DNA of 64,000 nucleotides from Epithemia pelagica (lineage: Eukaryota; Protista; Bacillariophyta): assembly GCA_946965045.2 (NCBI GenBank), contig OX337239.1:806001-870000 (forward strand), given 5' to 3'. Under the pieces are notes generated by a model, which made no database searches, was not told where the DNA came from, and saw only the letters and a program-made list of their open reading frames with translations. Of the stretch, positions 1 through 64,000 are shown piece by piece. Every line of letters starts with the position of its first letter. Positions within the stretch are counted from its first letter, which is position 1. Both the position numbers and the translations under genes were made by a program.

Positions 1-3000
1 GAAGTAGAGGACCAATCCCGCTCTGCGAACTCGTTTCCCGTCCTCTTTATGGTAATCGTCCGCATCATTACGGACGACTCCATCGAACATTGGGAGTTGG
101 TAAAGGGTGAGATGCGCAGTCTGGTACCACAACAGTACTCAGGACACGACATTACCGCACTTACCACTGATTTCGCGAACAAGGCACGTCCTCTTTCGGC
201 TGCTGGTCTTTATGACCACACCCTCACCGCGAATCTCCTCAAGAACATCCTCACCGCTGAATGGCCGGAAACTCCAAAATTTGACCTCTTGATTCTCAAC
301 AAGAAAGTCAAAGACGCCGTAGAACACATCCGTTTTCTCAATTGTTCCGTCGCTGACTCCTACATGAGCACCAACAAGCTCCTGTACACGCACGTCTCCG
401 AGATCGCCAACAACCGGTACCTTGTTAGTGTCAAGCAAGGCGAATGGAGTGCCAAAAGCTCCCACAAGGACAGCAAGGCCTTACCTGTTTCTTATGGCGG
501 GAACCTGACAGTGACAAACAATCGCCGTGGCAAGACCCATATCGGCTACCAAGCCAATGCCCTCATCCCTCAGATGCAAACGTATGGTAAGAGCAAGAAC
601 AGTTTTCGTGAGAAGGGGAAGAGCAAGAGCAACAACAAGTTCAAAGGCAAAACGGACAAGCCTTCTTCCACACCCAAAAACGATTCTACTCACCAATGGA
701 AACGTGTTCCCCCTGCAGACGGCCAGCCGGATGAACGTACCAAAGACGACCAAACATATTTCTGGTGCGGCACTTGCAAGATCTGGAACACCACGCATCG
801 TACTAGCAAGCATATTGTCGGATTCAAATCCATGGCCAAGAACAACAAGAACCAACAGAAACATAAAGCATCCGCTCATGTTCTTGAGTTTGACGCAACG
901 GCCTGGAAAGCAGAACTCGACCTCCATTCTCGCTACTGGGACAGGGACATTGTCAGAGAAATGGACAAGGAAGAATATGAGTTCTGTGAAGACAACTCAG
1001 AGGACGACGATTACGACCACTGTGACGACTCACCTGATGAGGAATACGAACTTTGTGCCTTCATGGCCTCCTTTGAAGAAGACGAAGAAAGCAAAGAAGA
1101 AAGGTATGAAGAAACCAAGTCCAATGAAGATTCAAGCTCGCTCTTCTCCAACACCACTCACCAAGCTGTTACACCGGATCGTGTCACTTCAGCCAACATT
1201 AAAGAAAAACAGTTCAGTGAGAGTGATATGGAAGACTCATCAGGAACCAGTACCATTGGAACGTTTGAGCCTACCTTTCCAGTCGTCGAGCCATCCAAGA
1301 ACAACGGACCAACATACTTCGATCAATGGAATGACATGGATCTCACGATGACAAACAACCATGATGACGATCCGCTCGATCCATTGAATGACGCTGCAAC
1401 CCAACGATTTCTCGAGGACATGTACGACAAAGAAATCACAGCAGCAGCAGCAATCAATGAGAACTACGACGAAATGGAAAGTGAAGAGACAGATCTCACT
1501 TACAAAACTCCTGAAACAAGCACGGACACATCGACCGATGCAATCAAGCATCTCCAAGCTGGACAATTGGCGAGTCTGGAAAAGAAACTACCAGCCATCT
1601 CTCCAATCCATCAGGCACGACCTCTGCCACCACGGCCAAATGCTCCCTTGCCCTTTTCTCCGAACGATCCGACTCCGCCGCCTCCTCCTCCAAGACGACG
1701 GCTGAGCATCCCTGCATCGACAAAATATGCAATGCAGCATATCATTCTCGAAGCAGAGCAAGCAAAAAGAGATGGGATGAGGTACGAGAGAGCAGCCAAA
1801 ACCGTGTTCGCAAACGCTTGGCGAGAGCCGAGACTTACCGTGGCTGAGGCATACCAACGTGTCAAAGAAGAGGAATGGGCAATGGGATACTTCGTTGATG
1901 GAATGCCCATTCCGAATCACCCTCGACCAGCATCTTGCTTTCCTGGAATGTCGCCCATTCCACCAGGCCCGATGGTTCCTTGTTTTCAACCGATGGACAC
2001 CTCCAGCTCTGGATCAGCGATGCAGTTCACTCCTGCAACAAAACTCACAACATTCCGTGAGAACAAGAATACGATGACAGATGACTCAACAAGCAACTCA
2101 TCCTCCTCTTTCGTTCCAACCAGCACGCTAGGCGAACGATATGTTCCCTCGGAACCCGAAAACAAGACGGATGATGATGACGACTCGAACAAGACAGTGG
2201 CAGTCACCAAGTATTTTGCCCATCTCGCTTGTGTCGATTTCGACGATGATGAAGATGAGGCTTCACAACCTGCCACTTCTCAACAAAATGAAGGAGACAC
2301 TGACCCCCAAGACACTTCGGACGGATCCAACTGTGCTGTGGACGAGACAGTAGGAGGCTCAATGGTAGGAAAATGCGTAGAAGTCTACTATGCACCTTTC
2401 ACCTTTGGACACGTGCGTACCCCACGACGACCGGCGCGCACGCCAGTCGAGGAGCTTTCAGACGAAACTTTCTCTCTTCAGCATCTTTTCTTGGTCGCCC
2501 TTCTACATTTTGTTGTCTTGTTACCGATCATCCTCTGGCTGATCCCAGCTCCAACCACTACCGAGGAATCTAAGGACGCCTTTACAAATGGGCTAGGACA
2601 CCTGTACAGTGCCGCGGTACATCTCTACTATGGTGTCTATGAAGCTTACTGCGGATTCAAGGAAATTTCTGTTTCCTTCTTGCTGCATCCTGGCTGCATG
2701 CCTGGTATCGTTACATGGATTTCTTGTTGGGTGGCCATCTTTCTCAGTTTCAGCCTCTCATCCAGTCCCAAAGCCAAGAACTCTAACAAAGCCAAGGGAC
2801 CAAATCGCCCCAATAACACCCAAAGGACCGCCGTCTCGGTCAATGCCTTTCGTGCCCAGCTAAACAACCGCCGAACCCACTTTGCCACCAACCACAACTC
2901 CCCTACAAGGTCCTTCTTCTTCTCCTTGTTCTCCACACCGATTCGGTTGATTGTTGTGTTTGGTTGTAGATTGTTGGAATGGTCGGCATCGTTATGTCAG

Positions 3001-5925
3001 GCTGGCCTTACGAGCTTACGAACCATTATACCCGCGAAGCGAGGGAGAAAACGGCGGAACACTTCATTCAAGGTCAACTCGAGTTCACCTCGAAGGCACA
3101 AGCGAAGCCGCGGGCCATTCGCTAACACACCTTCCGAGCATAATGACTCCACACTACCGACCAGCCGACGAATGCCGACAAAGACAAGTTTGTTGCGTTC
3201 TCGCGCTCGTCGCTTCCAGCACCCCATCTCTGCTGGAAATCCCCATCAACATCTGGCGGGATACAACCGTCAGAGATCGAACACCGAAAACAGGAGCAAC
3301 ACTCCCTATTATTGCCAAAACGTACCATGCTCCACACGGCCTGTACCACGATTTCATCATCACCGAGCCTCCCTCAATCCAAACAACATGATGGCAATGA
3401 TGGCCTCCATCAACGATCTTGACCTTGACTCCATCACACACCACCCGTGGGAGAACATCACCCTACAGGCTCTTCGAGCAACACTCCAAGATCCAAAGGC
3501 TCTTCGTGAATCCATGCCAAAAGGAGCCTCGTACCCAATCATCTGGGACTCCGGAGCGAGTATCTCCATTACCAACGACGCCAAGGACTTCATTGGAAAG
3601 ATCAAGCCCTTCCCTGATCTGAAAGTAAAAGGTATTGCCAATAAAATGAAGGCTGTTGGACGAGGAACTGTCCTTTGGACGGTTTTGGACACGAATGGCG
3701 CTCCACGAATGTTGAAACTTCCTGCATTCCATGTACCAAAAATTTCTGTGAGATTGTTGTCAACGCAAAATCTTCTTCAGCAGTACCATGGAGAGAAAAT
3801 CATTCAGGACGGTTATACACTTACCTTGACTGGAATTCCAGGCGACCCTGATCGCCGAGAGGTAAATGTGATGGTAAATCCGAAGAACAATCTTCCAATG
3901 TCCTACGGATACAATTCAGACCACTTACAAACAACATCACTCGCTTTCAACAGTACTGTGAATGAAGTCGCACACCAAAACGCAAACCTCTCACCAGCAC
4001 AGAAGGAACTTCTCAAATGGCATTACCGACTCGGACACATGAATCTTCTCAAGGTACAGTTTCTCATGCGAACAGGCGTTTTGGCAACAACAGAGAAAAC
4101 GCGTCGTTTACACACTCTCGCATCCACACTCACCGACTTACCCTTGTGCGCAGCATGTCAATTCGGGAAACAACGCAGACGAACCAAACCAGGGACGAAA
4201 ACGATCATCGTCAAAGACAAACAAGGGGTTACCAAAGACGGTAACCTGCATCCAGGTCAATGCATCTCAGTAGATCATTTTGTGTGTTCTACAAAGGGGA
4301 GACGCTTTGACTCAAAGGGGAAATCAAAAATCAACGATCTTTATACAGGTGGAGCAATCTTTGTAGACCACGCTTCGGGATACACGTGGATAGGATTTCA
4401 ATCCCACCTAAATACACATGAAACGCTGAGTGTTAAGGAATCCTTCGAGCTTTTCTGTAGAGAAATAGGGGTAGTACCGCTTCAATACCTAACGGACAAT
4501 GGAGCAGCCTTTACCTCTAAGGATTACACCCAATCACTCCGAACATTCGCTCAAATTTCCAGATTTGCCGGAGTTGGGGCACATCACCATGCTGGCATTG
4601 CCGAACGGGCAATACAAACTATTATGTCTATTGCTCGTACAATGATGCTCCATGCTGCAATACACTGGCCAGAATTAGCTGACCCTATGCTATGGCCCAT
4701 GGCAGTATCACATGCAGTGTACCTACATAATCATGTGCCCCGTACTGACACAGGGATTAGCCCCCACGACTTATTTACACGTGTCCGTTGGGAACAACGA
4801 AAGTTCCACGACCTACACGTGTGGGGCTGCCCAGTCTATGTCCTACAGAAATCCATTGCCGACGGGAAGAAACTACCTCGTTGGAAGCCTAGGTCTACAC
4901 GTTGCCAACTCATGGGGTTAAGTAACCGCCATGCTAGTTTGGTCCCTCTGGTACTTAACCCTGACACCGGCTACATAACACCACAATTCCATGTAGTTTT
5001 TGACGATTGGTTCAGTACAATTGCTATGACTTATGAACAATTGCCCAACTTCTTCACTAACACGTGGTATAAACTGTTCGGAGACTCCTCCTATCAATAT
5101 ATAGATCTCGACAACGACGATGCTCCAAATATTGAAGCGCCTACTACTACAGATGAGGCCGCACAACAGTCCTATACACAAAGAGAATCCGATGTCGCAC
5201 ATGCAATTGGGACTCATCGTCCTTTTGCCGTGCTTCCATCGCCTTCCCAACCCAGTTCCACTCCTGGCACGTTTCCTTTAACTAATCCCCGTGCTACTCC
5301 CATTGGCGCACCAGCACCCAGTTCGACACCAAGCAACAGACCCGTATCGATTTCAGCTCCCAATGAGGAACCAGTGTATCAACCATCCCCTAAGCGGATG
5401 TCCTTTTCCAATACACCCCTTTCTCAGAGGGAGAAAACTGACCAGGTCGCTGAAACCTCGCCTTCGACAACCCCTCTTTTGCCTTCTCCTTCTCCCAACA
5501 CTACTCCTTCCCCTGGCCCATCTCCTCAGAGGGAGATTCGGCCTCAGAGGGAGTCCCGTCCTCGCATATCCACTCAACCCACTTCCGGTTCCACTCCCCC
5601 TCTCGCACCAACCATCACCACTCGTCGCTCCGGTCGGACTGTTAAACGGCCCACTCGTCTTGTAGAAGAAATAAATGTGGCTACCGTTCATCCTACTGCT
5701 CCTCCATCTGTAGATCATAGCGACCTCCTGACTGTCATGAAAGCATCTCTCTCTGATCCAGATACGCTTTCTTATGACGAAGCCATGCGAGATGCTGACA
5801 TTGAAAAATGGAAAGTTGCAGCACACAAAGAAATTATGGAACTCGAAGGTAAAGGAACATGGGAAGAGGTCCCAAAATCTCAGGCAAAAACGCGGATTCT
5901 ACCAGGAACTTGGGTATTTAAATGA
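1..5925 (+). CDS. Gag-protease-integrase-start of RT polyprotein, 5'-partial (frame open from base 1)
   Basis: Frame 1 is open from base 1 to TGA at 5923-5925 and carries the motifs listed for the element. Confidence 0.9.
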   Translation, partial: EVEDQSRSANSFPVLFMVIVRIITDDSIEHWELVKGEMRSLVPQQYSGHDITALTTDFANKARPLSAAGLYDHTLTANLLKNILTAEWPETPKFDLLILNKKVKDAVEHIRFLNCSVADSYMSTNKLLYTHVSEIANNRYLVSVKQGEWSAKSSHKDSKALPVSYGGNLTVTNNRRGKTHIGYQANALIPQMQTYGKSKNSFREKGKSKSNNKFKGKTDKPSSTPKNDSTHQWKRVPPADGQPDERTKDDQTYFWCGTCKIWNTTHRTSKHIVGFKSMAKNNKNQQKHKASAHVLEFDATAWKAELDLHSRYWDRDIVREMDKEEYEFCEDNSEDDDYDHCDDSPDEEYELCAFMASFEEDEESKEERYEETKSNEDSSSLFSNTTHQAVTPDRVTSANIKEKQFSESDMEDSSGTSTIGTFEPTFPVVEPSKNNGPTYFDQWNDMDLTMTNNHDDDPLDPLNDAATQRFLEDMYDKEITAAAAINENYDEMESEETDLTYKTPETSTDTSTDAIKHLQAGQLASLEKKLPAISPIHQARPLPPRPNAPLPFSPNDPTPPPPPPRRRLSIPASTKYAMQHIILEAEQAKRDGMRYERAAKTVFANAWREPRLTVAEAYQRVKEEEWAMGYFVDGMPIPNHPRPASCFPGMSPIPPGPMVPCFQPMDTSSSGSAMQFTPATKLTTFRENKNTMTDDSTSNSSSSFVPTSTLGERYVPSEPENKTDDDDDSNKTVAVTKYFAHLACVDFDDDEDEASQPATSQQNEGDTDPQDTSDGSNCAVDETVGGSMVGKCVEVYYAPFTFGHVRTPRRPARTPVEELSDETFSLQHLFLVALLHFVVLLPIILWLIPAPTTTEESKDAFTNGLGHLYSAAVHLYYGVYEAYCGFKEISVSFLLHPGCMPGIVTWISCWVAIFLSFSLSSSPKAKNSNKAKGPNRPNNTQRTAVSVNAFRAQLNNRRTHFATNHNSPTRSFFFSLFSTPIRLIVVFGCRLLEWSASLCQAGLTSLRTIIPAKRGRKRRNTSFKVNSSSPRRHKRSRGPFANTPSEHNDSTLPTSRRMPTKTSLLRSRARRFQHPISAGNPHQHLAGYNRQRSNTENRSNTPYYCQNVPCSTRPVPRFHHHRASLNPNNMMAMMASINDLDLDSITHHPWENITLQALRATLQDPKALRESMPKGASYPIIWDSGASISITNDAKDFIGKIKPFPDLKVKGIANKMKAVGRGTVLWTVLDTNGAPRMLKLPAFHVPKISVRLLSTQNLLQQYHGEKIIQDGYTLTLTGIPGDPDRREVNVMVNPKNNLPMSYGYNSDHLQTTSLAFNSTVNEVAHQNANLSPAQKELLKWHYRLGHMNLLKVQFLMRTGVLATTEKTRRLHTLASTLTDLPLCAACQFGKQRRRTKPGTKTIIVKDKQGVTKDGNLHPGQCISVDHFVCSTKGRRFDSKGKSKINDLYTGGAIFVDHASGYTWIGFQSHLNTHETLSVKESFELFCREIGVVPLQYLTDNGAAFTSKDYTQSLRTFAQISRFAGVGAHHHAGIAERAIQTIMSIARTMMLHAAIHWPELADPMLWPMAVSHAVYLHNHVPRTDTGISPHDLFTRVRWEQRKFHDLHVWGCPVYVLQKSIADGKKLPRWKPRSTRCQLMGLSNRHASLVPLVLNPDTGYITPQFHVVFDDWFSTIAMTYEQLPNFFTNTWYKLFGDSSYQYIDLDNDDAPNIEAPTTTDEAAQQSYTQRESDVAHAIGTHRPFAVLPSPSQPSSTPGTFPLTNPRATPIGAPAPSSTPSNRPVSISAPNEEPVYQPSPKRMSFSNTPLSQREKTDQVAETSPSTTPLLPSPSPNTTPSPGPSPQREIRPQRESRPRISTQPTSGSTPPLAPTITTRRSGRTVKRPTRLVEEINVATVHPTAPPSVDHSDLLTVMKASLSDPDTLSYDEAMRDADIEKWKVAAHKEIMELEGKGTWEEVPKSQAKTRILPGTWVFK

Positions 5926-7332
5926 AAGAGAACTCCCGATGGTGAGATCCTCAAACACAAAGCCAGATATTGTGTGAGAGGAGACTTACAGGAAACGGAA
6001 CAAGAAAACTACAGCCCAGTTGTTCACTGGAGCTCAATCCGTATTGTCCTCACTATCAGCTTAATCCTAGGATGGGAGCTTGCCTGCATTGATTTGAACA
6101 ATGCATTTGTACAAGCTACGTTGGATGAACCTGTATGGATTCATTTACCTAGAGGATTTAGGTCTGGTAAACCTGGAGAGACCTGCCTGCGACTCATCAA
6201 GAGTCTATATGGCCTTTCTTCAGTTCCAAGGTTATGGTATACCCACCTACTAGAGGCTTTAAAGGAAGACGGATTCACCCTTAGTGCTCATGACGAGTGT
6301 TTGCTTTACAAAGACAACATCATCATTTTTCTGTGGGTAGACGACTGTGGTGTCTGTGCTCCTAAAATGGAACTCATAGACGATCTAATCAAACGACTAC
6401 AAGAAAAAGGGTTATCTCTCAAGAAAGAAGGAAATCTAACTGACTACCTCGGAATAAACTTTATCCGTCATGAGAATAAATCTATTACCATGACCCAGAA
6501 AGGACTTATTACGAAGATTATTAAAACTACAGGACTAGAAGATTGCAACCCTAATTGGACTCCTGCAACCCAGCTGGGATTAGGCAGCGACCCAGACGGT
6601 GAACCTATGAAGGAAAGCTGGGAATATCGCTCCGTAGTAGGAATGCTCCTATACCTGGCTACCAACACTAGACCTGACATAGCTTTCGCTGTTAGTCAGG
6701 TAGCTAGATTCAGTTCAGCACCAAAGAAATCACACGCTACCGCCATCAAGACAATTGTGCGCTACTTAGTTCGCACAAGAGACAAAGGGACTATCTTCAC
6801 CCCTACTACAGATTTCAAACTAGATTGCTATGTAGATGCTGATTTTGCCGGTTTGCATGGACGCGAACCCCAAGACAATCCCGTTAGTGCTAAGTCTCGT
6901 ACTGGCTATATACTAACATTTTGTGGATGCCCACTAATATGGCGTTCGCAACTCCAATCATCGGTAGCTCTTAGTACACTCCAGGCTGAGTACCATGCCC
7001 TCTCACAAGCCATGCGTAGTGTGATAGCTACCCGCCGAGTGATTGAAGAACTTTTAGGCAATCTCAAGCTGCCGTTCCCGAAGCCCACTATTTTCTCTGA
7101 AGTCTTTGAGGACAATAGTGGAGCCTTTTACCTTGCAACGAAGCAGCGCCTAACTCCAAGGACCAAGCATTTTAACACCTACCTCCACTTCTTTTGGGAG
7201 CATGTAGGCGACCACCCCGGCGGCGTGAAAGTTAGCATGGTCAGCACAGCTGACCAAAAGGCTGATTACTTTACTAAATACCAGAATCGAGAACTTTTTG
7301 AGCGCTGCCGTAAGCTCAATCAAGGATGGTAA
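5926..7332 (+). pseudogene. RT-RNase H continuation, same frame after a premature TGA
   Basis: TGG GTA TTT AAA TGA AAG AGA ACT CCC GAT reads WVFK*KRTPDGEILKHKARYCVRGD. The conserved RT motif is split by a single in-frame stop. Confidence 0.9.
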
Positions 7333-7376
7333 ACCATCATACCTTCCATGTCGCAATTCTAGCCCAATCACTCCAT

Positions 7377-7387
7377 GAGAGGGAGAG
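7377..7387 (+). promoter_or_regulatory. Polypurine tract (plus-strand primer) of the first copia element
   Basis: GAGAGGGAGAG lies ~45 nt after the pol stop, the expected PPT position. Confidence 0.6.
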
Positions 7388-9314
7388 TTACAACATAGCA
7401 CATCTAGCACCATTAGATCTAGGTGTGACATAGCATGACATAGCTACGACATAGAGGAAAGCAGCTGTCCTGAAGTAAGACAGACGCTCGTGTTGCAGTT
7501 GAACGGACGAACAACAGATGGATTTAGCTGAATAGTAACTTCACCCAGCAGTCCAGGAAGATTCATGTACTAATTATTCATATACATGCACAATGCAAGT
7601 CGCGAGCCTACACATCCGTTCATACGAACGCAAGTTGGACGATACCTCTAGTCGTAATATCTTCTCTCTCAAATTGAGAATTACACAAAGATAACGATCG
7701 ACCTTCAGATGATCTAGCAGGCCTGTTCCAAAGGTAAGTACCTTCTAGAAAGAACATTCATAAGGCCCAAACAATCAGGAGAGGTGAATACTCTCATCTA
7801 ATCATGAAGAACAAAAAGAACAAGGAAGAACTATTCTCCAAGAGAGAAATGGAGCGGCTAAGTTCTCCTTGAGATCGGAGATTGATCAGACCTGAAAATC
7901 ACTTTCATGTAGATTAATCTCACTCTTTTCTAAAATACAAAAGTTACAAGCAACTGTTGTCTACAAAAGGAGTCAACCTATATCGTAGACCGAAGGTGAG
8001 GGCCCCATCGTCGATCCAACGTGATAGGTTGACTAACATTGCTACCCAACTGAACTAACCCCGATTATCAAGTCGTTATCACACCTAGCTAGCAGATATC
8101 CTAAGTGTTTGCATGTTGTAGCATAGACAGGCATTCATCGTGAACTCTTCCACCTTGTACAATCCAGAGTGGAGAGCGTGGAGGACGTCTCGTGCTGTCC
8201 TTCTTGGCGACAATCGGCGCGTCCGCTGTGGTACACAAATCCTCAGATCGTGGAAAGTAGCAAGTCATGGACGAGTGTTGTTGTTGGGACAACTGAGTTG
8301 GCTCCAATGAGTCCACGGTCGAGGCGAGATGAGACGCCGACCGAGCTGCATGCCTCTGCACATGCCATACGACCACAGGGTCAAATCACTGCCAATCCCA
8401 GATCTGTTTCGCCAGGGAAATCTCGCTTCGGGGATGTCACAAGAACTTTGATGACCGGCGATTCGTTTGGCAATGGGAGAGTGCAGGTCCAATTTCGTCC
8501 AATCCAGGCGCAAACTAGCAGAGGGAACCGGCAACAAAGTCGATTCCTCCCCAATAGGTGTATCATTCGCCACGTTTGCAGAAATTGACGGCCCCTTCCC
8601 TACGGGTGGATTTGCGGCAAATGAAGAAGATAGATTGCTGGTTGCAACTTCACCCGAGAAGGACGAAGCTGGCGTGAAAAGAGAAAGATTCGCAATCTGA
8701 CAGGTCTGAGCATGGAACGACTACACAAAAACAACAAAAGCCATCAACCTAGCCCTGGTACGAAGGGTGGGAAACCCATTGCGGTGGACTGGAACGTGTC
8801 TTGATGAACTCCTTTACCGACGGCGACATGGAAATAAACGAGTGCACACAACAACTCTCTGGAAAGAGAGTCGTTTGTCTCACAAATCTTTTGACTCTCA
8901 AATGTGCAAACCCAGGCTCCTTGAACGACTGAGATTACCAATTACTCCTACGATTACATGACTCCAACTCTGTGATTAGGTGGAAGCGGTCTCTCCGTAG
9001 TCCGTAGTGTTTGCTTGTAAGGATCAGCCTGTGGACTGGGACGGGGAAAATGTGAGAAGGAAGAGAAAGAGTCATTTCGTTTGCCCAACAGGCAATCTTG
9101 GACACTTCTTGGGGGTAGTTTTGTGTGATTGGGCAAGCCCCAACAAACGATCTCGCGCCAGAGAAAAGGGGCGACCCACATGACATGATGCGCGACCCAT
9201 TTCATTGTGACGAATGCGAAAGATCCTGTTCTTAGTTCTTACTCTGACAACAGCAGATCAACACACGAGCAAGGCAACAAAAGAAAGAGTCGCCAGGGGA
9301 TCCGAAGAACCAGA

Positions 9315-10021
9315 ATGATGATGAAGCACAGTAGTATCGCTTTCTGTTTGAGCCTTTTGCTGGTGGCCTTGACCCGTTCTTTCGTGTCCGGATTTGGCAT
9401 TCCTTTGCAACGTACCGTGTCCGTCCCCACTGCCGCGTTGGCTGCCACATTGTCGTCGTCGTCGTCCGTTGTCGACGACCACCACGACGAACCTACCGAC
9501 GTGCCAACAACAAAAAAGGTCAATCCTTTCATGGCCGCATCGGCTCTCCTCATGGCCAATCTGCCTGTATCGATGGTCTTGGCTGTCACGGAAATAGTGG
9601 AGGACGATTACGAATATGGCAAAGTCGATGCTCCGATTGGCCTCGCGGTAGCCGGTGGTTTGTTGGCCATTTTGACCGGTACGTCACTATTGTATTGATC
9701 GAACATCGCCATGTGTTCGTCCTTGTCGTGGTGTGTGGATGGATGGATTTGTTCCGTGGGTGTCGCATCCCCACTGGAGAATAGGGGAGTGATGGGAGAG
9801 TATGGAGGATGAGGATCGCTCGACGGTGGCTTCGTATCTAGTTTGCCAGCCAGCCTTGTGGTGTGGATGGACGGTTTTGTTCTGTTCTGTTTGTGTAGTA
9901 GGAGAGGTTACGGTATGATGCAAGAACGTGCAGGACGAGAATCGCCCGAGGGCGGAACATTGCAGTGCTCTGTTCCGAACCCCATGGTGGTTCCTAGGGG
10001 GAAGTGTTGGGATTTTCTCTT

Positions 10022-10053
<32 letters not shown>

Positions 10054-10200
10054 TTGTTGTTTTCCCTCTACGCTTGTTGTTGTGCAGCGGCAGTCCCGGT
10101 ACTACTCCGGCCGGGTGAAGAAGCACTCGAAGAAATGCGGGAAAATGAAGGCTACTCCTTTGGTCGTGACAACCAGGACACGCTCAACCGAAGAAAGTAA
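9315..10200 (+). CDS. Small plastid-targeted single-TM protein, 2 exons (9315-9678, 10088-10200), 158 aa
   Basis: Hydrophobic signal peptide ending VSG-F (ASAFAP-like), then a transit-like region. A GTACGT...TGCAG intron restores the frame: LLAILTA-AVPVLLRPGEEALEEMRENEGYSFGRDNQDTLNRRK*. Confidence 0.75.
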
Positions 10201-10916
10201 ACCAACCTTCCTACAAGATACAGTCTTTTTGGAAACTCAACGGTTCAACACCATTCTATGTGTCATGTCAAGAGGCACACGACGACAAGAGACTGCACGG
10301 GTCCCAAAAAGACGCAGCTTCGGGCCGTGAGTGTGCAATCCTCGATTGTTCCAATATATAACGTAAAACCTTGCACAATTCAAAACCAAAACTTTGTAGC
10401 ATGTAATCCGGAAGGACTGTAGATTGGGAATACATGTCCGGCAACACCGAGACCATGTGTGTATTCTAATGTTTGCCCTTGTGGATCCAGATCGTTGATG
10501 CTACGTGTTACTCTTGACTGGTGTGTCACTCAACACACTGCCAATTGTGCTGCTGGATTGAACATCATGGTATCCATACGTTGGTCTCGGATGCGTTTCC
10601 TTCATCCAACGTCCACTGACGGCAAGAAAAGAATGGACATGAGATTTTCTACGACACCTTCTGCCGGCTTGATCGTTCATGTAACACTCTCAACCATTTT
10701 CATCACTGTTCCTCATGCATCAGTTTCGGTCATTGATTTTCTACAAAGACAAGCCGATTTGCAACGCATTTGTGTCTCAAAACAATAATTAGTAACTACT
10801 CGCCATGACGTGTCTCTAAACCATGATATTGTTTATTGGTGGAACAGTGTTGATCGTTTCAATCTCAGTCGAAGGTAGGTAGTTTACCGTGAGCCCATTC
10901 CCATTGTCGCCAAAGC

Positions 10917-12986
10917 CTAACTTGACATCTTTGTCGATCGACAGAGATGGTGAAAAAACTTGGTGAGAATCATTTTCGAGGCTGGTCCCATCATGTGCAT
11001 ACCATCAAATTGACCCGCCACATCATAGGTCAGCGCTGCCGTCACATCAAATCCATTGATCATCTTCCAACCCCGGGGAATAAGCTCCTTCTGCATCACA
11101 AGACTCAATTCTTGCGCATGCTCCACAGTCACAAACGGTTCCCTTTCGCTCGAGTAGTAAAAGCCAGTCACGAAATACTTTTCCTCCCCCTCGTTCACTG
11201 TTGGTCCCATTTTCTCAATTGCTTTACTGTACTCAGATTGTTTGTCATGCCAAAGCACATGCGGTACTTTAAGCGTTGACAATGTAACATCAAGAGGCTT
11301 TGCCAAAGGATCCGATGCAGTGTTGAACAGCGTAATAGTGCGTAGTCTCTGTTCCATATACAGTCGCAAGATTGCTGCAATGGATGCCCCCTCAATTTGA
11401 ATCCTTGAAATGTGTCGGTCATTCACACACTTTTGCAATTCCTTATCTGTGAATTCCATGTAGTCACAGTTGTACCGTTTCCAGACTGCAAACCATTTTT
11501 TATCCTCGTGAACTTTGGATAACCAGGGGTGGTGATATTCCAAGTGTGCACGGACTTCTGCCATGACGTGTCCTATTTTGGACAAGTCATCCCGATGCCA
11601 ACAAATTGGATTCTCTCCATCATGGTCTGTAATGACAAACTTCAAAGCCTTGGTCGCTGGATCTTTGTCAAAGGACATGGGCTTGCAAGTCGACATGTTC
11701 CAGGGCAGTCGGACCCACCTACCAGAATCCATTGGGGTTGTGAATGCACTCATGGGCACTTCATCGTCCTGTGTGCACTGCGGAAGTGTGGTGTGTTCTT
11801 GGACGTTTCGTGCGATAGCAGAAGCACTCGTGTTCTTGTATTGTTCCAAGGTGAAGACAGACGATGGGTAGACATCGACAGAATCGTCCAAGGCATTGTT
11901 GAGACATGGATAGTCTTGGGTATGCCAAAAACTCCAGCCACAGCCAGCAAAATAGGATGTCTCTTGACCATGTGGTTTTCCATGTATAAATGGCTTTGAG
12001 AGATTCTTCAAGGGGGGAAAGTGAGGATGATGCTTAAACTCTGAAACAAATGTCTCTTGTACGTGAGGCGATTCTTCCATCCATTTCCTTGTGGGAAGAG
12101 CAGGAGATGGTATGCTTGTATTCTCGTGAAAGAAGAGCTCACAGCCATTCAGCCTCTTGTTAGGGCTTGTCCGAGTTAGGGGAGGGGTCGTCCAGTAGAC
12201 ACACCCTGGTTCCCGAGCGCAGATATCGCAACAGGACTCCCACGGAGAATAAAACTTGAATCCAAGAAAGCCAACACTGATTGGATAGGCATCCAAATCT
12301 ACATCAAAGGTCTTTTCATGTTTCTCACAGCCAACATTGGCTGGCGCATATCCATTGTAGGACAAAATCCGCACATCCACGTGATAATCGCCAGGCACTT
12401 GGAGTTGGAACGGAAACTCCCAGTGGCATTCTTGCTTGTCACCAAACCAATTCATGGTTGTTTTGTTTTCTGCAATGGCACTTCCACCATGAATCTCAGG
12501 TCCAGCCACACGAACCCACAAAGTCCACTTGTGACAATCACGGACTGGAGTCTCCTCAAGTGTATTGAAAATTCTGACAACATTCTGTCCAAGCACAGGC
12601 TTGTCGGGGAGGAGTGCTGACAAAAGAATGGAATGACGATGAAAGGCATAACCCATTCCTCTCATATAAAAGGTTGCATTCGCATTGAATCGGGTGGATC
12701 CAAAGTACTCTGCTTGGCGGTCCTCAAAGAGCGTCAGGGCCGATTCCCGTGCCATTGAAATGCCATTTTCGATTGGATCAAATGAATCTTTTTGCAGAGT
12801 CTTGTTTCCAGCAATATTCGGCTGATCTTGTTGTGGGTTCCTGTTGTACCGTGGAGCCTGCAACCATGCCTTTTGAGATTGCCATTGATAGCAGCAGTAT
12901 ATCAAAAACACAGCGAAAACAACAACCACCTGTTTGATCCTCCGCGATCCACGAGAAGTTCGTGAGCTGCTTGGGTTGTTAGACAT
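10917..12986 (-). CDS. Type II membrane NXPE / PC-esterase (SGNH)-like protein with Ig-like and Cys-rich (PAN-like) segments
   Basis: Long ORF with probable ATG at 12986 (MSNNPSS). N-terminal TM (VVVVFAVFLIYCCY), RVAGPE..PGDYHVDVR Ig-like motif, GAS in place of GDS, and C-terminal DGMH (DxxH). Confidence 0.6.
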   Translation of the reverse strand: MSNNPSSSRTSRGSRRIKQVVVVFAVFLIYCCYQWQSQKAWLQAPRYNRNPQQDQPNIAGNKTLQKDSFDPIENGISMARESALTLFEDRQAEYFGSTRFNANATFYMRGMGYAFHRHSILLSALLPDKPVLGQNVVRIFNTLEETPVRDCHKWTLWVRVAGPEIHGGSAIAENKTTMNWFGDKQECHWEFPFQLQVPGDYHVDVRILSYNGYAPANVGCEKHEKTFDVDLDAYPISVGFLGFKFYSPWESCCDICAREPGCVYWTTPPLTRTSPNKRLNGCELFFHENTSIPSPALPTRKWMEESPHVQETFVSEFKHHPHFPPLKNLSKPFIHGKPHGQETSYFAGCGWSFWHTQDYPCLNNALDDSVDVYPSSVFTLEQYKNTSASAIARNVQEHTTLPQCTQDDEVPMSAFTTPMDSGRWVRLPWNMSTCKPMSFDKDPATKALKFVITDHDGENPICWHRDDLSKIGHVMAEVRAHLEYHHPWLSKVHEDKKWFAVWKRYNCDYMEFTDKELQKCVNDRHISRIQIEGASIAAILRLYMEQRLRTITLFNTASDPLAKPLDVTLSTLKVPHVLWHDKQSEYSKAIEKMGPTVNEGEEKYFVTGFYYSSEREPFVTVEHAQELSLVMQKELIPRGWKMINGFDVTAALTYDVAGQFDGMHMMGPASKMILTKFFHHLCRSTKMSS

Positions 12987-13127
12987 TGTTTTTCCTTTGC
13001 TTGCCTTGAACCAATACCATCCAATTTGTTGAAACACAACTCCGGTCGTACCGTACAAGTAACCACTAGAGATGATCTCGTGTTATTTTAAAAAGAATGA
13101 GCCTCCTCTTGGCTCATTTGTTTGTTT

Positions 13128-13242
13128 CAAGAAACGGTCGCGGTATTGAGCGAGATTTTAGCGAAACATAGACCTCTAGGTTAGAGGATCCTAATAGTCA
13201 CTCTTTTGAAATATGACTGGTATCATGACCGAATTTTGGTTT
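13128..13242 (+). repeat. 5' LTR-like terminal repeat (115 bp)
   Basis: CAAGAAACGGTCGCGG...GACCGAATTTTGGTTT is identical to 19330-19444. Confidence 0.9.
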
Positions 13243-13681
13243 ATCAGACCCAATGACTCTGAATCCGAAGGAAAAGCTAAGGCACAATGGGCCTGGGAAG
13301 GTCGTGAAATATCTAGATCGGACAGAAAAGGTCCATAATGATCTGCTCATGGAAGATTATAGTATATCTTCTACCCATCTTAGAATATGTTCAGCCTGCA
13401 ACGGGGAGTGAACAAGATTGGGTTAGGGGTGCGGTCAGCTTAAGCGCGCACCCTGGGCAATGGCGGACGCGCCACTCCTTGCCGTTGAAAGGAGAAGCCT
13501 GCCATGCGCCATGCGATAATACAATATCACTTATGTGACGCTGGACGATAATGCAGCTGTGCACGCTTTCTACCTTCTGGATCGCCAGTGAATGAGGTCG
13601 TAAGAAAAGATGAAGTGCAACACACTTCCGAATACCTGAAAGTCTGAAAGAGTCCCAAGATCTTAAGAAGAAACATCAACC

Positions 13682-15208
13682 ATGGCAATGCCCGCACCTC
13701 CTGCTCCTCCTGTTCCGCCGCCAGCACCTCTGACTGCTGCGCAACTTCTCACCCAAGTAAACGACTACTTCCAAAACGTATTGATGATTGCGGACCAGGA
13801 TGTTCGAGACGCCTTGAATGGTCAAGGTCTCATCTCAATCGGCGATTTCGAAGGTCTCCCGGAAGATGACATCGCTGAAATCTGCAACAATGCCAGGAAG
13901 CCGGGTGGAACCATCCCGAATCCAGCATATGATCCAGCTAACCCAGTTGCTGGAGTCCCTCAGACAATTACAAACCCCGGAGTCCTTGTTGGGCATGTGA
14001 TTGAGAAGCGTCTGAAGATGGTACGATACTACGTCCATCATCTCCAGAAAGTGTCGAGAACTTTTGATCCTGCTGCGAGTCATGCTAATTTACAAGGCTT
14101 ACAGAATCTTTATCGCTTCAAGACGAGTGAGGACGAATATGACAACGATATTGACCTCCCCGAACGTCTCATTGCGGTTGAGAACATTCGAGTTGTCTTA
14201 GAAGATTTGGACAACTACTTGGAGCGAAAGAGGGGATGCACCGGAATCCCTTTAGCTGCCTACACTCGTGTGGTACAAGCAATTCCTCCTCTCAACCGTG
14301 ACCCTGGGTATGCGACTCCAAGCATCTCAGCTGAACTAATCAGGCGTGCACCTCATAATGGTCCAACGGCTCTCACCGACAACGAAGCTGTTTGGGACGC
14401 TGTACGTCATGTTACCCATGATGGCCCCGGATGGGGATGGGTACAGTCCTTTAGCCGAACTCGGAATGGTCGTCAAGCTTATTTGGCCTTGAAAAGCCAT
14501 TATTTCGGTGACGCCTACCAAACGAGACTTCGTGCAAAGGCTGATCAAACATTGGAAACCAATTACTACGATGGCACCAAACGCCATTATACTTATGAAA
14601 AATACATTGAGTCCTTGCAGAGGGCTTTCACTGACTTGGAATCTACAGGAGAGTTCGTTAGCAATGAGAGAAAAGTTCGTGTACTAATGACGGGAGTACA
14701 CGATCCTCGGTTGGAGAGCGCCAAGAATACGATCTTGGCAACACCAGAACTGCGAGTGTCCTTTGAAGTTGCATCAAACTATATGGCAGAAGTCCTTGAC
14801 AACAAGGTTTCCTATAGCGCAACGACGCGGAAAGCCAGAATCTCCGCTGTCCAAGTAAATTATAAGAAGAATGGAGGACAAGGTAACAACAAGAACAATA
14901 ACAAGAACAAGAATGAAGACAACAAGAATTTCAATCCGAATCGCTATTTCCCATTCACCCAATGGATTAAGCTCACTAAAGAGCAACAACAAATGGTTCG
15001 AAGCGTACGAGATGCGCAAAACAGCAGCACCAAGAAAAGGAGTGCATCTGCGATTCAGTCGTCTGGCAAGAAGAAACAGAAAAATGATGGTGGATCGACC
15101 ACGACGACAGAAGACACATCAAGTAGTGATGGAGAACAAAATGAAGAAAAGGAATTGGGAATTGGCGCCATCATGAGCCAAAGGAAGAAAGGAAAGAACC
15201 GTGTCTGA
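13682..15208 (+). CDS. Gag, 508 aa
   Basis: ORF follows the 5' repeat. Has a gag-like helical core (YLALKSHYFG, KVRVLMTGVHD) and a basic/low-complexity tail. Ends in TGA in frame with pol. Confidence 0.85.
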   Translation: MAMPAPPAPPVPPPAPLTAAQLLTQVNDYFQNVLMIADQDVRDALNGQGLISIGDFEGLPEDDIAEICNNARKPGGTIPNPAYDPANPVAGVPQTITNPGVLVGHVIEKRLKMVRYYVHHLQKVSRTFDPAASHANLQGLQNLYRFKTSEDEYDNDIDLPERLIAVENIRVVLEDLDNYLERKRGCTGIPLAAYTRVVQAIPPLNRDPGYATPSISAELIRRAPHNGPTALTDNEAVWDAVRHVTHDGPGWGWVQSFSRTRNGRQAYLALKSHYFGDAYQTRLRAKADQTLETNYYDGTKRHYTYEKYIESLQRAFTDLESTGEFVSNERKVRVLMTGVHDPRLESAKNTILATPELRVSFEVASNYMAEVLDNKVSYSATTRKARISAVQVNYKKNGGQGNNKNNNKNKNEDNKNFNPNRYFPFTQWIKLTKEQQQMVRSVRDAQNSSTKKRSASAIQSSGKKKQKNDGGSTTTTEDTSSSDGEQNEEKELGIGAIMSQRKKGKNRV

Positions 15209-18200
15209 CAATCTATCAGTGCGGTTGCAAGTGAAATTGAAGCCGCGACGGCAACTTGTGAATTGGATAGTCATGCCGATACTTGTTGCTTGGGAAGTGT
15301 CTGTCTGAAATTATACGAAACGGACAAAGCTGAAGTCAGTGGTTTCACAAACACACTTGGAAGTCTCAAGGAAACACCGATCATCACAGGTGTAGTAGCG
15401 TATGATGACCCAACAAGTGGAGAGACATATCTCCTATATTTTCACCAATCATTGCACCTCCCAATGATGGACAAGTGTTTACTCAATCCAAACCAGATGA
15501 GAGAGGCAGGGATAAAGGTCAACGACGTTCCCCTCAAGTATTTGAAAGAAGAACAGAGGGAAACGGATTCCCACTCGATAGTGGCTCCAATAGAAGGAAA
15601 ACAAGACGGTCTCGTGATTCCCTTTGACTTGGTTGGGGTCATGAGCAGTTTCACCGTCAGGAAACCCACTTGGGATGAAATTAACAATGTAGATCCGTCA
15701 TACAAGATCAACATGACAAACGAAGGCCCGGAATGGAACCCGAATGACTCGGCAAAAGATGTCGATGAAAGTAAACTCCGGGAAGGGCTTTCGGAAACAA
15801 CATTGAGACGGGTAAAAGATACTCGTCATCTCCATCAAAGAATGGCCCGAATGGTGCGAGTCAATTCGAGGACGATAGCAGATATTAGGCATCGTCGAAA
15901 GGGGACAATCGATCCCATGACACTGTCATCAAGATGGGGAATTGGTCTCCCCATGGCAGAGAAAACGTGCGAGATGACGACGCAGCTCGGGATAAGAGAT
16001 TTCTCGGACTCTGTCGGAAGCAAACGGCTTAAGCACACTGCGTATCAATTAAAGCATCGCAGATTGAGAGCAGATGTCTATACAGACACTCTCTTTTCAG
16101 ATATCAAGTCCTTGGCACAAAACACTTGCGGACAAATTTACGCCACCAATTTTGGATGGGTACAGTTTTACCCAATGGCAAGAAAGAAAGACGCCCACAC
16201 TACCTTGGAAAGGGTGTTCGATGATTTTGGAATCTTTAATAGTGTCATTCCGGATAATGCGCCGGAACTCACAAGCGGACAATTCAGAAAGACCGCTCAT
16301 AAGTTTGGTTGTCGCATTCGGCCTATCGAGGCATGGACACCAAACCAGAACCTCGCCGAGGCCAACATCCGGGAAATAAAGAGGATGTATCGGCGAGAGA
16401 TGAGACGAACAAACTGTCCGGCTGTCTTATGGGACCATTGTCTGGAACTAATGGCAAAGAGGAGATCCCATACAGCCCTTTCGACAAATGCCCCAAATGA
16501 TGGACCACCAATGAAAATCTTGACGGGCGATACTCCTGATATCTCCCATCTAGTGGAGCACAGGTGGTACGACCCGGTGTGGTATTCCAATCCGGGATTT
16601 GAAGGTCGAAAATTGGGACGGTGGTTAGGGCCAAGTCACAGTGTTGGTCAAGCTATGAGCTCGAAGATATTGACTTCAAAAGGCAAGATAGTCCATAGGA
16701 CATCAGTGTGGCCTCTGTCAATCGAGAAATCACATGATGAATCCTTTGCAGCCCAGAAAGAGCAATTCAATGACTCCCTAAAGGAGGCTCTTGGTGCAAG
16801 GATGGAAGGTCTTCCACCAGAGGAGGACGAGGAGCCTACAGAGGATAGTAATGCTACTCCGCATTATGAAGCCTACGAGGACGATGAACAGGGCGATGTG
16901 AGGAAACCAGAGATCGACGACCACAAGGTCGACTCATACGACAAACTCATATCAGCTAAAGTGATGCTCCCCTTAGGGGACTCGTTAAGGCCGGGTCAAG
17001 TAAAGAGGCGAAAACGAGATGCTGATGGAAACTTAATCGGCAAAGCATCATCAAACCCGATCTTGGATACCTCAATGTATGAGGTCGAGTTTCAGGACGG
17101 CCATGTGGAGTCTTATGCAGCAAACCTGATCGCGGAAAATATTTATGAGCAATTGGACGATGAGGGCAATAAATACCGCCTCATCGATCAAATCATTGAT
17201 CATAAGAAGGACGCCACAGCCATTCCACTTTCGAATGGAACAATCATGCTCAATGGTAGAGAACATAAGAAGAGGACAACAAGGGGTTGGTCTCTGTGCG
17301 TCCAATGGAAGGACGGGTCAACAAGTTGGGAGTTCCTCAAAGACTTGAAGGAATCAAACCCGTTAGAGGTCGCCGAATATGCTGTGGCAAACCTCATCGA
17401 CAAAGAACCTGCATTCGCGTGGTGGGTTGGTTTTGCATTAAGGAGAAGAGACCGATTAATCAAGGCAGCCAAAACCACAAGATACATGCGGAAATGGCAG
17501 AAATATGGGATAGAGATCCCTAAAACAGTCGAACGTGCCTTAGAGATAGACAAAGAAACAGGGACGGATTATTGGGCCAAAGCACTTCGCCTGGAAATGT
17601 CCAAAATCTTTCCAGCCGTCAAGATACTTGATGAAGGAGCTCAACATCCCGTCGGCCATCAAATGATCCCCTGTCACATCGTATTTGATGTCAAGATGGA
17701 TTTTACAAGAAAGGCTCGTTTTGTAGCTGGTGGTCACAAAACTCAAGAACCTGAAACTCCAACGTACGCCAGTGTAGTCTCTCGAGAAAGTGTACGTATT
17801 GGATTCCTCTTGGCAGCTCTCAATGGCATCGACGTAATTGCCGCAGATATCGCTGGCGCTTACCTTAATGCGCCTTGCCATGAGAAAATTTGTATGAAGT
17901 GTGGTTTGGAGTTCGGCAAAGAATACGAAGGGCGATTCGCCATAATCACTAAGGCCTTGTATGGTCTCAAGACCAGTGCCTTTGCGTGGAGGGAACATTT
18001 ATCCACCACACTACAAGAGTCCCTTGGTTTTAGACCGTGTCGAGCGGACCCAGATGTGTATTTGAGGGCGGCCACAAACAAGGACGGTTCAAAGTATTAC
18101 GAGATGGTTTTCATTTATATTGACGATGTTCTTGTGCTATCAAATAAAGGCCGAGACATCTTAAATATGATCGATCAGCACTATCTACTGAAACCTGATT

Positions 18201-19194
18201 CGATTGGTCCACCGAAACTTTACTTGGGCAATCAGGTCGAGACGTTTGACATTGACGGGGACAGTTCCAAAAGGTGTTGGGCACTGAGCTCCAATCGTTA
18301 TGCAAAGGAGGCTATTCGAAAGTGCAAACTTGGATGGAGGCCCGTGGCATGCAATTCAAGACTCGGACTGTTGGAGTACTTCCCTCAAATTACAGACCAG
18401 AATTGGACACAAGTGCATACTGTGACCAGGAATGGATGACATTCTATCAACAGCAAATGGGCGTTCTCAGGTGGCTTGTTGAATTGGGTCGAATAGACAT
18501 TACTGCAGAGGTCTCGATGTTGGCGGCATTCTTGGCAGGACCAAGGGAAGGTCATGTCCATGCCATGTTACATGTGTTCGCATACATCAATACGCATGAC
18601 CGATCAAGATTGGTCCTTGATCCGGATTACATCATGCATGGAGAAGAGCCGATGGCAGATTGGAGTGGGTTTTATCCTGATGCGAAGGAAGATATACCAC
18701 CAGATGCTCCAGAACCACTTGGAAAGGCCGTGCAAATGACAGCTTTCGTGGATTCAGACCATGCCGGTGATTTGGTCACCCGACGGTCAAGAACTGGAAT
18801 CTTAATATTCTTGAACAGAGCCCCGATCAACTGGTATAGTAAGAAGCAAACCAGCGTCGAAACATCGACTTTTGGATCGGAATTCATGGCTTTGAAAGTT
18901 GGTATCGAGATGATCAAGGGCCTCAGATACAAATTGAGAATGATGGGAGTCCCCATCGAAGGGCATACCCACATTCGCGTTGACAATATGTCGGTGGTAG
19001 CGAACAGCTCCAAACCAGAGTCAACGTTGAGAAAGAAATCAAATGCCATTGCGTATCACTTTGTTCGTGAGAATGTTGCAAATGGGTCTTGTCGTATTGC
19101 TTTTGAACCATCCCGTACTAACCTTGCTGACCTTTTAACGAAGATACAGACAGGTGCAGAGAGGACAAGACTGGCATCAATGATCTTATACTGA
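15209..19194 (+). pseudogene. Pol (protease-integrase-chromo-like-RT-RNase H) with a 1-nt deletion frameshift at ~18320
   Basis: In ATT CGA AA GTG CAA ACT TGG the reading EAIR. continues as VQTWMEARG in the other frame. The two ORFs 15263-18439 and 18274-19194 join there. Confidence 0.88.
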
Positions 19195-19329
19195 GTACGT
19201 TTCCCACTGTAACAACAGGATCGGGTACGTCCTGCACTTGACATGAGGCAAGCTTTAAGCAGGTTTAGGAGGAATGAATGATAGGGGACACGATTACCCC
19301 AGCAAATAGCCAGTGAATCGCGAGGGGAC

Positions 19330-19444
19330 CAAGAAACGGTCGCGGTATTGAGCGAGATTTTAGCGAAACATAGACCTCTAGGTTAGAGGATCCTAATAGT
19401 CACTCTTTTGAAATATGACTGGTATCATGACCGAATTTTGGTTT
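19330..19444 (+). repeat. 3' LTR-like terminal repeat (115 bp)
   Basis: Identical to 13128-13242 and preceded by a short purine run (GAGGGGAC). Confidence 0.9.
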
Positions 19445-19660
19445 CGCCTCGATCTTGCGTCTATGACTCTGACGTGTCACCAAAGTCCATTGGGCCTTTT
19501 CCTCTTCAGTCGCACCTTTCGTTTCCTTTGCCTTATTCGCATCCACTTGTCCTAACACAATTCCGAATACAATCCAAACAGTGAATCTGGAAGAAATAAT
19601 GCTTTGCAAATTGTCAATTTTCACGACTGTACGCCCAAAAAGTTGTGGAAAAAATCCCAC

Positions 19661-19726
19661 AACAGTCAGGCTGACAGACAATAAGCGACCTGGACGTACC
19701 ACTAGGTAGTACGGTCGAGTCTTCAC
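19661..19726. repeat. Split direct repeat B2 (66 bp)
   Basis: AACAGTCAGGCTGACAGACAATAAGCGACCTGGACGTACCACTAGGTAGTACGGTCGAGTCTTCAC matches 21012-21055 plus 21491-21512 with 1 mismatch. Confidence 0.9.
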
Positions 19727-19740
19727 GGTAGGGCGGGTGG

Positions 19741-19956
19741 GCGAAAGAAGTATGTAAAGAACCGAACGGGTGATCAAATCCAACGATGTGCTTCACAAAA
19801 CTTCTTTCCAACAATTTATGATTGTTGAAACTTTGTTGGGCCAGTCATCCAAATGCCTGTCCCAACAACAACTCATTCTTCCAAGAACTCTTTGGGCGTG
19901 ATTGATTGGTCATCGTTCGTCCGTCGATCCCTTCTTGACCGGAGCGGTACGATGCG
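19741..19956. repeat. Split direct repeat A2 (216 bp)
   Basis: GCGAAAGAAGTATG...GGTACGATGCG is identical to 29164-29379. Confidence 0.92.
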
Positions 19957-21055
19957 GTACTTCATCCTCCCTCTTCCAATCAACACACTCTTCAGAGTTC
20001 GTGTCACGTTCATCATCCTGATAACATTATATTAAAGTACTTAACCAACACTGGGGGGGTATAGGCCCCCCACCCATCAATCCCATATAGGGAGGGATCC
20101 GGAATCGCGCCGCGCTGCCAGAACTCCAGATTCTGAACAATGCGCGTCTGCTGTGGGCGAGCGTGTTTCCAACCAGTGAGCCATTCTCCTTCTACTCACA
20201 AAGTGAGCCTGTACTCTCGAAATCTCTTCGCAGTAGTACAGTAGTCAGCCGCTGTAGGGTGCCACCCCCCAGCAACCAACCTGGAGAAATAGCCCATTGA
20301 TCTTTCACATACCCCAAGACCGGTGAACGGTACTGTAGTATTATTTTGTTCAAGGACGTACAGTTTATAATGTTATCAAAGCGCTAGGTTGTTGCGCGTG
20401 CGGCGGGCCTCTGAAACAACAATCGTAAACGATCGTGTAACCTACGCCATGTTTGCTTGTCCGAATTGCTTTTTCCTCGAATGAAGATGGTGTGTAATGA
20501 AAGTTCTACTTTAGCAATGGGTAAACGATTCAACAGTTCTATGGACAGGTATGTTTAGAGCAACTGTGTAGAAGCGTTTACCCATCGGACCATAGCATCT
20601 TCTGTTATCTCGGGGAGTAGTGGTAGGCATGTTTGAAAGGCCCGCTGAGCCAGCACGGGTGATCAGTGCTTTTGCGAGTGCCCTGCAAGATGAAAAGCTC
20701 ATGAGAGCTTTCCATTTTGCAACCCAAGCCCCAAGTCCGAATGGATAGCTCGGGAAGCATAAGCTGCTTGCAGAAGACAACGACAAGGTGGAGAATGAGC
20801 AGGCATCAAAGTTTGCTCCGCGTCGATCATCGCAACAAAACGATAAACATCGAGCTCACTTTTCTGCATCACCGCTCTCTCTACTCGTACACATTGACCT
20901 ATAGTTTTTATTGTGTTACTATTTTTCTTACAGTCGAAAGTTGGCACGTGCCAAATCCTCTGTAGTAGAGTACCAAATACCTGTTTTCAGTACCCCGTGG
21001 CGTACGTGTTTAACAGTCAGGCTGAAAGACAATAAGCGACCTGGACGTACCACTA

Positions 21056-21488
21056 CCGTAATTTGCGGACTCCTGTCCCCCCGGAATGTACAAAAATTAA
21101 GAGGAGGGGGACAGGACTACGCAATTTTTGATAATTTTTCTTAAGATTCCATTCACACACTACAATTGTTTTCTTAGTAAATTAATTTTCAACCTCGGGG
21201 TTGTAGAGAAGGTTTGGTCGCACAATTCCAGTCAGGGGAAAGACCGTGCTTCAATGCGTAGCCTTAACCCTAATCATAATACCCATCATGCTTTATCTCT
21301 TGTTTCTCCTCTTTGATTCACTCCCATGTAATGTCAGGCAGTGTGATAGAAAGCTCGGAACGTGAGGAATGTGGGGGTAACCCATAAGCCCAGAAAGAAC
21401 CTACAAATAAAAAGTTAGGGGGCCATGTACGTTTAAGGGGAGTGGGGGGGACAGGACTATAGGGGGGACAGGAATCCGCAAATTGCGG
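21056..21488. mobile_element. MITE (433 bp), Tc1/mariner-type, TA target duplication, 27-bp TIRs
   Basis: TIRs CCGTAATTTGCGGACTCCTGTCCCCCC and GGGGGGACAGGAATCCGCAAATTGCGG (2 mismatches). TA at 21054-55 and 21489-90. Empty site CACTAGGTAG at 19700-19709. Internal GGGGACAGGACT copies. No coding capacity. Confidence 0.92.
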
Positions 21489-21574
21489 TAGGTAGTACGG
21501 TCGAGTCTTCACCCCGTGTGGTCGTTCCCCTCATATCTTGTCATCATCTCTTCATCATTATAAAATCTTCTTCT

Positions 21575-23152
21575 TCACATCAGTTCTGAAAACCTGACAA
21601 GAGCCTCCACCGATGCCTTGGCATCAGTGTATCTCTCCACCATCGACATTGTGGGAAGGATTCCTCTTCCTCTCAAGTGTTTTCTCCATCGATTATTTGC
21701 CTCAAGTACGTCCGTTGGAATTGCCCTGTTTTGAGCCTTTGTTGTTGCTCCTCTTCGCAATGATCGCCTCACACTATATGCCTCCTCCACCTTTGTCGTG
21801 TCTGGAATGAGTTGCGGATATCGATGCTGCACGCGCTTCCACAAATCGTGGAATAAGACGTCTAAGTCACCCACAGAAGCGCGAGATACCTTCCCATTTC
21901 CTTTTGTTACTCGGAACAGCGGCCCAGAAGTCACCCCATTGGCATTCCAACATCGAATGGCCCGTTCCAACCACAGCCGAACTTCAATGCCCGAACTTGT
22001 TGTGTCCGCCAATGGGTGGATGTAAATTCTGAAGGTTCCGTTGGTTTGCTTGAAGCGACCGGCCAGAGCCAAAGGAACACGTTTCTTTCGGGGGTATTCG
22101 ATGCCCTCGACCCAATATTTCCGCATCAATCCGATGTCAATTTGAGGGATTTCTTCACCTCTCAGAGCCGCCACAAAACCAGCCACAACCAATGCACCTG
22201 TTAACGCTACCTCACGCTTCCTTGCACCCTGCAATCCTCCTTGCCACTCCTCCTCCAACACAGCCAAACCAGCCTTGACCTCGTCCAATGTGGTGGCTTG
22301 ATCTGGTATCCAGACATCTCCCATCTGCCGATGACAACCTGTCATAAATCGCTTATACCAATGGGAATTCGTCGGACTTCCACTAAAAAACAATCCACCT
22401 CGATCACCGTGTCCGACCGTTGCCAAACCAGTTCCACCCAGCAGCGCATGATAGAAATTTGACACCGCTGATCTTACTTTTTGTGCTGTTTCAAATTGGA
22501 TGTGTCTTGAGTTCCTTCCTTGGTTCATTGTCTTCATCAACATGAGGCAAGCCACCTTGAGTCCTTGATCGTCGGCCACTGGACATGGTCCTCGCTGTGG
22601 TAAAGGTTGGTCCAAACCCATGGCTTCACCCGCTTCTATCAGACCTCTCACCTCTCTCCAATTCTTCTCCACCGTAGTACGCTCTCGAGACCAAAAGGAA
22701 TCCAAGATCGCTCTCTGAATGCACAACAACAACAACTTGTCTGCTTCCTTGTGTGCGTTTGCAAACCTTCCTTGCAGATTATAGAAGCTGCAATCGTCGC
22801 ATTGAAACACACACATCAAATCATCACCAACCCATGCTTCTTTGAAGCGCTGTTCATCATCGGCCAATTCACCATGGAGCTCTGTATCTAACAAAGCGTC
22901 GTCCAAGTCTCCTGCTTCATAGACAGGAAATTTGTCCTCTGTCAGCTGCTTGTAGCATCTTGCATGCCAAATTCCGTCACAGACTCTGCTAGTCCCCCTG
23001 GTACACCCAAAGTTTGCGCAAGCAATCCCTGACAGCGGCAGGACCGGTCGGCCACAAGCCTTGCAATTCCCCGTCCACCTGCTCCAGTAAACTCTTGTTC
23101 CGCTTAACTTGCCAGGGACATCTGTAAAGAAAAGGACAGACAAAAGCAACAA
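21575..23152 (-). CDS. Tyrosine recombinase with N-terminal Cys/His-rich (Zn-finger-like) region
   Basis: Catalytic-type motifs ALRGEE (R), RSLRRG (xxR), NRW (W) and ERY (Y). The ORF overlaps the pol end and has no ATG until ~codon 113. Confidence 0.85.
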   Translation of the reverse strand: MLLLSVLFFTDVPGKLSGTRVYWSRWTGNCKACGRPVLPLSGIACANFGCTRGTSRVCDGIWHARCYKQLTEDKFPVYEAGDLDDALLDTELHGELADDEQRFKEAWVGDDLMCVFQCDDCSFYNLQGRFANAHKEADKLLLLCIQRAILDSFWSRERTTVEKNWREVRGLIEAGEAMGLDQPLPQRGPCPVADDQGLKVACLMLMKTMNQGRNSRHIQFETAQKVRSAVSNFYHALLGGTGLATVGHGDRGGLFFSGSPTNSHWYKRFMTGCHRQMGDVWIPDQATTLDEVKAGLAVLEEEWQGGLQGARKREVALTGALVVAGFVAALRGEEIPQIDIGLMRKYWVEGIEYPRKKRVPLALAGRFKQTNGTFRIYIHPLADTTSSGIEVRLWLERAIRCWNANGVTSGPLFRVTKGNGKVSRASVGDLDVLFHDLWKRVQHRYPQLIPDTTKVEEAYSVRRSLRRGATTKAQNRAIPTDVLEANNRWRKHLRGRGILPTMSMVERYTDAKASVEALVRFSELM

Positions 23153-26100
23153 TCAAAGGTTCGTGTTGAGATTTTCTCCACAAGGAACTGCCCACTGGCA
23201 CGGTAAACACACAATCCGCAACTTTGCCGAGCTTTTTTCGCCAGCCCTTATGTATATGGCGTGCCTCGCACAACTGATCAACGGCCACATCGGCAATTGC
23301 AGGAGGTGGCATCCAGATAAAATTTTCGTCATCAAAGGCTCTATCGAACCAATCCTTGGTATCCAATACCTTCCAGGGCAGCGATGGAGCGCAACTCTTC
23401 AGCCACTCGGCCAATCCACTTTGCCTTTCCTCGGCAGTTTTGTTTAATGGCACATACATCAGCATGTCGCTTCCTGCCATGACTCCAGTCATCAGATCTC
23501 CGCGGGACAAACCATCAGTCCCTTGCTCAATCATCCTTGTCCCTGCGACCCATATCACCCGCACGAAGACTTGTCCCGTCATTTCTAATCGTTTCGTTCT
23601 CAGCACGAGTTCATACAAGAGCGGCGTCGATGAGGTGCCTCTGAAAAATGCAGACTCTGCTGTGGAGTTATCCGTAAACATGAAGATTTCTGAACCTTTC
23701 AGTATTGTGGCATCCTCCACCAAAGCTTCCAACCTGAGTACCAAATTGTACAATTCGCGATAGTTGGATGATCGCCCTCCATATGCCTTCGTCCACAGGC
23801 CATGTTCAGTCTCTACCGTCGTTGATCCGTACAGCCAAAGAGATGATCCAAAACCTTCACCAGACGCATCGCCGAAGATAATCGCTGCTTTCGCTCCTTT
23901 TGTTGGCCGAGCCAAGATCTGAGGTGGCGATTCATCCTTCGTCAATTCATCTAGAGCGGCAACATCGCTTGCAAATCGCGGAGCCGGATCCACTTCTTTT
24001 GGAGGCACTTCATTCGCTATCATCTCGCTAAGTTTTCTCTTCCGCCGATCCTTTTCCGGCAATCGCCATCCTTCAGCATCTCGGTCTGATCGCCATGTCT
24101 CCAATGTTAAATGGATACCTTTGAGGTACGGATCCATGGTGTCGAACGTTAGCGACACATAAACCAAAAAACCTCTCACCCGTTCTAACTCCTTGCGATT
24201 GATCTTTCCTCCTTCCTTCGCCCACTGCTTGAGGGTGTTGATGTGTCCCTTTGTCTTTTTCCATCTTTCTTCCGATACCGTCTTGAACACATTTCCATTT
24301 TCATCCGTTCCTATCACTGCTCCAGCCCATGCGCCCGGTTTTCTGCTTGGGGGTCTGCGCTTTCTTGCAGCATCCTGCAATCCAAAGAAGGCCGCTCCTT
24401 TGGCCATTTTACTCGCTGCATTCCAAGCTTCTTCCTCCGTTGGCGCCGTTTCTCGTAGATCATCCACATAAGGATGCACATCAGCTGTGATGACTCCGTC
24501 AGCACGGATCTTGCTTATCCATGGTACGCTTGGATCATAGTCCGCGTCCCCTGGTAAGTTCAATCTGACGTCCACCCACCCGAAGATGTTTTTCGGATCT
24601 GACCTGTCCCCAAATACAATTCTTTTGACACGTTGTGCATTCTGTGTCGCCTGATATGGAGACGTAGTCAAACCCATGGCGCATCTCGTCCATGCTTCCC
24701 ATAATCGAGTTCTTCCAAATCGTTTCTTCAACTCCTCTGGGAAAAGGTCAGTGATGTCGATGCCCGTGTATGCCCTTAAGTCCGGATGCAACCAGAAATT
24801 AAGGAACATCTCACCGAAATCATTGTCTGCTGACCATGTTCTTGATTCTACAGTGCGCAACATAGAAGTGACATTGCCCAACCCGAACCAAGGTGCAAAT
24901 AGAGAGGCATTCAACCCGCTTTTGGTACCATCATATACCATGCGAATATCGTCCTCTCCCTTGGGCACTGAAAAGAAACTTATCAAAGACTTGATGCCGT
25001 TTGTGGGAGCAATATAACCTCGCGTTCTCACTTTCGTCAGTTTTTTCTTCTCAAATGCCCTCTGTTTTTCATCAGGATTCGCTTGTTGCCTGCGCCGGTA
25101 TGAAGGGGGTTCTCCTACCCACATTGGAGCGATCCCATCCCTCATTTCCCGCATCCACTGAGCATCCGGCATCCGCCAGAAAAACGGCGAGGAACCCTTG
25201 TCCCAGTCCCACCATGATGCCTGGGAGGCATGGGCCAACGCACTCAGACCAGCTTGAAGCGTTCGGTCTCGCAACGATACATCTCCATTATTGTGATCAA
25301 ATCGTTGAGACCGCCACCACTCCCAAAAGTCCGAACAGACTAACCGCTTCCAGTATCTCAATGCGGCCTTCCGAATAACATTGAGGGCCTTGACACACTT
25401 TGCTTGTTGGGCTATGTCCTGAATCCCTAGTTTGTCACAGATGCGATCATCCCACAGGTAAGTGGGGACTTCTGCATCGTCTGACTTTGTCGCTTTAAGA
25501 TTTTTGTCCTCACGTCGTTCCTCGATATTCAATGAGCTAACTCCTTCGTCACTTTCAAGAGCTGAGTACAAAGCCTCAACTTCTGTCATTCGTGCCTCAT
25601 CAGAATTCGCCGCTGAATTTCGGTCCCTTTGCCGAGAATCCAAATCACGAACCAACTCTTTCTCCTCCTGTTCCTGTGTTCCACTCATCCATTCTCGCAA
25701 CGAGAGAGCAACCTGGACGCGACATTTGAATGGAACCACCAGTCCTTCTATCCAACAATTCAACTCACCCGTGAACCCCTCTTATGAAGCTCAGCCGGGA
25801 AATCCAACGCGATTGCCAACTCTTGGGGAGCGAGGCGACGCTCCACATGACACGATGTGGTGAAGACACTGGGGAGCACATGAGTTCGGTGTCGATCCTT
25901 CTTCCAGTTCATCTTTCTATGGACCAGTCCGACGCCATCCTGCGTTGGATCATATGCCGCTGGTGCCGGGCAGTCGCGCCCATTAATCGTTGGATCGATG
26001 ACACCGCTCATCGTCGTATTCTCCAATCCTGGTTCCATGAAATTCCTCCAACAATCAACAAAACGGTTCGTTCTTTCTTCCACCACTCGCTCGGCCACAT

Positions 26101-26746
26101 GAATCAGCGACTCTTGTGTCGTGACTCCACCCAATTCGTCATGGCTCAGTAGCATCGTCGTTGTCGTCCACCGTGGGTCTTGACGATGTGGTCCTGCACC
26201 CTACCGACCTCCAATCCAACACACCACTTGAACCGTTGGCATTTTCCAAACTGGATGGCCAGGTGTGGGAGTCCACCCTCCATCGAACAACACAACGTCA
26301 ACTTCTGGTCGATCCTGCCAGGATTGTGGTTGCCGAACTGTGATTCTCATCTTCTTTGTTCCCTTGTTTTTCGACAAGCGATTCTCTCGACTGATTGCTA
26401 ACTTCGCCCAACTGGAGGCTCCAGTTTCCCCATTGTCTACCTTCTCTTCCGGTGTATCAATCCATAATACCTCACCCAGCGATGACACCGCCCAAAACCA
26501 AAAGGGAGTCCCACCGCTCGCCAACCCAATCTTACAATCACCTTTACCTACTTTCAACCGAGTGATCTTTCGCTCAGCCATTCCAACAGGCGACGTGGAA
26601 TTCGACGAATCTTTTACGTAACAATTAAACTTTGTCGAGTGGTTATCACAGCACTCGCCTTCGCCCTTTTCCTTTTCAATCGCTTGTTTCTCCAAATCTT
26701 CCAACACCTTCCGTTTCCGATTTCCTCCCTCCATCACAATATTCAT
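22989..26746 (-). pseudogene. Pol-like ORF2 of the YR element (N-terminal extension, RT, RNase H, DIRS-type C-terminal domain); in-frame TAG at 26201-26203 and frameshift at ~25765-25790
   Basis: RT motifs FSVPK..IRMVYDG, DFGEMFLNF, AMGLTTSP and YVDD. RNase H motifs FGDASG, SSNYREL and FTDNSTAE. ORFs 26201-26746 and 25760-26155 share a frame and the RT ORF shifts frame near 25770. Confidence 0.85.
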
Positions 26747-26749
26747 GGA

Positions 26750-28889
26750 TCACGCTTTCTTGATCGATCCTTTGTTGTTTGCAGCCACTACTGAATTCAA
26801 CGTACGTTGCAGTTTATCCATGCGATCCTCCAAACCTGTCTTGAGAGAAGAGAACTTGGATCGCGGCGTAGCAAAGCGAATCAAGTGTTCATGAAGGATC
26901 AACGCGATCTTGGGGTGCCCACTGAAATCCGATTGACGGTACTCCTTCATAACTTCATGGGCGCGGAGTGTTCCCCAAAGCATACCAGCTGGAGTATTGG
27001 TTGCACGTCCTGGCGCTCGAGCCTCCCTCAAACTTCGGAAAATCGCACGCACGCAGTGGGAAATGAGGATCCACACCTCTTGGGAACTTGCTTCACTCTC
27101 TGCCTGGACTTGCTGATGGTATCGCACAATCCAATGACAGAGATCATCCCAAAAGGTCTTGCTCTGAAGCAACAACTCGAGGGCAACACTCGCCGGTTCC
27201 GTTCCAAACGCGAACAAATCACTAATGGCTTGTTCCAACGTGCGCCTTCCGTCCTTGACGTGATCCAAAATACGCTGGTGTATGCCTTCTCGTCCGGAGG
27301 GTGGATGGAAGTCCTCAAATTTTGGAGCGCCACCCAGAGCTCTGGAATTGGTTGTTTGAGATTGGTCTGCGCCCTTTCCCAACAACGGAGGAACTTCGAG
27401 ATTAAACGAAGCGATGTACGCTGTATGGTACGGCGTTTTATCTCTCACTTTGGCCGTGGTGGCTCGAAGGTTGGCTGCGCGCTCCTCGTCCAAACTCACG
27501 TCCGAGGTTGCCAAAGACAGCAATGAAACCGCAACCACAAAGACATGCGGATCCGCATTGACATCGTGACGTGCCATCCATGACACACAGAAACCTCGTG
27601 TCGTAAAAACGATGGATCCAACAACAATCGCGTCCGTCTCTGCTTGGTCGTGCAGATCCTTCACTTCCGCCCGTAACTCCTTCAGTTCCTCCTTCATCCG
27701 AGAAAACTCCTCCCTCATCCCAGAAGTGTCTTCTTTTGCCACCGCCTGCACACCCGTACCCACGAAATTCACAGACGGAGAATTCAATCCACCGACCGTC
27801 GAAGGAGAGGTGGCCCATCCAAAAGATCCATGAATTCTGGGACGCTCCTTGCTGCTTGCTCCGCTCCAGAGTTTCCATTCGAGCAACCAAATCCGCAATC
27901 AACGACGCCCACTTGCCTCCTGGATCACCAGTATGAATAGAAGAGCGCGAAAGCAAAGACAAGGTCGGGTTGACAAACTGTTGTCTAAACTCACTCTTGT
28001 CGCCAAAGAACTTGTTCAAACCTTCCTGCACAAGAGACTTTGCTGAGGCCGTTGTCTGGTCCATCTTGCGATCCATTGCCTCCAATCGATTCAACACTTC
28101 TGGACCCATGGGTTTCTCTAAACGCTTGCTTACAACTCCTTGCAAGGATCGGACGGTTGACATGCAATGGGCCAGTATTTCAAAAGCAGACTGAGTACCA
28201 AACTCTGCCGACCTTTCACCCAACAAGGCATGAATGACCGACAGCTTCACGTGGAGTCTTTCGATTTCATCATCTAGAGACGCCCCCATCAAATCCCTTT
28301 CTTTTCCTTCCTTTTCATGTTCCGACCTCAACGTATTCACATTTGCCACCAAGTTTCCCCAAGCGCCTCCTTGTAGAACCTTGACACTTGGTGTGGCCTG
28401 TTGATTCCCAATGTCCTCAGGGACATCCTTCCATGGAGCCACGGACCGACGCTTCTGCGGGGTTTCCATGGCCGAAGGTTTGACATCTAGATCATCTTCA
28501 TCCACATCTGAAACCGTCTCTACCAAATCTTCGTGGCCACGCTTTGACGCCCTCTTAGGGTTAGGCGTCATCGCAACAAACCTCACCTTGGCCTTAGTAT
28601 TTTCCATTACCTTAGCAACTGTAGTGAGATCGACCTCGTCGCCTGCCTCGGACGCTGCATGCTTGAGGGATGCAAAAGTTGCCTGCCAGCTCTCGAGCGA
28701 CCGCGGGCTGAGCTCCATTTCGTTCCAATCAATGGATCGCACACAATTGCCCGGAAGAACCGGTTGACAAAAGATTGTTTCCACAGCTTCGGAACTTGAA
28801 GATCCACTGACGCCGCGAATAAAGATTCCCGAGGGGTCATCCCCCACGAGCTTGCTCCAAACTTGTTTCTTAGAGGAATGCGAAGCCAC
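26750..28889 (-). pseudogene. ORF1 (gag-like, coiled-coil) of the YR element, frameshifted at ~27840-27870
   Basis: Two overlapping ORFs (27438-28889, 26750-27898) in the first-ORF position. Coiled-coil segments and a C-terminal LWGTLRAHEVM..F..HP block. Confidence 0.65.
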
Positions 28890-29163
28890 CGAACAACCAA
28901 CCCGAACACAGACCCGCTGCCCTGCCCCAATTATGCCCCGACACGACGCTTCAAACGTATCTTGTTCGAGACGAACAACACCGAAGAGAGAACCCGAACG
29001 AAGGGTCCCCCTCCCCCGGTCACAAGAACAGCAGACTCACCTGACGACCCCACAGAAGGCGAAGAATCCGGAGTACTTCCCCACTCAAACTCAAACATCG
29101 CGAAAAAATGACAAGGATGAGGTGGATGGCACGGTCGAACAGGGAGAACAAAACAAAACCGAA

Positions 29164-29379
29164 GCGAAAGAAGTATGTAAAGAACCGAACGGGTGATCAA
29201 ATCCAACGATGTGCTTCACAAAACTTCTTTCCAACAATTTATGATTGTTGAAACTTTGTTGGGCCAGTCATCCAAATGCCTGTCCCAACAACAACTCATT
29301 CTTCCAAGAACTCTTTGGGCGTGATTGATTGGTCATCGTTCGTCCGTCGATCCCTTCTTGACCGGAGCGGTACGATGCG
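29164..29379. repeat. Split direct repeat A1 (216 bp), 5' terminus of the YR element
   Basis: Identical to 19741-19956. Confidence 0.92.
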
Positions 29380-29910
29380 AGCGTCAGCGGGATCCCCCCG
29401 CGACCGCGATAGCATAAGTAAATACGCACGCTGGCCTACAAAAATTTCGAGACTTTTTAGTGGACCACACTATTCAGTATAGGATAAACAGTACTCTTTT
29501 CATCAACATGAACGCGAGCGAGGACGGTCGGTGCTTAGCGGCCCATCCAGATGAAGCCGGGAATTGGGAGACACAAAACGACTTGAGCATCCTGAAGCAA
29601 GCAAAAAAGGGATCATATCAAATCAAAAGTACTTCAAGCTGCGTTTCTCTGACACATTCCGAATAGTGCAGATACTGAAGCAAGCCAACTTGAGCACCCT
29701 ACACAAAATCGCTTCTTGATATGCCGAGAGATTCAAAACATGTTCCAGCCCCTTCGCCTCGCAATGTTGGTTTCAATGGAACCCTTGCTTCTTGCTTCCT
29801 AATCTACTCACAAAAACACTCTCCTCCAAACTGGGTTTCTCGAACAACAACAACAACAACGTCTCAACTCCGTTCGCACTCACATCATCATCATCACCAA
29901 CAACAGCAAA

Positions 29911-30600
29911 ATGAAGACGATTTCCTTCAAATACCTCAACTTGGGACACATTGGTGGTCGTGGTGGCACACTTCGATTCTTTTTGCTTGCCAATGGGATT
30001 CCCTACCAAGAAACCTTGTTCCAGTACAATCCATCCGATTGGGGTGTTGAAAAGAAACGATTGATTGAATCGGGTGAGAATCCATGTGGTACGGTGCCAG
30101 TCGTTACCATGAAACACGACGACGACAACGACGACGACGACGACCACCACCATTTGAGTCAACACATTGCCACGGCACGTTATATTGCCCGCAACTACGA
30201 GTTGAATTCGGGCAATGCCTGGAAGGATAATGTACAAGATTTGGTGGCGGATGAATATCAAGGCTTTCGCAACATTTGGGTTGAAAAGTCATTCGGTGCG
30301 ACAGATGAAGAAAAGGCCGAGTATCGGGCAACGACGGTTCCAGAAACCTTGTCCAAGTTTGAAGCCTTGTACCAAAAATACAAGACCATGGAGGATGGGG
30401 CCTATTTGAGTACAAGTCCATCAGGATCTCCCTTGTGGGGTGATATCAGTCTCTTGTACGATCACATTCAATTGGGACATTTAACCGAGGATACGCTTCC
30501 ATCTACTTATCCTCACTTGGCGGCATTGTACAAGGCCTACGGCACTATTCCAGCTGTCTCGGAATGGATTGAGCTCAAACAGTCAAACAACCAAAACTGA
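29911..30600 (+). CDS. GST: Glutathione S-transferase (sigma/alpha-like)
   Basis: GRGGTLRFFL, NPCGTVPV (cis-Pro), LSQHIATARYIAR (SQ motif) and a C-terminal WGD capping box. Confidence 0.85.
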   Translation: MKTISFKYLNLGHIGGRGGTLRFFLLANGIPYQETLFQYNPSDWGVEKKRLIESGENPCGTVPVVTMKHDDDNDDDDDHHHLSQHIATARYIARNYELNSGNAWKDNVQDLVADEYQGFRNIWVEKSFGATDEEKAEYRATTVPETLSKFEALYQKYKTMEDGAYLSTSPSGSPLWGDISLLYDHIQLGHLTEDTLPSTYPHLAALYKAYGTIPAVSEWIELKQSNNQN

Positions 30601-31806
30601 TCATCTAGTAGAACTAGCAGTTATGCGCAAGCCTTGACACACTCTTGATATTGTTGATCTCTTTTCAGTACGTAACACTGTAACTTATTGTTGGAACATT
30701 CATACGGGTAAAGGTGCGATTGCGGGGACAACCCCCCGCACTCGCGTCAACTGACGACAGGAAGAAAATCATTTCCCACGGCGATCCAAACTCAATAACA
30801 CTCGTATTATGGATCAAGGCGCCCGAACCATTCTCGACATGCATTGTGGCGAGTGGAGCAATGCCCTTGGCCCGAGCTTGTTTAGGAACCAGCAATCCCT
30901 TGGAGATTTCTCGTCATCCATGCGAACACTATTGGTGCGAGAGTCATTCAAGAGCTTGGTCGTTGAGCGCGAGCTGCAACAGATTGGGCACGTTTTTGTC
31001 TTTCATTTTGAATGAGATTGCCGAATATCCGAATTGTTCTACCATGAATAGCCTCGTCAAAAATCATGGGTGGGAATCCTTGGTGTTCTGCTGGTTTCCT
31101 GGGGTGTCTAGATACGATGCCATGGCGTACTTGGCTCACATATTGGATGGCTCGAGTACAAAACAAATGGCCCATGGCAGAGTTGTTTTGCGGTCTTGCT
31201 CGTAACATGGCCTTCACCGAATCAGTGAAGCATGCACCAATGTCAACAAGTCCCTTGTTGATTGATGCCATACCTTGATGGGAATGGATTCGAAATTTTT
31301 GTAACGGTGAACCTGAGACGGCCCGTCGACCTCGGAACCCATGGAAATGCTTGGATGATTTGATGGCCGCAAATTAGGAACGAACGGGACGTGGCGTACT
31401 TCATCGTGAGAAGCGGAGGACAGGGTGACACTCTCTCCCAATTTGAGCGCCAGGCGTAGGGTGAATTGAATCCATTGTCGGCATCATGCTTCGGTAACGG
31501 GAACCATGAATTCTCATCATGAACAGAACCGTGGCTTGTTGCGGAGAATGCCTCATTCGTCACTTTTGGCTAGAGAGTACTACCAACAATCCACAATCCA
31601 ACATCTCAAAACTTGTGTGCGAGGGATCTCTCGGCATTGTGGAAAATCTGTCATTCGACATTGCCATTGCCGCGCGTGTAGGCATCCGCACGGGAAGGCG
31701 TGGGTGAACATTCAAGGATTCGGGGTACACGACGGGAAGCATTCCTTCAATTGCCCCCCTCTCACTATTGGTCCGCATCGACGCAAGTAACCTTACTCGT
31801 AGCCAC

Positions 31807-31943
31807 GTGGGAGTCATGACAAAAAATCAAGATTGATACGGATCCCGAAAACGACATGAAGCCTGAAATGGGATGGTGATAAAAGCAAAGCACAACAAAA
31901 GTGGGAGTCATGACAAAAAATCAAGAATGATACGGATCCCGAA
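31807..31943. repeat. 43-bp direct repeat, two copies (31807-31849, 31901-31943)
   Basis: GTGGGAGTCATGACAAAAAATCAAGA(T/A)TGATACGGATCCCGAA, 1 mismatch. Confidence 0.85.
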
Positions 31944-32245
31944 CTTGACAAGATTGAGAGTCGCCATCCAGTTGTTGCTGCTATCGATGTAAAAATAATC
32001 CTGGAGAAACATGATGCGACATGAAGATCTAGTTTGTATACAATAGAGTAGAATCACATGTGGGGTTTGGGGGAACAATTGGGAGAAACTAAGGGAGAAA
32101 CTACTGGACAGATTACCGCTATGGTACGATTTGTAGGATCTTCACTTTGATGACCAAGATGGATTTCATTTTTGTATGCAAACATATAGAAATGTTTTGA
32201 CTCGTTGTCAAGTTCATGCAGTTCTGAAGAAAAATGTCATTTCAT

Positions 32246-35200
32246 TCAGTGTGCATGAGGATGAATGACCGTGTCTGGATAAGGTTTGTACTGTGCGTAG
32301 ATAACAAGGTTGTCAATAGTTGTCGTCCGCGATCCCCATTGTCCATGATTCTCGAAAATCACTTCAAGCTTGTGGCACAGATGAGGAACAACAAATTCCA
32401 CAAACTCACGTCTGTAGGCTTTGCCATTAACGATGTAACGATTGTGACCATTTTTTTTACGATCCCATATCTGAACCCTGGTGATTTGACTGTCAGAATA
32501 GGTATCGGTTCCAGGATTGTAATTATGACAGGTGTATCCCATCGAAAAGGAATCAGAACTGTAGATCTTATCCGTAATGAAGTCAAAAACAGCAGCATAG
32601 CGTAGCGCACTCGACGCACGTCGCGAATCAATGTCAAGATAAACCGATGATCTGTGAGCTCGGTCATCCTTGAGTATCCAGGCTCCACCAGACCCGAGAC
32701 CACTTGAACTAACTCTTTTAGAATAAACCTGACTTGTATCTCCACTGTACCACCAGTCAGGTACAGCGCCGTTGAAATCTTCATGGTAGATCGGCTGATA
32801 GTTCAATTGCTTGACCGCCATCTCGTCAACGAAGAACATACTACTGGAGCTCGAACAATCTACGCGAAGAATCAACTTCATCGACTTGCAGCCCCATGAT
32901 GCCGAAAACCTGACACTTTTAGTCCCCGAACCCGATGAGATGGTGGTGATAGATTTTATTGCGCCATTGGTGCTGCCGTTGCTATACTCAACACATTGTG
33001 ATTCAACATATAAACTTGCCGACCCCGTTTCATTGTAAGAGAAATGAAACTCAAAGAAGTCCGAAGCATGCTCTGACGTTATGTTGATCCACTTGAAAAT
33101 ACGACCAGACGGACCACGTAACTTCCAACAGCTTGATCCTTGTGGACACATAGTGTCAGAGACACGAGCCGCGTCGCTTTTCGATGTGTCATCAATCCAG
33201 CCATGATGTTTGTCGGGGTCCTCAAAGTCAGCTACGTGATCGTATAGAATCCAACTGGGCGGCTTGACAGGAACTCCATCCTTCTGGGTTTCCCCGAAAG
33301 GACAAATGGAGGACAATGTTGGACTCCGAACTTCACACCCAGAAGCACATTCACATTTGTACGATTTCACAAACACCCCACCTTCATTGTCCTTGGTCGT
33401 GGTAAAGTCCGCTGTCGGCGCCAAGGTAATACCTTGGACGGTTCTCTCGTACCTCACAGAAGCGCAATCAACATAATTCCAAATGGTTTTAGATGCGCCA
33501 CTATTCAACAGATCAGGGCCGTCGAACCAGCCAGTTATTTCGTGCTTAGGACCGTCCCATACGACGGAACCTCCAGGACTGCATTTCACGTTGATGAGAA
33601 TAAGGTCAATGTCCTTCCAGAACAAACCAGCTGCCAATGTGAATTTGATTATTCTGAGGCTATTCGTAACAAATTTGAGCTTCTCAGCAGGAACGGTGAA
33701 AATAGATACCGAATCTTCGATGAACAACTTCATCCATTGTCCGTCATAAGTAGGAGACGTGCCACTCATGCTGCCAAAGTATTTCGACATTTCAATCAAT
33801 TCGCGTTGATATTGCCACGATTGCTTGATCACAGTGTTCTCTGCATGCAGGCTGCCCCATTGTCCACTGGTGACAATTGGACGGTGACGGATCGAGTTCT
33901 GTGTGGGTCGAGCAAATTAGTGAGACAACGAGGCCGAAACAGCGAAACGTTGTACGCGGGAAAAACTTACAGATCCGTGTACATAAAAGCCAGGATGCAC
34001 AACACTACCATAATCAGCCGTCAGAGACCCAGGGGGGTTGGTAGATTGATAATCATTATCAGGTACAACGCCGTGGGCGATGAACACGGTGCCGGTAAAT
34101 TGGTCAAGGATATGTTTAGTTCCAAATTTCATGCTATTCCTTGATAGGAAGCGGCCTGTCAATAAACAAGAAAAATGAGTGGAAGTTTGGCTGAACGATT
34201 GCGTTGACTCGTCCGCTACACATACCTCCAATGAAGGCACGACCTTCCACTTTGTCGAGATCCTCAACGTTGCCTTCATCACCGGCTGTCATCAACGAGA
34301 AGTGATGAAGCAACCAAAAACCAATCGGACAGTGAGAGTAAGAGGGAGGGGGTGTAGGGCAGTAACGGAATCTAATGTTTCCCAAAGACCCAGAACCAGC
34401 ATAATCAATCTGCAACATCTTGACATCATCCAGACCTTCGCTGTCAACGCCATCATATTTACTGAAAGTAGTGAAAGTAACACCGTCAGGACTGAACTCG
34501 CTTACACTCAAACCATTCTCCCCTATCTCCCATGACTCGTCTGTGTTCGCTGATGTGTCTGGCATGTACTCGGATATCACTTCAGTGCCGCTGGAATCTT
34601 TGACAATGAGTTTGTTACTACTACCGTCGTCAATGTCCAGAACATGCAATGATAAGAGCTCGACAGGATGCAAAAAGCTCAATTTGATATGTCCGCCCTT
34701 TCCTGTGTCGTCGGGACATTTTTTGTCTTCTTCCTGGATAATGGCAACTTTTCCTTGTGGCATACAGTTTTCCCATTTTCCGCCTGGTTTAGCTTCATTA
34801 TTTATTTTGCCTTGGTGGTTTTCTTCAATTCCAGGCATTCTCCATGGATCGTCGTCTGGACCATACGGCTGATCGGACAAATAGGCCACATATGTATCAT
34901 TACACCAGCGATTTGGAGATCCCAAGTCTGTGTCACCGTCACCCCCGTCGCAAAGTTCTGATCCTCCGTGGTTGCCTGTGGGTCGGTAGGTATCAAACAC
35001 CATGCATGCTCCCCACTCCTGCGCGTGCTTTCCGTCGATACCGGGAGTGAAACCTTTCGAATGAGCTTGGTTACGTTTCGCTTCAAATTTGATTCCATGA
35101 GTCTCAAAGAACTGATCCAAAAGCCACATGCCCCACTCTCCCTGCGAGAAATCAAAGTTAACAACCGGGCAACTATACTCGGTGGGAGATGACGTCGTTA

Positions 35201-36370
35201 CAACCGGGGAAGGAGTCGGTGCGACCACGGGAGCATTATAAAGAAAAGCGTCCATTTCTGGAGTATAGTCACATGGAGCAACACACATTCCAACGTTGGA
35301 TATTCCCCATTCATTGCGGCCAATCATCAAACCACCTCGAAAGATACCGCCATTTTGACCCTTATATTCCCTTTGGCCCTGCCCAGACTTGATGCTGATT
35401 AGATTAGGGAAAACCTTTGGAGATGCATCCATCAACATAATGTAGATGCCAATCACATCCCCAGAATCACCGTTCTTAAACGTAGTCTTGGAACCGTCAA
35501 TGTGAAACTTTAATTTCCCACTTCCTGCAGTCGGATGATCATAGGCGCATTCCATCATGTGGTCGTCACCGTAGAGTCCGCCGGCAATCCAACCTGCAAG
35601 TTCTGAATTCTCATCCCAGTTGATAAATTCGTCCTGATTCGTTCGACCGGTGTAGGAACAAAACACCGAACCAGCTGGGCATGCCTTTTTACCCGGACCA
35701 AACAAAGGGGAACTCGCGACATGTCCTTCATCATTTGTCTCATCCATGTAACCGGGGCATCCATCCGGAATCGGTGGCATCGTTGGTGCACTGGTAGGAT
35801 CCACGGTGGGTGCACTGGTAGGACCAGCCGTGGGGCCACTTGTCGGACCGTGAGTGGGCACATCCGTAGGACCGTGAGTGGGGCCACTTGTAGGACCGTG
35901 AGTGGGGCCACTTGTTGGACCAGAAGTGGGGCCACTCGTAGGACCTGCAGTAGGGCCACTCGAAGGACCAAAAGTGGGGCCACTCGTAGGACCAGCAGTA
36001 GGGCCACTCGTAGGACCAGCAGTTGGAGCGGACGTAGGGGCGTCGGTCGGACTGGGAGTGTGTTCCAGGGGTGTCATGTCTTCGGTAGGCTTGTTGGTCG
36101 GGGCGCTTGTTGGAATAGACGTAGGCGAGCTCGTCTTACGCTTCACGATGTAACGATGATCGTCTTCACAAATCTCGGGGGTGGCTGCATTTCAAGGACG
36201 TGTACAAGAGTTTTCAAATGGATTAGACACGAGAAAAATACATGCTACAGGCGTCTGATTCTACTGTATTGCTTACCTTGGGTAAGGGGGAAATCGTATG
36301 CTACGGCTTTCATTTGGCCCATCAACTGGGCCAAGGATGCAACCAGAAGGATTGCGCGGCCAAAGTTCAT
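32246..36370 (-). CDS. Secreted modular adhesin/mucin-like protein, 4 exons (36370-36277, 36184-34226, 34155-33971, 33898-32246), ~1296 aa
   Basis: Signal peptide MNFGRAILLVASLAQLMGQMKAVA. Three GT-AG introns (92, 70, 72 bp) give a continuous frame. PT(S/A/H)GPT repeats, choice-of-anchor-A-like motifs (VEGRAFIGG; IWNY..GITLAPTA) and beta-sandwich-like C-terminal domains. Confidence 0.8.
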
Positions 36371-37890
36371 GGTGCTTCTTCTTCTTCTTCGGCTGGACTA
36401 GTTCTTTTTCAGAAAGAGGTTTGTTTGTCTACTTCTCTTCTTCGTGCACTCTCAGAACAACGTTTGTGTTCACCTCCAAACCGTGCTCTGATCTGTGGAC
36501 CAAACGAAAAATTCTGTTCCCAATGGTAAACAGAGCGTGAGCACCGTGCTTGGTTGGACGAGTATAAAGTCCCCCGAATGACTTTCATGGAGAGAGAAGC
36601 ATCTCAATGGTTATGTGGGTTTTCCGATGCCAGTTTCAGGGCACATGAAAGGGTTCTGGAGTGAACGGTCCGCGGTCATATTCAGGTCATTGGGATCGGG
36701 AAGCGTCTTGGGATTCGTGGTTGGTCTTGACCGTCCTACGAGGACGACTATCGCGCTCTACACGATATCAGTCCCTGCCAACTTTTGATGGTTAGATATC
36801 CTCTTGCGTCCAACCCCCCACAACGACCCAACCAAGGCTTCCGCTTCGCAAATCACCCCAACTCGAGTACTCGTATTAATAATATGTCAGAGGAGTGAAG
36901 AGTGAAGGAGAGCAAAGAGAAGGCGATCGCAAGATGAGAGAAACACTAAGAACTGAAAGAGTCCATCGTGGGATCCATAATGAAAATTGCAAATTGCCCT
37001 TGGCCCATTTGAGAACTTCAGAGTCATTTATACAGTATAACGAGTTCTTATTCGTAGTTACCCAAAGGTGAAAATGACTGTGAAACCACATCCAATTGTC
37101 TCGACCGCAAAGAGCAACTCTCTATTCGTGGTTTGGTCACAACGTGTAGCTCGTGTTGGTCGATCCAACGTCGATCTTGTTGCACCCGATTGATCAAGTA
37201 GTCCGGCCTGCTTCGAGTTCGGGTATGGAGACCGAACTGAACCAAGAGCGGCCCCCCGCAGACGTAACTTACCAAGGATGATGATGATGATGATGCGTGG
37301 TGCGCATCCGCAACTGGATGCTAGTTTGTTGTCGTCGACGACAGGGTCCATTTGATTGCGTGGACCATTGGACCAGAGGATGAAACGTAATAGGATCCTC
37401 TTCGTTCGTGCTGTCACTCGTGTAGCGCTTTCCCATGCAGCTCGTCCGTGGTGCTTTGTGGTGAGTACCATGGCCGTTGGCAAAACTTCACTCTCGACTG
37501 CCGAACGAACCAACAGACGGTTGTGAGCACGTATGGCAGGGGGAACCGTGGTCGGCGGATGCCATTGTCGCTCGTCCAGTGGCGGCATCATCCGCGACGC
37601 ACACTGGCCGTGTCCTCCAATGGATCGTCCCAAGCCCAATGATGCAGTAAACTTGCATACATATAGACTAGGTAGGAGAGAGAGGTCGTTTCAGATCTTA
37701 CGTCTTTTCTAACTAGGTTGACACAATGTTAAAGTATAGGATGACTTGGGGCCGAAACAATAGAGTGGGTATGGATCAGTGATTCTGGTGCGCGTTTTCG
37801 AGTCATCATTCATTCGCTCGTCTCGGAGCACGTTGCTTGACCACACCCAAGACACCAGCCAGTCTGGAGCCCAACGATACGTTATTAGTA

Positions 37891-40800
37891 TTATGACAGG
37901 GGAGTGATTTGGAGTTCCACCAGTAGCGAGGTAAATCCAAAGGGACCGGTTCGGGTATTGGTTTTCATATCATAAAGGGGAATGGATCGATACCCCGTGC
38001 GTAACCGATTGCAGGGAATGGCCGCTTCGGCCACCCGATCATCCAAACCGACATCTTGTTCCTTGAGGGAAAATTGGATCATGGCCACTTGTGGATTCAG
38101 TACCCGCAATTCCTTGAGTTCCCGTCCCTCTTTCCAAATGGGACAAAAGCCATTGTTGTCCACGGCACGGGTACTAAACGAAGCCGTCACATAGGCCAAA
38201 CGACCGGCCGCGTCGTCCTCCTTAACGTCATGTAACGTTACGGTAACATAGGGATCAATCGTTTCTCCCACAATGGATCCACCGGGTTTGGGCAAACAAC
38301 TACCGGCCAAGACACGGATTCGGATCCGCAGGGGATCCACATGACTGGTCATGTATTTGCCGAGACTCTTCATGCGGTCCGGGATTTGCGCATCTTCTAC
38401 CGACGTGGTTGGTTCCTTGGTCTTGCTGTTGCTGTTGTTGTTGTTGTTATTGTTTGTGTGTTTGGGGTGGAGAGTGCCCCGCAAAATGGCGGCGCCGACT
38501 CCCGACAAGACGGACGCGGGTCCCATGGAGGAGGAGGGACTGTTGCTGGCAATGGGCAAAATATCGGGCGATGGTTTCAAAATGTACCCACAACGACGAT
38601 TTTCTCGAAAGCGGCCATCGTTCAAGGTCAATGGTGCGTCGGGCGTTTGAATGTTGAGGGCCACCAATTGACATCCCGCCGCCCAGGCCAAGGTGGGATT
38701 GTAATTGGAGGAATCCACTCGCAGTCCGGCGGGGTAGGTCCGGGTCAAATGACGGACATTGTAGTCTCGCCAAGCCTCCACCAGGGTTTTGCCACTGCTA
38801 CTACTGCTGCCCTTTTTCTTTTTGCCACTCAAGAGTTTGGTCACCTTCTTTTCACTCATGGAATGCATATGGGAGGTGGGTTCCGCAATGGATTGTTCAA
38901 AATTTTTGTATCGGGTGCCATGAAACAAGGTGAGACGAGCCAATTCGGGAACAATGGCCGGAACCTTGTTGTTGTTGTTGCGGGCCTTGGGCGAAGCCGT
39001 GCCCTCTTGTTTGTAGGGATCAAAATCCTTGTCGTCCTCTCTCACCCCCGTCGATATGGTTTCGGTAGTGTCTGGTTCATCCTCCTCGTCCTTGTCATCG
39101 TCTTCTGGATCCGGCGGTCGTTTTCCCTTGATGACAACCATGCCAATCAGTTCTTGTGGTGTGGGCAAGTCACCATCGCCACCGCCTTCCGTATTGGGTG
39201 GCACATAGAGCAAATCGCCCAAAATGTCATTCAAATCCCGTGCCATGGCTTGTTGAAAAAGGAGACTGCAATGATTTTCCAAGGACAGGATAATGGGATA
39301 GGTCTTGGGTTGACTGTATCGAATATAGGCCGCCACCACCCGCAAGACATCGGCAAACAAAATTTTGGAGGTCAAGGTATGACCATGAAAAATGACGGGC
39401 CAATACTGCCGCGTAGTATCCGTAGGATCGTCGCCATTTAGTTTGTTCTTCGTTTTACTGCTACTACTGCCAGTCGTCGTCGTGGCGGTGACTTCCCCAT
39501 CCCAACAATCCAATTCCAAACATTTGCATCCGCGTCTCAAGGCCGTCATGTACATTTCCACCGAACTGGACGATTGCAATTGATCGCCCGTCAAGTAGGT
39601 ATTGTGCGTCGAATTGATCCAATAGTGCGACATGGGTCGATTCATGAGCACCACTTGTGGTGGTTGGGATTGTTGTTGGGATTGTTGCTTTTTGTGTTTG
39701 GTGGCTTGCGGAATGACCAAGGTCCCATTCAAGGCCCAGGGATCGTAGGCACTGTTCATGGAATCAAACAGGTACAATTCAAAGAGGGACCGGGTCAATT
39801 CCAAGGCATTTGTCGTGCTCGTACTACTCGTACTACTATGGGCCGAGTGCTCCATGGCACTCAAGGTTTGGACCAATTCATGGGCATCCGACACGGTCAA
39901 GTGGGTCATGTCTTGAATCTGGTGCAAAAAGTCTTGCAAAAAGGTGTGACACGATACCGCGTCGGTCGTGGCGCCAAATACCACATTCCAAATCTGGTCC
40001 GCCACACAGACGGCCTTGGTGTCGTTCTTCTTGGTGGGTTTGCCCGTGGACGGGTGGTTGGTCCCTCGTTTCAATCGTTGCAACAAGTCCAACACTTGGC
40101 TGTAGGTCAAACTATCGACCTTTTGAAATTTCGTCTTTCCTTGTTGTGGTTGTTGTTGTTGGAGGAGGTGTTGCCCATAGGTTTGAAATTCGCGATGGGC
40201 CTGGGGAACATGGTAATTGATGCGTTGCAACAAGGTGGAAAATTCGGATCGGCTCAGGGTCCCATCGCGATTGCAATCCATATCGTACCAAATATAGCGC
40301 AACAACAGAGCTTCGTTACTGACGCGGACCCGTGTGGCCTGATAGGTATCTCGCACCTGTTGCAAGGCCTGGAGCAACAAGTTCCGATCGGCCTCGTCCT
40401 CCACCAAGAGATTGAGGGAAGCTTCCGACGACGACAGGGCATGATCGTCACTGCCGCCAACTCGTCGCGGACTGCCATGGAAATGATGCCACAGGGTGAC
40501 AATCTGCGACGATGCCGCCGGTCCATCGAATCGCGGATCGTCCAATCCCTTGAGACGATCGACGGTTCGAGCTCGTTCCAAGACGTGAGTGGCCACCACA
40601 CCGACTTGCCATCCATTCCAATCACAGACATCCAGGCAACGGACCGTTTTGTGGGACTGCAACAAACTGGTTTGCTGTTTGCCACCACCACCACCCAAAC
40701 AACCTCGTCTCCACCACGACCGTGGGTGCAAGTCGGCTCCGTGCGTCGACCAGACACCGCCTTGCTCCGTATTCGTAGTCGCAGCAATGGGTTGATGTGT

Positions 40801-41067
40801 GACAAAGAGGGCCAATCGATCCTTGGACAAGGTCACGTAGCGGGGTTTGAGTTGACCGCGGCTCGTGACCTTTTGGACGGGAATTCCCGGTGAGATCAAC
40901 CGGTCCAACCCCGTCAATTGTTGCAAGGCCTGCCCCAACACGGGAGGAACATGAGGAGGCCATTGTGGGGGAGAGGATGGTGTTGTCGTTGTTGTGGTGG
41001 GTGCCGCGGTAGTTGTCGTTGGACCACGGTGGGCCTTGTGGGGGGCCGTCGGCAAGGAGGACGACAT
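37891..41067 (-). CDS. PLC: Phosphoinositide phospholipase C (PH, EF-hand, X, Y, C2)
   Basis: YWINSTHNTYLTGDQL, CLELDCWDG, IFHGHTLTS, ILSLENHCS, RTYPAGLRVDSSNYNP, GCQLVALN and a C2 domain (DPYV..NNGFCPIW). Probable ATG at 41067. Confidence 0.95.
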   Translation of the reverse strand: MSSSLPTAPHKAHRGPTTTTAAPTTTTTTPSSPPQWPPHVPPVLGQALQQLTGLDRLISPGIPVQKVTSRGQLKPRYVTLSKDRLALFVTHQPIAATTNTEQGGVWSTHGADLHPRSWWRRGCLGGGGGKQQTSLLQSHKTVRCLDVCDWNGWQVGVVATHVLERARTVDRLKGLDDPRFDGPAASSQIVTLWHHFHGSPRRVGGSDDHALSSSEASLNLLVEDEADRNLLLQALQQVRDTYQATRVRVSNEALLLRYIWYDMDCNRDGTLSRSEFSTLLQRINYHVPQAHREFQTYGQHLLQQQQPQQGKTKFQKVDSLTYSQVLDLLQRLKRGTNHPSTGKPTKKNDTKAVCVADQIWNVVFGATTDAVSCHTFLQDFLHQIQDMTHLTVSDAHELVQTLSAMEHSAHSSTSSTSTTNALELTRSLFELYLFDSMNSAYDPWALNGTLVIPQATKHKKQQSQQQSQPPQVVLMNRPMSHYWINSTHNTYLTGDQLQSSSSVEMYMTALRRGCKCLELDCWDGEVTATTTTGSSSSKTKNKLNGDDPTDTTRQYWPVIFHGHTLTSKILFADVLRVVAAYIRYSQPKTYPIILSLENHCSLLFQQAMARDLNDILGDLLYVPPNTEGGGDGDLPTPQELIGMVVIKGKRPPDPEDDDKDEEDEPDTTETISTGVREDDKDFDPYKQEGTASPKARNNNNKVPAIVPELARLTLFHGTRYKNFEQSIAEPTSHMHSMSEKKVTKLLSGKKKKGSSSSSGKTLVEAWRDYNVRHLTRTYPAGLRVDSSNYNPTLAWAAGCQLVALNIQTPDAPLTLNDGRFRENRRCGYILKPSPDILPIASNSPSSSMGPASVLSGVGAAILRGTLHPKHTNNNNNNNSNSKTKEPTTSVEDAQIPDRMKSLGKYMTSHVDPLRIRIRVLAGSCLPKPGGSIVGETIDPYVTVTLHDVKEDDAAGRLAYVTASFSTRAVDNNGFCPIWKEGRELKELRVLNPQVAMIQFSLKEQDVGLDDRVAEAAIPCNRLRTGYRSIPLYDMKTNTRTGPFGFTSLLVELQITPLS

Positions 41068-41849
41068 GAGATGCGGGTGTTGCCACACACACACTACAGC
41101 GTTCACGTCGTGTGGTAACAAGACAAGGTTGTTGTAGTAGTTTGGAGGATCCGACCGCGAATCCACCAAGCAACCAAATACTTTCAGATCTCTCTCGAAA
41201 GATCTGCTTTGATTTGTCACTTCCACAAACGTTTTCTGTACAACCAAATGAATCCGGCCAAGGGCCAAACTTGTTGGTTGCTTCTTTGCTTTCCAAAAGG
41301 ACGACAGCAAGTTTGGCTGCCTCGCGTTCCAACAAAGGACGACAGTAACAACACCAACAACAGGTATCTTGGATCTTGCGGTGTGTTTACCCTGTATACC
41401 TGTACCCGAACGAGTATCTTTTTGGGTTTGTTCCTTTTTCCAAAATTTCAGAGGGCAATAGTATTGAATGGGCTAAACGGCTGAGGGCAGTAGTTGAACA
41501 CTGCTACAATGAGCCATCCTTTCCCCATTGTAGTGTAAAGCTACAAGTCACACGGAACAAAGACACGCGCTTTCACGCGGGCGCGATAGGCAGCCTCTCA
41601 ACGCTACCTATCCGCGATGGGATCCAGAAGTCGTCGACATCAGCAACCACATCACAGTTGAACCGAATCAGCCTCTCATCATGGTGTGATGGTAGGAATC
41701 TCCAATGAGTGCGGAGTGTTGACGCAGAGATTGCAGTGAGTTGCCCAAAGCAAGAACAACGATATTCTTTTGTGTGGTGGACCATTCTATTATTACTTGG
41801 AGACAAGCAACATTACAGCGTGAAACCCAACGTGCCCAAGAAAAAAATC

Positions 41850-43577
41850 ATGTGGAACCAACCATCCCAAGCAACTCGACCACCATCCTCATCCAAACGA
41901 CACTGGATTCTTTGTGGATGGCTGCTGCTGCTTAGTAGTAGTATTGGGGAATGCCAGGCATTCAGCAGTACCAACAATCCCCTCCTCCCAACAAGTCGTC
42001 ATGGTCGGTCCGTTCGACAACAACAACAACAACAACGATTTGCCATGCCACCGAACGACACCCAGCCACAACAACCACCACAACCACAAGAAAACGCTTC
42101 AGTGGGTGTCGATCGTCGCACGTGGTCCTGGCAACTCCTCCAAAAACTCGCCTGGACGGCCGCCGGATCATCCTCGTCGACCGTGTGGCCCCTGCAACCC
42201 TCCTTGGCGGCCACCAAAAACAACCAGGACTCGTCGTTCTTGCTGCCGACTCCCCCCTTGACGTCGGACGTGTATTGGCCGACGGGCAAAGTGGCCTTTT
42301 CGTTATTGCCCTTGACGGGTCCCCGTCGCAAAACGATTCAAGAAACCATTGTCGACGGTATGATTTGGACGCACGATCAATGGCAAGGCATTGTCAATGT
42401 CAATGTGCCCGTTCGACAAGTCGTCGTCAAATTATCGAATGACAAGGGATTGTGGGTGCACAATCCCGTGGCACCCACACCCGAACTTGTCGCCATGATG
42501 CATCAATTGGAAGAGGCGCATGGGCCCGTGCGACATGTTGTCTTGGGAACGGTCGCCCTCGAACACAAGGCCACGTTTGGAGCCTTTTGTCGCTACTTTC
42601 CGCAGGCGACTGTTTGGATTCAACCGGGACAATGGTCGTTTCCCGTGACCGTACCGATTGAATTTTATGGGCTTCCTCAACGCGGTCGTCGATTGCGCGA
42701 ATTGCCCGTTCCCGGTCGACCCGTCACGGCCCCACAATATGCCTATTACAGCAACGAGCCACCGGAATGGCTCGACGATTTCGACTATCAAGTCTTGGGA
42801 CCCTTTTCCTTTCAAGCCGTCGGAGCTTTTTCGGAAACGGCCTTTTATCACAAGCCGACCCAAAGTTTGATAGTCACCGATGTGGTGTGTTCCCTCACGG
42901 ATACCCCACCCGCCATTGTCCAAGAAGATGCTCGCTGTTTGTTGTATCATGCCCGCAACACGGCCACCGATGACCTTGACCTTCAGGATTCGTTGGAAAC
43001 GCGACAACGGGGATGGCGTCGCATGGCCTTGTTTGGCCTCGTCTTTTTTCCGTCCCAAATTCAAGTCCAAACCGTCTCGCAGGCCTTGCGCGATGCGCAA
43101 CACGTGCCACCCGCCTTGCAAAATTTGGGACAAGGCGCCATTCCGGGAACACTTTATCCCTGGACCTGGGACAATGATTCGGCCGAAGTGGCCAGTTTCA
43201 ACGCTCTGGCGCAAAATGGCAGGTTGTTTTGTCCCCCCATTTTGACCAAATTAATCTTGGATCGCGAACCCGAGGCCACCTTGGCCTGGGTCGATCAAGT
43301 CGTGCAACGATTTGGATCAACCAAACGCATTTTGCCCAGTCATTTAAACAACAACGTACCGCTGGGCAAGAATGGCATGGACGAATTTGCCGCCGCCTTT
43401 GATCCCTTGCGGAGTCGTCCCAATCAAGTCGTTCCCCAACGGGCCTTGGCCGAGGACCTCAAGTTGTTGCAAGAGGCCAGTGATCTCTTGACCCAGTATG
43501 GCATTGTGGCACCGTCCCAAGTCTGCGATGGCGAACCGGCACGTGTCCAAGGCAAGTTTCGGTTCGCCTCCAATTAA
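41850..43577 (+). CDS. DUF4336 family protein, likely plastid-targeted
   Basis: WTHDQWQG..VPVRQVVVKL..LWVHNPVAPT and EHK motifs. Signal peptide ending CQA-F. Confidence 0.8.
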   Translation: MWNQPSQATRPPSSSKRHWILCGWLLLLSSSIGECQAFSSTNNPLLPTSRHGRSVRQQQQQQRFAMPPNDTQPQQPPQPQENASVGVDRRTWSWQLLQKLAWTAAGSSSSTVWPLQPSLAATKNNQDSSFLLPTPPLTSDVYWPTGKVAFSLLPLTGPRRKTIQETIVDGMIWTHDQWQGIVNVNVPVRQVVVKLSNDKGLWVHNPVAPTPELVAMMHQLEEAHGPVRHVVLGTVALEHKATFGAFCRYFPQATVWIQPGQWSFPVTVPIEFYGLPQRGRRLRELPVPGRPVTAPQYAYYSNEPPEWLDDFDYQVLGPFSFQAVGAFSETAFYHKPTQSLIVTDVVCSLTDTPPAIVQEDARCLLYHARNTATDDLDLQDSLETRQRGWRRMALFGLVFFPSQIQVQTVSQALRDAQHVPPALQNLGQGAIPGTLYPWTWDNDSAEVASFNALAQNGRLFCPPILTKLILDREPEATLAWVDQVVQRFGSTKRILPSHLNNNVPLGKNGMDEFAAAFDPLRSRPNQVVPQRALAEDLKLLQEASDLLTQYGIVAPSQVCDGEPARVQGKFRFASN

Positions 43578-44636
43578 AAGTCCATGATGGGGGGCGTCGC
43601 TCGATTGGGGGTGTGTGGGACACTAGCTAGATAGCGCCGCAAGACCAGGTACACAGGAATCCAGAGCCTTGCGCGCCAGGACGTGGGGAATCCAAACAAC
43701 CCTACAGACACATGTGTGGTTGCAGTGCCTGTACCTTTTGTTCTGGGGCATGCACACGCGGGACCATTCCTAAACTGGAACGTGCACAAGAATAAAAGCC
43801 TTGGTCGCAACCGCTCGCCTCCGGCAACTGGCGGGATGGAAGGAATACTACCAATTGGGATATGCAAGAGAGAGACCCTTGTGGAAAGGACTACTCCATT
43901 GGAGTGAATCCCATTGAAGCACAACCGTAAAAGAGTGGGAAGAAACCATTGATTGTCAACGAGCGGCAACCGATGCCCCCTAACATAGAGAAAAAAACAT
44001 TAGGCCAACGGTATTCCAATCGTCTCTTTGGGGAGACCTATTCCAATCGTGTCCTTTCGGTCACGCGTTCGTCGTTCGCCAATCCCCCAAACCGAAGACA
44101 CGCAGTGTCCGAATTGGAACCCCCATGACACTTCCCAGCTGTTGAGTCGACGTGGACAACTTTGATTGACTATGCGGCGTGGTCCCACGTATAAAGATAG
44201 GGTGTGCTCGGAGTCGAATGAGAACGCTGACATACGACAATCCATCGCTGAGAACCAGTTCTGTCCAACACGAATCCAAATAATAATATAAATGTCAGCG
44301 CTGAGAATTTTGTCCCCCCACCGGGAGTTGAAGATGGTGCCTCGCGGAAGCACTTTTTCGAGATAAAGCGCACATCAAAGCGTGGTTCTTTCTCTCTCAA
44401 CTCTCAATCAACTCACCTCTTGGATTCTTGGATCCATCGAACCGTTGAAACGAGATTGCAACGAGAACCTGCCTGTGGAGGTGCTCGTCGTGGTGAATTT
44501 TTGGATGGAGGATACAATTGAATCGTCCACGGAATCCGACACGATTTGAAGTGTGTGGTGAAGACGAAAAACATTCCGCCACCACCACGAAGAAGAAGAA
44601 AACGTCCAAAACTAACACCATTCCTCCCAAAAAAAA

Positions 44637-46250
44637 ATGTTTCGATTGTCTTCTCACAAAACAGGCACCCCGTCGCACCTGACCAACAGCAAGAAGCACG
44701 CCAAGAGCTCGATTTCACCACGCACCACCAACAAAACAACAAGAACAAGAGCAACAACAACAACCACAACTGCTGCTACCACTGGTACCCTCACCAAGAA
44801 CCAGAACAAAATCATGTCCAAGGCACAATGTGGAATGGTTCCATCCTCCACACCACCACGTCCAACCAAACGAAGCATGGCACCTCATTCTCCCGTCACG
44901 ACCTGGTCTTGTTCGTCTTCTTCGTCGTCCTTCTCCAAGGCCAAGGCATCCGTACCACTACCATCCCCTGCATCATTAGCCAAACAATTGGACTTGCAAC
45001 CCGGTGATGAACAGGCCTTGTATGGGTTGTACCAACAAGCCACGTGTGGCAATGCTCCCTCCACCCCTGGTGCCGTCACAACCACAACAACCAGAAGAAC
45101 CAAACCACAACAACAACAACATCGACGACGACCGTTTTGGTGGAGGGGCACTGCCTCCAACAACAAGAACAACAACAAGACGAAGGACCAACCACAGGGT
45201 CGTGGCGTGACGCGACTGGATTCCTGGAAACAGGTATCCGAGACGATTCCCGAAGCTGAATTGGGACAAGCCTTGCATCACATGAAACAAGCCTTGGCCA
45301 TTGTTCATCAAGCGGCCCATTCCAACCAGAACAACCAGAAAGAGCACCAACATTCCAATCAATCGACTACCAACACGAAACTGTCAAGCAAGCCTTCCAC
45401 GTCTAATGTTTCACGAACCGCAGCTACTTCGGCAACGACCCCCACAACTGTTTCTCGTGGATTGACCTCCATGTGGTGTAAACGGAAAACCACCCCAAAA
45501 CCGTTGGGTAGTGGTGATGGTGATGACGAGGAGACCGAGGCCGTGGTTGTTTCACCTGTACCCTCCAGTGAAGAATCCGAAGAAGAAGAACAGCAAGAAG
45601 AAGCACAAGAAGAAAATGGCGATACACCGGTCGTAGCAGCGTCGAGCCCCGCACCCAGTAACTTGCTCCAGGCTGTCCAAAGCAATCAAGTGGATGTGGT
45701 CCGAGACATGTTGTTGTTGCAACACTCTTCCACAATGACAACGACTGCCACCCTGGACGACAGTCCCACCACCACGTTGCTCCATGTGGCGGTGGATTTG
45801 GGCTTGTACGACATGGTCGTCTTGCTCCTGTCGCAGCATGACAAGGATAACGACAAGCAAAAGCTGTTGCATGCCACGGATGCCGATGGAATTGGTCCCT
45901 TGCAAGCGGCCGTCATTCAAGGCCATGTCGAGATTTGTCGTCTCTTGTTGCATCATGGGGCCAATCCCGATCAAGAGGATTGGGATGGCGATTCTCCACG
46001 GCTGTGTGCCGTGGACGATGACAATCCAGAACTCGTGGCCTTGTTTCAAGACGATGACGACGACGAAGACGAAGACGACGAAACGACACAACTGCAAGAG
46101 GACGAAGAAGAGGACGATTCCATTCTGTCCTGGAGAACCAAAGAAGAAGAAGAGGACGACACGGGGACACGTGCCACTGTCGTATCCCTGGAGGAGGGTC
46201 AATGCATGGTGGATTTTGTTCCATCGTCGTTTCGGGAGGACTCAGTATGA
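44637..46250 (+). CDS. Acyl-CoA-binding domain + ankyrin-repeat protein (start uncertain, possibly 44814)
   Basis: ALYGLYQQATCG and SWK (ACBP motifs). Ankyrin repeats TLLHVAV..G..DMVVLLL and GPLQAAVIQGHVEICRLLLHHGANPD. Confidence 0.8.
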   Translation: MFRLSSHKTGTPSHLTNSKKHAKSSISPRTTNKTTRTRATTTTTTAATTGTLTKNQNKIMSKAQCGMVPSSTPPRPTKRSMAPHSPVTTWSCSSSSSSFSKAKASVPLPSPASLAKQLDLQPGDEQALYGLYQQATCGNAPSTPGAVTTTTTRRTKPQQQQHRRRPFWWRGTASNNKNNNKTKDQPQGRGVTRLDSWKQVSETIPEAELGQALHHMKQALAIVHQAAHSNQNNQKEHQHSNQSTTNTKLSSKPSTSNVSRTAATSATTPTTVSRGLTSMWCKRKTTPKPLGSGDGDDEETEAVVVSPVPSSEESEEEEQQEEAQEENGDTPVVAASSPAPSNLLQAVQSNQVDVVRDMLLLQHSSTMTTTATLDDSPTTTLLHVAVDLGLYDMVVLLLSQHDKDNDKQKLLHATDADGIGPLQAAVIQGHVEICRLLLHHGANPDQEDWDGDSPRLCAVDDDNPELVALFQDDDDDEDEDDETTQLQEDEEEDDSILSWRTKEEEEDDTGTRATVVSLEEGQCMVDFVPSSFREDSV

Positions 46251-47003
46251 TATGAAACCTTGAGACACACTTTCCAAACGGGACACAGACACACAAGCAT
46301 AGAACAGTCCGATGTGCTTTTGGATGAGTTGCGTCATTCAGACTGCCTCTATTGGGTCCGTCTCCACATGGGGTGGTGATGGTTCTTGTCGTTGGAACCA
46401 CAACGCCTCGAGAGATTTAGACCGGACCACACACACAAGAAAAACCTCCCAACACTCACTCCCTGTGGCGCATCGTTTCTTTCCTCGGTGTCCGAAACGA
46501 CAGGGACTTGTGGACCAACAACGACCGAGATGAAAAGCAAGAGAGCAAAAATCCCCTCTATCTAGCTAGGAATTGGGGATGTGCCTGTCGCGTCTGTCGC
46601 TCTATGGAGATACCGCAACACACGCGGTCCATCTCTGTGACTGTACTAGTAGGAGTACCAATTCGATAGATTGACAGTCTCGTTTTGTTTCTCACCTACT
46701 ACTAGAGAGATTGGCAATGACCCACCAACTCGGCTGGAGAATCGTCGATACAAATACAGGTGTAGAACAGGAGTGGAGGTCTGCTGGCGGAGTACTCATA
46801 CTCATAGAAATAGAAATTGGATAACCACATAGCCAGGGTAGCCTTTTGTTCGACGGCCAGACGCCGAAGCTGCACCCTCTTTCTCTCTGTGTTGTTTGTC
46901 TCGTCGTCGGTGGATCTGTATCTATCTCTGTTGTTGTCCTCCAGGAGAGACCCGAGTGGTGGAGAACGAGGACTGATTCTCGCTATTTCTTCTTGCCACT
47001 ATT

Positions 47004-49088
47004 ATGAATTACAACAATGGTCGTGGACGAGGGATTAGCAATACTCCGGCATGGATGAACAACCATCCAGGAGGACCACCTGGTGGTGGTGGTGGTCCTC
47101 GTCGAGGTGGTGGTGGTGGGAACAACTACAACCACAACGATCCGGGTCCACCTCGAGGACCGTATGGCAATCGACGAGGCGGTGGTGGTCCTCCTCGTCC
47201 AAATGACGATTGGAGAAGAGGAGGAGAGGGAGACTATCCTCCCTTTCGAGGCGGAGGTGGTTTCCGGGGTGGTGGTCGTCGACGGGGTGGTGGTCCACCG
47301 CCGCCGCATCCTCCGAATGCCCACCGTCGTCCCTCGTACGGCGATGATCGTCCTCCTCCGCTTCCACCCAAACCAGGCATGGTCACCTTTCGATCGTTGG
47401 AAGAAGAACGAGAATGGGTCGAAGATCGTCGTCGCAAACGATTGGCTCGTCCCTCCAAATTTGATATTTTGCCCACCGAGACTACCACGGGTGGTGGTAC
47501 CGCAATTCCTTCGGCCGCAGCCGCCCAAGCAGCAGCGACCGCGGCCGCAGCCGCCTTGGCCGCCACCTTGCCACCCACCCCCACGGCGGCGCACGACGGT
47601 GTTGGTGGTCCTTCCTCGTCCATAATGTCGCAACAAACACGTCATGCCCGTCGGTTGTATGTGGGCAATTTGCCCATTGGACGGACCATTCCCGAAGACT
47701 TGATGCATACGGAATTTCTCAAGGCCTTGGAACGGGCCTGGATGCCCGATGCCAATCCGACCGTATCGGTTCCACCCTCCTTGGCCGTCCAGGGGACGGT
47801 CCACGATCCCATTGTGTCGGTCTACATGAATCACGAACGTCGCTTTTGCTTTGTCGAATTCCAAACCATGGAATGGGCCACGGCCTGTATGCAATTGGAT
47901 GGTCTGCCCTTTTGTGGCGTCCCGCTCAAAATCAAACGACCCAATGAATACCATCCCTCCGCCGGCAGTGACACTAGCAATAATTTGCCTCAATTGGATG
48001 TCAGTCGGTTGGGGATTATTAGTAGCAATGTCTTGGATGGACCCAACAAGATTTTTATCGGCGGTTTGCATTATCACTTGACGGAAGCGCAAGTATTGGA
48101 ATTGATTCAAGCCTTTGGACCCATCAAGGCCTTTCATTTGGTCAAGGGAGTTGTGGGCGGCGATGGCGGGGCATCCTCGGCCAATGACCCGGGAGGAATG
48201 ATGCAATCCAAGGGCTATTGCTTTGCCGAATATGCCAATCCACAAGTCACGCTGACGGCCATTCAAGGATTGAATGGCATGGAAATTGGAGGCGGTCGGA
48301 CCTTGACGGCTCGATTGGCGGGTGAACGGGGCAGTATCGGTGGCGCGCCTCGAGTGACGGCTCCACCCCCACCCCCACCACCGCCCGTGGTCGTCGGAGC
48401 GCCGCCACCCGATCGCAACATTGTCGGTGGGTATGATATTGAAGCCTTGGTCGATGCGGCCATGGGAAAGGCCGTCATGCCCACGGCACCCGTCTATCGA
48501 GATGCCATGGGACAACCCCTCACTCGGATTGTTGTCATGAATTTACCACCCATGTTATCCGCCGCCCTAGGAGGAGGAGGAGCCGTGCCGCCAGCACCAC
48601 CACACGCATCCATGGTGGGGGCCTTGCCGCCACCACCAACACCCACCGGAATGCCAGTGGCGACACCTCCCGCCGCCAATCCGACCAACGAAGTTCCTCC
48701 ACCAACCGCAGCGTCGGTGCCAGGCTCCTCACCAGAAGCAAGTACCACGGTGGTTCCTCCCAGTCGTGTCTTGGTCTTGCACAATATGGTACAACCCCAA
48801 GATTTGGAATCCGGCACAGAATACGAATCCTTGGTGGAAGAAGTGCGGGACGAATGTACCAATTATGGAAAGTTGGAGCGCCTGGAAATTCCCCGAGCCG
48901 TCCAGCAGGACACGGGACGTCGCGAAACGATTTTGCCCAGTGCCGTGGGCAAAATTTATTTGCACTATGCCACCCTCAACCAAGCCTTGAGAGCCAAGGG
49001 AGAATTGCAGGGACGCCAATTTGGATCGGCCGTCGTACAAGTCACCTTTTATCCCGAAGATGACTTTCTACAATCCTATTTCCAGTAA
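47004..49088 (+). CDS. U2AF2: Splicing factor U2AF large subunit (U2AF65-like)
   Basis: RHARRLYVGNLP (RRM1), KIFIGGLHYHLTEAQVLELIQAFGPIKAFHLVK (RRM2), SRVLVLHNMV..VEEVRDECTNYG (UHM) and ULM-like RKRLARPSKFD. Confidence 0.9.
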   Translation: MNYNNGRGRGISNTPAWMNNHPGGPPGGGGGPRRGGGGGNNYNHNDPGPPRGPYGNRRGGGGPPRPNDDWRRGGEGDYPPFRGGGGFRGGGRRRGGGPPPPHPPNAHRRPSYGDDRPPPLPPKPGMVTFRSLEEEREWVEDRRRKRLARPSKFDILPTETTTGGGTAIPSAAAAQAAATAAAAALAATLPPTPTAAHDGVGGPSSSIMSQQTRHARRLYVGNLPIGRTIPEDLMHTEFLKALERAWMPDANPTVSVPPSLAVQGTVHDPIVSVYMNHERRFCFVEFQTMEWATACMQLDGLPFCGVPLKIKRPNEYHPSAGSDTSNNLPQLDVSRLGIISSNVLDGPNKIFIGGLHYHLTEAQVLELIQAFGPIKAFHLVKGVVGGDGGASSANDPGGMMQSKGYCFAEYANPQVTLTAIQGLNGMEIGGGRTLTARLAGERGSIGGAPRVTAPPPPPPPPVVVGAPPPDRNIVGGYDIEALVDAAMGKAVMPTAPVYRDAMGQPLTRIVVMNLPPMLSAALGGGGAVPPAPPHASMVGALPPPPTPTGMPVATPPAANPTNEVPPPTAASVPGSSPEASTTVVPPSRVLVLHNMVQPQDLESGTEYESLVEEVRDECTNYGKLERLEIPRAVQQDTGRRETILPSAVGKIYLHYATLNQALRAKGELQGRQFGSAVVQVTFYPEDDFLQSYFQ

Positions 49089-50637
49089 ATTGCCGAATCG
49101 ATCAAGAACAAGAGAGCGAGCGCGAGAGCCAAACACACACTGACACTGTGGACGCAATCACACACGGGGTTCCACTCACAGTTCTCCCGTGTTGTTTCTT
49201 CTTCTTGTGTCTCTTTTGATTCCGTCTCTCTCAACCTAAACACATCTTTTTCCCGTCTGTTTCTCTCGTTTTCATGATCCCTTCTCTCTCACATACATTC
49301 TAAAAGAGATTTCTCTCTCTTTGTTGTTTGGGTGGGGACGTTACACACACACACACAGTTGCTAGTAAAATGATTTGTAACCCCTTTCGTTTGTTTGTTT
49401 TCTCTCTCTCTTGTTGTGGTTGTTGTTGCACCTTTTTGCGAGGCTCATTTGTATCCATACAGCTCCCCCCAAAGGACGACTTGTGTGTATTCTACCTATA
49501 ACAACTCTACGATGCATCGCCAAGGGAGCACGCAATGGGAGAGAGTCTCCTGTGGACTCCACTACTGGACTGGCCAGAATGGTGCTTCCTGGGGGTTTCT
49601 TATCATTTGTTTGTTACCTTTTCATGATTGTCCCTCTGACTTGTAACGCCGTATTCCTGATCCTCTCTTGTGTTGCCGTCTCTTTTTGCCGTTTTTTGTT
49701 GTCTTTTGACTCTCTCTCTCTCCACTGCTTTGCCCCACGGTCTCCGGGCTCAATACTTGTTTGTCTTTTGGTCTCTGAACTCTATACACCTTTATTGGAT
49801 TCGCTCTCAATCTGTTTGTGTTCCTTCTTGTTTTTGTCGTCGTCGTCGTCGTCGTCGACACGCTCGTTTCAGAATCCCGGTCCATTCTTGGGGGTCCCCT
49901 CCTCTCCAATAAGAATCCTAGGACATGCGTGTTGGCATGTTCCTTGTGGTGAGCAGGAACAACCACCAAAACACACACAAGACTCTTGCCCAAGAACACA
50001 GATTGGCATGTGTGTGTATGTGCGTTGCGACCAACGAGACAATCAACCATGGATGGACGAACGACGGCATGTTCCGACACACGGACGACAACAACCATGC
50101 ACCATCACATTTTCATTTGTTCCTACTGGCTTTAGAAACAACCCCAATGCGCGTATGGCCAAAGAGTTGCAAACACACACACACAACACTAACGTAGAAA
50201 TGGTCATGTTCGACATTCCTCTCTCTCTACGAAACAGTGGTAACAAGGTAACGTGTGATCTACTAGTCGTGAAGTGGAATGAAGGAATGACTGTTGGGGT
50301 GGTGCGTGTATAGAAAAAAGTGAAAATGGGTGGGTTTCTTCGACCCGAATGCCAAGTGTGTGAATGCGCGTCGTGAGTAATTTTGAGGTCTCCGTCGTGA
50401 ACCACAAAGTGTCATAAGTGTGAGTGCGTTGGAATCTTGCCCCCAACACACTCTCTTGTTTCAAGTTCGAGTGCCAATAATAGTGTTTGTCTTGCCTGTT
50501 CGAGTATTCCGTGTCTTGAGAGAGAGCAGCTGCCAGTGTCGAATGTGTCCTGTCGTATCGTCGTCGTCGTGAGGGTATATCTTGTGTGTATCATATCGTT
50601 TGTATAGGTCGTCATGGTCGTCGTAGCTCACGTCTAA

Positions 50638-51621
50638 TTATCCTTCAAAATACCCATTGCGGACATTGTAGGACTTGAAGGCATCTTGCATAAAGTGTCG
50701 GCCTTCGTGGAAGAGGGAGAGACTGATAATGGCCTTGACAATGCCAATGCCTTGTCCTCGCAAAATCCCGCGCAATCCAAAGGCATGCATATCGACAAAC
50801 ATTTCCTTGACGGCTTCCGTGACGGTATAGGACTTGCCTTGAATGGAGTTGGTTTGCATAATGACTTCGAGACGACTGAGCGGATTCGTCACCACAACAT
50901 AAATGGGCGAAACGACGGCCGAAGCGACCAAACCCGTCGCCGATCGACCCAAGGACGTCTTGTCGCCCAATTCGCGTTGAATGTACTTTTGCAAACGGGG
51001 TTGACCGACGAGACCCAAGACGGCCGAGGCCAAGGAATGGCCCATGAGGGGAATGGTGCCGCGAAAGAGGGGCACAAAGCGTTGGGCGGCCGATTCCTTG
51101 ACAATCTCCCAAATGGGCTTGACGGCACCCGTTTGCTTAAAGTAGGCGCGCTGTTGCTTTTCAATCATGCGAATGGGATTGATAAAGGGGGCCGACAAAA
51201 TCGAAGCGGCCGTGGCGGCGGCAAAGCCGGGATTTTCGCCTTCGCCCAAGAAGAAGGAAAAGCCCAACAAAATGCCAAACTTTGGAATGCGCTTAAAGCC
51301 GACACCGACCAATCGAGGTCCCACACCGGACAGCGAGGCCGAGACGGGATGCGCGCGAAAGACGGCTTGGGCTTCTTGAGTGGCAATCTTGGGGTCGACG
51401 GGTTTTCCGGCGGCATCCTTGGCGTATTGTTGCACCAATTGACGATAGGCCGTAATGGGATTGTCCACAATCGTTTGAAAGGCGGAACCACCCAAATAGG
51501 CCGTCAAGGCTTGTGCTTGCGACAAACCAGACTTTTTGACCACAAAAAAGTCATCGGGGACACCCGGAATCTTGATGGACGACGTCGTCGTCGAAGGAGT
51601 CAGCGAGGAAGAAGAGGACAT
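50638..51621 (-). CDS. Divergent mitochondrial carrier (SLC25-like)
   Basis: 327 aa with three ~100-aa repeats, each a hydrophobic helix followed by a Pro motif (NPITAYRQ, NPIRMIEK, NPLSRLEV) and G..RG/PR motifs. Confidence 0.65.
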   Translation of the reverse strand: MSSSSSLTPSTTTSSIKIPGVPDDFFVVKKSGLSQAQALTAYLGGSAFQTIVDNPITAYRQLVQQYAKDAAGKPVDPKIATQEAQAVFRAHPVSASLSGVGPRLVGVGFKRIPKFGILLGFSFFLGEGENPGFAAATAASILSAPFINPIRMIEKQQRAYFKQTGAVKPIWEIVKESAAQRFVPLFRGTIPLMGHSLASAVLGLVGQPRLQKYIQRELGDKTSLGRSATGLVASAVVSPIYVVVTNPLSRLEVIMQTNSIQGKSYTVTEAVKEMFVDMHAFGLRGILRGQGIGIVKAIISLSLFHEGRHFMQDAFKSYNVRNGYFEG

Positions 51622-52693
51622 GATTCAATCCAAGACAACAATCAACAACAAGAAAAAGAACCAAGGGACTGGAGCAATCAAGCAATCAAACGTATCGTTC
51701 CAACCAAACCGAGAGACAGAGGAAAGGATGTGTATGGGCCAATCACGTCGAAATGAACCAAACCAATCCAGAAATGACCAACGACGAAAACGCCAAACAA
51801 GAATGTGAGTAGAAAGTATCACTGTCCCAACGACAATAGACGACGCTTGATTTCTCTTGACACACTTGGTTGATTGGAACTGTCAATGACCAACCACCGA
51901 TTGCATTCGATACTTCATTACACACAAGAACACAAAACGTACCACGATAGAATATAGAATACAGTAGACCACACTACTAAGTACTAGGACGAAACAGAGA
52001 AAAACAAAAAGAGACGACGACGACGACAAGAGTGCGATCAATATACGGGAAGCGTGATTTGGTGGTTTCATGACGCGTCTTGGCACCCTGTCATTTGTCA
52101 CGATCGGTGGTCTCGTCTTGTCGGCCAGCGTGCTGGACGACCAAAGACATTCTCTTTCTCTATTAGGGCCCAATGCCAGCAGATGGTCACGCCATTTCAC
52201 TATGGAGTCAAGTGTACTCGCACCGGGCCACCTAAAGTCCAGCACGCCAGCAAGCACAGCGTGCGGTTCGGCCCGAATCCTCTCCCTCCAAAATCCGAGG
52301 ACGTGGTCTCATTCGTATCGGCGACCACGAGGACGTGGTGCAACCGTCGACCCACGTGGGATTTGCTGGCAATCGTACATCATGTCGTGCGAAACCCCAA
52401 TCCATGTTCCAGATACAATGAGTCTACCTCTATTGTAATCCCGAGGAGGCCTATTCGAGTTTGGAGTCTGCTTCCTTACCGTATGGGGTTCGCTCATAGA
52501 AGTAGGTCGTTATTGCTCAGACTTTTGACACGAGGAATTACTACTACTACTTAATGGATTCAAGTGAGATATCTCAATGAATACTAGGTAGGTAGTTTGT
52601 AGCAAACCCATGCAGAGCAAACGACAAATGTTGGAGAGCAAAGAATAATCATTCTATATAGTTTCGCCATTGTAGGACATATATGCAACCGTG

Positions 52694-55600
52694 TTTCTAG
52701 ACACTTGCCACAAGAATCCTTGGTATGTGCGACGACAGTATCCAGAAAAGGGACAAGAATTCGTGGTGCTTGTGTCCACTCCGTTGGGCAGCTGCGGCTC
52801 ACGAAAGAGTGGACAGAAAACACCACGTATTCTGGTCCATCAAAGGGTAGTGTCGTTGCACCGCACACTCAAAGGATTCGGATATCACTCGTTTTTCCCG
52901 ACACTTGCCACAAGAATCCTTGGTGTGCGCGACGACAGTATCCAGAAACTGGACAAAAATACGTGGTGTTTGTGTCCACTCCGTTGGGCAGCTGCAGCTC
53001 ACGAAAGAGTGGACAGAAAACACCACGTATTCTGGTCCATCAAAGGGTAGTGTCGTTGCACCGCACACTCAAAGGATTCGGATATCACTCGTTTTTCTAG
53101 ACACTTGCCTCAAGAATCCTTGGTGTGCGCGACGACAGTATCCCGATACTGGACAAGAATGCGTGGTGCTTGTGTCCACTCCGTCGGGCAGCTGCGGCTC
53201 ACGAAAGAGTGGACAGAAAACACCACGGATTCTGGTCCATCAAAGGGTAGTGTCGTTGCACAGCACACACAAAGGATTCGGATATCACTCGTTTTTCCCG
53301 ACACTTGCCACAAGAATCCTTGGTGTGCGCGACGACAGTATCCAGAAACTGGACAAGAATACGTGGTGTTTGTGTCCACTCCGTTGGGCAGCTGCGGCTC
53401 ACGAAAGAGTGGACAGAAAAACACCACGGATTCTGGTCCATGAGAAATGGGAGTGTCGTTGCACAGCAGATTCGGATATCACTCTTGTTCCAGCCCATTG
53501 CCACAAGAATCCTTGGTATGTGCGACGACAGGATCCAGAAAAGGGACAAGAATTCGTGGTGCTTGTGTCCACTCCGTTGGGCCGCTGCGGCTCACGAAAG
53601 AGTGGACAGAAAACACCACGCATTCTGGTCCATCAAAGGGTAGTGTCGTGGCACAGCAGATTCGGATATCACTCGTTTTCCTAGACACTTGCCACAAGAA
53701 TCCTTGGTATGTGCGACGACTGTATCCAGAAAAGGGACAAGCATACGTGGTGTTTGTGTCCACTCCGTTGGGCGGCTGCGGCTCACGAAAGAGTGGACAG
53801 AAAACACCACGGATTCTGGTCCATCAAAGGGGAGTGTCGTGGCACAGCACACTCAATGGAATCGGATATCACTCGTTTTTCTAGACACTTGCCACAAGAA
53901 TCCTGGGTATGTGCGACGACAGTATCCAGAAACTGGACAAGAATACGTGGTGTTTGTGTCCACTCCGTTGGGCGGCTGCGGCTCACGAAAGAGTGGACAG
54001 AAAACACCACGGATTCTGGTCCATCAAAGGGTAGTGTCGTGGCACAGCAGATTCGGATATCACTCATTTTTCTAGACACTTGCCACAAGAATCCTTGATG
54101 CGTGCGACGACAGTATCCAGAAACTGGACAAGAATACGTGGTGTTTGTGTCCACTTCGTTGGGCATCTGCGGCTCACGAAAGAGTGGACCGAAAACACCA
54201 CGGATTCTGGTCCATGAGAAATAGGGTAGCGTCGTGGCACAGCACACACAATGGATTCGGATATCACTCTTGTTCCAGCCATCAAAGGGTAGTGTCGTTG
54301 CACAGCAGTTTCGGATGCCACTCGCTTTCCAGACACTTGCCACAAGAATCCTGGGTGTGTGTGCGACAAGAGTATCCAGAAAAGGGACAAGAATTCATGG
54401 TGCTTGTGTCCACTCCGTTGGGCGTCTGCGGCTCACGAAAGAGTGGACAGAAAAACACCACGGATTCTGGTCCATGAGAAATGGGGTAGTGTCGTTGCAC
54501 AGCAGATTCGGATATCACTCTTGTTCCAGACCCTTGCCACAAGAATCCTTGGTGTGTGCGACAACAGCATCCAGAACATGGACAAGAATACGTGGTGCTT
54601 GTTTCCACTCCGTTGGGCGGCTGCGGGGACCGAAAAACACCACGGATTCTGGTCCATCAAAGGGTAGTGTCGTTCCACAGCACACTCAAAGGGTTCGGAG
54701 CTCACTCGTTTTTCCCGACACTTGGCACAAATTCCTTGGTGTGTGCGACGACAGTATCCAGAAAGGGACAAGAATTCGTGGTGCTTGTGTCCACTCCGTT
54801 GGGCGGCTGCAGCTCACGAAAGAGTGGACAGAAAACACCACGGATTCTGGTCCATGAGAAATGGGGTAGTGTCGTTGCACAGCAGATTCGGATATCACTC
54901 TTGGTCAGCCCCTTCCCACAAGAATCCTTGGTGGGTGCGACAAGAGTATCCAGAAACTGGACAACAATTCGTGGTGCTTGTGTCCACTCCGTTGGGCTGC
55001 TGCGGCTCACGAAAGAATGGACAGAAAACACCACGGATTCTGGTCCATGAGAAATGGGGTAGTGTCGTTGCACAGCAGATTCGGATATCACTCGTTTTTC
55101 CAGACACTTGCCACAAGAATCCTTGGTATGTGGGACGACAATATCCAGAAAAGGGACAAGAATGCGTGGTGCTTGTGTCCACTCCGTTGGGCAGCTGCGG
55201 CTCACGAAAGCGTGGACAGAAAACACCACGGATTCTGGTCCATCAAAGGGTAGTGTCGTGGCACAGCAGATTCGGATGCCACTCGTTTTCCTAGACACTT
55301 GCCACAAGAATCCTTGGTATGTGCGACGACAGTATCCAGAAACTGGACAAGAATTCGTGGTGCTTGTGTCCACTCCGTTGGGCAGCTGCGGCTCACGAAA
55401 GAGTGGACAGAAAAACACCACGGATTCTGGTCCATCAAAGGGTAGTGTCGTTGCACAGCACACTCAAAGGATTCGGGTATCACTCGTTTTTCCAGACCCT
55501 TGCCACAAGAATCCTGGGTATGTGCGACGATAGTATCCAGAAAAGGGACAAGAATACGTGGTGTTTGTGTCCACTCCGTTGGGCAGCTGCGGCTCACGAA

Positions 55601-56068
55601 AGAGTGGACAGAAAACACCACGGATTCTGGTCCATCAAAAGGGTAGTGTCGTGGCACCGCAAACACCAAGGATTCGGATATCACTCGTTTTTCCCGACAC
55701 TTGCCACAAGAATCCTGGGTGTGTGCGACAACAGCATCCAGAAAATGGACAAGAATACGTGGTGCTTGTGTCCACTCCGTTGGGCAGCTGCGGCTCACGA
55801 AAGAGTGGACAGAAAACACCACGGATTCTGGTCCATCAAAAGGGTAGTGTCGTTGCACAGCACACACCAAGGGTTCGAGTATCACTCGTTTTTCCAGACC
55901 CTTGCCACAAGAATCCTTGGTGTGTGCGACGACAGTATCCAGAAAATGGACAAGAATACGTGGTGTTTGTGTCCACTCCGTTGGGCGGCTGCGGCTCACG
56001 AAAGAGTGGACAGAAAACACCACGGATTCTGGTCCATCAAAGGGTAGTGTCGTGGCACAGCACACAAG
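52694..56068. repeat. Tandem satellite, 17 copies of a ~190-201-bp quasi-palindromic (foldback) monomer
   Basis: Unit starts at ~52701, 52901, 53101, 53301, 53494, 53685, 53885, 54076, 54333, 54530, 54718, 54909, 55104, 55295, 55496, 55697 and 55898. No unique spacers. Confidence 0.95.
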
Positions 56069-56109
56069 GGGTTCTTCTTCTGTATCCTTGCCGCAATTCC
56101 TCCCGAGTG

Positions 56110-56140
<31 letters not shown>

Positions 56141-56816
56141 GGCGTCAACCAGTGTGGCGCGATCGTACTGCGGCACCGGACCATCGCTCTTTTTGGGGGG
56201 TGGACGGTCGTACCGTTCTTCCTCTTTTGGCTGTGTTGGTGAGTGAAAAACCATCATGGAGTGTCTTGCTCTACCGTTTGGAGGATGAGGGTGGTAGTAC
56301 GATTGAATCACTGACCAGAACCAACAAACAACACAAACAACGGTCCAGGAGTGCCCGCCAAATGTGCCGCCGTCCATCTCGTGGTGGTGGTGCTGCTGCT
56401 TCGGATTGTCTCGGTGACGTGCCACACGATTCTTGGGTTTCCTGTTTTTCATGGCCCTTTTGTATCGTTGTTGTTACCATGCCGAAACGACAAGGGACTA
56501 CGGACACAAGACTTGTTATTGTTGTTGTTGATGATGTGGTTGTTGCCGGTCGACAAAAAAAGATATTCTGGATCCACTACGCTTGAGCGGTTACAGCATA
56601 TAAAATGTTTATTTTTTACAAAACTTCAAGGAGATTCTTCGATGGGGGAGTGTCATTGCTTCTCTTGTTCCCCTTCTTTGTTCCTCTTGCTGACAAGGTG
56701 CGACGATTGCAACAACAACAACAGCGACGACGACGGTTCCTCTCTGCTAGAGTATCAGATTCAAAAACGTTCCAACTCTCTCTTCCTTCTCCTTCCTGTT
56801 CTCTCCTTTTTGTTGA

Positions 56817-58787
56817 ATGCCAGAATCGTCGTCCCTTTCTCGTCCCTTGTTACCAGGAGCGTCTCCCGACACCATGGCAACGAGCAGCACGACGACGACA
56901 ACGGCGTTTCCCAATGACATTGCACGTCACGTCCTCTTGCACATTCCTTCCGAATACCACCACAAAAAATCAAACCAACCATCCTTGGGCAGTTCCCTTT
57001 GTTATATCCAGTATCAGGCCGATACCGGCTTGTTGCAAGTGATTCAACATGTGCCATCCCCTCCTTCTTCCACCCGTTTGCCACCAAACGACCATGACGA
57101 CGACGAAGAATCCCTGGTCGTTTTGGATGTGTTGGATCCCGACGATCTGATTGGAGCACGACTCGTCATTGAAGAATCTCCACACACAGAGCAGGAGGAG
57201 GAGGAACACAACACTATCAATACTGCCACCAATGAACCGTCGTCGTCGGTCTTGCGCAATCGACACGGCCAAGCGACCTTGCACTTGTATTGTTATCCTC
57301 GTCGCAATCCCCAACAACAAACAACATCCTGGATGCAATGGTGTGGATTGTCGTCCCGGTCCACATCCGTGCCTGTCAATACCCCCAATCCTCATCAAAC
57401 CCACAAAGTGGTGCCCCCGACGACCGAATCACCACACTGGCCTCGCGTCGCCCACTTTCGTGCCTGGTCGGTGGCACCGGTCGAAGATTTGGGACACGTG
57501 CAAACTCTGTTGCAGGCCTTGCAAGAGGTGGCACATCCCCACCAACAAGCACACCAAACGGAACGCAACGTGTTGGTCTTGATCAATCCCGTTTCGGGTG
57601 CCAAACGCAATGCCTCCACCATTTACGAAACGTATGTCAAACCCATGGTGGGAGTTCAATCGGGGACGGTCCGTCACTTGCATGTGTGTCGGACCACTCA
57701 TGCCGGTCATGCCCAAGAACGCATGGCCGTCCGTGACACTCCCACAACGACAACAAGCGACTCGAATGACAATGATGATGATACGGATCCGGGATGGGAT
57801 ATTTCCCGGTATCAGGCCATTGTCGTAATGGGCGGTGATGGTCTCTTGTTTGAAGTTTTGAATGGTCTCGTGGCGCGTCCCGATGCGCACGACTTGCTCT
57901 TGACGAACCAGAATCATTTGACGGTCGGTGTCGTGGGGTGTGGTACTTCCAATGGCATGGCCACGAGTCTTACCCATGCCTCTCACGAACCCTACGGTCC
58001 CTTGACGGAAACCTTTTTGATTGCCAAGGGACATGAAACGCTCATGGATGTCAGTCGATATGAAACCATGACATCGACAACAACAACCACGACAACAAAA
58101 TCGTACATTTCCTTCTTGACCTATGCCTATGCCATGATTGCCGACATTGATATTGAATCCGAAGTCTTGCGATGGTTGGGAGAATTGCGCAATGATGTTT
58201 GGGCCGTCTGGCGGGTCTTGTGGTTGCGACACTATCCCGCCACGTTCCATTATCTGCCGGTCAATTCGACAAGTCGTGGTGCGGGCATGGTTCCAGTATC
58301 CAGCTTGCCACCCCTTTCGCAACCCTTGGAGAATTCTACGACGGACCAGGACAAGGACGGTCCGGAATGGGTCACGATTCAGGGTGACTTTTATCTCTTG
58401 TGGGTATCGCATGTCTCTCATGCCGCCATGCACACCCATCAAGCTCCCGGTCAATCGCTCAATCAAGGAGCCTTTCAAGTCATGATGGTGCGCAAACAAG
58501 GCGGCACGGCCATTTCCAAATGGCGCATGGCGTGGATTTTGTTGGGCTTGGAAACAGGTCGTCATGTAGATATGAGCCCCTGGGTGGAACTGGTCCAGTG
58601 TACGGCCCTGCGATTGGAACCCTTGGGCGGACAACGACGAGTGGGTCGCAATGTCGTGGATGGAGAATTGGTCGAACCCGGTCCCATTCAAGGAGTGGTC
58701 GTCCCGGGATTGATCCATGTCTATGCCGGTCCAGCGGCCAGTGTCCAGGCACCCCTTCGGACTCGCACCGTTCCAACGGTACTATAG
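56817..58787 (+). CDS. Sphingosine/ceramide kinase-like (DAGK catalytic domain)
   Basis: LINPVSG, TTHAGHA, GGDGLLFEVLNG, GCGTSNGMA, DIDIESEVLRWLGELR and VDGE motifs. Confidence 0.88.
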   Translation: MPESSSLSRPLLPGASPDTMATSSTTTTTAFPNDIARHVLLHIPSEYHHKKSNQPSLGSSLCYIQYQADTGLLQVIQHVPSPPSSTRLPPNDHDDDEESLVVLDVLDPDDLIGARLVIEESPHTEQEEEEHNTINTATNEPSSSVLRNRHGQATLHLYCYPRRNPQQQTTSWMQWCGLSSRSTSVPVNTPNPHQTHKVVPPTTESPHWPRVAHFRAWSVAPVEDLGHVQTLLQALQEVAHPHQQAHQTERNVLVLINPVSGAKRNASTIYETYVKPMVGVQSGTVRHLHVCRTTHAGHAQERMAVRDTPTTTTSDSNDNDDDTDPGWDISRYQAIVVMGGDGLLFEVLNGLVARPDAHDLLLTNQNHLTVGVVGCGTSNGMATSLTHASHEPYGPLTETFLIAKGHETLMDVSRYETMTSTTTTTTTKSYISFLTYAYAMIADIDIESEVLRWLGELRNDVWAVWRVLWLRHYPATFHYLPVNSTSRGAGMVPVSSLPPLSQPLENSTTDQDKDGPEWVTIQGDFYLLWVSHVSHAAMHTHQAPGQSLNQGAFQVMMVRKQGGTAISKWRMAWILLGLETGRHVDMSPWVELVQCTALRLEPLGGQRRVGRNVVDGELVEPGPIQGVVVPGLIHVYAGPAASVQAPLRTRTVPTVL

Positions 58788-58924
58788 GATCCTAACTCAG
58801 AGCAAACAGTTTCCTCACACCAACAAACATTTGTGTCCCCATTCTGTCTGGAGCCATGGGAGTCGTAGGATATAGGTCGTCCCGGAACCACCATTCCAGT
58901 ATAGGGGGTATCGTTGCGGGTGAC

Positions 58925-59053
<129 letters not shown>

Positions 59054-59637
59054 AACTCCTCCCGTCTCTACTACCTACTACTCTCCCTGGGATTACCAAC
59101 AAGAACAATCTTTGGATCGTCCACCTCTCTCTCGAGCTAGTGCCCGTCTAGCTAGCTATTTTGTAGAGTCCAGGCAGAGAGTCAGCCCAGTTTGGTAGAT
59201 GCCCTTATTCGCGTCGCTCTCTGGACTCCTGCGAAGGGGCTTGTCGGACCCCATTGCGGCCTCGAGTACCTGGAGGAAAAAACCTGGTGTCTCTGCATTC
59301 TGCATCTCTTACACACATAGGTTCCATAGTTTCTCTCTCCCAGAAACGACGAGGCCAGTTTCCCAAAAATCGGCATAGCCTACTCTTTTTTGGATGCCAT
59401 TGCATTAAGTGGGCAATTCTATTGGACGACCCCCAAATCCGTCTCCAGTGACTAACAGACGCTTGTTGGGAAATACCCAACAAGCTTTATTGCTCCCCAT
59501 CACGATCATCGCGAAAAAAACCAACCGTAAAACCACAACGGCTTTTTTCATTCGCAGAGGGAAAAAAGGGGATTCTCCATGGTGGAGCAAACCACCAGCC
59601 GTCCACAACACTCCACAAACCAACAACCGTATTGACC

Positions 59638-62600
59638 ATGACAACGGCGGCATCCTCATCGACGACTCGACGAATGGACTTGGAACAGTATCGTCAACCA
59701 TCCTTGGCCTCGATGGATTCCATGTCTCGATTTACAGCCCAAAACTCCGACAATCCTCATGCATCCTCTTCGCACGAAGATTCGTTGAATTTTGAATTGT
59801 TGCAACCCGGTGAAGATTTACTGGGAGGAGGCGGCGAAAGTACGGACGATGATGAGGATGGGGCGCACAATCTGTCTCAAATGGTATTGGGGAGAACTCC
59901 CTTGCACCATAGTACAGGCCGATTGCTCTTGCGAGGAGGAGGATCCAAGAGTTTTCGTCGTACCACCAACAACCACAACAAATCGTCCACATCGGTCTTG
60001 TCGGCACCCTTGTCTTCCTCCACCAGTTCGCTCTTGACAAGTACAACAACTACAACCACCACAACATCCACAACCCCAACCACAGTGACTGGAGATAGTG
60101 GTGACAAACAAAACCAATATCTTCGAATGGACAAACGCAAACTCTATCGTCGAGCCATGAAGAATTTCTTGTCGGTGGATTTGCCAGACCAAGAGGACGA
60201 GGATACCATTGAGCCAGAACCCAACCAGGATGGAACCAATACTACTACTAGGCCAGACGACAAGGATGACACTACCACATCGCATCTCGATGATACCAGC
60301 AATCCAGACACGTACAATGATCCACAGGATGATTTGTTGGCCTTTGCGAGTTTTATTCAATCACGACACTGTCATCCAGAAAACGACGTGTTTGGAAACA
60401 ACAACGACGACAACAAAACTACGGCTCCTCATGATGTCTTGCCAGCTAGGCCAGACACTTCCGAAACACACACCACCACCACCACCACCACCACCACCAA
60501 TCATCCTATCCACAACAACAACAACAACAATCACAGGATGGACAATCGTCGAGCTCTCTTGACTCGAAGTACCAGTCATTCGAGTGTTCAGAGTCACAGC
60601 CACCATTCCAATCATGCTGCTGCTCCACTGGACCGTCATGGACGTCCACCCGTGTCTCGATGCAGTAGTCACAGCAGTCAGGGGAGTGACAGTATCGTGC
60701 CCTTTCAAGCTGCACCTAGTGGTACTACTACTTCTTCTTCGACTCGAGGCATGTTGCTGGCGGCGGCGGGTCGATCCAAGAGTCATCGCAGTCTCCGGTC
60801 CCACGACAGTACGAGTATGGACTCCACGGCCGGAGGACTCCGCCGGGGACGTCCTCCCTTGCCGCGTGCCACGAGCAGTCGCAGTATGGAAAGTACCGGT
60901 CGTCCTCCCCTTCGGTCTACGAGTGCTTCGAGTGGTCGACCGGGGTTGACCCGAGCCTCGAGTCAGTACAGTTTGAAACGGTACGACGAACAACAGTCTC
61001 GACCTCCTCCCAGGGTGACGCGTACCAATAGCAATGGGAGTGGTGGTGGCGAACGTGTGGTTCGTCCTGGATTGGCTCGGACCAAAAGTCATGCCAGTTT
61101 GAACAGTGGCAGCAGTCCTGGAGGATCGTTGGGCGGCGCCAACCGTGTCGGTCCCCGACGACCCGACTTGATGCGGTCGCAAAGTCAGCACAGTTTGTCC
61201 AGCAAGAACAGCAACAACAACAACAATCATGACAGCCATGCGAGGAGGGGGGATCCTCCTCCCAGGGTTGGTGGAACAACAACAACAGGGGAGACTACTA
61301 TTAGTAAGGGGGGAGCAACGAATAATACCATGGGGCGTCCAAGTTTGTCGCGGTCGAGTAGTCATGCGAGTTTGAATCATTCGTCTTCTTATCATCGCAG
61401 CAGCAGCAACGACAACCACAACCGTCTGGGAGGAGAAGGGCCTCCCACGAAAAACAACATGACACATGGAGGTCGACCGGGGGTGACTCGGTCTCAAAGT
61501 CATTCTAATTTGCAAAGCACAAGAAGTAATGGGGAGGATGCCACATTGAAGGACTACTCCAACAATAAGGAACCACCACGAGGTGCGTTCCAATCTCGAC
61601 CTCGTTTGGAACGCAACACAAGCCATGGTCGTCTCATGACCAACACCAATGGCAGTAGTACCAATCCACCCATTCCACCGAGTCGAGAACGAGGAACCAT
61701 TCGTCCCAGTCTGGAACGCAACCACAGTCACAGTCGTCTGCTGAATCCAGCACAATCACCATCCTCGTTGCAATCGACGACGAATGCCAGAAGTGGTGGT
61801 GGAACACGGCCCAGTCTGGACCGAAACACGAGTCATGGTCGTCTCACAACCGACTCCACTAATTCACAACAACAACCAGAAGTGACCAATACTACTTGGA
61901 GAGGGACACGACCCAGTCTGGACCGAAACACCAGTCATGGTCGACTCATGACGACCGACAATCCTCCACAACCACCACCACGAACCAACCCACTATACAA
62001 CAATTTGGATCGCTCTCGTACGTCACGAGATCGACCGGCATTGATTCGATCCGGTAGTCATCCGAGTTTGTCCAGCAATAATGACGTTCAAGCTGGTACT
62101 CCTGGAAATGGCCAAAATTCACAGACCAAGACCATACTACTACTTCAATCCAGTCGTCATAGTGCAAACAGCAACGACCGAGACGGAGTACGACACACAG
62201 CAACGAGCAGACCCAACCACGACAAGAGTCGATCGTACCATCCGTCCGCCGAGTTCCGCGCCACCGGAGAAACACGAGGTTCCATGCAACTTGAGGATGA
62301 TCCAATAGGTAGTACTCAGGATAAAGTCGAGTCGCCCCTGTTTGAACCCCAAGAATGGGCTTTTCCATCTCCAGCATCTCCAAAGCCGACGAGAACGGAT
62401 CTTGGTACCACCTCGCAGCAACACTCACCCTACAGCAACCCAGGAGTCTCACGTGATCATGATGATGATGACGAAGACATGGATGGCATTGTTTTACAAG
62501 ATCTGAGCGAAACAACCGATATTGACGAATCTTCAACAGCCTCTTCTTTTTATTCGGAAAACAATCCAGTTAGTTTGAATTTCGGCGATTATTATGAGCA

Positions 62601-64000
62601 ACCAGATCCTCTCGCCACAGCGAATATTGCGTCTCTGAAAACAAAGCCATTAAAGGATAATGATGATGGAATCGACGCTGTCATTGCATCCGTCTTGGCC
62701 CTGCACGATGCCGTGTCCGAAGCACCCTCAGCAATGGTGACTGGAGAAAAGAATATCCCCTCCAGCAATAACCTTCGTCATGCCGAATCGCATGCAAAAG
62801 TTTCTTCTCAGAAAAGGCCTCATGCAGCGCAACAGAGGGCACTACAAAACAAAAGGGAGTCTGGTCCAGGAAATCGCTCTCATCGACAACCACAAGTGCA
62901 CGACGAATCCGGCACTGTTTCTTCCAAAGGAGACCACATGCGCAGGCATCCACAGCATCCTCATCATCACCACCATCATCATCATACTCGTGATAGAGGG
63001 CCACAACCACCGCAGAGAAAGCCACCGAATCGAGAAGTGACAATGCAACCACAAAGTAGAGGAATCTCACCACATCGATCCAGAGTTATGGGTGATGCAC
63101 AGGGGACGCGTGCTCAATCCAGTCGACCTCGTGGAGCGAGTCCTCTCCGACGTGAAAATGGGGGTCAATCCAGAATTCGTGGAGCGAGTCCTACACGACG
63201 CGGGAGTGGAGGTGGTTATGGGGAAGAAGCCAACTCGTCGTCCAATTCTCCCCGTCCAACCAAGCCAGTCCGTACAGGCGGACCTTCGACGCAACGTGGA
63301 ACCAGTCCTCCTCGGCGTAGAACTGATGCACAGGGGGTATCTTCGGGGCCTCATGGCAATAGATCCGATAATCGTCGCACTGGTTCTCCTCCTAGAAGGA
63401 AAAGTGCGGGGGCAGACGGAGCTATTCGGATGCCACAGAAATCGGAACCATTGGATGGTCCAGCGAGACGGCACAGTAGTCCATTTCGACGCAGTGCCGC
63501 TGATGAACATGGCTTTGAACAGGTCAAGTCGCCACGAGATCATAAAGTACACGCAACTGTGTCGTCTCCAATCTCACCCACAGGCCGAAGAAAAATGCAC
63601 AAGAACAAACCAACGGGGCCTGATTTGAATCACGTGCTATCTCCTTATTCACCCAAAAATGTCAGCAAAAGTCCACACAAGATATCGACACCAACAACAC
63701 CCAAAAAGTCAGGAACGAATCTCTCTCGACAACTGAGAAGTCCTGGAAAACTGAGTGCAGGCCAGTCTCCGGCTTCTACGCCCTCCATTCGGAAGAAACG
63801 TGCCTCGCCACGCAGCTTTGCAGCGGATTTTGTGGTTTGTACGAAAAAGGAACCCAAGACACCAACCCGAATCGCCAAGGAACAGGAAGGCCGAGAGCAT
63901 CTCGAACAAAGTTTGGCCGATCTAGTGGAAAGTATGCTGGAAGCGGACCAATCCGAACGTGGCGAGCATGATGTGCCTGACCGTCGACGTCAGATGAAAG
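59638..64000 (+). CDS. Large low-complexity/disordered protein, 3'-partial (>1450 aa), with repeated P-x-L-x-R-x-x-S-H-x-x-L motifs
   Basis: Frame 1 is open from ATG 59638 (MTTAASSSTTRRMDLEQY) to the window end with no stop, by manual translation. It is absent from the ORF track because it has no stop in the window. Confidence 0.8.
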   Translation, partial: MTTAASSSTTRRMDLEQYRQPSLASMDSMSRFTAQNSDNPHASSSHEDSLNFELLQPGEDLLGGGGESTDDDEDGAHNLSQMVLGRTPLHHSTGRLLLRGGGSKSFRRTTNNHNKSSTSVLSAPLSSSTSSLLTSTTTTTTTTSTTPTTVTGDSGDKQNQYLRMDKRKLYRRAMKNFLSVDLPDQEDEDTIEPEPNQDGTNTTTRPDDKDDTTTSHLDDTSNPDTYNDPQDDLLAFASFIQSRHCHPENDVFGNNNDDNKTTAPHDVLPARPDTSETHTTTTTTTTTNHPIHNNNNNNHRMDNRRALLTRSTSHSSVQSHSHHSNHAAAPLDRHGRPPVSRCSSHSSQGSDSIVPFQAAPSGTTTSSSTRGMLLAAAGRSKSHRSLRSHDSTSMDSTAGGLRRGRPPLPRATSSRSMESTGRPPLRSTSASSGRPGLTRASSQYSLKRYDEQQSRPPPRVTRTNSNGSGGGERVVRPGLARTKSHASLNSGSSPGGSLGGANRVGPRRPDLMRSQSQHSLSSKNSNNNNNHDSHARRGDPPPRVGGTTTTGETTISKGGATNNTMGRPSLSRSSSHASLNHSSSYHRSSSNDNHNRLGGEGPPTKNNMTHGGRPGVTRSQSHSNLQSTRSNGEDATLKDYSNNKEPPRGAFQSRPRLERNTSHGRLMTNTNGSSTNPPIPPSRERGTIRPSLERNHSHSRLLNPAQSPSSLQSTTNARSGGGTRPSLDRNTSHGRLTTDSTNSQQQPEVTNTTWRGTRPSLDRNTSHGRLMTTDNPPQPPPRTNPLYNNLDRSRTSRDRPALIRSGSHPSLSSNNDVQAGTPGNGQNSQTKTILLLQSSRHSANSNDRDGVRHTATSRPNHDKSRSYHPSAEFRATGETRGSMQLEDDPIGSTQDKVESPLFEPQEWAFPSPASPKPTRTDLGTTSQQHSPYSNPGVSRDHDDDDEDMDGIVLQDLSETTDIDESSTASSFYSENNPVSLNFGDYYEQPDPLATANIASLKTKPLKDNDDGIDAVIASVLALHDAVSEAPSAMVTGEKNIPSSNNLRHAESHAKVSSQKRPHAAQQRALQNKRESGPGNRSHRQPQVHDESGTVSSKGDHMRRHPQHPHHHHHHHHTRDRGPQPPQRKPPNREVTMQPQSRGISPHRSRVMGDAQGTRAQSSRPRGASPLRRENGGQSRIRGASPTRRGSGGGYGEEANSSSNSPRPTKPVRTGGPSTQRGTSPPRRRTDAQGVSSGPHGNRSDNRRTGSPPRRKSAGADGAIRMPQKSEPLDGPARRHSSPFRRSAADEHGFEQVKSPRDHKVHATVSSPISPTGRRKMHKNKPTGPDLNHVLSPYSPKNVSKSPHKISTPTTPKKSGTNLSRQLRSPGKLSAGQSPASTPSIRKKRASPRSFAADFVVCTKKEPKTPTRIAKEQEGREHLEQSLADLVESMLEADQSERGEHDVPDRRRQMK

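What the first reader, a model, noticed from the sequence alone, without database searches (positions are those of the whole stretch)
52694..56068. Tandem array of 17 long foldback hairpins (~200-bp palindromic satellite)
Seen: each monomer is nearly a full palindrome. In copy 2, left arm 52914-52981 (GAATCCTTGGTGTGCGCGACGACAGTATCCAGAAACTGGACAAAAATACGTGGTGTTTGTGTCCACTC) aligns with the reverse complement of right arm 53007-53079 (GAATCCTTTGAGTGTGCGGTGCAACGACACTACCCTTTGATGGACCAGAATACGTGGTGTTTTCTGTCCACTC). The inner ~31 bp are close to perfect. The central segment also pairs (CGTTGGGC/GCTCACG), leaving a ~7-nt loop. Hairpins are joined by ~35-nt linkers and the period is nucleosome-sized. Inference: a polycistronic hairpin-RNA/small-RNA precursor cluster, a cruciform-forming chromatin or centromere-like element, or a tandemly amplified foldback/MITE. 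No listed feature explains it, and the many ORFs called over it are repeat artefacts.
Basis: partly seen in the sequence, partly recalled or inferred. Interest (0 to 1): 0.8.

Follow-up and report, generated by a model that had tools for sequence, protein, structure and literature searches.

The report
Kelch-gene-derived tandem hairpin array, diatom
A diatom chromosome carries 17 head-to-tail copies of a 200-base unit made from the tail end of a Kelch gene folded back on itself, so any transcript would form a string of hairpins able to yield small RNAs against a Kelch gene family of several hundred members, but nothing yet shows that it is transcribed or used.

Summary
Window 52690-56068 holds 17 tandem units of about 200 bp, and every unit folds into a 60-70-pair imperfect hairpin on either strand (z -2.4 to -11.3).

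New here: the unit is not anonymous satellite or a MITE. It is a fold-back copy of the last ~100 nt of a stand-alone Kelch propeller gene. A sense arm is followed by an apex and antisense arm that are the reverse complement of the gene end. About 80 bp of Kelch downstream flank lies just upstream of the array. Both arms share derived changes, so there was one fold-back event, then tandem amplification.

The genome is Epithemia pelagica UHM3201 (identical assembly size). The array is unique in it and lies about 2.2 Mb from the nearest Kelch genes found on that scaffold.

The conserved inner stem covers the MDKNTWCF-coding stretch. Its 22-mer matches 41 places perfectly and about 300 with two or fewer mismatches. 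Argonaute-like, Dicer-like and RdRP genes are present.

Evidence of selection is weak: paired columns vary about 3-fold less than unpaired ones, but there are no compensatory changes.

Best reading (about 0.5): a hairpin-RNA-like small-RNA source aimed at its parent family. Nearly as likely: an inert by-product. The scan noted other Kelch-derived hairpins elsewhere in this genome.

The parts
52609..52689 (-). About 80 bp derived from the region downstream of a Kelch gene stop codon, in antisense orientation, directly abutting the array
   Evidence: 81% identity to C6:316247-316323 and 94% over 33 nt to L028. In both, the stretch lies 85-150 nt beyond a Kelch 3' end in the orientation that fits the antisense arm. 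The rest of both flanks is unique in the genome.
52690..56068 (.). Array of 17 fold-back units. Unit starts: 52690, 52890, 53090, 53290, 53483, 53674, 53874, 54065, 54322, 54519, 54707, 54898, 55093, 55284, 55485, 55686, 55887
   Evidence: Every unit folds significantly better than shuffles. Full-length units occur nowhere else in the 60.5-Mb genome.
52890..52913 (+). Unit 2, unpaired leader (24 nt). Origin is uncertain: its first part resembles the Kelch downstream region and the rest possibly upstream Kelch codons
   Evidence: Unpaired in the fold. Weak similarity only. Most variable part of the unit (pi 0.137).
52914..52981 (+). Unit 2, sense arm: a copy of Kelch codons around ...NPSCATLPLMDKNTWCFRRL, ending at GTCCACTC
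   Evidence: Aligns in sense with 37 Kelch 3' ends. Its core 22-mer has 41 perfect matches outside the array.
52982..53006 (-). Unit 2, apex: a 7-bp mini-stem with a 7-nt loop. It is the reverse complement of the last Kelch codons (...CEQQPNG), so it belongs to the antisense copy
   Evidence: for the fold. for the homology.
53007..53089 (-). Unit 2, antisense arm (53007-53079) plus 10-nt tail. Together they are the reverse complement of Kelch codons from IGGY to CFRRL
   Evidence: About 80% identity over 76-81 nt to many Kelch genes on the opposite strand.
54265..54321 (+). Extra 57-bp partial copy of an antisense arm at the end of unit 8
   Evidence: Alignment of the units.
54519..54706 (+). 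Unit 10, with a 12-nt deletion that removes half of the apical mini-stem. It still folds (z -3.4)
55887..56068 (+). Unit 17, truncated in the outer antisense arm. It is followed by unique sequence and a (TC)13 run at 56110-56136
   Evidence: The same array-to-flank junction is present in the other haplotype (P0022).

Best explanation
Shown: a fragment with the last ~100 nt of a stand-alone Kelch propeller gene plus part of its downstream flank landed between two unrelated, divergently oriented genes on scaffold C13 of Epithemia pelagica. One fold-back (snap-back) duplication placed a sense copy of about 70 nt next to the antisense original. The gene's own short terminal stem-loop forms the apex. 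The resulting 200-bp unit was then amplified by unequal exchange to 17 tandem units.

Inferred: if a transcript runs through the array in either direction, each unit folds into an imperfect hairpin of 60-70 pairs. The genome's Dicer-like enzyme would cut this into small RNAs, and an Argonaute would carry them. The best-conserved part of the stem encodes the family's invariant MDKNTWCF stretch. Such guides would therefore pair with the 3' coding end of a large share of the several-hundred-member Kelch family. That is a hairpin-RNA (hpRNA) or proto-miRNA cluster aimed at its parent family.

My odds: origin as described about 0.9; the array yields small RNAs about 0.5-0.6; those RNAs have a selected regulatory effect on Kelch genes about 0.3. 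The confidence given for this entry (0.5) is for the reading that the array works as a hairpin small-RNA source.
For: Structure.

Kelch origin of both arms, the apex and the left flank.

Single fold-back: both arms share a 3-nt insertion and a G-to-C change that are absent from, or rare in, 37 family 3' ends. The inverted core motif pair with a 0-60 nt spacer occurs only in this array.

Target potential: the sense-arm 22-mer has 324 genomic matches at two or fewer mismatches (control 0), 41 of them perfect and outside the array. Among 37 sampled genes, 9 share a perfect 21-mer and 22 share one with a single mismatch.

Machinery: a Piwi-domain gene, a 1455-aa frame with two RNase III domains, and at least four RdRP loci.

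Constraint-like pattern: the inner arms and apex have pi 0.04-0.06, against 0.09-0.14 for the outer arms and linker. Columns paired in single-unit folds have pi 0.042, against 0.137-0.148 for unpaired columns, p about 1e-3 to 1e-4. Arm positions that are complementary by homology have pi 0.067, against 0.176 for mismatched ones.

The array is kept on both haplotypes.

Precedents: tandem hpRNA clusters derived from their target genes in Drosophila (PMC10317233); inverted repeats as the most potent small-RNA sources per Mb in Phytophthora, another stramenopile (PMC3804510); inverted-repeat constructs silence genes in a diatom (PMC2724275).
Against: No expression or small-RNA data could be consulted.

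None of the 55 consensus pairs shows a compensatory change, and the covariation term is unfavourable at +1.47.

The paired/unpaired contrast is partly circular. The units are not independent. The contrast shrinks to about 2-fold if columns with mixed pairing are counted as paired. Higher mutability of unpaired bases, or repair centred on the apex, could also produce it.

The antisense arm has no perfect target outside the array. Two mismatches to the family consensus are present in 14 of 17 units, so a plus-strand transcript would give only imperfect guides.

Arm mismatches show no G-U excess on either strand: 1 G-U against 2 A-C.

Some units are damaged (units 8, 10, 17).

Sharing of variant bases with the family is weak: left arm 14 of 24 against 8.3 expected, right arm 4 of 16 against 5.3 expected. 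It is also confounded by ancestral states.

Other Kelch-derived hairpins in this genome were judged to be drifting by earlier follow-ups in this scan.
Confidence: 0.5

Rival explanations
1. Inert by-product. The array is a satellite born from a Kelch pseudogene fragment through a replication template switch and unequal crossing-over. It is untranscribed, or transcribed without consequence, and is slowly decaying.
For: No compensatory changes. Arms are already 16-28% diverged. Indel-bearing and truncated units are present. Unit order differs between the two haplotypes, as expected for a neutral array under unequal exchange. The family has hundreds of copies and many broken ones, so stray fragments are expected. 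Earlier follow-ups on other Kelch hairpins in this genome reached this reading.
Against: Variation is 2-4-fold lower at paired than at unpaired positions and lowest in the inner stem. All 17 units keep a significant fold. The array is a unique event that grew to 3.4 kb in a gene-dense region and is kept on both haplotypes. In RNAi-competent stramenopiles, inverted repeats are strong small-RNA sources (PMC3804510).
Confidence: 0.38
2. DNA-level structural element: a cruciform-forming or centromere-like satellite acting in chromatin.
For: Period of about 200 bp. Inverted-repeat units can in principle extrude as cruciforms. The DNA-level fold is implied by the same complementarity.
Against: The unit occurs at one locus only, so it is not a satellite shared between chromosomes. 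GC of 0.50-0.51 equals the surroundings, whereas the diatom centromeres described so far are low-GC (own knowledge, not checked here). Arms that are 72-84% complementary with many bulges disfavour extrusion. The period is explained by the size of the two gene fragments.
Confidence: 0.04
3. Amplified MITE or foldback transposon.
For: Palindromic unit of MITE-like size.
Against: No solo or dispersed copies and no terminal repeats with target-site duplications. Both arms, the apex and the left flank are Kelch-derived.
Confidence: 0.02
4. Repetitive protein-coding gene (ORFs up to 342 aa run over the array).
For: Long ORFs. Two of them sit in a public protein collection as predicted proteins (P0019, P0021).
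Against: The 200-bp period is not a multiple of 3. Unit lengths (188-201, and 257) shift the frame. ORFs are open on both strands. None of the four array-derived ORF products carries a precomputed Pfam domain, and the only relatives are the array itself and its allele.
Confidence: 0.01

Closest known systems
Drosophila tandem hpRNA clusters (hp-CG4068; D. simulans hp-tHMG-cluster)
   Same: Head-to-tail hairpin units in similar numbers: 20, 9, 14 and 10 copies of hp-CG4068 across species, and 13 units in hp-tHMG-cluster. In hp-tHMG-cluster the units derive from the gene family they target. Copy number changes fast (PMC10317233). Here there are 17 units, Kelch-derived, with a different arrangement on the two haplotypes.
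   Different: For the fly loci a common primary transcript, Dcr-2-dependent siRNAs and target de-repression are demonstrated. None of this is known here. This locus is in a diatom, aims at a family of hundreds of genes rather than one or a few, and its stems are more mismatched.
Plant miRNAs born by inverted duplication of their targets, especially miR482/2118-type miRNAs against NBS-LRR genes
   Same: Highly duplicated, diversifying gene families repeatedly spawn hairpins by inverted duplication. Those hairpins aim at the coding sequence of a conserved protein motif, so one small RNA covers many members (PMC5026261; Allen et al. 2004 as cited there). Here the conserved inner stem covers the invariant MDKNTWCF-coding stretch of a large Kelch family that earlier notes of this scan describe as hypervariable elsewhere.
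   Different: No mature small RNA, processing precision or target cleavage is known. The locus is a tandem 17-unit array rather than single MIR genes. The Kelch family's role is unknown. Canonical miRNAs were not detected in the one diatom examined closely (PMC4247016).
Phytophthora inverted-repeat small-RNA loci
   Same: Stramenopile lineage. Hairpins from inverted repeats give about 21-nt small RNAs with variable precision. In the same species several expanded gene families (Crinkler effectors, type III fibronectins) are also sources of 21-nt small RNAs (PMC3804510).
   Different: Those loci are defined by sequenced small RNAs. This one is defined by sequence alone. A tandem array of this form was not reported there.
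Ordinary gene-fragment-derived satellite DNA
   Same: Tandem amplification, unit variants in mosaic order, indels, allelic rearrangement.
   Different: Each unit is an internal fold-back of a coding fragment. Variation also avoids paired positions.

Membership tests
hpRNA / endo-siRNA hairpin locus | Transcript-scale inverted repeat that folds into a long intramolecular hairpin | tested here: met
   All 17 units fold with z -3.1 to -11.3 (+) and -2.4 to -8.8 (-). The fold is predicted only.
hpRNA / endo-siRNA hairpin locus | Arms homologous to a protein-coding target gene (origin by inverted duplication) | tested here: met
   Sense and antisense arms align to Kelch 3' coding ends at about 80%. 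The core 22-mer is identical to 41 family sites.
hpRNA / endo-siRNA hairpin locus | Dicer-dependent small RNAs of about 21 nt mapping to the stems | not testable with these tools
   No small-RNA data were reachable.
hpRNA / endo-siRNA hairpin locus | Primary transcript spanning the hairpins | not testable with these tools
   No RNA-seq was reachable. The array lies between divergently oriented genes (50638-51621 on the minus strand, 56817-58787 on the plus strand).
hpRNA / endo-siRNA hairpin locus | Host encodes Dicer, Argonaute (and RdRP) | tested here: met
   Piwi domain 99 bits; two RNase III domains in one 1455-aa frame; RdRP up to 464 bits.
Canonical miRNA gene or cluster | Stem maintained by selection (compensatory changes, conservation across species) | tested here: inconclusive
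   0 of 55 pairs are compensatory, but paired columns are less variable. No other species' sequence could be fetched.
Canonical miRNA gene or cluster | Match to a described miRNA or other RNA family | tested here: not met
   Rfam gave no hit at gathering score over the window and none at E of 1 or less over the array.
MITE / foldback transposon | Dispersed copies with terminal inverted repeats and target-site duplications | tested here: not met
   Full units occur only in this array. The flanks are Kelch-derived on the left and unique on the right.
Centromeric or structural satellite | Satellite shared among chromosomes, or distinctive (low-GC) composition, and CENH3 binding | tested here: not met
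   Single locus. GC 0.50-0.51, like its neighbours. CENH3 binding is not testable.
Protein-coding tandem repeat | Reading frame preserved across units | tested here: not met
   Unit lengths of 188-201 bp (and 257) are not in register. ORFs lie on both strands.

The most novel reading that the evidence does not exclude
The array is a working 'master' small-RNA locus. Its 17 hairpins supply guides against the one invariant coding stretch (MDKNTWCF) near the 3' end of a hypervariable Kelch propeller family of several hundred members, and so set the dosage or expression of a candidate recognition repertoire. It would be convergent with plant miR482/2118 control of NLR genes and with fly hpRNA clusters. 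It would also be the first hairpin-RNA gene cluster described in a diatom.
Probability: 0.25. Interest if true: 0.8.

Novelty: new member of a known kind. Interest (0 to 1): 0.55.

Why it matters
Diatoms have RNAi genes and can be silenced with inverted-repeat constructs. Natural hairpin small-RNA genes with identifiable targets have not been described in them, and canonical miRNAs were not found in Phaeodactylum (PMC4247016, PMC2724275).

This locus offers a defined, unique, easily assayed candidate. The parent family is known, the predicted target site is known, and two different alleles exist in a cultured, sequenced strain.

If it makes small RNAs, it links RNAi to control of a huge, fast-evolving Kelch family. 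It would then be a third independent instance of the rule that expanding gene families spawn their own hairpin regulators. If it does not, it is a clean example of how a fold-back duplication plus unequal exchange turns a coding fragment into a satellite.

Tried and rejected
- **Two-paralogue origin.** I asked whether the arms came from tail-to-tail genes. Rejected: both arms share derived characters.
- **Recurrent fold-back hot spot at this motif.** Rejected: the inverted core pair with a 0-60 nt spacer exists only here.
- **Strand asymmetry.** A G-U excess would have pointed to the transcribed strand. None was found. The uniformly lower energy of the plus strand comes from shifted, non-homologous pairs.
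- **Tracking of family alleles by the units** (gene conversion or co-evolution). Only a weak excess in the left arm, and none in the right arm.
- **Orthologous or related arrays.**
  - Two metagenome scans with hairpin-specific junction patterns found nothing.
  - The protein search with an array ORF found only the array itself and its copy on a 513,873-bp contig, most likely the deposited alternate haplotype.
- **A larger sample of Kelch 3' ends.** Family statistics therefore rest on 37 sequences plus genome-wide pattern counts.
- **Rfam.** No match.
- **Remains of a Kelch gene body next to the array.** None found.
Full report
**Observation**

Tandem Repeats Finder reports one array at window 52690-56065 with period 200 and 16.9 copies. 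Anchoring on a conserved 12-mer splits it into 17 units of 182-257 bp, most of them 191-201 bp. The units are on average 91% identical (83-97%).

Unit 2 (52890-53089) folds as RNA at -93.6 kcal/mol on the plus strand (z -8.2) and -87.0 on the minus strand (z -7.2).

All 17 units fold better than dinucleotide shuffles: z -3.1 to -11.3 on plus, -2.4 to -8.8 on minus. The inner 22 nt of the arms are 91% complementary. Whole arms are 72-78% complementary in single units and 84% in the consensus.

The array is 3.4 kb in a HiFi assembly and is also present on a second contig (see below), so it is not an assembly artefact.

**What the unit is made of**

A search of the window's own genome with one unit finds full-length copies only in this array. 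Positions 86-166 (apex plus right arm) also hit dispersed loci at about 80% identity.

At those loci the match lies at the very end of ORFs of 368-440 aa. These are stand-alone Kelch propellers (Pfam Kelch_1, E 6.5e-38).

The family is very large. All 112 scored candidates are strong matches, and the first look found 946 candidates, mostly in clusters near scaffold ends.

I aligned the units with 37 family 3' ends. The result is:
- The right arm, the apex and the 10-nt tail are together the reverse complement of about 110 nt of the gene, from the codons for IGGY to QQPNG.
- The left arm is a sense copy of about 70 nt (codons around NPSCATLPLMDKNTWCFRRL) that stops at GTCCACTC.
- The apex is therefore part of the antisense copy, and it forms a small stem-loop on its own.
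- The 80 bp just upstream of the array (52609-52689) match the region 85-150 nt downstream of Kelch stop codons, in the orientation that goes with the antisense arm.
- Everything else in both flanks is unique. No other Kelch coding remains lie in the window.

**One event, then amplification**

Both arms share a 3-nt insertion and the change GTCGACTC to GTCCACTC relative to the family. They therefore descend from one fragment, not from two paralogues.

The inverted pair of core motifs with a spacer of 0-60 nt occurs only in this array (13 exact hits) and nowhere else in 60.5 Mb. This is a unique event, not a hot spot.

The simplest history has three steps:
1. A Kelch 3' fragment with some downstream flank was inserted here, about 2.2 Mb from the nearest Kelch genes found on this scaffold.
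2. A snap-back or template-switch duplication occurred, centred on the gene's own terminal mini-hairpin.
3. Unequal exchange amplified the 200-bp unit.

The mosaic order of unit variants supports step 3. These variants include a 9-nt deletion, a GAGAAAT insertion, a 57-bp partial duplication in unit 8 and a 12-nt apex deletion in unit 10.

**Organism and allele**

The assembly has 60,520,547 bases. That is exactly the size stated for Epithemia pelagica UHM3201, uoEpiScrs1.2, whose second-haplotype contigs were also deposited (PMC11167328). A neighbouring carrier protein is 94% identical to an E. clementina protein.

A protein search with an ORF that runs from the last units into the right flank found two ORF products, P0020 and P0022. 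They lie on a 513,873-bp contig whose length matches the one carrying the counterparts of two neighbouring genes on the left:
- RRM protein: 95% identical between the two contigs.
- Carrier: 99% identical.

P0022 keeps the same array-to-flank junction. Its terminal units, however, resemble window units 6-7 (94%) rather than 16-17.

This contig is most likely the other haplotype. The array is thus allelic, retained on both haplotypes, and rearranged between them.

**Is there a sign of selection?**

RNAalifold on the 17 units gives a 55-pair consensus hairpin with no compensatory pair and an unfavourable covariation term. With young, related copies this test has little power, but it gives no support.

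Variation is uneven along the unit:

| Comparison | Lower-diversity class (pi) | Higher-diversity class (pi) |
|---|---|---|
| Region | inner arms and apex, 0.04-0.06 | outer arms, leader, tail, 0.09-0.14 |
| Single-unit folds | columns paired in at least 70% of units, 0.042 | columns unpaired in at least 70%, 0.137-0.148 (p about 1e-3 to 1e-4) |
| Arm homology | complementary positions, 0.067 | mismatched positions, 0.176 |

The single-unit contrast also holds within the inner region.

There are caveats. The units share ancestry. Columns with mixed pairing were set aside, and counting them as paired leaves about a 2-fold contrast. Unpaired bases may simply mutate more, or repair may homogenise the centre.

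Arm mismatches show no G-U excess on either strand, so there is no hint of the transcribed strand.

Several unit variants (AATTCG, AATGCG, AAGCAT, TCATGG) are also alleles in the family. The excess over chance is weak: 14 of 24 against 8.3 expected in the left arm, and none in the right arm. It is also confounded by ancestral states.

**What it could do**

The conserved inner stem is the coding stretch for MDKNTWCF, the most invariant part of the gene's end.

- *Sense-arm 22-mer.* It has 324 genomic matches at two or fewer mismatches (reversed control 0). Of these, 41 are perfect and outside the array.
- *Antisense-arm 22-mer.* It has no perfect match outside the array, one at one mismatch, and about 85 at two.
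- *Sample of 37 genes.* Left arms of five units share a perfect 21-mer with 9 genes and a one-mismatch 21-mer with 22 genes. Right arms reach one mismatch for 16 genes only in units 1-2.

A minus-strand transcript would therefore give perfectly antisense guides. A plus-strand transcript would give miRNA-like, mismatched ones.

The genome encodes a Piwi-domain protein, a protein with two RNase III domains, and several RdRPs.

The array sits in a 5.2-kb gap between divergently oriented genes: a mitochondrial-carrier-like gene on the minus strand and a diacylglycerol-kinase-like gene on the plus strand.

**Comparison with known systems**

The closest anatomies are the fly tandem hpRNA clusters. 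hp-CG4068 has 20, 9, 14 and 10 units in four species, and hp-tHMG-cluster has 13 units derived from an amplified gene family (PMC10317233).

The closest logic is the repeated birth, by inverted duplication, of plant miRNAs that aim at the conserved P-loop-coding motif of highly duplicated NBS-LRR genes (PMC5026261).

Within stramenopiles, Phytophthora inverted repeats are the strongest small-RNA sources per Mb (PMC3804510). Inverted-repeat constructs silence genes in Phaeodactylum (PMC2724275), where no canonical miRNAs were found (PMC4247016).

No paper in the library pairs Epithemia with Kelch.

Membership in the hpRNA class is not established. The structural and origin criteria are met. The defining molecular ones (transcript, Dicer-dependent small RNAs, target effect) could not be tested.

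**Rivals**

- *Inert satellite.* Nearly as likely as the hairpin-RNA reading.
- *MITE.* Excluded by the lack of dispersed copies and by the gene origin.
- *Centromere or cruciform element.* No support: single locus, average GC, imperfect arms.
- *Protein-coding repeat.* Excluded by frame-breaking unit lengths.

**Relation to earlier notes of this scan**

Other Kelch-derived hairpins were noted on other pieces of this genome, and follow-ups judged them to drift like junk. The Kelch family itself was described there as huge and hypervariable.

I confirmed here the family's size and the Kelch origin of this array. I did not test hypervariability. This array differs from those notes in three ways: it is tandem (17 units), it lies far from the Kelch clusters, and its variation avoids paired positions.

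**Verdict**

This is a real and well-explained structure of known kind: a fold-back of a gene fragment, tandemly amplified. It has a concrete, testable and so far unproven role as a hairpin small-RNA source against its parent family.

Noticed in passing
window 49-7332: Long ORFs (1958 aa and 452 aa, plus strand) with GAG-pre-integrase, Pol beta-barrel and retroviral SH3-like domains: a Copia-type retrotransposon at the start of the window.
   Followed up: partly
window 35789-36038: 24-bp tandem repeat (about 10 copies, 81% matches) lying inside overlapping long ORFs on both strands (34134-36146 minus, 35721-36401 plus). It may be a coding 8-residue repeat.
   Followed up: no
window 58927-59052 and 56110-56136: A perfect (TG)63 microsatellite just after the diacylglycerol-kinase-like ORF, and a (TC)13 run 40 bp after the array. 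The (TC) stretch is replaced by other sequence in the allelic ORF product P0022.
   Followed up: partly
L061:1365-1520 (G000:C6:316,365-316,520): A solitary Kelch 3'-end fragment with its downstream flank lies just beyond an intact Kelch gene. It has the same flank motif as the one abutting the array, which shows that such 3' fragments are copied around.
   Followed up: partly
window 52923-53681 and 55558-56586: Two artefactual ORFs over the array (P0021, P0019) are present in a public protein collection as predicted proteins without domains. The allelic ORFs P0020 and P0022 are there as well.
   Followed up: yes
window 47004-49088 versus P0003: The two haplotypes differ by 5% at the protein level, with many small indels, in a low-complexity RRM protein next to the array. 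They differ by only 0.6% in the neighbouring carrier. Allelic divergence is therefore high and uneven.
   Followed up: partly
window 37891-41310 (-) and 56817-58787 (+): A phosphoinositide phospholipase C (X, Y and C2 domains) and a diacylglycerol-kinase-like gene lie within 20 kb of each other. Both are lipid-signalling genes.
   Followed up: no
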